From Amphiscolops sp. MND2022 (taxonomy: Eukaryota): a DNA stretch of 64,000 nt. How positions within the stretch are numbered: position 1 is the stretch's first letter; each line of letters opens with the position of its first letter. The DNA lies in contig OZ076409.1 in assembly GCA_964187785.1 (NCBI GenBank), forward strand, positions 1,860,001 to 1,924,000, given 5' to 3'. Under the pieces are notes generated by a model, which had not been told where the DNA came from, ran no database searches, and saw only the letters and a program-made list of their open reading frames with translations. The translations under genes were made by a program, and so were the position numbers. Shown here piece by piece: positions 1-64,000 of the stretch.

Positions 1-2366
1 TATTGTTTTTGTTGTTTTCAAAAAAAAACAGACCGAATCGATTCGTTCTGTTTTGTTTGAAAACAATAAAACAATACTGACTTGCGCGGGCTTCGAACTC
101 ACGACATTCGGTTTCTAAAGCCTTAACACCAATGCTTCAACAACTAGATTAGTTGTTTATTGGCTTGTCTAACAGATCTTCCAACCGTTATTCCCTGAAT
201 GGCTTCATTAAGGTTCAAAGGTGTCGTTGCGAAACCTTTGTTTTTTTCAAGTTTTCTGCCAGTCAAAATTCATCTGCCAAGTAGAAAAAAGTTTAATCAG
301 CGAATCTGAATTGAAAATTTTTAAAACCGCTACTTCAACAAAAGCAAAAGTAGAATGCTTATGCTTGCAAAATTTAACAAGATGCCCGCTGAGCAGCGGG
401 ATATTTTCCGCCACAAACTGTTCTACAATGACATAATTTTGAGGCAAAAGAATAGCCAATGCACTATGAAAATGCAACGTTCGAAGAGAAGAAAGTTTTG
501 ATTCATCTTTAGCCCATTTTTAGAGCAAACACCTATTTTATAATCATGCTAAGTACCTAATTGTTTTGTTGTTGACCTATGTGGATACCAGTGCCTAAAA
601 TACCAAATTATCAGTCGGAGCTTTTCGTCAGGAAAAAAACTACTATGGTCATGACTTTTCGTCAGTATTTTTTTCGATAATACTTGATCTACCAAAAGTT
701 CTTCAATTTTCCAAGTGACGTATCACTGTCACTTGACCACACTGCCACAACTTTTGAATCATGTTTTTGCAGTTTTCGGAATGATTGAAGAAAATACCTG
801 TATTCACCTTTTCTGCCTGTGTGCGTCTTTCCGAAACATTCATGTGGTCGAAGGGCAACCCTCACTTTCACAGCTGATTTCGGGTTGAGAAAAAGTTTTG
901 CGTGCCGAACCCATTTTCAGCACTATGGGGTTTTTCCGAACAGAAATTCAAAAAATGGGTAAAAGTGATTTCCAACTCCGAGGCGTATTTCTTGGGGTAA
1001 TTATTGGCACTGAGAAATGCGTGAAAGGTTGAAACTAGTGTCCTTTGCAAGTTTAAGAAATGAGCGAGGCGGCAACTTGGTCCCGACTTGTAATATTATT
1101 GCACATAACGTCACCAAAAGTGTCAAAAATTGGAAAAACTTGATTTTTTTGACAACCTCGGGGTCTTATTGACTACTTGTTTACCATGGAAAGAAAGATG
1201 TCTCCTCTAAAAATTCTAATAGAAACCGAGTTTAGTTGTTGTTTTACAATTACACCATTCTAACCCATGAAATAGCTCGACAGTTTTACAACAAAAATTG
1301 AAACAAAACAACAAAAATTTCTTGATTTTTGCGTAATTCTCAGGTTTTTCTTCCTCCGTGGGGAACTGCAAAAACAGTTTATTTTGGAAGGCGTACTCCA
1401 TACCTAGTAATTTTACTTCGAGCTTTCCGAGTATTAACTATTCTCTCAATTTTGAACGTTTTGGATCTTCTAGCCGAAGAAATTTCTCGGAAATTGTACT
1501 GAAATGGCTTCAAAAACGACAAAAAATTAAAAGTTTGAATTATTTGAGAATTTTTGGGCCAATTCGATGATTTTTTTCTGTTTCAAATTGTTATCTCTCG
1601 ATAAAAGTTTTCTGAAATTACGAATTTTTCCCTTGCTTAACGGTTCTAACGTTCCTAACAACGAAGTCTATCGAGAATTAAACAAAAGTGAATAAACGTG
1701 GTGAAAGTCGGAAAATTTTGGAAAATTGTCTTCTTCGGCGTCAATCCGAGACATTTTTCATTGAAAAAACAGCATTTATCTCCTCACTAAGGCTATTGGA
1801 CAACAACCTCTTTCTTGTTTTGTTGGTGGACGCTTTTCAACTTTCCAATCTACACTTTGTGTCGAAAAGTAGATAAAATTTGCATGAAAATTTTGAAAAT
1901 GAAGAAGTCTTTTTCTTTTCAAAAAACCGCAATGATCTCTTCATAAAAGACTATTGGACAACGAATTCTTGCCTTGTTGAACGTTTTCAACATTCTATTT
2001 CACGATGTGTATCGAAAATTTGACAAAATTTGCATTAAAACGTTATAAACAGTGAAATTTTGGAATTTCTGTTACTTTTGGGGTCATTTTCGTAATTCCC
2101 AAAAGTCCAAAAATCTCTACAAATACATATCGCACGAAGCTAATTTTATGTGAGTTGAATTTTGTTGGTGACGCCCTTCAACTTGAAAACCAGTTCGAAT
2201 ACAGCCAAATGCAGCTTTTATAAGCATCAGATTATAAAAAATTGGCAGTATTTGGAGAAAAAAAACGCAACACAGATCGTTTATGTGGGCGGAAAATGAC
2301 AAGAAACAGTTCATAAATATGTTCAACACCACTCCGCAAGGCTTATGAGTCATCTTGTAGTGGTTA

Positions 2367-2909
2367 GAGCAGTGAATTGACGGCGGTACATTTACCGTAA
2401 TGGAATACACGATTTTCTGGTACTGTTACACTAAATACCGATTTACACGATTTACCCAAATCACACGATACACACGCGTTAATGAAGCAATTTGACCAGC
2501 TTCCGAAATGAGTATAAATGTATTCTTCGTTCGCTCGGACCGAAAAATAACTCCGAAAGGGATGAAACCATTCTGAGATTCTGGCGAGAAAAGGAACGAA
2601 CAAGGGTTGAAAAATTTAATTGTGGATATCTTTTCTATTTTGCCAGGTTCTGGATCATTAGAAAGGACGTTCTCCTTTCGTATTTTTAAAATGAGCTCGC
2701 GGACAAAACGACTTCTACCAATGAATTTGGAAAAGGTTGTTAAAACTGTGCTTTCTAAATGAACATTATTAGTTTTCAAAATTTTATTTTTTTGTAGTCG
2801 GTACACGGTACTATAGACCATATATTTTTGTACACGATACCGGTGCACTATAGGAAAGTACACGAAAAACACGATACACGATTTTCAGTACACGAGTCAA
2901 TTCACTGGG
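2367..2909. mobile_element. Non-autonomous TIR element (duplicated at ~10212-10755)
   Basis: Inverted ends CAGTGAATTGAC ... GTCAATTCACTG(GG); many subterminal TACACG(AT) motifs. Confidence 0.5.
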
Positions 2910-2965
2910 CTAGAGTATTCGGCATGTCCTGGGGTGGTATCAGGTTCGAATCTCTCTCAACTCAC

Positions 2966-3150
2966 CATTGTTGGTCTTTCAGCAAGTCCTTCATCCCTAG
3001 CTTAGTGGTATGGTCAATGCCAAAAAATACCGCCTTTGGCGGAGAAAAAGCAAAAACAAAAAGAGCAACGGTGAGAAGCCAGATCTTTGTGACCTTGAGC
3101 AAGTCATTTTGAAACCACCGATTCAAGCCGATCAGTGCTTGACCATTTGG
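2966..3150 (-). pseudogene. Putative orphan exon encoding a hydrophobic, GPCR-TM6-like segment (duplicated at 10812-10996)
   Basis: Minus strand: TTTGCAG acceptor, open frame PNGQ...KVTKIWLLTVALFVFAFSPP...QQW, then a GTGAGT donor at 2965-2960. Neighbouring exons are not clearly intact. Confidence 0.35.
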
Positions 3151-4247
3151 CTGCAAATATGGTATCCGAAAGAAAACAGAACAGCTTATTCAGCGTCCAC
3201 CTTGCGAAAATAGGGAAATAAACTTTTTTCGAGAATTCTTAGGAAATAACATCAAGTATATTTGATTAAAAACTGAAACGAGTGTAAACTTCAACTCCTA
3301 ATGGGCTTGAGAAACAATTTGATTGTCTGAAATTTAGACCATTTAAGTTAGCAATTTTTTGAAGTTGACAAACGATTTGTAAGTTGTAGTAATAATGGAC
3401 CCTTTGGCATGTTATTGTCTCCTCAGAAAATTTCCATTCCGGGCCCGCTTATCCCAATAATATTAGTTTATGCTATAATTGCGAATTGTTGTCATTATTC
3501 GACCTTGGCCGAAACAAACATGGGAATGAGAAGCGTTTCTGCCGAACTAAGCATTTAGCAGAAACAAACTCGCTATTTCAGGTTCGATTCAAAAAAATAA
3601 ATTTGGGAACTTTTTCGAAAAAAAAGAAGGTCTTTTTTGGGTCCAAGTAAGCAACCATTGTTTTTCATTTCAGCTGGCTGGAGCTCTGTCTCATTGTGTT
3701 ACACTCAATTTTGTTCATCTGGATTGTGCAGGGCTTCATCTGGACATTTTACAAGTGGGCGCATAAATTAGATTCCAGAAAATTTGCCAACAACAACTGA
3801 TGAAATAGTTTACAAGAATTTAAGAAACAGTATTTGTTGGCCCAGGTATCAACCTTAGCTGGTGCCCGCGACTTTCTTGCGAAGTGAACTCCATCTAGTA
3901 AAAAAAAACAAGACAAGAACGACCCAAATTGGCGCCCAGTCTAAGGTTGAAATAACGCTATGGTTTCCAAAAAAGCTAAATAAATGAAAACTTGAAGGAA
4001 AAACAGCATAATGTCACAGCCCAAAACTCGAATGCACGAGCTCTTAGATTGATAATGGCGTTTCTTAAATTGAAAACAAAATGTAAAATCAAAAGGAATG
4101 CTCTTTGGAGAATCGGAGAAAAAATCAAAAACGCCCGTTAAGCAGCCAGGTATTTCAGTCTCGAACTAACATGCGAAGAACATAGGAAAAAGCATAAAGA
4201 CAATTTTTGCATCTTGATTGGGTATTTTTTTAAAAATCGTCACCTCT

Positions 4248-4792
4248 CCCTAGTCGAGATTGCTTGAAGTTTTTACATGCTGCATGGAAACATGCAGGCT
4301 AATTTTTTAAAAAATATGGAAAATTCCGGGACCGTGCATGGAAACATTTTGTATGATTACAATGCAGCCTTCACTATTTGAATTAAAACTGAAAACAATT
4401 CCACTTCTTCGCGGCAGCGATCACTTTGTTTTCACGAGTAAGTTTCTCATGTAAGTGCACTATGTAATCACCGTTAGCCAAATAGCACGCTGAATATGAC
4501 GCTACTTTGAAACTTATAATGTGACTGAAATTTGTTTGGATTGAAAGCGCTGTAAAATTGATTAAGGTCTCAGCTGCTTTCAAAATTAGAACGGCGTCTT
4601 TAAGAAACCTGAAAAACGTCGCGGCGCAAAATTGCAGCCAAATATAAGATGCATTTTATAGGCAGCTTGATAAAATTAGATCGAATCAGTGAAGATTTAA
4701 AGCTTGGACATTTCTTTGGGAATTTTATAAAATCATGGAAGGCTTGGTAACCTACAAAAACATGTAAAAAGTTCAAGCAGTTCCAACCAGGG
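4248..4792. mobile_element. CCCTAG-ended MITE, 2-bp TSD (CMC/EnSpm-like); duplicated at 12095-12639
   Basis: CCCTAGTCGAGATTGC ... GCAGTTCCAACCAGGG with CT on both flanks. Interior homologous to 62738-63291, 62058-62536 and 32056-32460. Confidence 0.65.
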
Positions 4793-5132
4793 CTCTCATT
4801 ATGTTAAAGAGACAATTATCCTATGTTTGAACGCTGTAATTATTGATACCCACTTTTAAATTGATTAGGAGGACATAAGTTGGGGGAAAGTTGGCCCTTG
4901 GGCTTTTTCAGCGTTTACTCAAAAAAACTTCAGGACCATTTTCCGAGAGCGTTCTTGGAAAATTGTCATGCTCATCGTTCAATTTTCTGGATATAGTAAA
5001 CTACAAAAGTGCTTAAAAATTGAGGGCAAATTGCCATTCGATTGACAAAAAAAGTTTTTTGAACTTTTCGCGCATTGGGGCCATTCTCATGTCAATTCTC
5101 AAGCTACGTTTGTTACGTTAAGCTAGCAGCGT

Positions 5133-5346
5133 CATAAGAGTGCATAGGCAAGCTTAATTTGCTCAAAGCGCAATTTGTGCTCTCAATACCTCGGATTCCA
5201 CGACCATACCTTTAACTGTGCAAAATTGGCAAATTACGTCATAAGTCCCGGATTCCACAAACAAGCATTCCGAGGACAAGCAGCGGATTTTTCGTGTCCC
5301 GGATTCCACGACAAGCAGCAAAATAGCTTGCCTATGCACTGTAATG
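5133..5346. mobile_element. MITE with CATTAC-type TIR and GT TSD, inserted in the old LTR (duplicated at 12980-13193)
   Basis: Perfect inverted core AGTGCATAGGCAAGC / GCTTGCCTATGCACT. Removing it restores CAGCGTTCAT, as seen in the related LTR at ~16466. Internal GGATTCCAC repeats. Confidence 0.85.
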
Positions 5347-6227
5347 GTTCATCCTAGAGCTGGGACAATGCCTAGCTTGCTTAGACGGGAGACTGTGGTC
5401 TTGCTACAAGCCTAGACACTAGTTTTTCTACCGAAAAATGTCTCCTCGGGGCTTTTTCATGCGTCAAGGAGAAACCTCACTTCAGAGCTCCGGGACGACA
5501 TGCCGGCACTCTCAAAGTCCGGAAACGTCCCACAAGCATATAAAAAAGTGCCTAAGGTTCTTGCTGCCGAGGTCCAAAAAGGAAATAAGCTGAAATACAT
5601 TTTTTCACAAGATAAACAAAAATTCCAGGATCAAACAGCTGGAAAATTTACAAATTACTGAAATATTGCACTTTTGACAAAATTATTGTCATAAAACTTC
5701 GAGTCAAAACCTCACCAACAGTTTGACTCACGTGTTACTGAATACCGGATACAACACACACTGCTTTTCTGTATTTTATGATGTAATTTTTTTGAGATTG
5801 TCAGTGGGTGTTTACTGTTCTTTCCCTACGGCTGCATGGGGTTGTTCCTATGTTGCTATTTTGTCTTCCAAACTAAATTTGGGGTTCCACCTGCCAAAAT
5901 CCACCTGCGAGATCGGCCATGTCACTATTGTATTTGTAGTCTTGGTTTGAGACGCACTGCGTACCAAGTACCAACTAATGGAAGTGGGATTTAAGGAATA
6001 CTAGCTCTCCCACGGCTTGTTAGGCACGTGTTCTCATCGATAAGATTACACTTAGGTTACTTTGATAGCGGTTGTGAGCAAAAGTGAGATTTTTGCAATA
6101 TCCACTAGTACGCCTGGTAGGCCGTGTTTCAACAGACTAAATATTGAAGCTTCAACAAATATCGTAAAACGGGTGTTTAGCGTATTAACAAGCTCGTTGT
6201 TGCACCTACTCAGGGCTATGATAGCAA

Positions 6228-6675
6228 CATTACGATACAGATGCCGAAACGAACTAGCAAGATCTTGCTAGTTCGATCAACAGCCAATAAAAACGCGTTC
6301 TTATTTTCGATACGCGTTATGACGTTTGCTCGTTACACTGGGTTGTTTGGCGTTACGCGTAGTCATCAAAATACAGTAAGTGACTACTTTACACTCTCTA
6401 CAAGTACGTATTTGACTAGTTTCCACTTCACACACGAATGGAAGCATCATTTGGAGTTATTTGTACTCACGATGTGTACCATAATTATTTACTGGTTTCC
6501 CCTTTTCCCTAATTACGCTCAATGAGCACATCTGCAATTTCTGATTACACTGCATCAAACTCCACGATGAGCACGATGCACTGTTTGACTAGAATACGGT
6601 TCGCTCTGGTTTCACAAAGAAGTACACTTTACACTTGATGAAAAATTCCACTTTTGCAGCATATGTATCGTATTA
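6228..6675. mobile_element. CATTACGATAC-TIR element (duplicated at 14075-14522)
   Basis: CATTACGATACA ... TGTATCGTA(T/A)T ends and an internal ACTAGCAAGATCTTGCTAGT palindrome. Inverted relative of 19439-19701. Confidence 0.7.
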
Positions 6676-7733
6676 AAAATTGGTGCAATTTTTGTGCAAA
6701 TTTTGACAAAATCAGCCGTTTTTGTCAAAACGCACGTCTGAGGCAGGTGGAAATCACCTCTAGTGCTGCTAGCGACCTGACCAATCTCAATTTCACACCC
6801 TGTACCAATCTATCTGCATCGTGCAGAATTGACCATCAGTTGCGCAAAAAAATGACTGCACGTGAAATGCGGTGGCTCAAAAATGTTGTTTGGAGAAGTC
6901 AAAAAGTTGTGAAATTTACAATTTCTGGCCAAACTCGCTCTCTAGGCTTCCTAGCTACCTAAGGTCTTGTACGCGGGCGTAATCAGTGTCAATGTCCACG
7001 TACCATAAAAGCAAAATTGCCGGGGATGCCTGGTTGGATATTTGACGATCCGAAGTGACGAAAGTATGCTCTTACCAAGGGGCGTTTCCTGGAGTCTAAT
7101 TTCATAAAAATGTCAGTTTCTTCAAGTTAGGTAACAGCAGGGTGCTCAAAATGGACAAATTGTTGCAATTTGGTGCCGTGTGTGCAAAAATGAAAAATTT
7201 GGGTTGTGGGATATCCTGGAGATATTACACTACGCTCAACAAAAATTCGGTTTTTGCATCATTTTCACCCGATTTTTATGCAAACGGCGGCTATTTTTTC
7301 ACAGCGACTATTTCGACTTGTCTCAGAAACACCAGGTCAGGGTTCCCGCTATTTCTCGGCAACCTTTGGTGGGAATCAGTCGAGCTTTCCGCCTTAGCAA
7401 CCTTATATTCAGTATTAACGGAAATTAGGCAAGTGAAACCTGATAGGTTCCAACTAAGGTCTCTCGAAAAGTTTTCAAGCTGCAGTTTTTTACACTCAGG
7501 GAACAGTACAAATACTACGCAGTCTCACGTATTTTTCATTTCTCTGTTTTCAGGCGGTCCGAGCGTTTTCACAAGTAACGTAGCAAGGTGTCTCAATTTT
7601 TTTCAGGGGAATGGGGTTTTCAATAAGAATTTTTGTTTAAATATCGCTCAGGATTTTGGAGTCCTCCACCCAGCTCTATGTATTTGAAAAGAAATCAAAT
7701 GTTAACACTTTCGACTTGTATTGAGGAGTCCAA

Positions 7734-10700
7734 GTATTGATATGGTACAAGTTCGAGTACGACGCACTCAGGTTTAGAGGCGACAAGAAAATGAAGTGAG
7801 TTGCGCCCCGGGTTTGGTGACGTGAGTTCGAACCCCGCGCAAGTCAGTATTGTTTTTGTTGTTTTCAAAAAAAACAGACCGAATCGATTCGTTCTGTTTT
7901 GTTTGAAAACAATAAAACAATACTGACTTGCGCGGGCTTCGAACTCACGACATTCGGTTTCTAAAGCCTTAACACCAATGCTTCAACAACTAGATTAGTT
8001 GTTTATTGGCTTGTCTAACAGATCTTCCAACCGTTATTCCCTGAATGGCTTCATTAAGGTTCAAAGGTGTCGTTGCGAAACCTTTGTTTTTTTCAAGTTT
8101 TCTGCCAGTCAAAATTCATCTGCCAAGTAGAAAAAAGTTTAATCAGCGAATCTGAATTGAAAATTTTTAAAACCGCTACTTCAACAAAAGCAAAAGTAGA
8201 ATGCTTATGCTTGCAAAATTTAACAAGATGCCCGCTGAGCAGCGGGATATTTTCCGCCACAAACTGTTCTACAATGACATAATTTTGAGGCAAAAGAATA
8301 GCCAATGCACTATGAAAATGCAACGTTCGAAGAGAAGAAAGTTTTGATTCATCTTTAGCCCATTTTTAGAGCAAACACCTATTTTATAATCATGCTAAGT
8401 ACCTAATTGTTTTGTTGTTGACCTATGTGGATACCAGTGCCTAAAATACCAAATTATCAGTCGGAGCTTTTCGTCAGGAAAAAAACTACTATGGTCATGA
8501 CTTTTCGTCAGTATTTTTTTCGATAATACTTGATCTACCAAAAGTTCTTCAATTTTCCAAGTGACGTATCACTGTCACTTGACCACACTGCCACAACTTT
8601 TGAATCATGTTTTTGCAGTTTTCGGAATGATTGAAGAAAATACCTGTATTCACTTTTTCTGCCTGTGTGCGTCTTTCCGAAACATTCATGTGGTCGAAGG
8701 GCAACCCTCACTTTCACAGCTGATTTCGGGTTGAGAAAAAGTTTTGCGTGCCGAACCCATTTTCAGCACTATGGGGTTTTTCCGAACAGAAATTCAAAAA
8801 ATGGGTAAAAGTGATTTCCAACTCCGAGGCGTATTTCTTGGGGTAATTATTGGCACTGAGAAATGCGTGAAAGGTTGAAACTAGTGTCCTTTGCAAGTTT
8901 AAGAAATGAGCGAGGCGGCAACTTGGTCCCGACTTGTAATATTATTGCACATAACGTCACCAAAAGTGTCAAAAATTGGAAAAACTTGATTTTTTTGACA
9001 ACCTCGGGGTCTTATTGACTACTTGTTTACCATGGAAAGAAAGATGTCTCCTCTAAAAATTCTAATAGAAACCGAGTTTAGTTGTTGTTTTACAATTACA
9101 CCATTCTAACCCATGAAATAGCTCGACAGTTTTACAACAAAAATTGAAACAAAACAACAAAAATTTCTTGATTTTTGCGTAATTCTCAGGTTTTCTTCCT
9201 CCGTGGGGAACTGCAAAAACAGTTTATTTTGGAAGGCGTACTCCATACCTAGTAATTTTACTTCGAGCTTTCCGAGTATTAACTATTCTCTCAATTTTGA
9301 ACGTTTTGGATCTTCTAGCCGAAGAAATTTCTCGGAAATTGTACTGAAATGGCTTCAAAAACGACAAAAAATTAAAAGTTTGAATTATTTGAGAATTTTT
9401 GGGCCAATTCGATGATTTTTTTCTGTTTCAAATTGTTATCTCTCGATAAAAGTTTTCTGAAATTACGAATTTTTCCCTTGCTTAACGGTTCTAACGTTCC
9501 TAACAACGAAGTCTATCGAGAATTAAACAAAAGTGAATAAACGTGGTGAAAGTCGGAAAATTTTGGAAAATTGTCTTCTTCGGCGTCAATCCGAGACATT
9601 TTTCATTGAAAAAACAGCATTTATCTCCTCACTAAGGCTATTGGACAACAACCTCTTTCTTGTTTTGTTGGTGGACGCTTTTCAACTTTCCAATCTACAC
9701 TTTGTGTCGAAAAGTAGATAAAATTTGCATGAAAATTTTGAAAATGAAGAAGTCTTTTTCTTTTCAAAAAACCGCAATGATCTCTTCATAAAAGACTATT
9801 GGACAACGAATTCTTGCCTTGTTGAACGTTTTCAACATTCTATTTCACGATGTGTATCGAAAATTTGACAAAATTTGCATTAAAACGTTATAAACAGTGA
9901 AATTTTGGAATTTCTGTTACTTTTGGGGTCATTTTCGTAATTCCCAAAAGTCCAAAAATCTCTACAAATACATATCGCACGAAGCTAATTTTATGTGAGT
10001 TGAATTTTGTTGGTGACGCCCTTCAACTTGAAAACCAGTTCGAATACAGCCAAATGCAGCTTTTATAAGCATCAGATTATAAAAAATTGGCAGTATTTGG
10101 AGAAAAAAAACGCAACACAGATCGTTTATGTGGGCGGAAAATGACAAGAAACAGTTCATAAATATGTTCAACACCACTCCGCAAGGCTTATGAGTCATCT
10201 TGTAGTGGTTAGAGCAGTGAATTGACGGCGGTACATTTACCGTAATGGAATACACGATTTTCTGGTACTGTTACACTAAATACCGATTTACACGATTTAC
10301 CCAAATCACACGATACACATGCGTTAATGAAGCAATTTGACCAGCTTCCGAAATGAGTATAAATGTATTCTTCGTTCGCTCGGACCGAAAAATAACTCCG
10401 AAAGGGATGAAACCATTCTGAGATTCTGGCGAGAAAAGGAACGAACAAGGGTTGAAAAATTTAATTGTGGATATCTTTTCTATTTTGCCAGGTTCTGGAT
10501 CATTAGAAAGGACGTTCTCCTTTCGTATTTTTAAAATGAGCTCGCGGACAAAACGACTTCTACCAATGAATTTGGAAAAGGTTGTTAAAACTGTGCTTTC
10601 TAAATGAACATTATTAGTTTTCAAAATTTTATTTTTTTTGTAGTCGGTACACGGTACTATAGACCATATATTTTTGTACACGATACCGGTGCACTATAGG

Positions 10701-13700
10701 AAAGTACACGAAAAACACGATACACGATTTTCAGTACACGAGTCATTTCACTGGGCTAGAGTATTCGGCATGTCCTGGGGTGGTATCAGGTTCGAATCTC
10801 TCTCAACTCACCATTGTTGGTCTTTCAGCAAGTCCTTCATCCCTAGCTTAGTGGTATGGTCAATGCCAAAAAATACCGCCTTTGGCGGAGAAAAAGCAAA
10901 AACAAAAAGAGCAACGGTGAGAAGCCAGATCTTTGTGACCTTGAGCAAGTCATTTTGAAACCACCGATTCAAGCCGATCAGTGCTTGACCATTTGGCTGC
11001 AAATATGGTATCCGAAAGAAAACAGAACAGCTTATTCAGCGTCCACCTTGCGAAAATAGGGAAATAAACTTTTTTCGAGAATTCTTAGGAAATAACATCA
11101 AGTATATTTGATTAAAAACTGAAACGAGTGTAAACTTCAACTCCTAATGGGCTTGAGAAACAATTTGATTGTCTGAAATTTAGACCATTTAAGTTAGCAA
11201 TTTTTTGAAGTTGACAAACGATTTGTAAGTTGTAGTAATAATGGACCCTTTGGCATGTTATTGTCTCCTCAGAAAATTTCCATTCCGGGCCCGCTTATCC
11301 CAATAATATTAGTTTATGCTATAATTGCGAATTGTTGTCATTATTCGACCTTGGCCGAAACAAACATGGGAATGAGAAGCGTTTCTGCCGAACTAAGCAT
11401 TTAGCAGAAACAAACTCGCTATTTCAGGTTCGATTCAAAAAAATAAATTTGGGAACTTTTTCGAAAAAAAGAAGGTCTTTTTTGGGTCCAAGTAAGCAAC
11501 CATTGTTTTTCATTTCAGCTGGCTGGAGCTCTGTCTCATTGTGTTACACTCAATTTTGTTCATCTGGATTGTGCAGGGCTTCATCTGGACATTTTACAAG
11601 TGGGCGCATAAAATAGATTCCAGAAAATTTGCCAACAACAACTGATGAAATAGTTTACAAGAATTTAAGAAACAGTATTTGTTGGCCCAGGTATCAACCT
11701 TAGCTGGTGCCCGCGACTATCTTGCGAAGTGAACTCCATCTAGTAAAAAAAAAACAAGACAAGAACGACCCAAATTGGCGCCCAGTCTAAGGTTGAAATA
11801 ACGCTATGGTTTCCAAAAAAGCTAAATAAATGAAAACTTGAAGGAAAAACAGCATAATGTCACAGCCCAAAACTCGAATGCACGAGCTCTTAGATTGATA
11901 ATGGCGTTTCTTAAATTGAAAACAAAATGTAAAATCAAAAGGAATGCTCTTTGGAGAATCGGAGAAAAAATCAAAAACGCCCGTTAAGCAGCCAGGTATT
12001 TCAGTCTCGAACTAACATGCGAAGAACATAGGAAAAAGCATAAAGACAATTTTTGCATCTTGATTGGGTATTTTTTTAAAAAATCGTCACCTCTCCCTAG
12101 TCGAGATTGCTTGAAGTTTTTACATGCTGCATGGAAACATGCAGGCTAATTTTTTATAAAATATGGAAAATTCCGGGACCGTGCATGGAAACATTTTGTA
12201 TGATTACAATGCAGCCTTCACTATTTGAATTAAAACTGAAACCAATTCCACTTCTTCGCGGCAGCGATCACTTTGTTTTCACGAGTAAGTTTCTCATGTA
12301 AGTGCACTATGTAATCACCGTTAGCCAAATAGTACGCTGAATATGACGCTACTTTGAAACTTATAATGTGACTGAAATTTGTTTGGATTGAAAGCGCTGT
12401 AAAATTGATTAAGGTCTCAGCTGCTTTCAAAATTAGAACGGCGTCTTTAAGAAACCTGAAAAACGTCGCGGCGCAAAATTGCAGCCAAATATAAGATGCA
12501 TTTTATAGGCAGCTTGATAAAATTAGATCGAATCAGTGAAGATTTAAAGCTTGGACATTTCTTTGGGAATTTTATAAAATCATGGAAGGCTTGGTAACCT
12601 ACAATAACATGTAAAAAGTTCAAGCAGTTCCAACCAGGGCTCTCATTATGTTAAAGAGACAATTATCCTATGTTTGAACGCTGTAATTATTGATACCCAC
12701 TTTTAAATTGATTAGGAGGACATAAGTTGGGGGAAAGTTGGCCCTTGGGCTTTTTCAGCGTTTACTCAAAAAAACTTCAGGACCATTTTCCGAGAGCGTT
12801 CTTGGAAAATTGTCATGCTCATCGTTCAATTTTCTGGATATAGTAAACTACAAAAGTGCTTAAAAATTGAGGGCAAATTGCCATTCGATTGACAAAAAAA
12901 GTTTTTTGAACTTTTCGCGCATTGGGGCCATTCTCATGTCAATTCTCAAGCTACGTTTGTTACGTTGAGCTAGCAGCGTCATAAGAGTGCATAGGCAAGC
13001 TTAATTTGCTCAAAGCGCAATTTGTGCTCTCAATACCTCGGATTCCACGACCATACCTTTAACTGTGCAAAATTGGCAAATTACGTCATAAGTCCCGGAT
13101 TCCACAAACAAGCATTCCGAGGACAAGCAGCGGATTTTTCGTGTCCCGGATTCCACGACAAGCAGCAAAATAGCTTGCCTATGCACTGTAATGGTTCATC
13201 CTAGAGCTGGGACAATGCCTAGCTTGCTTAGACGGGAGACTGTGGTCTTGCTACAAGCCTAGACACTAGTTTTTCTACCGAAAAATGTCTCCTCGGGGCT
13301 TTTTCATGCGTCAAGGAGAAACCTCACTTCAGAGCTCCGGGACGACATGCCGGCACTCTCAAAGTCCGGAAACGTCCCACAAGCATATAAAAAAGTGCCT
13401 AAGGTTCTTGCTGCCGAGGTCCAAAAAGGAAATAAGCTGAAATACATTTTTTCACAAGATAAACAAAAATTCCAGGATCAAACAGCTGGAAAATTTACAA
13501 ATTACTGAAATATTGCACTTTTGACAAAATTATTGTCATAAAACTTCGAGTCAAAACCTCACCAACAGTTTGACTCACGTGTTACTGAATACCGGATACA
13601 ACACACACTGCTTTTCTGTATTTTATGATGTAATTTTTTTGAGATTGTCAGTGGGTGTTTACTGTTCTTTCCCTACGGCTGCATGGGGTTGTTCCTATGT

Positions 13701-15580
13701 TGCTATTTTGTCTTCCAAACTAAATTTGGGGTTCCACCTGCCAAAATCCACCTGCGAGATCGGCCATGTCACTATTGTATTTGTAGTCTTGGTTTGAGAC
13801 GCACTGCGTACCAAGTACCAACTAATGGAAGTGGGATTTAAGGAATACTAGCTCTCCCACGGCTTGTTAGGCACGTGTTCTCATCGATAAGATTACACTT
13901 AGGTTACTTTGATAGCGGTTGTGAGCAAAAGTGAGATTTTTGCAATATCCACTAGTACGCCTGGTAGGCCGTGTTTCAACAGACTAAATATTGAAGCTTC
14001 AACAAATATCGTAAAACGGGTGTTTAGCATATTAACAAGCTCGTTGTTGCACCTACTCAGGGCTATGATAGCAACATTACGATACAGATGCCGAAACGAA
14101 CTAGCAAGATCTTGCTAGTTCGATCAACAGCCAATAAAAACGCGTTCTTATTTTCGATACGCGTTATGACGTTTGCTCGTTACACTGGGTTGTTTGGCGT
14201 TACGCGTAGTCATCAAAATACAGTAAGTGACTACTTTACACTCTCTACAAGTACGTATTTGACTAGTTTCCACTTCACACACGAATGGAAGCATCATTTG
14301 GAGTTATTTGTACTCACGATGTGTACCATAATTATTTACTGGTTTCCCCTTTTCCCTAATTACGCTCAATGAGCACATCTGCAAATTCTGATTACACTGC
14401 ATCAAACTCCACGATGAGCACGATGCACTGTTTGACTAGAATACGGTTCGCTCTGGTTTCACAAAGAAGTACACTTTACACTTGATGAAAAATTCCACTT
14501 TTGCAGCATATGTATCGTAATAAAAACTGGTGCGATTTTTGTGCAAATTTTGACAAAATCAGCCGTTTTTGTCAAAACGCACGTCTGAGGCAGGTGGAAA
14601 TCACCTCCAGTGCTGCTAGCGACCTGACCAATCTCAATTTCACACCCTGTACCAATCTATCTGCATCGTGCAGAATTGACCATCAGTTGCGCAAAAAAAT
14701 GACTGCACGTGAAATGCGGTGGCTCAAAAATGTTGTTTGGAGAAGTCAAAAAGTTGTGAAATTTACAATTTCTGGCCAAACTCGCTCTCTAGGCTTCCTA
14801 GCTACCTAAGGTCTTGTACGCGGGCGTAATCAGTGTCAATGTCCACGTACCATAAAAGCAAAATTGCCGGGGATGCCTGGTTGGATATTTGACGATCCGA
14901 AGTGACGAAAGTATGCTCTTACCAAGGGGCGTTTCCTGGAGTCTAATTTCATAAAAATGTCAGTTTCTTCAAGTTAGGTAACAGCAGGGTGCTCAAAATG
15001 GACAAATTGTTGCAATTTGGTGCCGTGTGTGCAAAAATGAAAAATTTGGGTTGTGGGATATCCTGGAGATATTACACTACGCTCAACAAAAATTCGGTTT
15101 TTGCATCATTTTCACCCGATTTTTATGCAAACGGCGGCTATTTTTTCACAGCGACTATTTCGACTTGTCTCAGAAACACCAGGTCAGGGTTCCCGCTATT
15201 TCTCGGCAACCTTTGGTGGGAATCAGTCGAGCTTTCCGCCTTAGCAACCTTATATTCAGTATTAACGGAAATTAGGCAAGTGAAACCTGATAGTTTCCAA
15301 CTAAGGTCTCTCGAAAAGTTTTCAAGCTGCAGCTTTTTACACTCAGGGAACAGTACAAATACTACGCAGTCTCACGTATTTTTCATTTCTCTGTTTTCAG
15401 GCGGTCCGCGCGTTTTCACAAGTAACGTAGCAAGGTGTCTCAATTTTTTTCAGGGGAATGGGGTTTTCAATAAAAACTTTTGTTTAAATATCGCTCAGGA
15501 TTTTGGAGTCCTCCACCCAGCTCTATGTATTTGAAAAGAAATCAAATGTTAACACTTTCGACTTGTATTGAGGAGTCCAA
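7734..15580. repeat. Tandem segmental duplication, copy B (~7847-bp unit)
   Basis: 7848 onward matches position 1 onward, >99% by eye with scattered substitutions and homopolymer indels. 7734-7847 is inferred to be the unit start that is cut off in copy A. Confidence 0.95.
7821..7949. repeat. Near-perfect ~130-bp palindrome with tRNA B-box-like GTTCGAA in both arms
   Basis: CGTGAGTTCGAACCCCGCGCAAGTCAGTATTGTTTT...GAATCGATTC...AAAACAATACTGACTTGCGCGGGCTTCGAACTCACG. Most of it is also present at 1-103. Confidence 0.95.
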
Positions 15581-16870
15581 AACATGTCTTGGCAATAGTG
15601 TCTCGTATTGCCAAACATGCAAAAAAAGGCTGATTTTGGGCTGGAATGAAGGCTTGGGAACAAACACCCAATGCCTCCTTTTCATCAAACTTTGTGTAGA
15701 AGGCCAAATTTGACAATTTTCTACCAAAATTCGCCAAATCTTTTGGTGTTGTTGTAATCAAGTTTGACAAACTTTTCTGTTCCTGACTTAACAGGTCTAA
15801 TGAAAGTTTTTTGGTATTCCCACCGGTTGTACTCTCCTCTGAATCTTTTGGTTTTCAAAGGTAACCAGATCTGTAACCTGTACATATAGAATGTTATAGC
15901 CGCACCAGCACTATTTTTTACCAACCAGTCAGAACACCCATTGGTTATTATTAGTGAGGGTACGCCTGCCTCAGAAAAAGCTTAAGGGGCAACTAAATTC
16001 AAACGGAACAAAATAACTAAGCCGAAACTTGGGGTGTAGTCGCTGATCAGAGGTCCAAAACATGTGATATTGTGAAGTGTTTTCCCTGTCCCTCCAAACC
16101 AATGGAGCCCTTCGGCAATTGTCTTGACAGCTTCAAAACGTTAATGAAGAGCTGAAACAATGCTTCAGAACCTATAAAAGAGAATCAGGTTTTTGCATGA
16201 GTTTTCCCACAGGTACAAAATCGTATAATTGGGTGCTTCGCAATCCAACGTCAATATCTCTCAATAGACCTCGGAAGCACGCAAAGTATTCTGTTCGAAG
16301 AAGCCTGATAGGCTCAAAAAACAGTTTAGGACCATACCAAAAGTTTTTCCTAAAGCGAGACCTCACAGGGCCTGGAAGCAGGAAAAACTCCTAGTGCGAC
16401 AGAACAATGAAAAATATCCCCCTCTGGTTGTCATAAAAACTATTCTGGTTGTAACGTCAAGCTAGCAGCGTTCATTCTCAAGCTGAGACAATGTCTAGCT
16501 TGCTTAGACAGGCGACTGTGGTCTTACTACAAGCCTAGACACTAGTTTTTTTCCCAAAAAAAGGTCTCATAGCTGAATTTTTCATACGTAAACGATAATC
16601 CTCATTTCAGAGCTCGTGACAACATGCCGGCACTCTCGAGGTCCGGAAACGTACACAAGCACGAAAAAACAATTCCTAGGGTTCCTGCGATTTCCTACAT
16701 GCCTCCTAGTTCCAAAAACGCAATTAACTGAAATGCACTTAATTGATCGGTTACTGACTGGTCAGATATACTAAAATTACAGAATCCAACCGATCAAACA
16801 TTTCCAAATACCTGAAATAACGCACTTTTGGCAAAATTACTGCCATACAACATGGAGTCTAAGGCTCACC
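12958..16870 (-). mobile_element. Old ORF-less relative of the large Gypsy (LTR part - leader - LTR part)
   Basis: Two diverged LTR-like segments (12958-~13565 and 16450-~16870, starting TGT(T/A)ACGT) flank sequence colinear with Gypsy 54780-56955. No gag/pol remnants seen. Confidence 0.75.
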
Positions 16871-18695
16871 GAGTTTTTCATGAACCTCTCAGGTCTTTTT
16901 CATGGTACCATATTAACATAATTTTTCAGGTAAAATTGTTCGCTTTTCCAAAGTCCTTTGCTCCTGCTTTTTTACAATGCTACTTGAGTCAATTAAAAAC
17001 CTAGTGATAAGCAAATTTCCATCACTTATCATGGGAAAACTTGACTGGGAATAGATTTGAAAAAAATTCGAAAGAAACAAATGTATAAAATCGGTGGATA
17101 GAGAAATTGTTTTCTCACAAATGTGGTAAAGTATTTACTAAATTACACAGTAATATAAACTGACTGGGAAAAATATAGTTCGCCAGTTTTAAAAAAAGAC
17201 AGAAACGGCCCAAGTCGGCGCCATATCTAAGGTTAAAAAATAGCAAAAGGACTTCAAAGTGTCAAGTATTTTCTTCTACAGTACCCGCTTGAGGAAAAAA
17301 AGTTTTTTTAAATCCGAATTTTTTTTCGATTTTTTTTCAAGTCTCCGGTAAGTCGCATAGTGCCGAAAAAATGTAAAAGGGGGGCCTTTAGAGTTTTTTG
17401 AACATCCATTTTTTGCAAAGTAGAAGAAAATTGAAGGGAGGACCCTTTGGAAACATTGAAAAAAATTGCTAAAAAAAGCCTCACAAAGACGAAATAACAT
17501 GCACAAAAAACTTTGGTCAAAGCGAGATTCGAACCCACGTCCTTCTGCTTGGCAGACCTCAAAAAATCCTAATTAACCTCTATGCACAACTCACATTAGT
17601 GTGGCAGTTAAAGGAAGCCAGCTTATAAAGCTTATTACGATACACATCCCGGTAAAATGGATTTCAGTCACGCAGCGTAATCTGTGTAATCCGTAAAATG
17701 GTCATTCAGCGTAAGTTAGTCAAGACGGTCTATGCTTCAACGGTGTAGCTGTGTCAACGCGCGTAATGGAAAATAGTGTAAACTAGTCAAAGCACGTAGT
17801 TAGTGAAAAGTGGAAGTTAGTTCAAAAATACTCTTTTTCGTAATTCAGTCAAAACTTTGACTAACTTCCACTTTTTGCAAACTGCAGATCGCTATACTTG
17901 CAATAAGTGGAAGTTAGTCAAAGGTTTGACTAACTTACACCATGTTTTTGTGCATTCAAAACTCAGTGTTCATTTTAATTCCAATTCATACCACAGCATC
18001 GTAAACCAGTCAAAGTAAACAATGATTCAATAAATAATTAGTTATCATTACTAAGCTCTACCGTGCATAGTGCGTATAAACTGCATTCAATGGAAGTTGC
18101 ACACGTGAATACTTGTGTTTCATCCACGCATTTACGTGCAAATAAAATACCTTGTAGTTTCTAATTAGTACAATTATTACAATTGATTGATCTGTCAACG
18201 GGTTTCCTATTTTAAGAATAGATAATTTCAAAGCAGCCTTCATTAATAGTTGCCTAACTAATTCTAATTTTGGTCCCTGTCGTGAGCAAACAGGTGTCAA
18301 CTAGTGTAACGTCCTATCAATGCGCGTAATGTGTGACAAGTGTAAAACTTCCAAAAAAAAATATTCGCGCTCTGATTGGACAAAAATCGAACTAGCAGGA
18401 TCCTGCTAGTTTGTTACCGGGATGTCAGGCTTGTTAAATCGATAATCTTAGCTAACGATAATCTCGATAAAACTAGTCTAGATTATTTAACCTTCACAGC
18501 AAACATTATCCGATAATTTATCCACCATTCCGTGCTGCGATAATCTGATTGGCTGAAATCTGAAGCATGTACTTAAGCAATACATTAAATCGCATAATTG
18601 GCTAATATATCATTTTTGAGAAACAGCCTTAAAATTCTTTACCACGTATTTACAGCTATATACATTGTATTTCAACCATTATAAAGCCTGTTTCA

Positions 18696-19770
18696 ATGCC
18701 TCCTACCAATAAACAATATGTTGAATGCTTTTTTGAGCTTGATGGTAATGGAATTTACAAATGCAAGATTGATGGGTGTAATGTTAAAAGGAAAAAGCCT
18801 ACTGGCAGTGGATACGGAAATGTTATGCAGCATTTACTGTCCGCCCATCCGAATTTCAAGTTCGACTTCGAAAACGACATGCAAAAACTTTGTTATAATT
18901 ATCCGGGAATGGTTATTTCGGCCTATAAGTGGAATGATTGGATTGTGATGGACGATCTTCCTTGACAACGAAAGAACCCGGAAAAGCCTTCTGCCTATTC
19001 TTGAGGATTTCAATTCTGTAACCATTGTTTTGCAGGCATCAATGTGATCGCTATCAAAAGTACGAGCCTTATTCGATGGTGTAATGAGAAAATACCCCTC
19101 GATGGAACGGTATTTGGCCTCCGATGCGCATATTGTGCACTCACTATTTTTTGACCAAGCAATTTGCAAATTACAGAGTGGCAATTCAAGTTTATCCTCG
19201 GATGAAAAAAATGCCTTGACCAAATTCGTTGTGGATGATGTCCCAAGTGACATCACTGTGACTAAAAACTTCAGTCTGGCAGAAAGAGCATTGTCGGAGT
19301 GCGAATCATCATCGGATTTGAAATCAAACGCGAATCATTGTCGGATTTGATGTCAAATATGTTGGAATCGAACAGAAAGTCGGAACATCTGACATTGTGG
19401 AGAGGCTTTTCAGCACGGCTGGAAACATATTGACCCCGCATTACGATACACATCCCGGTAAAATGGACTTCAGTCACGCAGCGTATTCTGTGTAATCTGT
19501 AAAATGGTCATTCAGCGTAAGTCAGTCAAGACGGTCTATGCTTCAACGGTGTAGCTGTGTCAACGCGATAGTGTAACGTCGTATCAATGCGCGTAATGTG
19601 TGACAAGTGTAAAACTTCCAAAAAAATATTCGCGCTCTGATTGGACAAAAATCCAACTAGCAGGATCCTGCTAGTTCGTTACCGGGATGTGTATCGTAAT
19701 GCAAGTCGCTCAAACATGATGCCAACCAGACTAGAAGAAGTTCTTTTTTTGAAAGCAAACCGTCCTGTAT
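18696..19770 (+). pseudogene. hAT transposase remnant (BED zinc finger plus C-terminal dimerisation motif; catalytic core missing)
   Basis: FF...YKCKIDGC...GYGNVMQHLLSAHP (BED finger). At ~19382-19770: GTSDIVERLFSTAGNILT[insertion]SRSNMMPTRLEEVLFLKAN. Confidence 0.88.
19439..19701. mobile_element. CATTACGATAC-TIR MITE (inner, short copy) inside the hAT
   Basis: Perfect 23-bp TIR CATTACGATACACATCCCGGTAA. Lacks the ~540-bp middle of the outer copy. Confidence 0.92.
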
Positions 19771-20618
19771 GAGACATTCGACTCGGTTCAAAAATTTTTG
19801 ACTGAGATAATCTTGATGCTCTCTGTGATGAAGATAATCTTCATTTCAAATTTAAAGATTATCGTCAATGTTTTCTTCTCTAAGATAATATCTAGATAAG
19901 ATAATTAACAATCCTTCGCGATGTATATCGTAATGATAAAATCTGTGACTTCGTTGGTCTTAAAAAAAAAGAAAAAAAGAAAAGTCACTACTATAGTCTT
20001 CATTTTTCTACAAAAAGCGCCGACTAAAAAGACAATGTTGGCAAGTTTTCAACCAATCAGATTCGACCAATTGAGTTTGAAGCAATCGGCTCTTTCGGAC
20101 AAGTCAACAGCAGCCAACTATTGCAACACCATTCTCTACTTCGTCAGCGTCGCATTTCCTATTGGTTGGTTATGATCAGAGTTTTGACAAGGGTTAACCA
20201 AAAATTTCTAGCAACTCTATCACCGATTAAATTAACGGCAACTAATACACGGAGTTTCGAAATTTGTTTTTTTATCGTGCAAAAATTGAATTTCATTATT
20301 ATATATTTTTCAAACACTCTTGAATTAAAACATTTGTTAGTTTGAGGAAAGCGTTTTTCAACGAAACAGCGATTTTGAAATCCGCAGTTTAGCGATTATG
20401 GAATAATTAGCGATGTCACAACTCTGTTTGTGACCAGCAATTTCACATTTTTGTTTCTCTTGGTAAATTTTGAAGTCTCTTTCGGATCATTTTGAGGAAA
20501 TAATCAAAGAAACATGGTGAACTCATAAATAATTCTGCGATTTGACGATACATTCGCATAGAATATATGAATGTTTGGCTTAGGAAACATTAACCGACGT
20601 CGTCGAAAAAATCTAAAC

Positions 20619-21048
20619 CAAGACGGGAACGTCTAAAGTCGGCGCTATTTCCAAGGCTCAAAAAGAGCAAAGTTTTCAAAAATGTAAAGGGGGACCCTTT
20701 GGGCTTTTTCAACATCCATTCAGTTGCAAAATATCCAAAAAAATATGAAGGGGGGTCTTTGGAGACGTTAAGAAATTCCGTTAGAAAAAGTCTCATAAAG
20801 CCAAAAAAGAGGCGGGGAAACTATCATAGTGCCAAAAATTGGAAAAAGGGGGTCCCTCCTGGGTTTTGTATTTCAAGTTAAAGACTTTCGGATGCGGTCA
20901 AAATCAAGTACTGAGTACTTTTGGTAAAAGTGCATAATACACAAAATGTGGTACATACAAGGTGAGCTATTTGGTCTGACAAAAAAACGAAAAAAACTAG
21001 CCACTGCAATAGTCGGGCACTTTTCACTAGAAAAGCGCCGACTAAAAA
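20619..21048 (-). mobile_element. HINE/DINE-1-like element
   Basis: Minus strand: 5' TTTTTAGTCGGCGCTTTTC..GAAAAGTGCCCGACT hairpin, 3' subTIR GCGCCGACT, AGACG-TTCC-CGTCT stem-loop, CTTG end. Confidence 0.8.
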
Positions 21049-21460
21049 TGTTGAAACTTTGTTGACAAAGTTTTCAACAATCTAGCTTGCTTCTAAATAA
21101 TTAGCTACTATGTGCATGTAGTGAGTAACTTTGACCTTTGACCTTTTGACTCTCAAGTATGTATCATCAGGACTTGATTCCCAGGTCACGTGGTGATGGT
21201 GTTTGTCGTTCTGCTTCCCAAAAAAGTGCTTTCCCGCCAATTGGAAGACAAGCTGCCCCCTAGCGCCCAGCAGATGACATACACTGACTTTGACCTCGTC
21301 TCAGCCGACAACATGACTCAGAATGACGTGTCTGTCAAGTTTGATGACGACTGATTCACACGACTGTTGAAACTATTTACAGTCGTGGTCATAATAGTTA
21401 GGACACTATGATTTTATGAGTTTTTCACCAAAAACCACCACATATTAATAGAACAAATAA

Positions 21461-21810
21461 ACAACCAGAGCCGCATATGCGGTAAAGGAGTCGGCTTAGG
21501 TCTTTTTCCTTCTGACTCCCTCGCATCCCAGTCATACGAATTTATTGAAATTGTACACATAGAAGCATATTATGGTGTAGAAAATGACTGTAGAAAATTT
21601 CGTTCGAATCGTATGGACAGTTTTTTGAGAAAATCGAAAAAAGTCAAAAAAAATGGCCGTTTTTCAGCCATTTTTGGGCTAATTTTGGTTGTTTCTCACA
21701 TCCAGCCATACGATTTTGATGCCTTTGCACACGCAGGGGCGCCTTTGGGTGTAGAATGACTGTGCAAAATTTTATGAAAATCATATGGACAGTTTTTGAG
21801 AAATTTGAAA
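21461..21810. mobile_element. Fragment of a second probable Helentron-associated repeat
   Basis: Terminal CCGCATATGCGG palindrome and an internal ~175-bp direct repeat (GGTGTAGAA..ATGGACAGTTTTTGAGAAA). Confidence 0.35.
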
Positions 21811-22330
21811 GAGTGCTTGAACTCTATGTTTTGATTTGATCAGTTGTTCAATTTCATATTTTAATTAACAACCTGTCATATCGATCAAAGTGTTTTCAGT
21901 TGCGTGTTAGTAATCTGTCCTAACTATTGTGTCCGCGACTATATATCATCTAATGGTTCTTTTCCGCCCCACCCACCACCGAAATGTTTTTCAAAAGTTT
22001 GTGAAAATATCAGGACAAAAGGACTTGGAACTGAACCAGAATCAACCCTTCTGGTTTAAATTGCAAATTTTATTCTCAACATGACCGTTTAGTATCCAGA
22101 TATTACCATTTTCCGCACTATTTTCTATTTCAAGTCACGCATTTTCGATTAAGAAATCAACAGCTTCAACTTTTGAGTCACAAAAAAAACAGTTGATTTT
22201 CAACATGTTCACACAAAAAAAGATTTTAACAGAAGTATACTTCCTGTTATGGAAAACGATTTCACATTTAATTAGGTCAGTTTGAATTTTTGTTTGAATA
22301 ATTTACCTCGAAAATTTTCACAATGAGGGA

Positions 22331-22646
22331 TGAAGAAACCATAGTTTTCGGGAACTAAGGTCTGTTTAAGTGGAAAACATAAGAATCAGGATATTTATTG
22401 GTCCTTTTTATCGTCGTAAATCGAAGCATCAATGTTTTTGAAATATATGTTTTTATCAAATAACAAACTGCAAAAGAACATAAATGCAACAATATTAACA
22501 AATATTGGTAAACAACACTTTTTGAACTGAGTAGCAAGGCCTTTTCAAGAGCAATAATTCTAGAATATTCTCGAATTTCCAAAACACGCAAATGAACTAA
22601 TTCTATTAGCTTTTAATCTTATCGCTGAGCTAATTGCTTGTCAACA
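22331..22646 (-). repeat. BEL 3' LTR (PPT GGGCCCGGAGGA adjacent at ~22647-22658)
   Basis: Matches 31069-31384 except for one substitution that I could see. Confidence 0.97.
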
Positions 22647-22792
22647 TCCTCCGGGCCCAAGAAGATGTGGAGAAACGAATCAATTAAACAAAAAAATTTT
22701 TTTTTCGAATTTATATTTTCATACATGTTACATGGAATATAATATTGTAAATAAAGTACCGTGAAATGAAACAAAATTTTATGACTTATAAA

Positions 22793-25700
22793 TTATTCGG
22801 GAATAGGGAAAACGGGAGCGAGCTTAACAACGGGACGGACGAGATTACCAGTTGACGTTTTGACTTCGGCGGATCTGGCGACGGCATCGGTGCCGAAGTT
22901 TAGCTTCACAACACGGGCAAGCGGGTAGTGTCCTCTAGGTGCGGTTGGCTCAACTATCCAAACAAGATCTCCGGTCTTGAGGTCTCTGTTGGACGATTTG
23001 CACCATTTTGAACGGTGATTCAGATTTGGAACGTACTCCTTGAGCCAGCGATTCCAAATTGCGTCTGAGTACGCTTGGGCACGAACGTACCGCTTTCGGT
23101 GATCTATTTCAGCATGAAAGTGAGTAGGTAAAGTTGAACTAGCGGTCCCCAGCAGGAAATGGTTTGGCGTTAGCGCGTCTAGGTCTGCCGGGTCGGTACT
23201 CGCGGGGGTAATCGGACGAGCATTCAAACATTGTTCTACCAGGCAGAACGTTGTCATCAAAATTTCATCCGTCAGACGGCGGTTTCCTAGGACAGCGTAA
23301 AAAACGTGTTTAAAGCTTCGGACAACACGTTCCCAAACACCTCCGTGATGCGGAGCACTAGGCGGATTAAACTTCCACTTTATGCCTTTCTTTACGAGTG
23401 TTTCTCCGAGGACTTGCTGGTTCCAGTTTTTGATATTCATCAAAAGTTCCTTTTCACTGGCAACAAAGTTTGTCCCGTTATCGGACCAAATAACGGAGGG
23501 AATGCCACGACGGGCGCAGAACCTTTCAATTCCCATCACGCAGCTACTGGTGTCCATGCTTGGGACTACTTCGAAGTGGACAGCTCGAGTCGTGAGGCAA
23601 GTAAAGAGAAAACCCCAGCGTTTTTCAGTAGAACGCTTGACCGATACGAAGAAGGGTCCGAAGTAGTCAACGCCAGTGTTTGAAAACGGAGGTTCTTTGA
23701 ACGCAAGTCTTTCACGGGGAAGGTCCGCCATTATTGGATTCAGTGTTTCAGCTCTACGTTTGCGGCAAACAACACACCTCGAAACAATTGTTCTCAGGGC
23801 TGTTCTTAACTTGACTACAGCAAATCGCTGCTGTACCAATGCTCTGAGGTAATCAACACCCTGATGACAATGTTGAGCGTGCAAGTGTTCCAACAGTAGT
23901 CTGATCAAAGGATGGCGAGCATCCAGTATGATGGGATGTTTCACATCAAACGTGGCAATCTCAAGTTGTTTTGTTCTCCCAGAAGCTCTTACAAGACCAT
24001 TTGATCCAATAAAAGGGGAAAACTGGGCGATTTTAGATTTACTGCCAAGTGGCGAAGACTTGAGCAGATTGCTTTTTTCCATTGGAAAAGACTCGGTCTG
24101 AACAATGTAAAAGAGGTGTTGTTCAGCATTTTCAAGTTCCGCGGGGTCGGTGATGGCAGCAGTGCTAGTCTTGTACAAGCTACTCTTCGACGAAAGGCGC
24201 AACATGTAGGCTGCAATGCGCAGGAGTTTCTCGTATGAGCAATACTTCTGCCACTCGAAAGTTTTTGCAATTGCAGTTTGGTGTGCGGATAACAATGTCG
24301 ACGACTCTGTTGCTAGTTCATCACTCAGATCCAGTTTCGCTTGCTTCAATTTACTTCGAAAGTTTTCGCATGGCTTGAACGGCCATTCGGTGGTTCTCAA
24401 AAAACTCGGTCCTTTCAACCAGCAACTTTCAAGGAGTGCTTTGGAAGACAAACCTCTGGTTCCGGCGTCCGCAGGGTTGTCAGCAGACTGAACGTAAAAC
24501 CATTCGTCTACAGTTGTAAGTTCCAGTATTTCTGCGACACGGTTTGCGACAAAAACCGGTTGCTTTTCGAGGGAATGTAACCACTGCAGTACCGTGGTAC
24601 TGTCTGTCCACATGAAAATCTTTTCTATTTCCAGAGTCAAGGCTTGTTGGATGTCATTTCTGAGCCTTGCGGAAAGTAGTGCAGCTTGGAGTTCAAGCTT
24701 TGGAATTGTCAAAGCTTTCATTGGTGCAACACGTGCTTTTCCGAAAACAAAGGCTAACTCTGTTGAGCTGCCATGTTTCGAAACCATCTTTCCTCTCAGA
24801 AAGGCCACGGCACTGAAGACGTCTTGCGAACTGTCACCAAACATGTGTAATTCCAAACGCTCGACGTTTCGCGGAAAGTAGCTTCTAGGTATGACAATTT
24901 CGCTAAGTGATCCCAATTCGGAACTCCAGTCTGTAAACTTGGTTACGATGTCATCCGGCAGGACGTCGTCCCATTTCTGACCACTCAACCTCCAAATGTC
25001 TTTCAAGAGAAGTCGAGCCTTAACTGTATACGGGGCTACGAGACCAATAGGGTCGTACACGGCAGAGACAAGACTCAGCACGACTCTCTGAGTGACAGTT
25101 TGTTTAGTGTCCGGTGTTGTACCTCGACTGACAACAAGTGTGTCTGAGTTGTGATTCCACTTGAGGCCGAGGACGTGGGAAGACTCGTCCTGTGTCGGCA
25201 ATTGTTTTCCATCATTGCTTTGATTCTCCGAATCCGGTTCAATTTGACTCAAGATCTTCGGGTCGTTTGATACGAACTTCGTGAGTTTGAAACCACCTAT
25301 TGAAAGCATTTTCACTAAGTCTTTAGCCTTTTGGGCGGCTTCTTCTGCGGTTGGGCTCGACTCGAGATAGTCGTCCATGTAGAAATTCGTGTGCACGCTC
25401 TGAGCGGCTTTTGGGAACATGTCTGCGTTGTCTGTTGCGGTTCTCTTCAAAGCGTAATTTGCGCAAGTCGGAGAGTCCTTCGAACCGAAAATGTGTCTGA
25501 CGTATTGAAACACAGAAACTTCGGTTGATGGATCCTCCCGCCACAAAAAACGAATGGACGGCTGGTCTTTAGGAATTACTCCTACTTGCAGGAACATTCC
25601 TTCAATGTCGGCGGATACGGCGTTGGGGTACTGGCGGAATCGGAAAAGGATGTGGATCAAGCTTTGCAGCAGATCCGGGCCGGTTAAAAGAGCATTGTTC

Positions 25701-28700
25701 AAAGAACACCCGTGAAATTTTGCGGCACCATTGAGAACTCTTCTCACTTTACCGGGTTTGTGCGGATGTATCACGGGGTGATGTGGTAGGTACCACTCAC
25801 GACGGTTATCGGTTCGGAAGCACTCAGATTTATCGACTTGAACAATGTACTTTTTTTCGAAATCCTCGTTGATTGTTTTGCTATAACTTTCTTTCAGCTG
25901 AGGATCTTTTCCGAGGCGACGCTCTAGAGACTTCATTTGAACGAGAGCCGAGAAGTAGTTGTTCGGTAACGTACTTTCTTCATCGGCCCACAACATTCCA
26001 ACTTGGTAACGGCATCCATCGTTGAATGTGGTCTCTTCGAGAATTTTCATCGCTCGCGCGTCGGCTGCGGAGCGAGAGTCAACTTGTTTGTAGGCTCCAT
26101 ATGACTCCATGTCATACCAGCTACGAAGTTGTTCGGCGAGAATCGAGTCCTTCTCAGAGCTAGCAACAGCCTTAAAACAAGTCGAGACAAGACCCGTGGC
26201 AGAAGGAAGTGGACCACTCAGTACCCAGCCCAACGGTAAACGAACGGCTATCGGAGTATTCGCACGGTCGGATTCGAAGTACTCCAATGGGCGGATAGAA
26301 TGGAAAACATCCTGGCCAAGAATCATCTCGACGTCGGCGTAGCTGTACTTACTTAGAGAAATCGGTTCCAAGTGCGGGTACTTTGCTTTCAGATTGTCAA
26401 CGTCGATAAAATCATTTCCGATCTTCAAGTCATTTCGAACAAAGGGTTTCACGGGGAAAGATGAACAAGAGCCACCCGAATGAACGGGTGTCAACTTAAG
26501 TTCAACTGTTTCCGTGTCAATTTGTTGCTGCGAATTTATCCCGTGGACGGTTAGCTTGGTTGGAGAGCCTTTAACTTGGAGTTTGTCGGCCAGTCTTTTC
26601 GAAATCCAAGAGTGACTGCAAGCCGAGTCACACAACACAAGCACTTTTTCGGAGCACAACGGAGATTCCAACTCAACTTCCGTTATCTGTAACAAACCTT
26701 TGACGTCGGACACGGAAGGCATGCCGGAACTCTCGCTACCGGTTGATTTCTGACTGACTTTGGTTGACCTACCAGTGGTTACTTTGTTGTCTTTGTTTTC
26801 TGCGCCTGAAACCCTTTGGGGGAAAATTTTTTCTGAGCCGTGAAGTAAAGTGTTGTGAGAGCTACTACAGCCTTCCTTGGTGCATTTTCTTGGTTGTGGG
26901 CACTGTCGGAAAGCATGCCCTTCGTTGAGACAAGAAAAGCAGAGTTTGCTCTCAGCAGCTAACTTGGTTCGCTCTGTTGGTGTTTTCCTGCGGAAAACTG
27001 GACAACGCCAAAGCGGATGACTCTCTTTGCACGCTACACAAGGTTTTTCGCTTCTGGGTTTCGTTCCCGTAGTCTCTTTGTTACTAAGGGTAGCTGCAAA
27101 AACCTTGGTTCCTGTTTTGGTCTTGGTCACAGTTGAGGCAGTAACGTCATCAGTTTTGGCTTTGCTGGAAGTGGCTTTCATTCTTTCATGTGCCTCTGCT
27201 TTCTCCTTTAGCCAGTCATTGAACTGAATCAATGTTGGTCGGTCCAGATTTCGTTTCACTGTGTTCATCGACCACGCTTCCTTCAAGTTTGGCGGAAGTT
27301 TCTGTATAGCTTGACCCAGCAGAGAAGCACTTGACAAATCTTGTACATAATTCAAAGATCGGAAAACACCAACCAGTGAGGAGACAGTTGCAGAATAGCT
27401 GATAATGCTGTCACTATTATGCATTTTGACTGGTGGGTAGTTTGCAAGTTTGTCTAAATAAGCGCTCACGACGGTTTGTGGTTGTCCGAACTTGCGCTCT
27501 AATGTCTTTAAGGCGTCCTTGTACATTGCACCACAGTAAGCAAATTCGGCAATTGCCGTCTTTGCCTTGCCGGAAACCAGGGTTTTCAAGTAAGTCAGTT
27601 TCACGTCATCGGTTAAAGGCGCTGAGTCGATGGCACTCTTAAACTGGCCGAACCACTCGTGCCATTGAAGTGGATCTCCACCGTACTGAGCCAGTTTCCA
27701 TTCAGGGAGATGGTCCTTTTTCGATGACAATAACAGTTGTGCCAGATCTTGAACTGTGAAACTGCTCGTCGATGCTTGTGGAGTGGCGATTGTTGAAGAC
27801 GATGGAAATGGCAGTGCGGTTGGTGAAACAGTAGAGACGGTCGGAAGTGGTGCACTAGTAGGCATCGTTACGGTAGCGAGGGACGATGGACTGAGATAGT
27901 ACACAGTTCCTCCTGCAGTGACTGGAATAACGGGTGTTGAAGTGGGATAACCAGTGGTAGTAGGAACCACTGTAGATAACGTTGGTGTTAGTTGAATCGA
28001 AGTGGTGACGGGAATCACACTTGTCGGCGCGTTGTTGGTGGCAGTTGGAAACGTCCATGCAGACAAATTCGGTAAAACATGGCTTGCGGGTACGGTTAAC
28101 GGTTGTGATTGCACCATTACGGTCGGCACGGTGGGTGGCGCAGTTACATTTGTCATCGGTGTACTCGTCACCGGTGGGTTGATAGGTAAATGGGCCGCAG
28201 CCATGGTTGGTTGTGGATCGGTATTGTTCTGTAGTTGCATTGCTGGTGCATTATATGATGTCGAGGCTACAGGAGCGGTTGTAGTGTGTACATTGGTAAA
28301 CCCAGTAACTAGATTAACGACTGAGTTCGTAGTTGTAGCAGGCAGAACAAATTGTTCCGTTGGTGGCAAAGCCACAGACATTGCGTTCGTAGGAGCAGGT
28401 TCTGTCACAATCGGCGAGTTGTTCACCCAGTCGTTAACGCGTGCTGTGTCGTCAGCTTTGGACGAAACCGAAAGTTGTGACAGAGTTTCTTCTAGGTTAG
28501 GCTGGGAATCGGACAAGTCTTCTCTCAGTTCGAGTTCAGTGAGGGTTGCTTCAGCAAGTTTTTTCCGATTTTCCTCCTGCAGTTCTTCGACTCTGAGCGC
28601 TTGTTCCTTCTTCAGGCGATCAGCTCTCAACCTGAGTTGCTCTTGTTCCTGTTGAAGTCGTTCAAGTTCTAGTTCTTGTTGTTGTTTCGCGATTCGGAGC

Positions 28701-29203
28701 GCTGCTTCATTCTGCTTCTCTATTTCTTCTCTACGTTGTTTCGCTATCAACAAATCTCTTTGACGTTGACTAGATGTTCTCGATTGTCGCGACGTTTTTG
28801 CGCTCGATGTTTTGCTTGGTTGCTTGTTTTTTGAAGTGGCTGTTGTTGATGGTTGAGATGCTCTATCGACGCTCGGACATTGATCGATGTACTCGCGAGC
28901 CTTTTTCAAAATCATGTCATTTTGAGTAGTCACTTCACTCAACCAAGTTTCCAAATCGTGTTTCACTAGTGACGGGTCTTCTGTTTTCGTAGCCAAATCG
29001 AACAAAAGTTCATGCTTTGAAAACAACTTCGTCATCGCTTCGTCACATGAACTCACAAGTCTCTCGACGCGCACGCGTCGATCTTTGTTTTCTACAGCAT
29101 CATCAATCTTTTGCTGGATTCTACGTAATTCATCTTCTGCCTTGGAGCGACTTTCGAACAGTTTTCGAACTTTTTCTTGCATGGAGTCAGCCATTTCTGT
29201 CAA
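22793..29203 (-). CDS. gag-pol: BEL/Pao Gag-Pol polyprotein, 2136 aa, uninterrupted
   Basis: Coiled-coil N-terminus; Gag core (WHEWFGQF); three Cys/His knuckles; protease LCDSACSHSWI; RT FYMDD; Pao RNase H HMFGDSS; integrase H-H-C-C and SDNGTNF/WERVV; LTPNHFL tail. Confidence 0.98.
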   Translation of the reverse strand: MTEMADSMQEKVRKLFESRSKAEDELRRIQQKIDDAVENKDRRVRVERLVSSCDEAMTKLFSKHELLFDLATKTEDPSLVKHDLETWLSEVTTQNDMILKKAREYIDQCPSVDRASQPSTTATSKNKQPSKTSSAKTSRQSRTSSQRQRDLLIAKQRREEIEKQNEAALRIAKQQQELELERLQQEQEQLRLRADRLKKEQALRVEELQEENRKKLAEATLTELELREDLSDSQPNLEETLSQLSVSSKADDTARVNDWVNNSPIVTEPAPTNAMSVALPPTEQFVLPATTTNSVVNLVTGFTNVHTTTAPVASTSYNAPAMQLQNNTDPQPTMAAAHLPINPPVTSTPMTNVTAPPTVPTVMVQSQPLTVPASHVLPNLSAWTFPTATNNAPTSVIPVTTSIQLTPTLSTVVPTTTGYPTSTPVIPVTAGGTVYYLSPSSLATVTMPTSAPLPTVSTVSPTALPFPSSSTIATPQASTSSFTVQDLAQLLLSSKKDHLPEWKLAQYGGDPLQWHEWFGQFKSAIDSAPLTDDVKLTYLKTLVSGKAKTAIAEFAYCGAMYKDALKTLERKFGQPQTVVSAYLDKLANYPPVKMHNSDSIISYSATVSSLVGVFRSLNYVQDLSSASLLGQAIQKLPPNLKEAWSMNTVKRNLDRPTLIQFNDWLKEKAEAHERMKATSSKAKTDDVTASTVTKTKTGTKVFAATLSNKETTGTKPRSEKPCVACKESHPLWRCPVFRRKTPTERTKLAAESKLCFSCLNEGHAFRQCPQPRKCTKEGCSSSHNTLLHGSEKIFPQRVSGAENKDNKVTTGRSTKVSQKSTGSESSGMPSVSDVKGLLQITEVELESPLCSEKVLVLCDSACSHSWISKRLADKLQVKGSPTKLTVHGINSQQQIDTETVELKLTPVHSGGSCSSFPVKPFVRNDLKIGNDFIDVDNLKAKYPHLEPISLSKYSYADVEMILGQDVFHSIRPLEYFESDRANTPIAVRLPLGWVLSGPLPSATGLVSTCFKAVASSEKDSILAEQLRSWYDMESYGAYKQVDSRSAADARAMKILEETTFNDGCRYQVGMLWADEESTLPNNYFSALVQMKSLERRLGKDPQLKESYSKTINEDFEKKYIVQVDKSECFRTDNRREWYLPHHPVIHPHKPGKVRRVLNGAAKFHGCSLNNALLTGPDLLQSLIHILFRFRQYPNAVSADIEGMFLQVGVIPKDQPSIRFLWREDPSTEVSVFQYVRHIFGSKDSPTCANYALKRTATDNADMFPKAAQSVHTNFYMDDYLESSPTAEEAAQKAKDLVKMLSIGGFKLTKFVSNDPKILSQIEPDSENQSNDGKQLPTQDESSHVLGLKWNHNSDTLVVSRGTTPDTKQTVTQRVVLSLVSAVYDPIGLVAPYTVKARLLLKDIWRLSGQKWDDVLPDDIVTKFTDWSSELGSLSEIVIPRSYFPRNVERLELHMFGDSSQDVFSAVAFLRGKMVSKHGSSTELAFVFGKARVAPMKALTIPKLELQAALLSARLRNDIQQALTLEIEKIFMWTDSTTVLQWLHSLEKQPVFVANRVAEILELTTVDEWFYVQSADNPADAGTRGLSSKALLESCWLKGPSFLRTTEWPFKPCENFRSKLKQAKLDLSDELATESSTLLSAHQTAIAKTFEWQKYCSYEKLLRIAAYMLRLSSKSSLYKTSTAAITDPAELENAEQHLFYIVQTESFPMEKSNLLKSSPLGSKSKIAQFSPFIGSNGLVRASGRTKQLEIATFDVKHPIILDARHPLIRLLLEHLHAQHCHQGVDYLRALVQQRFAVVKLRTALRTIVSRCVVCRKRRAETLNPIMADLPRERLAFKEPPFSNTGVDYFGPFFVSVKRSTEKRWGFLFTCLTTRAVHFEVVPSMDTSSCVMGIERFCARRGIPSVIWSDNGTNFVASEKELLMNIKNWNQQVLGETLVKKGIKWKFNPPSAPHHGGVWERVVRSFKHVFYAVLGNRRLTDEILMTTFCLVEQCLNARPITPASTDPADLDALTPNHFLLGTASSTLPTHFHAEIDHRKRYVRAQAYSDAIWNRWLKEYVPNLNHRSKWCKSSNRDLKTGDLVWIVEPTAPRGHYPLARVVKLNFGTDAVARSAEVKTSTGNLVRPVVKLAPVFPIPE

Positions 29204-29494
29204 ACTATCAGGAACGAAGAAGAACCTGGTATGTACAGTCTGTTTTTGTTATCACAAATGCTCACAACAAAGCTCAATTACAGCGTCAACCAAGCAATTA
29301 AGCTTTGGACACAGCTGATTGAAAGAAAAGTTGGAGCTGAGGGTTTTTTAGATGTTTCTTTTAAAAGTAGTAACCAACTACAGTACTACGGTTGACGGGA
29401 CGAAACGACGATTTTAAAAAGGGGCGCGTTCCCGAAATTATGGTAATTCGTCCTGTTTATTGGTGCTCAATGAGCGAGGAAGGCCGAGGAGACC

Positions 29495-29649
29495 TCAACC
29501 GGACAGTTAAGTCCGGACACAGTCCACCCGGCGAGTAAAGAAAAGGAAAGTTGTTTCTGAGTATCAACCGGACAATTAAGTTCGGACGCAACTCAGAAAG
29601 CAGACGAAATGGCTGTAGAAACTTCAACCAGACAATTAAGTCCGGACAC
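29495..29649. repeat. Three spaced 26-bp hairpin repeats in the BEL leader
   Basis: TCAACCGGACAGTTAAGTCCGGACAC-like units at 29495, 29564 and 29624, with spacers of 43 and 34 nt. Confidence 0.92.
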
Positions 29650-29684
29650 CGTTGCTACAGCACAGTCAGGATGGTAGAAGGGGT

Positions 29685-30302
29685 TTAGGACGACGGAGCA
29701 GCAGCTGCTGCTTTTTGAATCGCTTTTCGGGCGCGCTTGCTGGGTCGCTTGGGGCGGCTTTTATCTGTTATGCTGTTAAGCTCGCTCTCCTTTCGTAAGA
29801 GAAAATCAATATGCTTTAATTCAATCTCGGGGCTCTGGTGTAAGGCCTTAAGTTTTTTGAGAAAGTCGGGATCTTTCTGTTTTCTAGTGGAAATGAAGTC
29901 GTCAACGACACTGAACACTTTAATGTTCGTGGTTTTTTCGATTTCTTTCAGATTCAGCAAAATGTTAGGGGTACGGAATCGGTGGCAATACACTAGAGCC
30001 CGGAGTTTGTTTTCGAAAGTTTTCAAAATATCTAACAATTGCGAAACAGTTAACGGACGGAAATTATTGCTCTCGTGTTTGGAAATGCTATTATTTAACA
30101 CATCATGCCAAATAACAATGTCGGTTTTTTCGGAAAGATCTTTCGAGAGCAAGTTTTGTACTATTTTTCGGGGGTTTTTTGTGTTAGGATTAAGGCTCAG
30201 GCCCGGAATCGAGAAAATTTTTTCGTTATAAGTTTTTCGGGTTTCAGGGTTTAAGGTGTCAAGGGCATGGTCAACGGAACTTGCTGCTAAAATGTGTACC
30301 AT
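29685..30302 (-). CDS. Extra BEL ORF upstream of gag (205 aa from ATG; frame open to 30359), SGNH-hydrolase-like
   Basis: Intact ORF inside the LTRs. Motif order HILAASS / SIPGL / IVIWHDVLNN / LVYCHR / KALH parallels SGNH blocks I, II, III and V. Basic C-terminal tail. Confidence 0.7.
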   Translation of the reverse strand: MVHILAASSVDHALDTLNPETRKTYNEKIFSIPGLSLNPNTKNPRKIVQNLLSKDLSEKTDIVIWHDVLNNSISKHESNNFRPLTVSQLLDILKTFENKLRALVYCHRFRTPNILLNLKEIEKTTNIKVFSVVDDFISTRKQKDPDFLKKLKALHQSPEIELKHIDFLLRKESELNSITDKSRPKRPSKRARKAIQKAAAAAPSS

Positions 30303-31050
30303 TAGGTTTTTTTTCAGTGACGTGATTTGGTTTTGCTGTATCGTGCTAACGGCAGTCAATTGGAATTCCTTCTCACCTTTTGATTTTAGATATTAAAGTT
30401 TCGAGTTAACAATAAAAAAGGGGTGAGCTGATAGACAAAGAAATGCAAATCTTACTCGGAACAAATCAGGTTATTGTGATCCCGTGACGAATTTAGGATA
30501 ATAACTGTTCACATCAAGGCCTTGCTTCAAATAACAAAAATGAGTTTGAAATATGAAAAATCAAACCAAGATTTGGTTGAGTTCGTTGTTTGTTCACAAA
30601 CCTCGTCGTTGTTGATGTCTAGGAAACGTCTAACCTCCAGGTCATATTTGAATTTCGCAATCATCAAGAAAACGTAACCGTTTCGTCATTTTGATCCATA
30701 GTCACGTCATCGTATTGCATAGTTGCTGGGACCATATTGACTTCCATCCTGTTTTCACGCGTATCGCTCAGTTCGTTTTCTTTCATACGGCTTTTGTTCA
30801 GTGACAAGGGTTTTCTTCCGCCGTATTCTCAGCTATGACTCGTTCGTCTGGATCACAGCCACCGAGGAGCAGACTGTACTGGATTCAGTGAGGATAAAAG
30901 GCTGGGGGGATAAAGTCGTACTTTGGCGGCAGAGCTCAATTATTAGGGTAACCAACCAACACCCCCTTTTTTGTTCCAAGGGGATTGAAGAGGATTCAAA
31001 GAGATTCAATGAAACAGTTGTTCACTCAAAATTATTCATTAGTGCATGTA

Positions 31051-31068
31051 GCCTCTCTATGGCCACCA
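31051..31068 (-). promoter_or_regulatory. BEL primer-binding site
   Basis: TGGTGGCCATAGAGAGGC directly after the 5' LTR, complementary to a tRNA ending ...GGCCACCA. Isotype not certain. Confidence 0.85.
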
Positions 31069-31384
31069 TGAAGAAACCATAGTTTTCGGGAACTAAGGTC
31101 TGTTTAAGTGGAAAACATAAAAATCAGGATATTTATTGGTCCTTTTTATCGTCGTAAATCGAAGCATCAATGTTTTTGAAATATATGTTTTTATCAAATA
31201 ACAAACTGCAAAAGAACATAAATGCAACAATATTAACAAATATTGGTAAACAACACTTTTTGAACTGAGTAGCAAGGCCTTTTCAAGAGCAATAATTCTA
31301 GAATATTCTCGAATTTCCAAAACACGCAAATGAACTAATTCTATTAGCTTTTAATCTTATCGCTGAGCTAATTGCTTGTCAACA
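31069..31384 (-). repeat. BEL 5' LTR
   Basis: TG...CA; matches 22331-22646. Confidence 0.97.
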
Positions 31385-32055
31385 AGGGAGGTGGTTGTCA
31401 GAAAAGAGCAGAATCTAATTATTGCTTTGAATTTTTTTTTCATTTGTAGCAAAAAGCACTCCTGTATTTTTAATCAGGCCGGAAGAATAGCTAGTTTCTG
31501 AAAATAGGTTTTATCACAAGAGACTTAGAGAACAGAGGTACAATAAAAGCTCTGACGTTTTTCGTTAGGACAACTGGTTTAAGACATTCCATTCCATGAT
31601 AAATTTCGATGTCGAAAAATGCCACAATTCCTGAAAGCACTAAGTCATATAACTTTTGCATTCTTTAATTGATTTTGTAAGAACAAATACTTACATAATT
31701 CTGATAGAAACAGAGATTTGCCCTGAGATATTTTTTTGCACTGAGATCTTTCTGTCAAATGAAATAACAAAATTTTGATGCGCTCAGAACTTTCTTGCCG
31801 GTAAAATAGAATGTCTTTTGTTACACCAGTGAACCTAGTCCGTCCAGTTTTGTTCCGACGAAGAAGAAAATGTTCGGAATTTTGTTCGGTTCTTTGTTTG
31901 TTGTATAAACGCAGAGCAAACATCCTCAATCGCCTCGATTGTTTTCCATTTCGTTTTTCAGTCCTGGTTTCGTGCCTGCAATTGAAAAAAAATTAACGGT
32001 GAGTTACATATGAAATGGTGCAAATTTCCCTCGACTTAGAGGGTTTAACTACTAA

Positions 32056-32460
32056 CCTAGTCTAGACTACAGGAACTTTTCACATGCTGCAGGCTTGCAT
32101 TGAGGGTGAATATTTGTCTAACCACAAAATTTCATTGCGCTTCCAGCTATGAAATTTGTAGCTATAGAATTTGAAGTCGGACAAACTTCCCGTTCGTTGC
32201 CCAAACGATCACCTCTTTGATTTCTCAACTATTCATCTGATACTATCAACTCCGCATTTCAAATAGCACTCCGGAAAATTGCTAGTTTGCAGCGTACATA
32301 GTGAATGAAGTTGGTGGTAGATTGTATTGCCAAACAGTAACAATGTAGGATAAATTTATAACAGGCCCGAATCAATTTCTTCTTTCTGATTGGTTGGTAC
32401 GTTTGACAGTGAGCTTTGAATGATGACAGGTTACCAATAAAGTCGACTTGCATTTAAGAA
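32056..32460. mobile_element. Partial CCCTAG-family MITE
   Basis: CCTAGTCTAGACTACAGGAACTTTTCACATGCTGCAG start resembles 62738. Right end not recognised. Confidence 0.5.
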
Positions 32461-33603
32461 CGGCTATTTTCATAACATCTTAGCTCAAATATGTATAAAG
32501 AAATGAAGGAAACTGCAAAAACATTAACTTGGACACTAAGTATTGAACAAAGATAATCAAGCGAAAAGTCTCTTTTTTTTCAGTTTACACTACTCAAGGT
32601 GGTGTCTTGTTAAAATACAGCCATAGTACATCAAACTCATAGTAAACAAAGGATTGTTTAGCATCTAATTCTGAGTCTATTATCGGACCATGTCATCAAT
32701 CCCCCCCAGGGCAGGGGGAAATAAGAGAGAAGGTTCAAATACCATTATGTCGACATCGTTTGCGTTGAAATTTTGGTCCAATAAAGTTGTTGATGTCGAC
32801 ATAATCCTATCCATCACATTGACTGTCAGTTAGAAGTTGCTCATTAGATTTAATAGCGGACAAAATTTGTCTTGAACGAGGGGTCTTTTTATACGATTTT
32901 AGCTTGTTCCAAACGTGAATTTCTGCTATTTTGGACAATAATATCAAAAAATTAAGGTAGTTTTTTAACCTGAAGTGTCCAGACAGTTGTAAAGACAATC
33001 CTCTAAGTATTTACATTTTTTAAATATTCTCTTAGTAGTGAAATATTTTTACTCAAGAACAAAATGTGCTTTCGTGTTGGGGGGAAATTCCCAACAAGGT
33101 GGGGGGGGGAAGAGATGACATGGTCCCTAATATCTAATATCCACAGAATAAATTTGAAAGTCAATCAACTTCTCTCTGTTCAATTTCTTTTTTCTAGTGA
33201 ACTACAGTTGAGAAATGTTTACCCGCGTGTTTACCCGCGTGTAAATCAAATATGCATCTTTGGACATGAATTTTTCCAGATTCATAACGTTGTTGCTATT
33301 TACATAAGACGAATGTCACAGTCTTGAAAATACTCAATTATCCAAATAGGTTCATTCTGTGAAGGAAACATTTTTTTAAAAAAAATTGAGTTTTCTTAAG
33401 ATTATGTGGCTCGTTTGAGAAGCCGAACAGATTTGTGCGCTAAACAGATCGATGCCATAATTCAAATTTTTTCGAAAAATGTTGTGTGTGTTAATGATCT
33501 GGTAACATTGGTATTTAGACAATGATACCATGAATGACATTCATTCCAGACATTCCATGGTAGCTTGAAACATCAAGAAGTTTTTGTTTGAAGCAATGAG
33601 AAA

Positions 33604-33951
33604 CAAGACGGGAACGTCCCAAGTCGGCGCCATATCTTAGGCTCAAAAATATTCAAGGAACAACTATTGGAAAAATTTGGAAAAAAATTTTTTTCAAAAA
33701 AAAATTTTGATTTTTTTTTCGAAAAAAAATTATTTTTTAGGTCGCACAATGCCGAAAAACTCAAAAAGAGGCCATTCAGGCTCATTCAACGTTTTCTACA
33801 CACCGAAAACTGGAAGATGAACAAATATGAAAGATGAACAAAAATTGTAAGAAAAGTGGACCACTCAGAGTGAGATTGTCAACTGAAAAAAAAAACTACT
33901 CACTGTAAGAGTCGGGCTTTTTTCCTTAAGGGAAAAGGCGCCGACTAAAAA
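33604..33951 (-). mobile_element. HINE/DINE-1-like element
   Basis: CAAGACGGGAACGTCCCAAGTCGGCGC ... AGTCGGGCTTTTTTCC..GGAAAAGGCGCCGACTAAAAA. Confidence 0.8.
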
Positions 33952-36324
33952 TGAGAATGCGCTGAGAAAAATCCGTGAAAAGCGCAGGATTGATCTCAAT
34001 AGTCTCTGAAAATCTTGTCCGATACTCCAGATGGTCTTGAAGTCATTGCAACGATAAAAATAATGCGCAAAATTTTGTTCAAGTATCCAACCATAGTTTG
34101 GAAAAGACTCCGCCCTTTTTGATAATGTGCTCAATTCGCTAGCGTAAATATATCATTCACGGAACAAGCTCCATACCTTTTTTGTAATTCTTCAATGACA
34201 TATCTCCTCAAATTTTCAAATCTGAGAAACATTTTGGATTCTACGCCCAGTTTCTCAAACTATAGTCCTTTTCGTTATCAAGATTTTTAAGCTCCAATTT
34301 TGCATTGAAGTTATTTTTACACAGTTGCAAAACTTGAGAGATATCAAAACTGAAACCCATTTTAAGCTGTTGAGTTTGATTTGTCAATACACTTTCTTTT
34401 TTATTTCATTGGTTGGTGGTTTATTTAGTGACAATTTATTTCTTCTCAGTTACTTCAATTTCTTTATGCACACTCGTTCAAGGTCACGTGATCAAATCTG
34501 GTAAGTGGCCGTGATTTAAAAGAGTTCACTCCTAAGTCTTTCCCCAAAAAACTCGAATTTCGTAATATGACATCGTTTTTTTGAACATTTCCTTGTTTGG
34601 GTGAAATGATCAACTAAAAGATTCATCTATTAATGAAACCTCTTAATTGAAGCATCGCCCAGTTTTACTCAAATCCTTGTTACAAAAACCTCCCAGCACA
34701 TAGCACGAATTTTTACAAGATCTTGAAAAACAATGCGCTAATATGTCAAGTATCTAGATGTCAAGTGAGCAAAATTTCCGCAAGATTCAGCATGAGTTAT
34801 CATGCAAAGTTCTTTCAAAATTCTTTCATCGTGCTATTTAGTTTTTTAATTCAAATGAATCTTGCATAAAACACATAGCAAATCCAGAACTGCTACCATT
34901 TTGACGCCCAGAAGATCATTGGAGCTCTTTTTTAGAGAAAATACCTGAGAACAAACAATCAAAACGTCAAATTTAGAAAAAAAGAAAAAATCTTTCAAAC
35001 CAAGGAGTTCATTTGTCAAGCAAAATTGCGTTCCGCGATTTTTCATTTCATGGAACTTAGACGTCTCTAAAACATTTTATAAATACTGATTCAGGTCACA
35101 AAGTCGACAAATTCGACAGTCCCGGAACTCCATAGAAGCTTAAATTAAAAATCCGCTGATGGCTGTTGAATTTGAATCCATGAAAAACTGCCTGCTGCAA
35201 TCTTCAATGGTACTGTCAATTATCTGTTTTTAGTTTTACGCAGAAACCAAGCTATTGTAGACTGCCGTCTGCGACGGACTGCTTTATCAAACCTCCCCAG
35301 AAAACGAACATGATAATCCCGGCACGGAGTCTTACCAAAAAAAACTAGAAACTCTTACTTTGCGTTTGAAATAATGGTTTTGTACATCCCATATTCATAA
35401 ATATTGTTTGGCGAAAATTTATTCTGAATATTCCATCTTATTATACTGTTAACTTTAGTTTAACCTAACTACATCCAATTACTTACAGTATATTAACAGT
35501 CAGTAACTTTGATAAACTATATGATCAATTATGAACTAGTTCCACTATTTGTATATCCAATAATTATCTTGTGTAGTAAAACTACACGAAAGCAGATGGT
35601 TAGAAATGCAGATTTTAAATCGATAAATTTTGCTTAAAAGTAGTACAAGACTGGTAAAGGTAGAGGAAACGCGTTCAACTAGTACAGAGTTGCAGTCAGG
35701 TTGACGCATTGTCCGACTTACTTTTAACCAATCAAAACGCACTATTAGTAAATTGATGCAGTCATGCGGACGTAAGGTCCTTTCAGTTAGCAAAGCCAGT
35801 GACTGTAGTTAAATGCAATAAATGTTGCTGTTGACATGTATATATTTCTATTAGATTTGTTGCCACAATTAGTTATAAACATGACGTAAAGTGACGTAAT
35901 GTTTCGGCCACCCTACAATCTAATTAAAGTCATTATGATGCAATAACTAGAGTGTTGCTATTTTTACTCAATGACCTCATTTATATTTTAAGCCTATGAC
36001 TTCCAAAATACTGAGAGTCATGGTGCTAGAGGAAACCGTTGCTTGTGGGATCACAACGTTTGTCATTACACTACATATGATACTGCGTGAAATCATTCTA
36101 ATTGTCTGACGTACATTCAAAAACCAGTTCTGAACTCATCACTGTTGTTGCTTGAAAATCCGGAATTCTGCAATACATAATTACTTCGTTATATGCTTCG
36201 TCCTCATAACTTGGAGTTCAATCTTGAAACGAAATAGGATTTTTTTGTCATACCTTCAACTAGAAAGCAATAGGCTAAACAAAAGCGCTCGAGACAATCT
36301 GACGTAAAGTCAATTTTTAAAGAT

Positions 36325-36849
36325 ATGGACGTAATGCTACGGAACTTTCCTGATAACAGTTTCAAAAGGCAAGAAATAACAGTTGAGATTGAGATTGACC
36401 TAGAGTCAGGGAGACAGCATAGAGATTCTAATCAAATTGGAGATAATGTTAGGTCTTTTCTGAACACTGGTACTAGTGAAAACGCTGCCGAGACCAGCAG
36501 AGCAATTAACTCAGAAATCACTTCTCAGATGTCTAGAAAGTTTGAAACGATCAGAATTGACTTAAATTCACATATAATTGAAGTACATAATTCAGCAATT
36601 GAGGAAAAGGTATTACCGACTATTCAAAATGCAATAGGAGCGCATGATGTTGATTCTAATAGAAAAGTGGACCTTCGGTCAGATGGACCGCAGCAGAATC
36701 CGAATGGCGAAATGGGTTGCGAAACACTAGTAGATTTCTTTAAACTATATTCAGTTAGCAGTAACCGAGTTAATCGCCCTAGGGAGAGTTCAATCGACTC
36801 TCAAGGAAGTGATGAAGGTTATGACACAAGCGCAAGGGATTACATTTAG
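36325..36849 (+). pseudogene. Isolated 174-aa hydrophilic/helical ORF, probably retroelement-derived; degenerate basic N-terminal extension from ~36250
   Basis: Long ORF in AT-rich DNA. The upstream frame reads IPSTRKQ*AKQKRSRQSDV. No catalytic motif recognised. Confidence 0.3.
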
Positions 36850-37256
36850 CATTTGCATGAAATTCGCCCACATGTAAAGAAAAAGATATTTTGAATCATC
36901 TCTTCAAACGCTGCACTGAAATTTCCAAATTTCTTATAACTGAATACGGATCAGCGCTCACATCATAAACGATCACTTTATAAATAAACACCTTAAGACC
37001 GAATCTGTTTCAACCGGGTACACTAAAATGGATGCTTTATAACCTAAACTAATATAAAAACTAATGCGATTACTGGATTTACTGTTTCTTCTTTTATCAT
37101 GACCAATTTTGCTTGATTTTTTTCTTTTATCGACGTTAAAAACAGATGATAGAGTTCACTGGTGTCAAGCAGGTAGATTTTTGAACAGAGATTCTCAAAA
37201 AGTCGATATTATTCAGCTGTCAGTGTTTCCCAAAGTAACTTTTTTGGCTTATAGAA

Positions 37257-37320
37257 TAACCAGGTAACCAGGTAACCAGGTAACCAGGTAACCAGGTAAC
37301 CAGGTAACCAGGTAACCAGG
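37257..37320. repeat. (TAACCAGG)8 microsatellite
   Basis: Eight perfect 8-bp units plus one nearby partial unit. Confidence 0.97.
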
Positions 37321-38781
37321 TTTTGCACCAGGTAACGATTCGAACTTGTTTAGCAGATAGAAACGAGGTTCGACAAACGTGAATAAGTTATCAAGAAATC
37401 ACCTTTTACTGTATTTCAGCGGGTAATAGTGTAATTCTTCGAAGGAGTAGTTAGCGTTCATATGGCACGTTATTTCTGTGCTCTTTTCGACCTGGCCCGT
37501 TGTCTAACCGGCGAAAAGCTCACGAGTTTTTGGAATTAATATGAGACCATTTATTCAAATGAGATCTTACTAAAAACTAGTCGAAACGCAGTAGTGAGAT
37601 GAAATTTAAAGAATCAGAAGTTCTTTAGTAGTTTCTTCTGCCAAGTATCCAGAAACGTTTCAAGTTTATCTCGAACTTTAAATTTTGAAACAGACCAAGT
37701 AAAAAAGTTTGGTACCAAAAACTGGAACTACCACGGATACGAAAAACATTTTGTTGCAGAAATGTTTTTCTGATTTAATGAGTGATTTTTTGTCGCAAAC
37801 TCTCTCAAGATAGATTTTGACCCGAGGACCCAGTAAGGGGAAAGTACCACCGTTCATAACTATTTCTTCAAATTCTAGGAGTGCTTATCTCTTTAAACTC
37901 ATCAAGTGTAAATTGCTAGCAGTAGCGCTGTCCTCAGAAGCCATATGCGCTCTAAGTGAGTATAGAATGGCTGTACATAGCATTCGTCTTGAGATCCACC
38001 CCATGGACACAGGAACTCTCGGATGGGCTCCTAATACCCCGGGCATCTTGTTACCATAATCTGACTGGTTCTGAGAGATTGTTGCTGAGAACCAAGGGTA
38101 TGCAAGATCCCACACCAAAAGCGCTCGTTACAGGTGTTCGGTTGATTCTTAATCCGAAGGCACAGTACAATCACTCTCTACCATATTTGGAGATAATATG
38201 ACTTCTCAAGATCATACATGATAGAATAGCGTCTAAAATCACCGTATTTTGGTAGAATAAGATCTAAAAACACTGTATTGCACTGGAGTAAGGTCTAAAA
38301 TAACTTTTTGAGAGAGATAGGATCCTTTTGTTGCGAAAGGCTAAGGTTGAGAATATGGAAATGGTATCATTCATCGCTCGCATAAATTTTTCTGATTAGG
38401 AACGACTTTTTTCAGAATTTCTTTTAGTGCAACGATGCAAATTTTGTAAGAGTTTTGTAAGATTTATGCATTTTTTGTACCAATTTCAGATGAAAATCGC
38501 AAATTTTGCAAGAATCTTGTAAGAGTTAGTGTCAAATAATGCATTTTCTAACAAGAGTTTTTGTAAGAATTTTGCAAAAGATGCGAATTTTTTCAACTAG
38601 GGTAATCATGCTAGCAAACAACCGTCTTCGAAATTGGAAGTTACTCTCATCATTGAAAAATATGGTAATGAACAGTCATAATATTTTTCATCATTCCATC
38701 ATCGATATCCATTTCCGGAAAAAAGTCTGGAACGAAAAAACAGCCGCTTGAAACAGAATCATGTTTCTCAAATACTGGGTA

Positions 38782-39497
38782 TGTAACGTCAAGCAAGTAA
38801 CGCACATACCAGAACTGGGACAATACTTAGGTTGCCTAGACAGGAGACCATAGTCCTATGACAAGCCTAAATACCAGTTTTTCGTCCCTAAAGGTCTCCT
38901 AGGGACTTTTCCAAAACACCGTGGAGACTCCTCTTATTAGAGCTCCGTGGCGACGTGCCGGCACACTCAAAGTCCGGACACGTCCCACAAGCATGTAAAA
39001 ACGTTCCTAAAGACTTCCTGCGGTCCTACATACTCCCGAGGTCCGAAAGCAGGGTTCTAGCTGAAATGCATTCTATTTCAGAAAATAACGTCTAAATACT
39101 CCATTACAAGGATCTGGCAGATCCGACATCATCATAAATCTGCAAATCAATACTAATGACATCAGAATTAATTAAGATTGGCACTTCTGGTATGTTTCTA
39201 TTGAATTCGCGATTCTCTTCATCTTCTTCGCTGTGGGATATCTGGATCTCAGAACATTTTTGTATTGAAAACGCACTTTTCTGGGGAGATGACACAAATC
39301 CGAGCATTTTTCTTGTTCTTCCTCATCGTGTCAGTGTCTTTTCTTCTTTTCTGGGTCGGGGTGAGGGTCGTCTCTCTTCTTTTTTGCTTCTTTTTTGATT
39401 TCAACGTCCTGCCAGGTCGGCCATTTTGATTCGCACACTTTCTGGTCCTTGATCGAATTTTTCATCGAAAATTTGGTGCTGACTGGTGGACGTTACA
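38782..39497 (-). repeat. Gypsy 3' LTR (PPT GGGGAGGA at ~39498-39505)
   Basis: Matches 56956-57670 with about three substitutions and one indel seen. Confidence 0.97.
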
Positions 39498-39955
39498 TCC
39501 TCCCCGGGCCACTGTTTGTCGTCCTCGGTAAACGGAGAAGGATGCATCACTACTTACAAATGGTTTCAGCAACGTGATTTTCAGTTTTTCTCTTAGATCT
39601 TACTACTTCAAAATTTCGATTTAGCACTTTTTATTTTAGCACTTTTCGATCATTCTGGGACAAAAAAAATCAGTTTCTTTAAAAATTCTTACCATTCGTT
39701 CCAGGCTAGTTTAAAAGTTCTTTTAAGGGTGGTTACACTTAGCCAGAGAAGCGGAGAAGTTTTTACTAAAACTTTAATTGCACTTGTTTTGGCAGTTAGG
39801 CAGGCACCAAGCTGGGACCTACCCACCGGGTAGTTACACTAGCAAAATAATGTTAATACTTTGTTAACTAAAATAGCACTTATTGTTTTGATAACTGCTG
39901 AGGCGTAATACGTTTTTGGTTAGTTTGGTTTGATTGGCCGAGTTCAGTATTTGTT

Positions 39956-42900
39956 TCATTCATGGCCAGTGTCATCCATAGTAGTATCGTCATCTTGCAG
40001 CACTTCATTTAATGATACGGCCAATACTTCCGATGACGGCAGGTTTTGCTGACTCAAGCTAGGTAGTTCGTTCAATTCTAAATCGATATCAGCTGCTAGT
40101 GTTCTCGTCAACGACGTGGGCGCGATTTCCAAAGCTTCTAGCGGCACTGTCTGATCATTGGAAGTAGCATTGGTGGTGTTGACTGTGGTTGGGTTAGCTG
40201 TTTCGGGGTTATGGATGGATACATCGGTGTTGGTTGGTGCTGCAGCTATTGCAATGCTGATTAGACTTGAGATTGACACCATGGAAGTTGATGTATTTTC
40301 AGCAGTAGAAACCTCCTCGTGCCCTGCTGCCTGTCTCGTTGAGGTCGAGCCCGCTGGGCTTAGTTCTGGCAGCTGGTCTGCGAGGTCTTGGCGTCCATAT
40401 CGGAAAAATATTTCTTTGAAAGTCCCAATTGCATTTGAATAACTGTCATATACGGTATTTCCTTCGTCCCTCTGCTTGGTTATCAGACTCATGAAGATTT
40501 CCATGGCCATTTGTGGATTGCTCGGCATCTCTTCATTCAGGGGCAAGGTCTTTCTATTGGGTTCTTTTGCGATTTTCGGAACTGTCGCCTTCAGAGTTTG
40601 AAATCCTTGGTGGATCATTCTGTCCACTATCGGCGGGTCTGCCCAATGCGTAGTGTCGGACAGGATTTTGGCTGTATCGGCTTGCGGTGTCGCTCGAGGG
40701 TTGTACATTCGGGATACATCTTGTATTACTCGATGCTGGAGTCTTTCTGGTGTGGAGCCTTCTCTTCGTCCACCCAGGCGTCGGTCCGCATTGGTTAGTA
40801 CTCGGAGAATACCTGGCTCATCCCAGCTGGCGAAGCCTTGCAATGCTCCAGTGCTGGGTTCTACAGGAGCGTGCAACCATTCTACTGGATGAAGTTCTAA
40901 CGACATAGGAACAGCGCACCGCGCTCTGGCTCGGATCAGGGCACTGAAATTGTACTGGACCTGTTTCTTGTCTTTAATAATCGTGTATGCCATTGGTGGT
41001 CGGAAGTTGGCAAAATTGCGCACTAGCATTTGAAAATCTGGTTGTCTGGCGTCGTCTTCAGGGTCCACGAAATGTAGAATAGATAATGTAGGTGCTTTTG
41101 CGGCAACTCTAAGCGGCTGTGTAGGGTATCTCAGGGCCATCATTAAACCGAATATAGGCCAGACTATGGGTGCGATCATGGGGACTAGATCTTCAGTTTC
41201 TACCAACATGAGGCTGGCTATCTGCGACGGGAATAGGAAACCTGGCAGGTTATTGCTATTGGGTTTTTGACTCAGCCAGTCGTCTAAAGTGCTCATCACG
41301 CCAGAGACATTGACCCAGGCTGAGTAAACCCAAGCCAATAGTGTTTCGATATTCTCGGCGAGCTGGCCGCGCAACTTCAAAGCGCCTGCAGGGTCCAAGG
41401 TGTTTAGAATGGCGTTAATCCAATTCCGCTGGTTCTTGGTGAATATGAGAAAACTGAGTAGACAGGAGTTGGCTTTAGCTAGGACCAATCTCTGCACCAG
41501 GTGCACTGGGCCCTTGTAGACGGCGCCTAGACCAACGGCCATCAAGTAGGCCAAGATCTCAGCAATTGTGGCCCTCTGCATTGCTTCTACATACAGTCTA
41601 ACTTGCTGCTCATCTAAGCTGCTTTCACGCTGCACCATCGTTGGTACCCAAAATGGCGAGATATTATACAAGAATATGGGGAAGGGAATTCCATGACTTT
41701 CTGCTGTTTCATTCAAGGTCACTTGCAGCGTCTCATGCCAAGAGTGGTAAGAATGCTCTGGGTTCATTTGGTTTTCTTGCGCTGTCTTCTGAGCTAATAC
41801 TGTTAACAATACCAGGGTGGGGGAAACCATGTTGGGCTTTGCGTCGATCGCTTGTATCGCCACTGGAAAAACGGTCGCGTCGGTCCGAGTTTGTTTTATT
41901 CCTTCTGTCTTCTTGAAGAGAGCTAGCAGCTCTTTGTGGAATTTAGCGTTGTGCGTCCTCTCATCTAGCGTTGACTCATCTCTCCTTTCAAACCATCCGT
42001 TGTCAATCATGTTTGCCCGTTCCTTTTCATTAGGCTCCTTGACTCGGCGTACCCCATTCTCATCAAAGGAGCGGTGCGCCATTTGCATGCCAAAGTCAAA
42101 GGCAGTAGCATCATCGGCCAACAACTGAGAGTTTCCCTCGTATCCGGTACAAGCCTGCAAGGCTTTCGAGATTTCCGCCAAGAATGCAGAATAAGAGTTC
42201 TCACCCGGACGCCAGGTTGTGGCACTCACTCTCAGGTTCGGTGCTATTATATAGAATGACAAATTCTGTGAGTAGGATGCTTCTGATACTAGATACAACA
42301 TTTGCTGGAGTGGTTTAGGCAAGTATACGTATCCGGGGGCGACACAAAGACTACCCCTACGACGGGCTTCATTCGCTGCACCCGCCTGATCACATTCCTC
42401 ATTGCTTCGACGTACGCAACTACCTCTCCTGTCATCACTTCTTCCGTCAGTCTACGGTTGCCTTCTTCAAAGTATTTCAGCGTTCCTCGAAGAGCCAAGT
42501 GGTCAATCATATTGCTATATATCAGGATCGGAGGGAATGGAATTGTCTCTGCGTGGTTGACGGTGGGACCGAAGACCTTGCAGGTCACCTCGGCCTCTAG
42601 CGATGTGCAGGGCAAGTTCATCACGCGAACATCCATCAGGGTGTTGTTCATGTTCGCCGTTGCTTTCATCGTAGAGTCCATGAACAAGGCAATCCTTGTC
42701 TTTTGCAACATCTCTTTGCCCATGGGGAGCAAGGTTGTTACGTCCCTCATGAAATCACGGCTTCTCATTAGTTGGTCATCGTATCTTGCCGGTCGTTGTA
42801 CGGCTAATTTTACTTTGGAGGGGAGTGGTCTCACCAATGATGACTTGTCTTTATGAAGATTCTCCCTTACTCTCTCGAACCAGGGAGGAATGCGATTCAG

Positions 42901-44196
42901 AAGGAGTGTTGGCTTCTTTACGGGCCTCAAGTAATGCATTCCGATCGTTGCTTTTTCGAGATTCTCCACATCCTCTGGGTTTCCTTTACTGGTAGCTGTT
43001 TCGAATTTCTGCACAACCAATCCTGGGTCTGGATTCTCTGATTTCGCTTCTCGCTGCAGACGCACCGCGTCTCTGGCAGCAATGTCAAGCTGTCGTGCCT
43101 CTGTCTGCGATAGGAGCTCATTAGAGAATCGCACTCGCCTAGGCTCCGGCTGTTGCACTGGGGAAGGATTCGGGCTGGAGTTCGTTTCATCCGTATTGGC
43201 TAAGTCTCTGGCCCTTTTCTTTTGGACTAGCTGTTCGATCTTGCTTTGTTCCTTTCGATTCAATACGTCGCGGAGATCGATAGGGGCCTTGGCTGCTTGC
43301 CTTTCTGCTATTTCTTACTTTTTCTGTTGTTCTTGGCGTTCTGGGTAGGCCTGAAAACCTATTAGGTGATGTGGGTCCTGCGACGTTGAAGGTAGCAAGG
43401 CATCGTAAGAGTCTTGAAATCCGATCAAACCTGTCATGATGGGCACGTCGAGCGGGTTCCGCTTCACTATGGTTCTCGGTCTTTGGCTTGTATCTTGGGT
43501 GGCATCTTCAGTGTTCTGCGCGCTCGTGTGCGCTTCTTCTACCCCTTCTCCCCTGAAAGAAGAAGGGAGCATGAGTTTGTTGTTCTCTTCCAGGCGCCTG
43601 ACACTAATTGGGGCGGATGATGGTGGGAGTGTCAATATCGGCGGAGGTACTGTTGGCAAAAGGCATGTGAATTGCTGTGTAGGCGGTGCTTGCGTTGATT
43701 GACAGTCGCGGGCGCTCTCGGGGGCAGTTATCGACGATATTGCAGGTGCTTGCGTCAGGTTCGTTTGAAGACGTCGTTGCTGCTCCATGGGGGGCCTATT
43801 AGGCTCGCCATATCTCAGGTGCGATCTGTGGCCATCAAAAGGGTGGGTGAGATCATGACCTCGCCACGCGCCATTGTGGAATTCCGCAGTTCTGCGGTAA
43901 GATCAAATTCCAATTGATATGGAGAGGGTAAAGTCCGGATGTATTTCGAGAGACAGCATTTGAGCAATTAGTATGGCAATCCCGGTCACCAGTGATGGAG
44001 AAGGGGCCTCTTGTAGGGTCGATTGGACCAGACCAAGCTGGTCAATTCTGGTTTGAGATTCGCCGACAGGCAGCGAGGACACGGGAGGTTCTTGCGTGGC
44101 AATCGTCGGCGGTTGTGATTGGTCCATTCTGCTGGTGCTCGGTTGCGAGCTTGTTGTTGATGGAGTTGGCATGCGGGTTCTAGCCGATTGATCCAT
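39956..44196 (-). pseudogene. Gypsy third ORF (~1400 aa if joined; segments 43903-44247, 43315-43788, 42289-43263, 39956-42322) with an SGNH-like domain
   Basis: Contiguous minus-strand coding segments. 43315 is an in-frame stop, and a 1-nt loss in the G run at ~42335 joins VSPP to GYVYLPKPLQ. No signal peptide or clear Env features seen. Confidence 0.75.
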
Positions 44197-44515
44197 TAAA
44201 GAGATGGGTAGCACCTTGGATAAGTGACTATGGTGGATATACTGCAAATATGATGATATACGACTGGCTGCGTCAAGTGCATGGGAATTGACAGGACTGA
44301 ACTAGAAAAAAGAAAACAACAGACGTCAATTTGAGCTAAAATACTATTGCTGATGAATGCAATTGATATGATAAACATTAAAAGACAATAAGATAAAACA
44401 GATTCGACAATCCACGTTAAAACCTAGTTCAGGGATTGACTCAAACAACACATATGCTAAGAACAGGACGAGTGGCCTCCCTTATTGCCATTTTTTTCTT
44501 TTGTGCCACAGTGAT

Positions 44516-46235
44516 TCAATCAAATTTGGATTTTACATGGTTGTGGTGTGTCCTCACTAACGCAATTGATACATACACCCTATCATGGAGGACTATGTCG
44601 ATATTGGAATCAATGAAATGATCTTTCAACATTGAATACCAAGCTGGTAGCATGTTGATTGATCTTTCAGGGTCATAGATGGGAAGATTGATACGGGTGA
44701 TTTGTGCTCGTGTGAGCTTCTGCACAAGGTCTATCAGGCACAGATGTAGCACTTCATGTAAAATGGGGTGTTTACTAGAGGCTCTGGTGATTAGCAGGAA
44801 CATTTCGTTATTCCACGGTGTTGCCGGTGATCTGGTGAGGTGAATAGCCTTTCCTACGGCTGGGCGTAGTCGGAAAATTTCTTCCTGGCCATATTCCCTG
44901 ATGACGTAGCGCGCCATTGCTGAATGTGACAGAAGATCTACCGGACAGCATATTACTACGGTACGCCTGGCTTGCAAAATGTCAGTTTCTTCGTAATAAA
45001 TCCATGATAGATAGTTCAGTTTGATCTTCGGATGCGTTATCAATAGTTTTCCTGTGACTGTGCTTTGATTGTCTTGAATTGGTGTGAGATGATCCAAAAT
45101 GGCCTTACGGTCTTGCCACACTGTTCTGCGTAAAGGTCTGTCTCCCAAGTTCGTGCAAGACCAATCGTGAATTACGGAGAGTGCTTCCAGCACGGTCGCT
45201 GGGTTCTCAAATGTATACGTGTGTTTGTCTAACAGGCGTATTTTGGCTGGGCGACAAAAGATGATAGCTAGTAGCTGTAACCAATGTTGACTGAGGAATT
45301 TCCCACGATAAATATCTGCTAGATGGAAGCATAAGGTGTCCTCGAACTCTACAAGCGTACGCAAATTTTCCAAGCAAATCAGTAAAGTTCCTGGAGTCAC
45401 TAGTGATGTTTCGTCCAAAGAGGTGACCAAAAGCCACCAACCAGCCGTTGGGTGATACACATCTCCAGGAGGGGATGTTACACCATATTGCTGCCATAGT
45501 CTTCGCGCGGTGATACAGCGGACCATTGCTATTCGTGTGTCACTTGGTTCTATTCTTCCAAACATCATCGATGGTGGGAGTGGGGGTATGATTGCGGTCA
45601 ACGTGAATTCTAATCCACTTTTTTCGTGCCATGTCCATTCCTTAAATCGGTAGGTGGGGCAGTCTGATGGAGATGTTTCTTGCATGGCTTTTAGTGTGGT
45701 TTCCAGGGGTGGGACCACGGCTGGTCCAATGCTCGAATAGGTCTTTTCCACGGTAATCACAACATGATGTACTTGTGGAACCTCTTGGTCCTTAGCTTGT
45801 ATGTTTCGGATGTGTTGCATGTGGTCTTCCTTTGTTTCGGTAACAGCTGTGTCTGGGGCAGGAGCGTCTACTCCCCGGGCCAATCGCTTGTCCGGTGGTT
45901 TTCCACTAATTAGGTTGACGCAACTACGGTTACGGGAACCACATGTTCCGCAGCGATATCTAGGAGTTCTATTGCGTCGCAGCAAACAGGGTGGTGCTCG
46001 TGAGGTTGTTGTTTGTTCCGCTTCTGGTTGCTCTGATGATAAACTTTCTGCGATGTTGGGTAGTGTCATTGCACGTTCCAAGGTTTGAGATTGTGCTCTG
46101 GTTCGCAATCTGCCTCTCGATCTGATGTACAGTCGGTGCGTGCTTGCAAGTGCTCTGCTTGATGAGTTGGCACTTCCTCTTCTACGATTTGGAGGTCTGC
46201 CTCTTGGCCTGCCTCTTCTACTCGCGGTTCTCCCG
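44516..46235 (-). pseudogene. Pol C-terminal extension: AT-hook, CxxC motif and two TARG1/OARD1-like macrodomains
   Basis: Frame is open upstream of 46108 through RRGRPRGRPP. Then YRCGTCG, and a C-terminus YYEETDIL..VICCPVDL..AMAR..FLLITR..LHLCL..INLP..LKDHF..SNIDIVLH that matches the TARG1 pattern. Confidence 0.75.
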
Positions 46236-47559
46236 ATGATGGCGATGTTTCCATGCTGTGTCCGGGTTCTGGAATTTCTCTGTCAGTTCTTTCTTGGGGT
46301 TCGGGTTCCTCGATAGTTTGTAGTCCTGCCGAGCTACCAGCTCGAGAACTGAGCTGTGGAAAATTGCTCAATGTGTCGGTTAAAGCTGGGTTTGAGAGCA
46401 ATGGTGCTGATGTTCCTGATGGCGAGGGTATCAGACTTGGTGTTGGTTCTGGCCTGACTTCCTCTTGATCTGAATAAAGTGGTTCTAAATCGTCGATATC
46501 AGGGTAGATCATTGGTTGTTGTGGCTCTTCAATGGGTTGACCCATTTGTTCTTGGTCGGATTCCGACTCAGAAGGGTATCCAAAATGACTGAATCGTCTT
46601 CGAGGGATTCCCCGTTCCAAAGCAGACTGAGTACGTGTTTGAATCGTGCTTGGGGGAACGGGCGCGGTCGGTTCCATCTCGAATGATGCCTCTGGCAGTT
46701 GTTCTGGAAGAAATGAGTCACGTGATATGTCTGACGTTATTTCCTCATTACTTTCCTCCACGTATGGGTCTGCGATGATGGCAACATTCTGGTCTAACCC
46801 AAAGGGTTGATGTGCCGCCCAATCCCACGGCGCAGGCACATGCTTCTTCAGGCGTTCGAAGTGAACCTTTTGTCCTGCATCCAAAACGTATAATCTTCCA
46901 TCTTGTAATACATCTGTGACCTTATGAGGTCCACGCCAGGCACGAAGGAGTTTGCGGGTGCCACCTTTAGGAATTATGTGGCAGAAAACCCAAACAGCAT
47001 CACCCACCGCGTGAGCTTTTGCTTTCAAATGCTTGTCGAACTTCTGTTTTTGTCGTATTTGCGCCTGGTGTGTGTTTCGGCGAACAAGTTCGTGGATTTC
47101 TTGTTGTAGTAGTTCAAGTAGGTGCTCCACAAATTCTTCTTTGGACTCAAACTCTCGCGCTGCGAATTCTGGGTATATAAACGAGAGTGGAATGGATTTT
47201 TCTGCGCCATGTTGGAGCATATACGGGGAAAATCCGGTCGTTGCATGTCTGGTTGAATTATATGCACCCAAGACTCCGTCTATGTGTTCATCCCAGTCAA
47301 GCATTCTTCGAGACGTATAGACTCGGAGCAAGGTCAGTAATGTTCGGTTTTGACGTTCCACTAAACTATTGCCTCTCGGATGAGCTGGAGTAGACGTTAT
47401 TTTGGTTACTTGCGAGGCTTTCATCAGTTGTTGAGCAATCTCAGCAGTAAAGTTGGTGGCATTGTCTGATTGCATCCTGGCAGGAGTGCCGTGTCTTGCA
47501 AACCATTTGTTCAGGATGATCTTTGCAGTCGTCTGGGCGTCATATTCGTCGTGTGCCAT
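46066..47559 (-). pseudogene. pol: Integrase core plus acidic/Pro-rich linker
   Basis: QSDNATNF, VERQNRTL, GAYNSTRHATTGFSPY, WRGPHKV. Confidence 0.95.
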
Positions 47560-50500
47560 TGGATTGCCTCTGCAAATTTAGTGAAATGGTCGATGACGAC
47601 TAGCAATCCATTATTTCCTGACGTTGTTTTGCACAACTTCAAATAGTCGAACTGCACCAGGTCATTAAAGTAGCTGCTGTTGATACTTTGTAACGGATAA
47701 CAGGGATTCCCAGCGGGATGTTTCGTCTGTTGGAATGTTAAGCAGTGCTTAATATAATTGACAACATCACGCTTGATGCCTGGCCAAGTGTGGCGCTCCT
47801 GGATTCTTGCCAACACTTTACCAACGCCTTGGTGTCCTGACTCGTCATGCGCTCTGTACAAGATTTCGTGTTGGTATAGCTGGGGCATGACGATCATACA
47901 CGGTCGTATGTGCATCGCGCGTTGCTGCGGAATGTAGTAGACACACAAGATATCATTCTGGTTCAGGAACAGTAAGTCTTTCTTCTGGTGAAAGTACCGT
48001 TTGGCAAAGTGCTGCACGTCTTCGGGGAACAACGTATCCTCTAATGGCTCGTTCTTCATGAGTTTCTTCAGCGCTAGCAGATGTACATCTCTGTTTTGAG
48101 CTAGATGAAGATCTTTCAATCCGCGCATTGTTGACTGATGCTCGTGAAGCTCAGTCCCGACTAGCCTGAGGACGTGAGCTTGTTCCTGACACTGCGTAGG
48201 CAATCTACGCAGTGCTGGGTCACGTTGGGTGGTGTCCAGACGTGCCGCTGGAACTTTGGTTGTTACGCTAAGGATACAATTCGGTCTGTCGTCTTCGGTC
48301 AAAGTCGGAGTTGTTTCCCATTGCACCTGTGGGTACCATGGTATGGAACTCAAGGACGGGTCTGAGGTTAGGTCTTCTTTTGGTGGCTTTTTCAAAATGT
48401 ACAGCAGTGGAAGTTGTGCTCGAGCTTCCGGTGGAAGCTCTGGATGGTTTGGAATAAATTTTCCATGTTTGTCGATATAAGGCACAGTGGGGAGTTCTTC
48501 GTAGTCTTTCTGGGGCATGAAGCTGAATCCCTTGCTCACTTCTGGTAGAGTTTCCACGATCTTCTCCCGATGTACGTAGTCATTGGTCCTTTTGCTAAGA
48601 CCATCCACATTTCTATGTTGTGTGCACGGTCTGTGGATCGTCTTGAAATGATATTGGTCGAGGCGCGCAATCCAGCGTCCAATCATGGCTTGATCCATTG
48701 AATATGTCTTCAGCCACGAGAGAGCCTGGTTGTCCACACGCAGCGTGAATTCCCGACCTGCAAGGTAGGAATGAAATTTCTCGATGAAATAGAATACTGC
48801 ATACATTTCCAGCTTCGGGGCGCCATAATTCATTTGTGTTTTAGTCAGTGACTTGCTGCCGTAAACAATAGGACGAAGAATGGTTTTCCCATTGTATTGT
48901 TGCTCTTGGTGCAGTATGCCGGCTATAGCAACTGCACTGGCATCCGTGTCTAGAACGAAACGTCCCTCTTCGTTAGGCGCTGCCAAAGCTGTGGCATCGA
49001 CCAATGCCTGCTTTACTGCATCGAACGCTTCTTGGTGTCTTTCTTTCCAGTAGAAGTGTTGGTTCTTCCTTAACAACTCCTGCATAGGTTGCACCTTAGC
49101 AGCATGAAAAGGAATGAAATCTCGGTAGTAGTTCGCAAATCCAATTAAGCTCTGTAATTCTTCTCTGTTTCTGGGGGGCATCCATTCTTGGATTTTGCTA
49201 ACAGCAGCCGGGTCAGGCTTTATGCCTTCGGCCGAGACTACTCTTCCGAGGTACTTGGTTTCAGTGCGCATGAAGTCACATTTCTCTGCTCGCATTTCGA
49301 GACCTGCCTCTCTGAGACACTCGAACACTTCTCTGATTCTTTCCAAGTGGTCTTCAATGGTTTCTGTCGCAATCACTATGTCATCTATGTATGCCATGAC
49401 AACGCTTCCATGTCGTTGTTGGATCTTCTGTAGAGCTCTCGTGATCGATCGCTGAAAAGTGGCCGATGCATTGCATAGCCCGAAGGGCATGCGCCGCCAT
49501 TCAAACAGGCCAAGTTCACACGCGAACGCCGTTTTTCTGCGATCACGCTTCTTCAGTGGAATTTGCCAAAAGGCCCACGCCAAATCGATGCTCGTGAAGA
49601 TCTTTGCATTCCCAATCCTCGAGAGGATTTCATCGATTCTGGGTAGTGGAAATGCGTCCTTCACTGGTACATCATTTAGCGGGCGGAAGTCACAGCTCGC
49701 CTGATTTCTTTTTCACCATGACTATGCCACTGGCCCACGGAAAGTAGGAGGGTTGTATCAGACCAAGGGCCAGCAAGTTTTGCACTTCTTGATTGGCTTT
49801 CGCCGCCTTGTCAGGGGACGTTCGCCTAGCTCCTTCTCGGTGTGGTATAGCCTTCGGCTCTAGCTCTATCTTGTGCTTTGCAATCTTACACCTACCTATG
49901 TCAGACTTATTTTTCATGAATAGGTCTTCATACTCATTTAATATAGTTTCTAACTTGTTTCTCGCCTCTTCCCCCCATGAAGAAAGGACGGAAGAGAGGT
50001 CAGGGCCTGGGATTGCTTTTAGCAGCTGTGGATCTGTCCTTTTGCGCTTTTCATTATCTGATAAACCTGCCTCAGACGGTTCGGTCGAAGATAAAAAATT
50101 TTGGGCAAAGGAACTGAATTCTGAACTGGTGTCCATATCAAAGTTTCTATGTATTTGATTTACATGTTCGGCAGAAAGTTTCGAAGCTTCACCTTCAGTT
50201 TGCATAAGAACAGAGTTCAATACAAAAGTGGTAAGCGCCGCTTTGCCAATAACAGTTTGTGCTTTGATTTTCACCCGTTCTTTATCAGTTTGGTTAGGGA
50301 TGGCTAAAAATACTATACCTCCTTCTCCCACAGAAGTCAGTGTATCTTTTGAAACAAAGACTGAACTGGACTTTATGCTACATGACTGGACCGTTACATT
50401 ACGAAACAGGAAAATGTCAAGTTGTTGCCTGATGATTTTCGCGCGCACAATCTTCCTTTCGAATGGACCTAGTATTACGTCTTCAGTGGAAACTACAAAC

Positions 50501-50613
50501 GATGGATCGTGGTCGCTTACCTCATGAGTGGCTTTAAAGATTCGAGGTGTTTTGGGATCGCGGATAGTCACTTTCATTGCTGTCAGGTCCACCAACACGT
50601 TGTATGTGCGCAA
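47511..50613 (-). pseudogene. pol: Reverse transcriptase, RNase H and integrase Zn finger (lesion near 49690)
   Basis: PWASGIVMVKKK, DAFPLPRID, MPFGLCNA, YIDD, TDASAVAIAGIL, DNQALSWL, HDESGHQG. Confidence 0.96.
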
Positions 50614-50912
50614 GAAATTACGACCCAGGAGGAAATCCTCCCAATACGATCGGCTATGACTACAAAGTTGGTCTTCAGAGTATTTCCGCCGAGCTGAAAG
50701 CTTACATCTTCGGCTATACCCACGGTGGTGATGCTTTTGCCATTGGCAGCGAAGAGTTCAACGTCATATGGTGATAGGCTCAGCGTGTGCTGGGAAGCAA
50801 TCTTCTTGTACGCACTCAATGAAAGGATGGAAACTCCCGATCCGGTGTCAATCATGCCGAAAAGTGGTATCGGTTTTTGCAGAGGAGTTCCGAATGCTAC
50901 TACTAGCGAGGC
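50583..50912 (-). pseudogene. Retropepsin aspartic protease (frameshifted near its C-terminus)
   Basis: MIDTGSGVSIL; in frame with the gag ORF across a single TGA at 50913-50915. Confidence 0.9.
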
Positions 50913-53900
50913 TCACTCATCAATCTGGGCTTCTCCTTGTGCATCTTGCACTCCAATGCTATAACAACGCAGTTCTTGCCTGCCCAGATATAGGCCTTGC
51001 GGAAAGTGTCCTTCCAGGACAACAATCGCATCAAACCTCATGTCCACACCATCAACCGTGATCGCTATGGGGACTGGCGCGATTGTCTTCACTCTCTGTA
51101 TCTGGGCCAGCTTGGTCTCATCATTCCTGGTAAAGTGGGGTAGTGGTCGCGAAGCTATCGTCAAACTGATATTGCGGCACAGTTCTTCTTTCAATTGTGC
51201 TAATGTGAGATTTGGACGCGCCTTTTGTTCCGCGGATAACAACAGATGGATGGATATTAGTGTTTCAGTACAGTCAGGCGCTGGTGCCTCAAGTGTCGTC
51301 AAGATTTGTTTCTCACCACAAGTTACAACCACAGGGCGTGATGGGCCTCCGTCTTCTGAAGTCGAGATCACCCTTATTTGATCCTCTGAATCGCAAAAGT
51401 CTGTTGAGTTTGCCACCGGGGCGTACCACGTCGCTTTTACTTGTTCTTCCGTTGCAACATTGTGAGGCGTCATACAATCAGATGCCACGTGGCCTACATG
51501 ACCACAATTAACACAAAATGCTGATGTTCCTTGTTCTGGTAGGGTTGCGGGCATTAAGTCATCATTCATGCCGCGTGGGATCGATGGGCACACCCATTCT
51601 CCAGCTGTGTTCGTGCGACACGAATTAACTATTTGCTCTACTGGTTTCCGTGCTCGGTCTTTCAAAGGACAATCAGCTGCAAAGTGTGAAGGATCTCCAC
51701 AGTTGAAACACGTTCGCTGCGGTTGTTGTCGGAAAGCTGGAGGCTGTTGTGGGAGTTGCTGGGCGTTGGGCGCTTGAGGTGCTTGTGCCTGTGCTTGGTT
51801 TTGCGGGTTCGCTGCGACAGGCGGCTGTTGTTGTTGTTGTGGTGCAGGATAATTTTCCGAACGTGTCGAACCACGCATACGCAGGTATTGTTGTACCGTG
51901 AATCGTAAGGCCTCCACAGTTGGGGGTGTGTCTACATACTGTTCCTGTGCATACATGAGTGCAAGGTTTCGTTTCAACTCATAGCTTCGTACCCCTTCGA
52001 TGAACTTCTGCATAATTTCATAGCGCCTCACCGCAACTTCCTCGTTGGGAAAACCTTGGCTGCGCAAACCTTCCAATGCGTCAAGGTATTGCATGTAGTC
52101 TTCATCCGGGGACTGATTACGTGTAGGGAACTGTTGTTGTATTTGGATCTTATTAGATCCTGTTCCAAATCTTCGTGCTAGCAGCGCGAAGACTTTTTCA
52201 TCAGTATCGCGTTCCGCTTCTGATTTATTTGTAATATAGTCCCGTGCTTCATTTTGTAGGAACTCCACAATGGTCCATGCTCTGTCTAAAGGAGTGTCTT
52301 TTGCATGGGCTTTTTCCAGGTAACGCCTCATCAGCATTAGCCAGCCATCCACTATTCCATCGCGTGTGCCACGACACTTGGTAGGTTTGTTCTTGGATTC
52401 TTTGGCTGCTAATAATGGCCCCAGACCTTTGGACATCGCGGTGGTTATTGCTTCCGCCAACGCTTGGCTGTGTATAGCGTTTGGAGCATTGTCTTTGTCC
52501 TTGGCAGCTCCTTCCACCGTTCCAGTGTTCAGGTTCCTTCTCGAGATTGTCTTCCTTTGCGTGCTAGAGGCCAATGGCCGTGATTGGTCGTTACTATGGG
52601 GTAACATTGAGCGTTTTGTGCCAAGCATTGACGAAACAGCAGTTTGATATTCGGTACTTCCTGATGCTGTTTTCATGTTACTATGCATTTGGTCGCTGGC
52701 CGCTGAGTAATAATGTCCAGTCGTTGAGGCACCTCTAGCATATGGGTCGAATGAAGGGGGGCCTGATATGTCGCAGCGCTGTACTTCAGTTTGACTGGCT
52801 GTTGACAATTGGGTTTTCATCGGCACCTTCTTGTACGTTGCGGGTGGTTGTAACTTTGGGTGTTTGTCTGATCCGGTTTCGTCACACATTGGCGTTTGGA
52901 AACTTCTCGATAGGAGGGGTGCTGAATAGGAAACGCACTCGTAGATGGTATGTCTGCAGGGTTTGGTGCCACCGGCACGGGTGAGGGACGGTTTGGTATC
53001 GTCGCCACTACGGTCTTCACCCCTAGGGTTAAATCCTGGACCGTAGTCATGAGGTCCACCATGCGTTTGTCGACATCTAAGTCTCTGTGGTGCATCATTT
53101 CGGACATGTGTTTTAGGCGCTCATCCGCTTGCTGATCTCTTTGCACCATTATTGCCGTCATCTCCGATATACGTTTTTCCGTCAGGTCCTTGACTGATGC
53201 CACGGACGTTTCTATCTTGCCCTGGTTGACTCGTCCTTCCATCTTGATCTCACTCACCTCCTTTCGTAACTCTTCTACTTCCATCACCAGAACTTCTGCC
53301 CGACGGACATGGTCAGTGTTTTCCTGGGCTAACTTTATTTGGACTCGTTTCAATTGTTCCATACTATGTCCAAAATCTTCTCGTATGGCTTCAGTTTCTT
53401 TGATACCTCTGGCGATCGTCGAATTTGGGGATGCTGCACTGCCGGCATCGGAGTGTTGGGGCGTTGCCGTGCGTTCCAGCAATGGTGGTGTAGTGGAGGC
53501 ATAATTCTGGAGAGTCACTCCTTTTCTGGTCTTCCGCTTTCCCGGCTGACTTTCCGAAGGAGCTATCGCAGTGTCACCCAGTGTATTTCTGCTACTATCA
53601 AACACTGGTACTCCGGAACCCAGCGGGTCCGCACTTGTGCCCAAGTGAGGGGTGATTTCTCCCGAAGTCATGCCCACATTCATATTGTCAACCCACTTAC
53701 TGATATTCGAGCTAGTAGCTACTTCTCTATTCGAGTTCGGCCAGTCCTCGGTAACAATCACGGAAGTGGTCAGAGGAAGCCATACGTTGGTATGGTTTAT
53801 GGGAGTTTCATTAGCAAGTTCGGTGCTATCAAAGGACATCTTTGAGGAATTTGCTTGGCCTGTATGCGCAATTTGCGAATTTTGCTCAATGTTAGACACG

Positions 53901-53983
53901 TTATCTGACATTACGTCGTCTAAAAACAGGTCGGCGATCATATCCAGCGGTGCTATTTCAGCTTGTGTACTCAGGGTATGCAA
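50913..53983 (-). pseudogene. gag: Gag region (coiled-coil 52817-53983, frameshift, capsid, two CCHC knuckles, degenerate protease-like domain)
   Basis: WLMLMRRYL...L..RFG...RNQSPDEDYMQY capsid pattern; knuckles CFNCGDPSHFAADC and CVNCGHVGHVASDC. Confidence 0.9.
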
Positions 53984-56921
53984 CTCTTCTATGTTGTTCG
54001 CGAACGGGTTGTAGCTTGAAATTCACTAGACTCCAATGATGTCTCACTCACGAATAACAAATATTCCCACTCACTCAAACTCATTTTTGCTTGCAGTTTT
54101 TGCAGCTCAACTAAATTAGATTTTTTTCCGTCTTTTACTCACTCCTTCTCTTCAACAAATTGAATTGAAGGCAACTCAAAATGGAAGTTTTGATATCCCT
54201 TTCTCAGATATTCTAACTAAACTGTCGTACTATTAAGTTCTGGAGTTTGTAGCTCGTGATCGCCCTCTTGATTCTATTTCGAGATCAGCTGACTGTCATA
54301 AACTTCACACTCCTAATTACATGCACTAACTCAAGATTACATGCACTGGTGTTAGTCACCACTAATCAGAACAGAAAGGTTTGTTTCCCCACTAACTGGA
54401 GATAGTTATTCTACGCAAATTCAAAGTTAAGCTTTTTAAGTTTTTTTTACTGTTACTCACACTAAACTACGCTTTATCTAGCCACAGGCTATGTGGTCGG
54501 GATAAGTAAAGGCTTTGGCGCGCTATCAGAACTTTGCAGAGATTTATTCAAGAAATCACCGCGCTTTTCTTCTGGGAGCGTACACTTTGTCACTCGTACT
54601 GACTTTTAATAGGAGAGCACCTGTGGTGTTGCTACAACAAGGGGTGTTCGGAACTAGACCTTGGGGGTGAGTAGGTGTTAGGACATTTTCAAACAAGAGA
54701 GTTATCGTAATCTGATCGTAGCACGATCAATGGAAACACAGTTCTTTACAATTTCATATGCTACTATACTCAATTTTCTGTCTCGAGACGCACCGCGTCC
54801 ACTATCCACGTCTCCTAGAGAACTCCTAATTGCGTTTTAGCTCTCTCGCGTCATTTCTCAGTCGAGGCAAACGTGAATGCACCTATCAGTTCGCATTAAG
54901 GTGACCCTGGTGGTCGTTGGGAGAGAAAATACAATTTTTGTGTTTTGCACTCCTATGTCTCGTAGACAGCTTTTTGACAAACCCAAGGTTTTAGGGTTGA
55001 GCTAGCTCTATTCCGATTACTTCAATGGGACGTGCTATGGATGCCTGGTGTAGAATTAGGGTCGCTTAAACCTTCACTTGCAACTACACCTACGAAAAGT
55101 GTATAATTTTTCGCAAAATTTCTCAAAATCGGCAATTCTTTCCCCAAAGTGCACGCCTGGGGAAGGTGATTATCACTTCTGGAGCTAGTAGCGACCTGAA
55201 AAATTAACACGGTATACTACTGTAACCAAATCGTGGGAAAATTACCTCCGATTGCGCCAAAATTGATTATACGTGACTTGGGGTCGCTTCAGAATGTTGT
55301 TTGAAGAATCGACTATATTGTGAAATTTACAAAAGTCTGTCAAACTCGCCTTCTAGGCTTCCTAGCTACCTGAAATTTTGTATGCGAGCGTGAATTTTGC
55401 CCACGTAACAGAAAAACAAAATAGCGGGGTGCCCAGGTCAATATTCCGCAATCCGAGTTGACAAAACTATGATGTACCCTATTAGTCACTTCCTGGGGCC
55501 AAAATTCACAAAAATGTCAATTTCTCCAAATTGGACAGTAGCAAGCTGCTCAAAATGCACAAATCGTCGGGCTCTAGTGCTGTGTGTACGAAAATGCAAG
55601 AATTTTAGTGCTGGGATACTCCGAAGGTGTTGCACTATGCTCAACTAAAATACGATTTTTTTTGACAGTTTCGTACAATTTTTGAGCAAAACTGCGGCTA
55701 AGATTTCTCAATCACTAGTAATGGTAGCGCTACGAAAATTACACCACTAACGTAACTTTTTGCGGTCTACATGATGGTGCAATTCGTTTTGGGCTACTCC
55801 TGCTAGGAGAGATTTCGACTTGTCTCAGGGACACTACTCCAGTGTTCCGAAAATGTCGCGAAAACAACGCGTTTTCGGCCATTTCTCAGCAACTATTGGT
55901 TGGAATTACTCGCGGTTTTCTGCGTTTGCAACGTTATACCCTATACTAACGGATAATAGGCAAGCAAAACCTGGCAGAGTCCAAATAAGGTCTCTCAAAC
56001 TAACTTTCAAGTTGCACCTTTGACACTCTGGAAACAATGTGAAAAATACGTATTTTCGCTAGGAACTTTTTATTTCTCGGTTCCCAGATGTTCGGGATGG
56101 TTTTAAAAGTACAGTAGGAAGGCGTGACAACTTTATTTAGGGGAGTGGGGTTATTTCAATTATTACTTTTGATGTTATTACTCTCAGGTCTATGGGGTCC
56201 TCTTGTTTCTCAATGTTTCAACAATTTAGCCCAGCAAATTTTTCTGTTCCTGACCTAGCAGGTCTGATGGAACGTTTTTTTTGTATTCCCACTGGCCGTA
56301 TCCTTTTCCACTAGATTTCAACTTTCAACACCTCAAAAATCGGTATTTGAGCTATATATGGTGTTGTTTTCAAGGTTTCCGCGCTCAAATTTTGAATCAA
56401 CTGGTCCAAACACCCACAGGGTATTTTCCCCAGTTAATTTTAGTGGGAACAGGCTTGGGAATATGCTTTTTGGGCCGATTATTAGAAAGAATTAGCAATA
56501 TAACCCGATTGACGTGGGTATACGGCAACTACAGGGGTACTGGAGGTGTGATGTCGGAGGTGCTCACACACTGTCGTCAGCTAATTGGGGCCTTCAGCAC
56601 TCGTCCTCCCGGTCCCCATACATTGCTAATTTACTAAAACGGAGCTACAAAACCCTTTAAAACCAGTTCCGGATAGGCTGGATTAACATTTTCAACAGGT
56701 GTTATCAAAATACAAGGGGTACACTGTCTGAAATCGTCGATTTTCGGTTTCAGACCCCGGAAATACGCAGGACACGCAGGAAAAACACTAGTACAAGGCC
56801 CACAGGGCTAGAATAGGGCAATAAAAACAATCTAGGACTCTCCAACAAGTTTTCCTAGATCCAGACCTAGCAGGGCCGGAAAGCAGGAAAAACTCCAATT
56901 ATGGCGAAAAGATGGAAAAAG

Positions 56922-56939
56922 GTCCCTTGTGGGGCGCCA
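56922..56939 (-). promoter_or_regulatory. tRNA-Lys-like primer-binding site, 16 nt from the LTR
   Basis: TGGCGCCCCACAAGGGAC resembles the Lys3-type PBS TGGCGCCCGAACAGGGAC. Confidence 0.75.
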
Positions 56940-56955
56940 TAAAAACTACTCTAGA

Positions 56956-57670
56956 TGTAACGTCAAGCAAGTAACGCACATACCAGAACTGGGACAATAC
57001 TTAGGTTGCCTAGACAGGAGACCATAGTCCTATGACAAGCCTAAATACCAGTTTTCGTCCCTAAAGGTCTCCTAGGGACTTTTCCAAAACACCGTGGAGA
57101 CTCCTCTTATTAGAGCTCCGTGGCGACGTGCCGGCACACTCAAAGTCCGGACACGTCCCACAAGCATGTAAAAACGTTCCTAAAAACTTCCTGCGGTCCT
57201 ACATACTCCCGAGGTCCGAAAGCAGGGTTCTAGCTGAAATGCATTCTATTTCAGAAAATAACGTCTAAATACTCCATTACAAGGATCTGGCAGATCCGAC
57301 ATCATCATAAATCTGCAAATCAATACTAATGACATCAGAATTAATTAAGATTGGCACTTCTGGTATGTTTCTATTGAATTCGCGATTCTCTTCATCTTCT
57401 TCGCTGTGGGATATCTGGATCTCAGAACATTTTTGTATTGAAAACGCACTTTTCTGGGGAGATGACACAAATCCGAGCATTTTTCTTGTTCTTCCTCATC
57501 GTGTCAGTGTCTTTTCTTCTTTTCTGGGTCGGGGTGGGGGTCGTCTCTCTTCTTTTTTGCTTCTTTTTTGATTTCAACGACCTGCCAGGTCGGCCATTTT
57601 GATTCGCACACTTTCTGGTCCTTGATCGAATTTTTCATCGAAAATTTGGTGCTGACTGGTGGACGTTACA
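56956..57670 (-). repeat. Gypsy 5' LTR
   Basis: Matches 38782-39497. Confidence 0.97.
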
Positions 57671-57855
57671 GTAGGTTCAATTTTTGGTTGCCGATTCTGG
57701 TTGTTTATGTTTTATTATTTCTTTTTTAATTTTTATTTTTAACGGAATTTATTTTTTAACATTCAATGTGACATCAAGGAATGATATGTTTCAACATTCA
57801 ATGCATACTTTGAACTTTTGTCAATCCTTTGACAATTATTTTTACACAGATCTTA

Positions 57856-58601
57856 CAGTAGCGTTCTAAAATATCGCAACCTCATTGCTTAAAATGGCAA
57901 AATTCAAAACCAAATATCACGTAAACTGTCACGAGTACAAAACTTTAAAAGCTACAAAAGTTTCTTAGAATTTCCTCTAGTTTACAAAAATCCTTGTTTG
58001 AAATTTCTGCCAACCACACTGAAAAAGTTAGAAAATGCAAATTTTAGAAAATTTTATTGAAGTTTGAGTTTTTCTCGAAAATTGAGCAGCTTAGAATTAA
58101 AATTTTTTTTTCATTCGGAGACTCCCTATAATCTCCCGAACCTACTGAATTGCTTTGATCGAGAAATTGTTTCGAAATAGAAAAAATGCACTATATTTTG
58201 TGTCTATAAGCACTGAAGTACATGTGTTAAGATACGCTATGAAAATTGTAAGAAAATTGATGATTTTTATTTGAAATCGAAAATTTTCTTCAATCAAATC
58301 ATATCAAAAGTTTAGGGAGAATTGGGGGCAAATGATTGACTAAAATTTTTTCAAAAATATTTTTTCAACTTTGTGAAAATCAAGAAAACCTGCAAATTTG
58401 ATTAAATTTTGTCGAAATTTCCAATTTCTAACTTTTGTAATTTTTGTCGCAGAAATTTCAAACAACATTTTTGTAAACTAGATGAAATTCTAAGAAACTT
58501 TTGTAGCTGGCAAATTTTGTAGTTGTGGCAGTTTTGAAAATATTTGGATTTGAAATTCGCAATTTTAAGCAATGGAGTTGCGATTTTTTAGAACGCTACT
58601 G
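57856..58601. mobile_element. Tc1/mariner-type MITE with long TIRs and TA TSD
   Basis: TA|CAGTAGCGTTCTAAAA ... TTTTAGAACGCTACTG|TA. Imperfect inverted similarity extends ~160 bp. Confidence 0.88.
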
Positions 58602-59109
58602 TACTTATGACTGAATGTTACGTTAAAAATTGAGTAAGTTACTTCGAAAGATGCAAGCTCAGCAAACTGGGGGCATCTTAGCACTGGTAAAGATATCGGA
58701 TGACGTACGCATTGTTCTAATTCACTCGAAATTGTCCGAGCCGACTCGACAAGAGCATTGTCAAAATGTGCCATATGAGCGCTAATCTTCAAGCAAGACT
58801 CTAATGTCAAGATAATGCCATCATTATTTTCTTCAAAACCGCGAAATTCAATCAGTTATGGGTTGTTCGTTGTATGCTCCCTTTCCTTAGTTCTTTTATA
58901 TTACGGCAATGACACAATGAAGGACCATTGGTCCCGACTCATCAATCTACAAAGGAAGCTATCGTCTCCAACCTTGGCTCTAGAAACCCCCACAGGGCTG
59001 TTCGGTAAAACTTCATGATGGACAAAATCAAAAAAAGAATATTATTCTAAGTGAAATTGGTTAATAAAACCACTTTGCATGTTTTGTTAAGCTTGAAGTT
59101 TGTAAAGAA

Positions 59110-59596
59110 CAAGACGGGAACGTCTAAAGTCGGCACTATATCTAAGGCTCAAAAAGCGCAGATTTGAAATATGCGTAGGACGTTTTCGTGAAAAACTCCT
59201 GTTTTCGGACCTCCACCTCCTCCTTACAAAAACGCAATGTAGTTCGGATATAACTTCAAAATTTCGGATATAGCGCTTAACTCCGTATATTACGAGGGGG
59301 ACTTCAATAAACTCGAAGGGGGGCCCTTTGCAGACAAAAGAATTTTCGAAAAAAATCTCGCAGCGCCAAAAACAATTAAAAGGGGGACCCTTTGGTCTCA
59401 TCTGGTTTTGTATGTTACGTTTAAAAAGTAAAAATTGAAAGGGGGACTCTTTGCAATAACTTAGATGCGTTTCCCACGTATTCGTTCAGTTGAACAAACT
59501 TTACAAAAATTTCTTCGCTTCGAGTCTGTTTTTTTTTTAAAAAAACGAGTAACTGTATTAGTTGGGCTCTTTGTTAATAGAAGCGCCGATTAAAAA
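59110..59596 (-). mobile_element. HINE/DINE-1-like element
   Basis: CAAGACGGGAACGTCTAAAGTCGGCAC ... AAGCGCCGATTAAAAA. Confidence 0.78.
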
Positions 59597-62057
59597 CAAA
59601 AAAAAACATCGGCGACCTGCTGATGAGCCAATAGTTCCAAACCGTTTAGATTTCTACTTTTTTTGATCCAATTGAGACTGCTGAGACTTTCGCGGTATAA
59701 AGGGAATAATTAGTTCTCTGGAATAGGCATCAGAAACTCAGAAACATCATTACCATCAAACCACTTTAGCTGCATCTGCACTTTATAGCCGTTCTGTGGC
59801 TGTGGCTTTTTTGGTTGGATTCTGAAGCCATGTAACGTTATTGAAGCCATGCAGTTTGCAACTCCTGCAACTTTCTCTTTAAATTAGCGATTTCACTCGC
59901 TTACGTCATCGTCTTTGTTTAACCAATGTTTCAAATATGGAAAAAGTGAAAAACATTCTGTTGCCTTTCCACGATCCTCTTTCCGAAAAGCTGCAGTCCA
60001 CAGAGAGTGGTAAGAGTTTTTCAAGGAAACCCGTTGGACGGATGGATCGTCGAAGGCTCCGTTGGAAATTCCTTGTCCGAGCACCACAATTCTTTATTGT
60101 TGTTCTTGCAGTTTTTCCTCCATTGTCTTGGTGTTTTCTTCTTTTGAATTGTTTGGTTCTCCGCTATTTGTTGTATTGAACCTCGAAATGTTTCTACATA
60201 TATTTTTTTCATTTTTCCGGGGTTTCGTTTTTGTTAGTTTCTCTACATTTTCATCTACAGTTTGTTAGAGCATCTACATTTTCTGTTTTTTTTTCGGATT
60301 CGTTCATGATGTGGACCAGCCATTCGGTCCTATCAGGGAAAACTTCATTCTTGTAGGGCTCACGTGCTAAATGGTGTTTTGAAGTTTCAGGAGTTTCAGT
60401 TTAATTGTGACTTAGTACTGTTCAGTATCTCGATTGGGAGTGAGGATCTCAAATTAGCATACGAGTCCTTCGCAGTTTATACAGGGTCTTTCAGAATTTA
60501 TGTGTCAAATTATCTACAAATTGTGCAAAAATGGTCAAATTCTACATTTTTTTTGGTTTCAGAGAGAAACCTTGCAAATTTTGATTGATGTTCTTTTGTT
60601 TCGCTCAATTTTGTTGCTAAGTAGAAATTTCAATTTTTCACACTTGCAATTTCTGATCATGAACAAAGTTGGAAATTCTCTCTTTTCAAATTATGTTACT
60701 GTAACGGCAAGCGCTGAGCGTTTGTTCCGCAACAACAGGGTGGATGAACTGATATCATAGGTATGGTCCGTAATACCACCAAAACCACCATGACACCAGC
60801 CCATTTTACATCCTAAGGGTAGCCGGTCCGCCTTATTGGACGCTCTGTGGCCTGATACCAGTCTGTAACTGCTAGAAATTACGGAAATTGCACTGGGATT
60901 TGCAACCACTGCATAAGTACGTCAAAAACTGGGTTTTCGTTGATAACTGAATTTCCTCCCAGTGGGAATCTATACCAAGCAAATGTGGCCAGCGGTGAAA
61001 TAACAATAGCCCTCGAGCAAACTACGATCTAAATAGATTAAACAACACAGCCTTTGCTCAGCTGTTTTCTGGCAGGTACTTCGTCATGCTCAGGATGCCA
61101 CGTCAGATTTGAACGAATTTTTCGAAAACTGTCAAAATTTCGTTGCTCATTGGATGCCGTTACATACGATTACCTACTGGCTCTGGGGAAGATTGGAGTT
61201 GTTTGTCAATAAACGGAGCCCGAGGACGAAAACGGAGCCCGAGGATCTCAAGTTATCAGTTGAATTGGGTATAAGAAGAATTTACGTCAGAGAAGTTAAA
61301 AGAGCAGTCGGAAATATTCGAAAGCGATTACATTTGTGTGAAGGATCAGAATGGAGGTCATTTCCAGCACCTAATGTAGATGAATAAACTTATAAAGTAT
61401 CAAAATCAAAAGTACCATATATTGTTGAAAATCTGTTAAAGAATTGTTATGATCTGAATAGTAGTAGCTGAGATATTTGAAATGAAAGTTGATATTTTGT
61501 CTGAAAGATCCTGTATTTTCATGAGGTATGTCCCTATAATTTGGGTTTCTTGCAGTATTACTTGTCTGTCTACAGGTAATTGTATATTCACTTCTTTTGA
61601 TATTTGTATTTTCCCCTTGTTTGTTGTGTTTCGAAGTGTTGGTTGATTGTTTGAAAAAATGAGTTGTGCTTTTTTGGTCAGTTTTTTTCTGTTTTTTTTG
61701 GTTGGGTTGTTCTTTCGGGTGATTAGTGATTTGAGTCCACTCATTGATTTGTTTTCACCTGAAATAATTCGTATTCATTTGCGTCCATCTCATTTCTTTT
61801 AAGTTTTTTCATGTAAATAACACCATTGAATTGTTCATTGCGTTTTTGTGAAACATTATTTCTCTGTGATGCCATATCATTCCAGATAAAATTTCAGGTC
61901 TTTTCGTTCAGTTGTAGGTTCGACACAAGAAGTCAGATTTTCGAAAGATAATGAATTTTAGTTCTAAAAATTGTACCCTTGTTTCATCATTTCCAGTTTC
62001 GTTTGTACGGTTGTTACAGTTGACGATCCTTTGGATACGGTCCGATACCTCTTGCAT

Positions 62058-62536
62058 CCTCGTGTCAACATGCGTGAACTTTTTAAATGTTCTTTAAAGT
62101 TGCCACCATCTTTATGATGATTTTCTAAAACGTCTACGGAAACTTCCCATGCGAAAATAATTCACTCTTGTACTCGACTTCCACCAAGCTTTCTAAATTT
62201 GGCGGCAATTTCAAGCCTTGAAGTTTCGCTGATTTCATGCAGACGCGGTTCTAATTTTAAATGGGCTGCGTTGCTATCGATTTTACTTCAGTTGCGTAAC
62301 AAAATGCATGTTACCGCCATGTTTAGTGTGCTATTTGAGAAACGGCGAACACATCAGTTGAGTACCTGAGAAAACAAAGTCATCGTGTCTGTAATGAAGT
62401 GGGTTTCCTTTTCTAATTTAATTGCAGCAATGGAAAATGCAATGTAATGTTACGAGTCTTACCACAGGAACCTCACTGAAATATCTAGGTTCTAAGACTT
62501 GCAGCATACGAAAAATTCCAGCAATCTCAACTAGGG
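62058..62536. mobile_element. CCCTAG-family MITE, inverted relative to 62738-63291
   Basis: Ends GCAATCTCAACTAGGG; interior is the reverse complement of the family (AATTGCCGCCAAA, TTTTAGAAAATCAT). Confidence 0.6.
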
Positions 62537-62737
62537 CCAATTCGCTAAACACTGTAAATCTCGGCCACTAGTTTGACATCATCCGATAAAACGTTTCCAT
62601 TCGCATTGTTTAATATGAGTATGGATAATGCTGTTCATTGTTCCGCCGTGTCGAGCATCATTAAATGGTCAAATTCTGGATTGGAATTTGATTTGAATAG
62701 TCAAATTCTGGACGGAACAGACAAACGTTACGCGGTA

Positions 62738-63291
62738 CCCTAGTTGAAACTGCAGGAACTTTTTACATGCTGCAGACCTGCATGCAGGGTAATTTGTTAT
62801 AAAACCTAGAAAATTCAGTGAATTTCGGGTGGTAAATCATGTACAAATACACTGCATTTTCCACTCCTGCAATTAAATTTGAAAATAAATTCCACTACGT
62901 TACCGACATAATCACTTTGTATTCACACCTTGTTCTCTCAACTACTCATCTGATGTGATAACTGCTCCTCAAATGGTGCGCTAAACATGACGCTAATTTA
63001 CGGTTTATTTATTATGCGACTGAAGTAAATTTGCATTAAATTGGAGGTATAACTGATAGCAACTTATTTGCTTTTAAAATTATAACTGCTGCTTAATGAA
63101 ACCTGCAAAACTTCAAGGTTTAAAATTGCCGCCAAAACTTTGATGAATCTTTCAAGCAGCTTGATAAAAGTTGAATACAACAGGTAAATATTTTCGCTTG
63201 AAAGTTTCCGTAAGAGTTTTAGAAAATCATAATGAAAGTTGCTGGCAACTTTAAAGTTTATGCAAAAAAGTTCGAGCAATTTCAACAAGGG
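62738..63291. mobile_element. CCCTAG-family MITE, TA TSD
   Basis: TA|CCCTAGTTGAAACTGC ... GCAATTTCAACAAGGG|TA. Confidence 0.8.
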
Positions 63292-63370
63292 TAGTAAATT
63301 ATCGTTTTGAGTTTTCATTAGGATCTTTGGGTGCTTCTATTGCCCTCTATACCACATTGGGAAAAAGGAA

Positions 63371-63906
63371 CAAGTCGAGAACGGCCAAAGTCGTCGCTAA
63401 ATCTAAGGCTCAAAATTGTGAAAAAGGGGACCCTTCGGGCTTGGTGGAACTCCAGCTGGTTGCAAAATATTTAAAAAATTGAAGGGGAGTCCTTTGGGGA
63501 CTTGGAAAAATTTCCCCAAAAAAATTTCAAAATGAGATTTTTGAACAGTGTCTCAGTGCCGAAAAATGTAAAAAGGGGGACCCTTTGGGATTTTTTGACA
63601 TCCATTGTGTTGCAAAATGTCGAAAAAAATGAAGGGGGCCCTTTGGTGCTATCCAAAATGTTTCAAAAAAAGTCGCACAGTGCCGAAAAAAGGGCAATCC
63701 TTAGTGTGATTTCGAGGTTCTGGACGTCTGTTTTGTTTTTTCTTTTCGTTTTGGACGCACTTTTGAGGTTCGAGTTGTTGGGGTTCGAAGTTGTTGAGGT
63801 TTGACGTTGTTGAACAAATGAACAAAAAAGTGGACCTTACGTGTCTAAAAAAACTACCCACTGTAAGAGTCGGGCACATTTTCTACTAAAATGCGCCAAC
63901 TAAAAA
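63371..63906 (-). mobile_element. HINE/DINE-1-like element
   Basis: CAAGTCGAGAACGGCCAAAGTCGTCGC..ATCTAAGGCTCAAAA ... AGTCGGGCACATTTTC..AAAATGCGCCAACTAAAAA. Confidence 0.75.
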
Positions 63907-64000
63907 TAATCTAATTTAGTTTCCGTTTTCAATTATTTTTGCATCTAGAATTGTTTGAGATTCAACATCGAACAGCCCTGACTCTATTGGACATAGATTT

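Follow-up and report, generated by a model that had tools for sequence, protein, structure and literature searches.

The locus studied here raises the question of what a retrotransposon might do with a third gene of about 1,400 codons placed 3' of pol and before the 3' LTR, the usual site of a viral envelope gene. The window (the whole stretch of 64,000 nucleotides that was analysed) contains this gene, ORF3, within an element that has Pfam matches to RVT_1, RT_RNaseH, Integrase_H2C2 and zf-CCHC. The order of the pol domains (RT-RNase H-integrase), between two LTRs, is that of Ty3/Gypsy elements. The element has the following parts:

38781..57670, minus strand, whole Gypsy (Ty3/gypsy-type) LTR element of ~18.9 kb, from the LTR pair and the Pfam pol and gag domains
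56955..57670, minus strand, 5' LTR (TGTAAC...GTTACA)
50913..54022, minus strand, gag, in two frames, with zinc knuckles (zf-CCHC, E 2.8e-9)
44516..50757, minus strand, pol, in four pieces
44302..44330, minus strand, splice-acceptor-like site (pyrimidine tract, then TAG/TTC), 105 nt upstream of the ORF3 ATG
39956..44196, minus strand, ORF3, ~1,413 codons from the ATG at 44196 to the stop at 39956
38781..39497, minus strand, 3' LTR, preceded by a purine-rich tract

The LTRs (717 nt) are 99.4% identical to each other, and ~17 nt into the element from the 5' LTR there is a TGGCGCC word that would be primer-binding-site-like. A target-site duplication of 4-6 bp is absent, the flanks CCTAC and TACCC having only 3 bp in common. 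The long pol tail (44516-46282) gave no match in the databases searched. All three genes, gag, pol and ORF3, are broken in this copy.

Env genes are translated from spliced sub-genomic RNA. When the 625 YAG sites of the element are ordered by the pyrimidines in the preceding 20 nt, the acceptor-like site upstream of ORF3 comes third, and it is T-richer than the top-ranked one; in two other subfamilies F-Q-F-S-P is found at an equal 35-codon distance from the Met. Donor-like GTRAGT sites occur in the element at 54460, 54142, 54074, 54051, 53700 and 53257.

ORF3 and its relatives

Four parts could be distinguished along ORF3:

42895..44196, minus strand, N-terminal low-complexity arm, ~430 codons, weakly conserved
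42143..42891, minus strand, predicted SGNH-fold domain with a helical N-terminal extension, from structure matches and residue alignment
40370..42121, minus strand, conserved, apparently helical C-terminal region of ~570 codons with one proline-rich hydrophobic segment
39959..40369, minus strand, acidic Ser/Thr-rich low-complexity tail, from composition

The original prediction of a long sense frame from pol to the 3' LTR was right about the position but not about a single open frame, as the frame of the window copy is interrupted by premature stops at 43905 and 43317 and shifts near 42335, within the SGNH domain. It also has a 2-codon in-frame gap with respect to its closest relatives. The predicted length of ~1,400 aa does hold across the family: 26 of the 94 cluster members listed, four of these 26 having been chosen for length, measure 1,341-1,448 aa. 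These open natural relatives are 47-94% identical to the window ORF3 (92-94% for P0190 and P0201), the clusters that hold them have 1,137 members in total, and open frames of 4.1-4.3 kb are kept in seven clusters, down to 47% identity. Fragments are common too (68 of the 94 are shorter than 1,340 aa). The layout is the same in relatives at 22-33% identity. Linkage to a Gypsy element was seen for the window copy and for one rearranged relative (P0033), an observation that does not cover the relatives at 22-33%.

The core of the protein is conserved far better than the termini. Identity in the N-terminal arm is 26-49% to far subfamilies and 0-28% to distant relatives, and the portion of it that was modelled had low pLDDT, while the last 92 residues of P0190, the tail of an open relative, carry a net charge of -18. 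Both ends are low-complexity and poorly conserved, in agreement with the disorder expected for them.

Locus searches of viral, metagenome and prokaryote genome contigs returned no ORF3 relative, and profile comparisons with Gag and with the extra ORF of Bel/Pao elements revealed no similarity. P0315 and P0363, labelled 'Bacteroidota MAG', are probably mis-binned host DNA; the SDR name of P0363 stems from an unrelated fused N-terminus. P0001 (1,402 aa) was rejected as a full-length form, being an internally duplicated fragment. No description of the family was found in the openly accessible main texts searched, and Repbase, subscription papers or supplements may hold one; a term search of PMC13524379, PMC6338049 and PMC9025612 gave no relevant match in their main texts.

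A predicted SGNH fold in the middle domain

Sequence comparison gave little indication of what the middle domain is. Pfam, PHROGs, NCBIfam, PDB sequence profiles and the ESM Atlas returned nothing significant for ORF3, and a single family member scored against Lipase_GDSL_2 (E 0.27). A designer-PPR match (E 2e-6) was rejected because it adds up weak repeats located on SGNH block III. For structure prediction we used a natural fragment, P0042, with 97% identity to the window across the part that was searched, and its AlphaFold2 model had pLDDT values of 76-98 per ten-residue block over residues 81-370. The best VIA-align matches (1bwp and 3p94; Z 11.7, 180 residues aligned, rmsd 3.9-4.0) were headed by a PAF-acetylhydrolase, and among the 50 matches listed 11 were titled GDSL or SGNH and nine appear in the SGNH table of PMC10792757. 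The structure of the ZfL2-1 retrotransposon esterase was not among these 50. Foldseek agreed, with weak E-values (best 1.8e-3 for pdb and 3.3e-4 for the viral database). The OSK domain of Oskar was matched as well (Z 8.3, 158 aligned, rmsd 3.9, 15% identity), tied with many esterases, and Pfam OSK did not match ORF3. The SGNH layout that had been read from the sequence, with five motifs at 42693-42143 on the minus strand, is therefore borne out by a confident model that matches SGNH hydrolases. We are highly confident that ORF3 is a non-Env third ORF with a predicted SGNH fold and no canonical triad.

The active site

The register of the blocks follows Table 2 of PMC10792757:

42693-42667, minus strand, block I, Ser at 42675-42673
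42624-42598, minus strand, block II
42528-42496, minus strand, block III
42220-42191, minus strand, block V, Arg at the His position (42211-42209)

Residues were counted in one alignment (A10), in which row totals vary by position. In block I, Ser is found in 38 of 41 rows and Asp in 39 of 41. The block II Gly is restricted to one lineage (2/48), with a Pro in 46 of the 48 rows, as before the block II Gly position of ZfL2-1 (FPGARV). The canonical Asn of block III never appears (0/50); a hydrophobic residue occupies its position, a conserved Asn is located two residues earlier (46/49) and a His directly follows the block (43/49). In block V the acid Asp is present in one of 52 rows, and the His position holds Arg in 44 of 50, His in three, Cys in two and Gly in one. 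The expectation that the Ser is kept and the His lost was correct, and the catalytic His appears to be replaced by a conserved Arg, in a register taken from sequence and secondary-structure position and not from residue-level superposition. The three rows with His were rejected as an active lineage: they sit in close subfamilies, and the window codon is CGT, so that His and Cys would be products of CpG decay of this Arg codon.

Nine chosen divergent rows, which fall in six deep groups with 21-40% identity between groups, all have the Arg, Asn210 and Asp213, and all seven that could be scored have the Ser; the His after block III is found in seven of the nine, the other two having Asp or Tyr. 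Such tight conservation at this distance points to a maintained site and not to decay. Classical hydrolysis is probably lost, given the absence of the base, the acid and both residues of the oxyanion hole.

The C-terminal region

The region that follows was described in the original prediction as about 500 aa of unrecognised, largely helical sequence; it is indeed unrecognised and apparently helical, but measures ~570 codons (42090-40370). Pfam, PHROG, NCBIfam, PDB-sequence and Atlas searches of it gave no match. A 1,041-residue model had a mean pLDDT of 33.8 and was unusable, its fold search being uninformative for this region. Still, there are invariant residues across eight relatives with identity down to about 25%, and the region is a candidate new domain.

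Comparison with known systems

SGNH domains had been regarded as foreign to the standard cargo of LTR elements, a background that is incomplete given the published Vesta ORF3 (PMC5408684) and Ngaro ORF (bioRxiv 2021.08.05.455354). The Vesta LTR retrotransposons of bdelloid rotifers carry a GDSL esterase/lipase ORF3 (Rodriguez, Kenefick, Arkhipova 2017, PMC5408684) and are thus a parallel for an SGNH-fold protein as non-Env third ORF of a Gypsy-type element; a membrane action was proposed there for the bdelloid GDSL ORF3s. As described, however, the Vesta clones are 1.3 kb long with S, G, N and H intact, whereas in the window ORF3, which spans 4.2 kb, G, N, D and H are missing, the His position is taken by Arg, and a conserved C-terminal stretch of about 570 residues follows. 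SGNH cargo with an eroded catalytic site or without function has precedents in Athena-L Penelope-like elements, with GDSL derivatives devoid of catalytic residues (PMC5408684), and in the SGNH ORF of Ngaro; these belong to other retroelement orders, and the passages describing them mention neither an Arg for the His nor a large C-terminal region.

The ZfL2-1 esterase, like that of CR1/L2/RTEX ORF1p, is a transposon-borne SGNH domain in an accessory protein, and it binds negatively charged liposomes, mainly via surface charge (Schneider et al. 2013, PMC3905857), which makes it a precedent for membrane docking by ORF3. Unlike ORF3 it is an active enzyme with a full triad, encoded in ORF1 of non-LTR elements. 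Oskar OSK (PDB 5A4A) has the SGNH fold that is predicted for ORF3, likewise lacks the triad, and is hydrophobic where block III would have its Asn. In OSK, however, Asp replaces the Ser, the Gly is retained and the His position is occupied by Phe (PMC10792757), and the domain belongs to a host germ-plasm gene with a LOTUS domain (PMC5785220, PMC10792757). Among the 30 reference SGNH structures compared in PMC10792757 only Oskar is without the block V His, and it is without the Ser too.

Possible roles of ORF3

The most likely role of ORF3 would be that of a non-catalytic binder of an anionic ligand, either membrane lipid or RNA. Our preferred mechanism is held tentatively, as plausible but short of probable: the probable pseudo-esterase domain would hold on to the head group of an anionic phospholipid, docking the particles of the element on host membranes (this grading concerns the docking only, the identity of ORF3 being judged apart). 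ORF3 would be translated, like env genes, from a spliced sub-genomic RNA via the acceptor at 44302; the protein, having no signal peptide, would be cytoplasmic; the old active site may now serve as a pocket for anions, with the conserved Ser, Asn, Asp and Arg as its lining; and the C-terminal region and the disordered arms could form a scaffold touching Gag-RNA particles. The weakest links are lipid rather than RNA as the ligand and the contact of the scaffold with Gag-RNA. Weighing against docking are the only mildly basic charge of the domain (net +1 to +7 in six full rows), the Asp-Ser pair, which is also a structural motif (PMC10792757), so that the kept Ser need not mark a ligand site, and the His after block III, which might be a relocated base.

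Oskar OSK is the one SGNH structure known to be non-catalytic, and its ligand is RNA (PMC5785220), which also counts against lipid as the ligand of ORF3. ORF3 might therefore act as Oskar does, its dead SGNH domain binding the RNA of the element and its long low-complexity arms bringing entry into granules and aiding germline export, localisation or packaging. The structural match to OSK and the shared hydrophobic residue in block III (NIGSVD in OSK) are in keeping with this, but OSK ranks 45th among the matches listed, more than 3 Z units under active esterases, the Ser lost in OSK is kept in ORF3, the net charge is modest, and Pfam and other profiles found no RNA-binding domain in ORF3; we consider an RNA binder of this kind somewhat unlikely. 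The conservation of Ser, Asn, Asp, Pro-Pro-Gly and Arg across the six deep groups could alternatively denote a non-canonical enzyme, in which Ser would be the nucleophile, with Arg to hold a negatively charged substrate and, as the base, either the His after block III or a C-terminal residue. Such an enzyme would transfer or remove acyl or phosphoryl groups, its target being a lipid or a host defence protein. SGNH enzymes do tolerate the loss of Gly, Asn or Asp, and some triads span chains; however, the block V His is kept in 29 of 29 non-Oskar reference structures and the alternative His is replaced in two of the nine divergent rows, and both this chemistry and this reaction appear unlikely.

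The location of ORF3 and the acceptor-like site upstream could also fit an unrecognised envelope or cell-fusion protein, anchored by the proline-rich segment of the C-terminal region, which is borderline hydrophobic (Kyte-Doolittle 1.95-2.22 over 19 residues) in all six relatives scanned with hydropathy windows and motifs, a scan distinct from SignalP or a TM predictor. Against this, the segment bears Glu or Thr in distant relatives, the hydropathy windows revealed no signal-peptide-like stretch in the six, a furin-type RX[KR]R site is absent in five of them, full-length forms have only 5-8 cysteines, and a search of viral folds with the middle domain returned SGNH and lipase proteins. The non-Env character initially proposed is thus supported by the scan (an anchor is likely to be missing as well, with the borderline segment as the one reservation), and an envelope is very improbable. 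ORF3 could instead be passenger DNA: a host gene, once captured, that decays in the element and contributes nothing to its life cycle. The broken window copy and the many fragments among the cluster members would agree with this. Gag and pol are broken as well, though, open frames persist in seven clusters, and conservation is much stronger in the core than at the ends. With its high copy number and depth, the family is not a captured gene limited to one copy, and a mere passenger is extremely improbable.

Implications

An SGNH ORF3 in LTR elements is already published, and what is new here is the large, triad-less form with Arg for His; a site that keeps the Ser and has a conserved Arg for the His does not occur among the 30 reference structures of PMC10792757. 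Beyond membrane docking as such, the family could represent an old, undescribed class of envelope substitutes common to Gypsy lineages of several animal hosts, with a Ser/Arg-remodelled SGNH site of new chemistry or ligand and a new fold of ~570 residues, moving particles along host membranes or through them and needing no fusion glycoprotein; this is a quite unlikely outcome. The impact would be a specialist one (mobile DNA, pseudo-enzymes) unless a role in transmission is shown. The rotifer study left the role of non-envelope third genes in LTR elements untested (PMC5408684), and the ORF3 family is a sharp test case for it. Should ORF3 bind lipid or RNA and catalyse nothing, this would set what transposon esterases do as binders apart from what they do as enzymes, in parallel to the repurposing of the domain of Oskar.

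A broken copy of a real gene family

ORF3, the third gene of a Gypsy-type element, runs on the minus strand from the ATG at 44196 to the stop at 39956 (about 1,413 codons), a frame that is not open in the window's copy, where it is interrupted by stops at 43905 and 43317 and changes frame near 42335, within the SGNH domain. With the C-terminal piece as query, 40 relatives were found (8,000 candidates scored), and the eight relative clusters looked up have 1,137 members in total. The lengths of 26 of the 94 cluster members listed, four of which had been picked for length, lie between 1,341 and 1,448 aa. The very long ORF of the original prediction therefore stands as the length of open relatives but not as a single open frame here. 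These relatives are unnamed ENA records, the closest 92-94% identical to the window, with subfamilies reaching down to 47%. ORF3 is a real gene family that is broken in this copy.

Searching 1.84 billion representatives by profile yielded 477 matches at E <= 0.001; most of the best 150, which were examined, are fragments of close subfamilies, and about a dozen are distant relatives. Two long proteins from the clusters of distant relatives (P0349, 1,140 aa, and P0353, 1,187 aa) align across both the SGNH domain and the C-terminal region with 26-30% identity. A tree of 18 SGNH-domain sequences has six deep groups, whose order is unsure because long branches meet. Eight long relatives share 79 invariant columns, of which 77 fall within residues 403-1158 of the relative P0190; their two ends are of low complexity and diverge. 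In a rearranged relative (P0033), an RT piece sharing 91% identity (81/89) with the window's pol is joined to an ORF3 piece that shares just 55% with the relative P0003. This junction links a second ORF3 subfamily to a similar pol; from these two values, ORF3 seems to be diverging much faster than RT in this family. The breaks in the window's copy would speak for passenger DNA, but the open relatives and the conserved core make it a most improbable explanation.

A predicted SGNH fold with an altered active site

Sequence libraries (Pfam, PHROG, NCBIfam, PDB and others) did not recognize the protein, the best hint being Lipase_GDSL_2 (E 0.27, one of 20 members). The AlphaFold2 model of a natural fragment (P0042) was confident, with ten-residue pLDDT means of 76-98 over residues 81-370 and a pTM of 0.69; its input was an alignment of 55 rows picked for coverage and diversity out of 363 proteins, decayed copies included. 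Compared with 48,161 chains by VIA-align, it gave Z 11.7 for both 1bwp (PAF-acetylhydrolase) and 3p94 (GDSL lipase), with 180 residues aligned at rmsd 3.9-4.0. The other matches listed were entries for esterases, lipases or acyltransferases, or else proteins known to carry SGNH. Across the list, 11 titles name GDSL or SGNH and nine entries stand in the SGNH table of PMC10792757; we presume the rest to belong to these classes. Foldseek retrieved the same family for the middle domain with weak E-values. Model and both comparisons support the predicted SGNH fold of the middle domain. The C-terminal region (~570 residues) did not fold in structure prediction.

For the active site, the block register was taken from Table 2 of PMC10792757 and the counts from the SGNH-domain alignment (A10). 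Block I keeps Asp (39/41) and the nucleophile position Ser (38/41). Block II has Pro in 46/48 but Gly in just 2/48. In block III, Asp stands in 48/50; the canonical Asn (0/50) is replaced by a hydrophobic residue, and a conserved Asn lies two places ahead of it (46/49). In block V the acid Asp is found in 1/52 and the His position is Arg in 44/50 (9/9 among nine divergent rows), a register taken from the sequence and the location just before the last helix, not from model coordinates. Retention of Ser with loss of His, as originally proposed, is supported by these counts. Among the 30 SGNH structures of PMC10792757, His is absent only in Oskar, which is without Ser too, so that a site with Ser kept and Arg for His, as aligned here, is absent from that set.

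The element and its surroundings

The features of the window are:

38781-57670, minus strand: Gypsy-type LTR element carrying ORF3 (LTR pair and Pfam domains)
54022-56955, minus strand: its non-coding leader, 2.9 kb, between 5' LTR and gag
22330-31384: Bel/Pao-type LTR element by our own reading of the sequence (LTRs 317 nt, 99.7% identical)
29685-30392, minus strand: extra 235-aa frame upstream of gag in the Bel/Pao-type element (by-eye SGNH blocks)
1-7733 and 7848-15580: tandem duplication, 7.85 kb, 99.65% identity
57854-58603 and 62092-63256: two structures of nested inverted repeats, which are probably non-autonomous DNA transposons of small size

The Pfam order in the Gypsy element is as expected (zinc knuckles, RT, RNase H, integrase zinc finger), with gag and pol both fragmented. 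Its LTRs (717 nt) are 99.4% identical, yet there are breaks in gag, pol and ORF3, the closest open relatives of ORF3 differ from it by 6-8%, and the flanks have just 3 bp in common, which suggests that a defective copy was mobilized in trans, that two copies recombined or that the assembly is in error. Parts of the leader have ~70% similarity to 6687-7666 and 14537-15513; the tandem duplication contains pieces similar to the LTR and leader, and several donor-like GTGAGT sites lie directly before gag. The end of the pol tail (44516-45000, minus strand) has no Pfam, PHROG, NCBIfam or PDB match; we take its last ~150 residues to resemble a TARG1/OARD1-type macrodomain without its glycine-rich loops, of which a literature search found no matching description. 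If real, this would make two eroded enzyme folds in one element.

The Bel/Pao-type element has a 5-bp target duplication (TCCCT) and an open gag-pol of 2,151 aa. Its extra frame, read by eye, follows the SGNH layout with AASSV, IPGLSL, WHDVLNN and LHQS, and Ser, Gly and His seem to be retained. This reading found no database confirmation, profile comparison with ORF3 showed no similarity, and the literature search found no Bel-Pao element described with SGNH.

Expression and possible role

ORF3 lies where an env gene would, its stop 459 nt from the 3' LTR and the end of pol 214 nt from an acceptor-like site at 44302. This site ranks third of 625 YAG sites across the element, and an F-Q-F-S-P reading is kept in two other subfamilies, also 35 codons from Met, which points to possible expression through a spliced sub-genomic RNA. 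In six relatives scanned, no hydrophobic window of at least 1.5 was found near the N-terminus, and five had no RX[KR]R site. The predicted lack of signal peptide and furin site holds to that extent; that of an anchor is less clean, since around residue 1,000 all six carry one hydrophobic segment rich in proline (1.95-2.22), which has polar residues in distant relatives. Judged by these features the protein is not Env-like, and a cryptic Env is very unlikely.

We tentatively regard ORF3 as a putative non-catalytic binder, whose SGNH domain would bind without catalysis and would dock the element's particles on anionic membranes. The reading draws on the conserved Ser/Asn/Asp/Arg cluster, the env-like position and the ZfL2-1 esterase, for which PMC3905857 describes liposome binding driven by charge. 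A close rival is RNA binding as in Oskar, possible by analogy if somewhat improbable: OSK is among the VIA-align matches listed (Z 8.3), and Oskar differs in its missing Ser. The other close rival, a putative non-canonical enzyme, would have the conserved Ser on its side and the replaced His against it, and we consider it unlikely.

SGNH cargo in mobile elements has precedents: PMC5408684 describes a GDSL ORF3 with intact residues (1.3-kb clones) in Vesta LTR elements of bdelloids and GDSL derivatives without catalytic residues in Athena-L elements, and an SGNH ORF is reported from Ngaro elements (bioRxiv 2021.08.05.455354). ORF3 is set apart from these by its size, its conserved Arg-for-His site and its large C-terminal region. 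The family was not found in our literature search, whose scope excluded Repbase, subscription journals and supplements. It may, though we hold this doubtful, represent an ancient class of proteins that take the place of an envelope, combining a new fold with new chemistry.

Follow-up and report, generated by a model that had tools for sequence, protein, structure and literature searches.

A Ty3/Gypsy-type integrase extended by an AT-hook, a Cys motif and two predicted TARG1-like macro domains

C-terminal additions to the integrase, such as chromodomains and tails that bind host factors, decide where retroelements land, and they have been used to retarget integrating vectors. In the chromoviruses, the chromodomain directs integration to marked chromatin (Gao et al. 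2008, as cited in bioRxiv 10.1101/2021.11.30.470311). LEDGF/p75, in the account given in PMC5053271, is a chromatin reader with AT-hooks that holds the integration complex on chromatin. Macro domains have also been recorded in retroviral genomes; for retroviruses of fish, an additional ORF with a macro domain is described (Basta et al. 2009, cited in PMC4977317). The ALC1-like class of macrodomains comprises both readers and erasers, according to PMC7050489.

The protein tail described here belongs to the known kind of integrase C-terminal accessory modules; we found no description of a macro version of such modules for Gypsy-type elements. The tail is encoded by an 18.9-kb Ty3/Gypsy-type LTR element on the minus strand of a 64-kb stretch of genomic DNA, referred to below as the window. 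The chromoviruses are elements of the same type and likewise carry their extra module at the integrase C-terminus. The module found here differs in that it spans about 570 amino acids and consists of an AT-hook, a Cys knuckle and two macro-like domains, with no chromodomain. Indeed, a Pfam search detects no Chromo families in the ORFs of the window or in the intact ORF of another copy, and by this measure the element is not a chromovirus.

The element and its intact copies

The assignment to the Ty3/Gypsy type relies on the TG..CA ends of the LTRs, the target-site duplication, the purine tract and the presence of TGGCGCCCC after the 5' LTR (Table 1). The two LTRs are 99.44% identical over an alignment of 717 columns. 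A 3-bp duplication is the rule in this family, being seen at 11 of 13 solo-LTR loci with no consensus among the duplicated triplets; for a second subfamily it is based on one copy. The sequence TGGCGCCCCACAAGGGACC, which also follows the 5' LTRs of other copies, presumably serves as the primer-binding site.

Table 1. Features of the element and of its integrase tail, in window positions
Feature	Position	Strand	Remarks
Target-site duplication TAC, upstream	57671..57673	-	flanks LTR
5' LTR	56956..57670	-	715 nt; ends TGTAACG...CGTTACA
PBS-like TGGCGCCCCACAAGGGACC	56921..56939	-	starts 16 nt past 5' LTR
N-terminal region and Gag, CCHC zinc knuckles	50916..54022	-	two overlapping frames, 52820-54022 and 50916-53120
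Protease region	49693..50912	-	frames 50586-50912 and 49693-50757
Reverse transcriptase, RNase H, integrase zinc finger	47514..49712	-	Pfam
Integrase core and C-terminal part, then acidic Ser/Pro-rich linker	46069..47577	-	
Frame change, integrase frame vs tail frame	46231..46234	-	from ORF frames; absent from intact copies
Tail ORF	44519-46282	-	588 aa; stop at 44516-44518
AT-hook core RRGRPRGRPP	46190-46219	-	motif
Cys motif C-x2-C-x4-C-x-C	45920..45952	-	motif
Domain 1, whole confidently folded unit	45086..45829	-	tail residues 152-399; AF2 model
Macro-like core of domain 1	45224..45580	-	tail residues 235-353
Domain 2, TARG1-like macrodomain	44576..45013	-	tail residues 424-569
ORF2 remnant (second gene)	39959..44301	-	two stops and one frame change
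PPT-like purine run GGGGAGGA	39498-39505		adjoins 3' LTR
3' LTR	38782..39497	-	716 nt
Target-site duplication TAC, downstream	38779-38781		flanks LTR

ORF1 of the window copy is broken by at least five frame changes and one stop. Its Pfam domains are nonetheless recognizable, with E-values of 2.8e-09 for the zf-CCHC of Gag, 2.9e-34 for RVT_1, 7.2e-27 for RT_RNaseH_2 and 1.9e-16 for Integrase_H2C2, while rve in the cut frame reaches 0.0016. The protease frames follow an in-frame stop (50913-50915) and one frame change. At the end of Pol, the integrase frame reads ...METSPSSGEPRV and the tail frame reads ...IIGRTASRRGRPRGRPP, which places the frame change between them at about 46231-46234.

In all three of the long-ORF copies that were fetched, one ORF (3111, 2999 or 3245 aa) ends at the stop of the tail. 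These are natural copies from the same genome, and their intact ORF runs from gag through the integrase into the tail, the junction reading ...SPSSGRTASRRGRPRGRPP... in one frame. The first-pass annotation, made from the window sequence, had supposed that a single frameshift near 46232 separates the integrase from a tail that belongs to one Pol ORF; the intact copies bear out both the junction and the single ORF. The gene order of the intact copy is gag(CCHC)-PR-RT-RNase H-IN, and the same families are found by Pfam in the window copy. The intact ORF has zf-CCHC at residue 708, followed by the protease around 995-1076, RVT_1 over 1376-1536, RNase H over 1602-1734, Integrase_H2C2 around 1990 and rve around 2065-2160. 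The protease is recognized as Asp_protease_2 at E 0.0025, under the Pfam cut-off, and rve scores 28.3 bits (2.2e-06), below its cut-off of 32.6 bits.

The second gene, ORF2, is 1450 aa long in an intact copy. It matched no Pfam family in either the window or the intact copy, and the ESM Atlas offers leads only, with scores of at most 0.78. An envelope protein was considered for ORF2 and rejected, there being no N-terminal hydrophobic segment and a single weak hydrophobic window. Rfam and tRNA scans of the 64-kb window gave no match.

The tail is common in this genome. All 105 genomic copies that were scored, drawn from 4465 first-look candidates, match it at E <= 3.5e-241; 30 of them lie within open frames of at least 2900 aa, and a 394-aa match is free of stops in 89. 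A tail-bearing subfamily that lacks ORF2 has identical LTRs in its query copy, and the LTRs of other copies are 99-100% identical to that of this query copy. The genome measures 1.07 Gb and yields first-look candidates by the thousand; the element family is very abundant in it, and it was active recently. Carrying the tail module is therefore no bar to high transposition success. Beyond the genomic copies, 286 database relatives of the tail were found at E <= 1e-3, and Pfam recognizes integrase or RT domains in 7 of the 19 longer ones, at identities as low as 65%.

Domains and conservation of the tail

The signature of an AT-hook is an R-G-R-P core with flanking basic residues. The one found here lies in a very basic segment (tail residues 17-107, net charge +16), and 29 of 33 longer relatives have an RGRP motif, as do all three other families read in this genome. 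The Pfam AT_hook model reports nothing on the window ORFs, so that the call is one of motif. The four-Cys pattern is found in 31 of the 33 longer relatives. In the window copy the third Cys is changed to Arg (CGTCGSRNRSC), whereas the intact copies read CGTCGSRNCSC. The motif is possibly a zinc knuckle, zinc binding being suggested with reserve because this segment has a low pLDDT in the predicted model. Both the AT-hook and the Cys motif, which had been noticed in the window sequence at the outset, are thus located and conserved in relatives.

Domain 2 is a macrodomain of the ALC1-like class and is well preserved. Solved macrodomains superpose on most of its predicted three-layer alpha/beta/alpha fold, TARG1 with an rmsd of 1.9 A over 137 of 141 residues; the nearest structures are TARG1, DarG and SCO6735. 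As judged from profiles, sequence support for the macro assignment is marginal. A whole-tail profile ranks TARG1 first among PDB chains at E 0.036, and a domain-2 profile gives TARG1 at E 0.22, with chorismate mutase and a ribose-transport protein slightly better. Pfam reports no family at E <= 0.1 on the window tail, where the PF01661 gathering score is not reached, and of 120 relatives one touches PF01661 at E 0.3, with nothing significant. In the ESM Atlas the best score is at most 0.81, the Macro and ThsA_Macro clusters at 0.77 being a lead only. None of the ten clusters that were looked up bears a name. A single-sequence phmmer search of the PDB returned a GH15-related protein (E 0.056) as its sole match, which was set aside.

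The residues that serve catalysis in TARG1 are replaced in domain 2. HMM alignments to TARG1 chains place Arg500 (44783-44785) at the position of Lys84, LITK becoming LITR, and Ser at that of Asp125, PRIGCGLD becoming PIYDPERS; DPERS (44660-44674) stands in place of GCGLD. These are the motif changes that had been proposed from the window sequence. Position 125 of TARG1 is given as Asp in PMC9411070 and as Glu125 in PMC7050489, and it is Asp in the aligned PDB chain. The TARG1-type hydrolase features, namely Lys84, an acid at 125 and the glycine-rich loops, are thus missing. Arg cannot form a primary-amine Schiff base. The two glycine-rich loops of TARG1 bind diphosphate; both are replaced here (MGAGIA by SHSAMA and GCG by DPE), which makes ADP-ribose binding uncertain. 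A diphosphate-binding loop in macrodomains is described in PMC7050489.

Domain 1, which carries extensions, appears to be macro-like in a degenerate form, and this likeness is seen only in the predicted structure. The AF2 model (m1b2a593d3ce8; pLDDT 78.5, pTM 0.72) consists of an N-terminal helix and beta extension, a macro-like core and C-terminal helices. In model residues 71-280 most 10-residue blocks have a mean pLDDT of 81-97, with one at 76. The best structural match of the core is again TARG1, weaker than that of domain 2. The first-pass annotation had seen two macrodomain-like repeats at about 45600-45225 and 45000-44570; they correspond to the domain 1 core and to domain 2, and since the predicted folds of both are closest to TARG1, the objection that a macrodomain fold might be absent falls away. 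A domain-1 profile finds no credible match in the PDB, an HDAC4 match at E 0.23 being spurious. In a motif comparison, the place of the TARG1 Lys is taken by Ser or Ala, and from its sequence domain 1 looks non-catalytic. A tandem duplication is not demonstrated by sequence, because BLASTP between the two domains gives E 2, aligning the WLLVT/FLLIT strand-helix motif alone, and an hhalign match of 95% probability is an artefact: it lies past the end of the domain-1 query, where some alignment rows run into domain 2.

The tail is strongly conserved. Between subfamilies (dS 0.6-0.8), the domain 1 core has a dN/dS of 0.08 and domain 2 one of 0.06, as compared with 0.08 for the protease and RNase H, 0.10-0.12 for gag, 0.02-0.03 for the integrase and 0.12 for the linker. 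Neutral evolution, against which the tail was to be checked, does not fit these ratios. By sequence comparison, the tail is under purifying selection and is kept in one frame with the integrase. All three other families read in this genome show the same succession of integrase, linker, GRGRP hook, Cys motif, domain 1 and domain 2. The architecture as a whole is kept in other families at about 28-42% identity, a range taken from the relatives below 50% identity, as well as in other assemblies, and the tail motifs persist in relatives of less than 50% identity. The replacements at the TARG1 site are themselves conserved, even in relatives of only 30% identity. At least 54 of 58 relatives have Arg where TARG1 has Lys84, one of the 58 has Lys, and D-x-E-R is present in 35 of 48. 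The most conserved motifs of domain 2, T-R, D-P-E-R and C-P-A-D-L, are pocket positions.

Possible roles of the tail

Very probably, Pol has a genuine tandem macro tail that is maintained by selection. Most likely, this tail serves as a chromatin or ADP-ribose tether for integration, encoded in cis. The disordered linker, the AT-hook, the four-Cys knuckle and domains 1 and 2 would travel with the integrase into the pre-integration complex, provided that the protease leaves them attached, and would give it a built-in tether to chromatin. The hook segment would grip AT-rich DNA, and the macro pair would bind a mark of the ADP-ribose type, or some other ligand in chromatin, without the Schiff-base chemistry of TARG1. 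This binding might select or stabilise the integration site, as the chromodomain does in chromoviruses and LEDGF/p75 does for HIV. The basic segment carries a net charge of +16, in contrast to the macro-like domains, which are neutral to acidic. The nearest 15 nt of the host flanks have an AT content of 69%, against a window background of 61%, a mild excess in a small sample (41 flanks). We tentatively favour the view that the tail works by binding or tethering, and neither by catalysis nor in a way that has nothing to do with ADP-ribose. The first-pass annotation had suggested a module that would read ADP-ribose to target integration, or else a decoy that would counter host PARP defence. It is possible, if somewhat doubtful, that a lineage of giant animal Gypsy elements captured a TARG1/ALC1-class macro pair onto its integrase and thereby coupled integration to ADP-ribosylation signalling. 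Such coupling might work by steering the pre-integration complex to PARylated chromatin, for example at DNA breaks, or by stripping ADP-ribose added by host PARPs from the cDNA ends or from the complex.

The second of these routes leads to a different reading, rather unlikely in our estimate, in which domain 2 is an active ADP-ribosyl hydrolase that rides on the integrase and works by a non-TARG1 mechanism. It would remove host-PARP ADP-ribose from element proteins or from cDNA ends or bases, as a counter-defence like that of the RNA-virus macrodomains. The nearest structures, TARG1, DarG and SCO6735, are all hydrolases, and in BFVD the fold is matched by viral macrodomains, with 93 hits at E <= 0.001. 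TARG1 reverses the ADP-ribosylation of DNA ends made by PARP3, as reported in PMC5725667, and TARG1-class enzymes take thymidine-linked ADP-ribose off DNA, as reported in PMC9411070. The Lys84 to Arg and Asp125 to Ser changes argue against catalysis, as do the loss of both glycine-rich loops, with two acidic residues now in the diphosphate loop of TARG1, and the Ser or Ala of the non-catalytic-looking domain 1. However, SCO6735, an ALC1-like macrodomain, is active although it lacks both TARG1 catalytic residues, and it requires Gln85 at the Lys position (PMC7050489, PMC9411070), so that the invariant Arg could still serve catalysis. The T-R and D-P-E-R motifs are conserved, and such polar active-site residues would equally suit an enzyme. 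The earlier opinion that hydrolase activity is doubtful needs softening in the light of SCO6735. The same replacements of catalytic residues and loops would be expected if the macro scaffolds had lost their ancestral ligand and now made protein-protein contacts independent of ADP-ribose, in integrase multimerisation, host-factor binding or particle assembly. The lack of a Pfam Macro match, the large extensions of domain 1 and a conservation that is strong, yet built on a family-specific motif set, agree with this proposal. We nevertheless regard it as unlikely, given the very close fit of domain 2 to TARG1 and the pocket positions being its most conserved motifs, which suggests that a small-ligand site has been kept.

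Binding of cDNA or RNA structures by the degenerate macro pair, after the manner of the SUD macro-like domains of coronavirus nsp3, would account for tandem macro-like domains with degenerate ADP-ribose motifs. This is improbable, since the macro-like domains have a pI of 7.2-7.9 in the window copy and 4.8-7.3 in the three other families, the charge residing in the AT-hook segment, and SUD matches rank far below TARG1. Finally, the window copy is broken and has lost one knuckle Cys, and no sequencing run, whether of RNA or DNA, is listed for the tail, which is what one might see in a neutrally drifting host fragment, a separate gene or a mis-assembly. An origin of this kind is scarcely credible in view of the 30 scored copies with long tail-containing frames, the low dN/dS between subfamilies and the architecture shared by other families and other assemblies.

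Comparison with described systems

A macro pair at the integrase C-terminus would connect integration with ADP-ribosylation, which serves in DNA-damage and antiviral signalling. To our knowledge, ADP-ribosylation has so far been tied to viruses solely through the replicases of RNA viruses. If the proposal is true, the tail would be the first ADP-ribose reader or eraser encoded by a retrotransposon, and it would represent a new principle of integration targeting. All the relatives found are without a name and without Pfam annotation, and the 19 longer ones, like the 120 listed of near length, derive from a single source. Surveys of transposable-element fusions that are based on domains would miss the tail, because Pfam misses its domains and the relatives are unannotated. 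In the literature covered, which includes few subscription journals, we found no macrodomain fused to the integrase of an LTR retrotransposon.

Macro folds occur likewise in other viral or mobile genomes, namely in nsP3/nsp3 of alphaviruses, coronaviruses and rubella virus and in epsilon-like endogenous retroviruses of fish. The domains of the RNA viruses are MacroD-type enzymes inside replicase polyproteins, and the tail domains differ from them. Those of the fish retroviruses, as judged from the citing description alone, are additional ORFs and not integrase fusions.

Among cellular proteins, the tail domains are only 13-18% identical to human TARG1/OARD1 (C6orf130), an ALC1-like macrodomain. 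TARG1 is a stand-alone protein of 152 aa, whereas the domains described here are in tandem and fused to a retrotransposon integrase. DarG and SCO6735 are bacterial antitoxins or free enzymes whose substrate is thymidine-linked ADP-ribose in ssDNA. The element showed no DarT-like partner, and the position of the catalytic Lys is occupied by Gln in SCO6735 and by Arg in this tail. LEDGF/p75, the tether of lentiviral integrase, is a host protein that works in trans, through an integrase-binding domain and a PWWP reader. In the present element, the hook and a putative reader are both part of Pol and would act in cis.

An LTR retrotransposon with an extended Pol

The tail belongs to an LTR retrotransposon of 18.9 kb that lies on the minus strand of the window. 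The LTRs start with TGTAACG and finish with CGTTACA, a purine run lies directly before the 3' LTR, and a PBS-like sequence, TGGCGCCCC, begins 16 nt downstream of the 5' LTR rather than right at its end. The GC content of the interior is 0.46-0.50, as against 0.35-0.41 in the flanks. The element is of the Ty3/Gypsy type, since its Pfam families (zf-CCHC, RVT_1 at 2.9e-34, RT_RNaseH_2, Integrase_H2C2 at 1.9e-16 and rve) stand in the order gag-PR-RT-RH-IN. As assembled, the window copy is defective: five frame changes and one stop leave ORF1 in at least six pieces, and the second gene downstream carries two stops and one frame change. The 5' LTR and the long ORF lie about 2.9 kb apart, a very long leader that is devoid of any ORF of at least 80 aa on the element's strand.

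In the window copy the residues ...METSPSSGEPRV close the integrase frame and ...IIGRTASRRGRPRGRPP stand in the tail frame, which puts a frame break at ~46231-46234. The first-pass annotation had joined the two by correcting a single frameshift, and natural copies turn out to read through the junction in one ORF. With the last 394 tail residues as query, the 1.07-Gb genome that contains the window yielded 4465 first-look candidates, and all 105 that were scored matched at E <= 3.5e-241; 89 of these have no stop in the tail match and 30 lie in open frames of at least 2900 aa. Three fetched copies carry single ORFs of 3111, 2999 and 3245 aa, each ending exactly at the tail's stop codon, and the junction in the two copies whose tails were read is ...SPSSGRTA[ST][RK]RGRPRGRPP.... 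Among the longer relatives in public assemblies, 7 of 19 have the tail fused to integrase or RT domains, down to 65% identity. The tail is therefore part of Pol, and the 588-aa frame of the window copy is genuine.

Features of the window discussed in the text
Feature	Positions	Strand	Remarks
LTR pair (direct repeats)	38782-39497 + 56956-57670	-	99.44% identity over 717 aligned columns
Target-site duplication of window copy, TAC, 3 bp	57671-57673 + 38779-38781		either side of LTRs
Leader	53851-56955	-	
Tail frame, 588 aa	44519-46282	-	
N-extension of domain 1	45586-45829		
Macro-like core of domain 1 (tail residues 235-353)	45224-45580	-	predicted structure
C-extension of domain 1	45086-45223		
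Domain 2, macrodomain	44576-45013	-	predicted structure, best matches TARG1
Second gene (1450 aa in the intact copy)	39959-44301	-	intact in another locus of the assembly (L010:3870-8219)
BEL/Pao retrotransposon, intact 2151-aa ORF	22796-29248	-	Peptidase_A17 2.9e-41
Two equal-length ORFs, 195 aa	7100-7684 + 14947-15531	+	7847 bases apart

The second gene, which follows the Pol tail in the window's subfamily, matches no Pfam family, does not start like a signal peptide and shows only one weak hydrophobic window; its Atlas leads, at most 0.78, are the helical proteins Codanin-1, TH1 and Nckap1-like. The 14.8-kb subfamily lacks this gene, and there the Pol stop is only ~1.3 kb away from the 3' LTR. 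Elsewhere in the window, the BEL/Pao ORF also contains DUF1759, DUF5641, Integrase_H2C2 and RVT_1; such elements are not known outside metazoans, so the host is probably an animal. Neither of the 195-aa ORFs has a Pfam family.

Exact 3-bp target-site duplications, unusually short for a Gypsy-type element, flank 11 of 13 solo LTRs of the family (L024-L048), one of the others having a 4-bp duplication and one none. They also flank three LTR pairs and the window copy. In the second subfamily, the one copy examined (L011+L012) has a 6-bp match, ATGAAA, in place of the 3-bp duplication. Its two LTRs (one at L012:8029-8751) are 100% identical over 723 nt, and all 40 scored genomic matches to them (of 4060 first-look candidates) are 99-100% identical; this subfamily seems very young.

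Two predicted macro-like domains

The integrase core and C-terminal region are followed by an acidic, Ser/Pro-rich linker of ~180 aa, a strongly basic stretch (net +16 over 91 residues) containing the AT-hook core RRGRPRGRPP, a C-x2-C-x4-C-x-C motif and two folded domains. Of 33 longer relatives, 29 have the hook and 31 the Cys pattern, the misses being fragments that begin downstream.

Among 1.84 billion representatives, 286 relatives were detected at E <= 1e-3, and 119 of the best 150 were aligned with the query (17 N-terminal-only rows and 14 others omitted). The predicted structure of the last 394 residues has an overall pLDDT of 76.9, with two confident blocks at residues 40-205 and 230-375. 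A second model, of the 310 residues that start at the Cys motif and finish where domain 1 does (106 rows), reached pLDDT 78.5 and pTM 0.72; it shows structure at residues 53-300 and disorder in the region of the Cys motif.

The first-pass annotation had proposed two TARG1-like macrodomains, and TARG1 indeed heads the Foldseek comparison of both predicted folds with the PDB. For domain 2, TARG1 supplies all of the eight best chains (E 9.4e-10 to 1.9e-8; TM 0.77-0.87, target-normalised), with DarG next. The whole-tail sequence profile likewise finds TARG1 as its five best distinct PDB sequences, at E 0.036-0.045, while the domain-2-only profile covers nearly all of TARG1 but scores E 0.22, with two unrelated proteins slightly ahead. 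This profile support is marginal, and the assignment of domain 2 as a macrodomain rests mainly on its predicted structure. Support for a macro-like domain 1 is weaker but consistent: the top eight matches of its predicted core are again TARG1 (E 1.5e-4 to 1.5e-3), and the repeat originally placed at ~45600-45225 agrees with this core almost to the base, while the domain-1 sequence profile has no match in the PDB. The core is flanked by confidently folded stretches, ~85 residues long on its N-terminal side and ~45 on its C-terminal side, that match nothing. The N-extension consists of a helix and beta hairpins, the C-extension of a strand and two helices; both are kept in distant relatives (motif EKtY..Er...Ple), and no fold search row spans them. 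Sequence similarity between domains 1 and 2 is undetectable; an hhalign match between their alignments was rejected as an artefact of overlapping rows.

HMM alignments to TARG1 bear out the altered motifs noted earlier. LITK becomes LITR, placing Arg at the Lys84 position, PRIGCGLD becomes PIYDPERS, with Ser at position 125 and DPE for the GCG loop, and MGAGIA becomes SHSAMA. At the Lys84 position, at least 54 of 58 database relatives spanning the site have Arg and one has Lys; D-x-E-R is conserved in 35 of 48. Judged from these alignments, the replacements are family traits and not decay of the window copy. In 44 relatives of <50% identity the conserved motifs are MvRCITAD, wWLLvTA, CLE.LRT and D.yRGK in domain 1 and iTRas, HfPi.DpER and LHdRvyVsIa in domain 2.

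Selection on the tail

Comparing copies, as the first-pass annotation had suggested, reveals purifying selection. Between two subfamilies, whose tails are 88% identical (dS 0.6-0.8), Nei-Gojobori dN/dS is 0.08 for the domain 1 core, 0.06 for domain 2, 0.15 for the AT-hook segment, 0.19 for the Cys motif region and 0.12 for the linker; RT gives 0.01, integrase 0.02-0.03, protease and RNase H 0.08, and gag 0.10-0.12. Within the window's own subfamily the median is 0.29 (range 0.09-0.51; 28 pairs of 8 copies), as a contribution from neutral decay after insertion would lead one to expect. Three further families in the same genome, with open frames of 3049, 3193 and 1377 aa, share the order integrase, linker, GRGRP hook, C-x2-C-x4-C-x-C, domain 1, domain 2, and their tails have diverged strongly from that of the window (28-42% identity is the span among relatives below 50%). 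The tail is real and under purifying selection.

Possible role at integration and relation to known systems

We tentatively favour the tail as a cis-encoded tether at the pre-integration complex, one that would work much as C-terminal targeting domains on integrase do in other retroelements. The basic AT-hook stretch would hold DNA, and the ligand of the macro pair would be one carried on chromatin, possibly derived from ADP-ribose; chromoviruses have their chromodomain in this place. Such a combination of hook and putative reader follows the logic of LEDGF/p75 (PMC5053271), and both readers and erasers occur in the ALC1-like class (PMC7050489). However, domain 2 lacks the diphosphate-holding glycine loops of TARG1, the AT excess of insertion flanks is mild (64% AT within 60 nt and 69% in the nearest 15, vs 61% background; n=41), and the 3-bp duplications have no consensus.

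The main rival, which we consider rather unlikely, is an unconventional hydrolase that would free the element's proteins or cDNA ends of ADP-ribose. According to PMC5725667, TARG1 can undo the ADP-ribosylation that PARP3 places on DNA ends. The covalent Lys mechanism attributed to TARG1 in PMC7050489 and PMC9411070 is closed to domain 2, given the Arg in nearly all relatives. The same papers describe SCO6735, of the same class, as an active hydrolase with neither catalytic residue that requires Gln at the Lys position, so catalysis by another route is conceivable for the tail. A scaffold independent of ADP-ribose seems slightly less probable than a hydrolase. An SUD-like nucleic-acid binder is improbable because the macro-like domains are neutral to acidic. 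Least credible of all is a neutral passenger or artefact, in view of the 30 long-framed scored copies, the single-ORF fetched copies, the architecture kept in three further families and the dN/dS of 0.06-0.08 over the domains.

Returning to the favoured tether, the tail differs from that of chromoviruses in not being a chromodomain (Pfam, window ORFs and intact ORF). In its predicted structure it has the macro fold, but it falls outside the sequence model PF01661 and, by alignment, lacks every TARG1 catalytic feature tested; we therefore file it as a macro-fold module in the ALC1-like structural neighbourhood and not as a TARG1 orthologue. None of the relatives found carries a Pfam domain or a name for the tail. 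In the full-text literature that our search covered, no macrodomain joined to the integrase of an LTR retrotransposon turned up, and the accessible text of bioRxiv 10.1101/2021.11.30.470311 lists Chromo, PHD, SNF2, SET and others, but not Macro, among fusions of transposable elements with chromatin domains. Macrodomains are carried in other mobile genomes: in RNA-virus replicases and, as an additional ORF, in fish epsilon-like endogenous retroviruses (Basta et al. 2009, as cited in PMC4977317).
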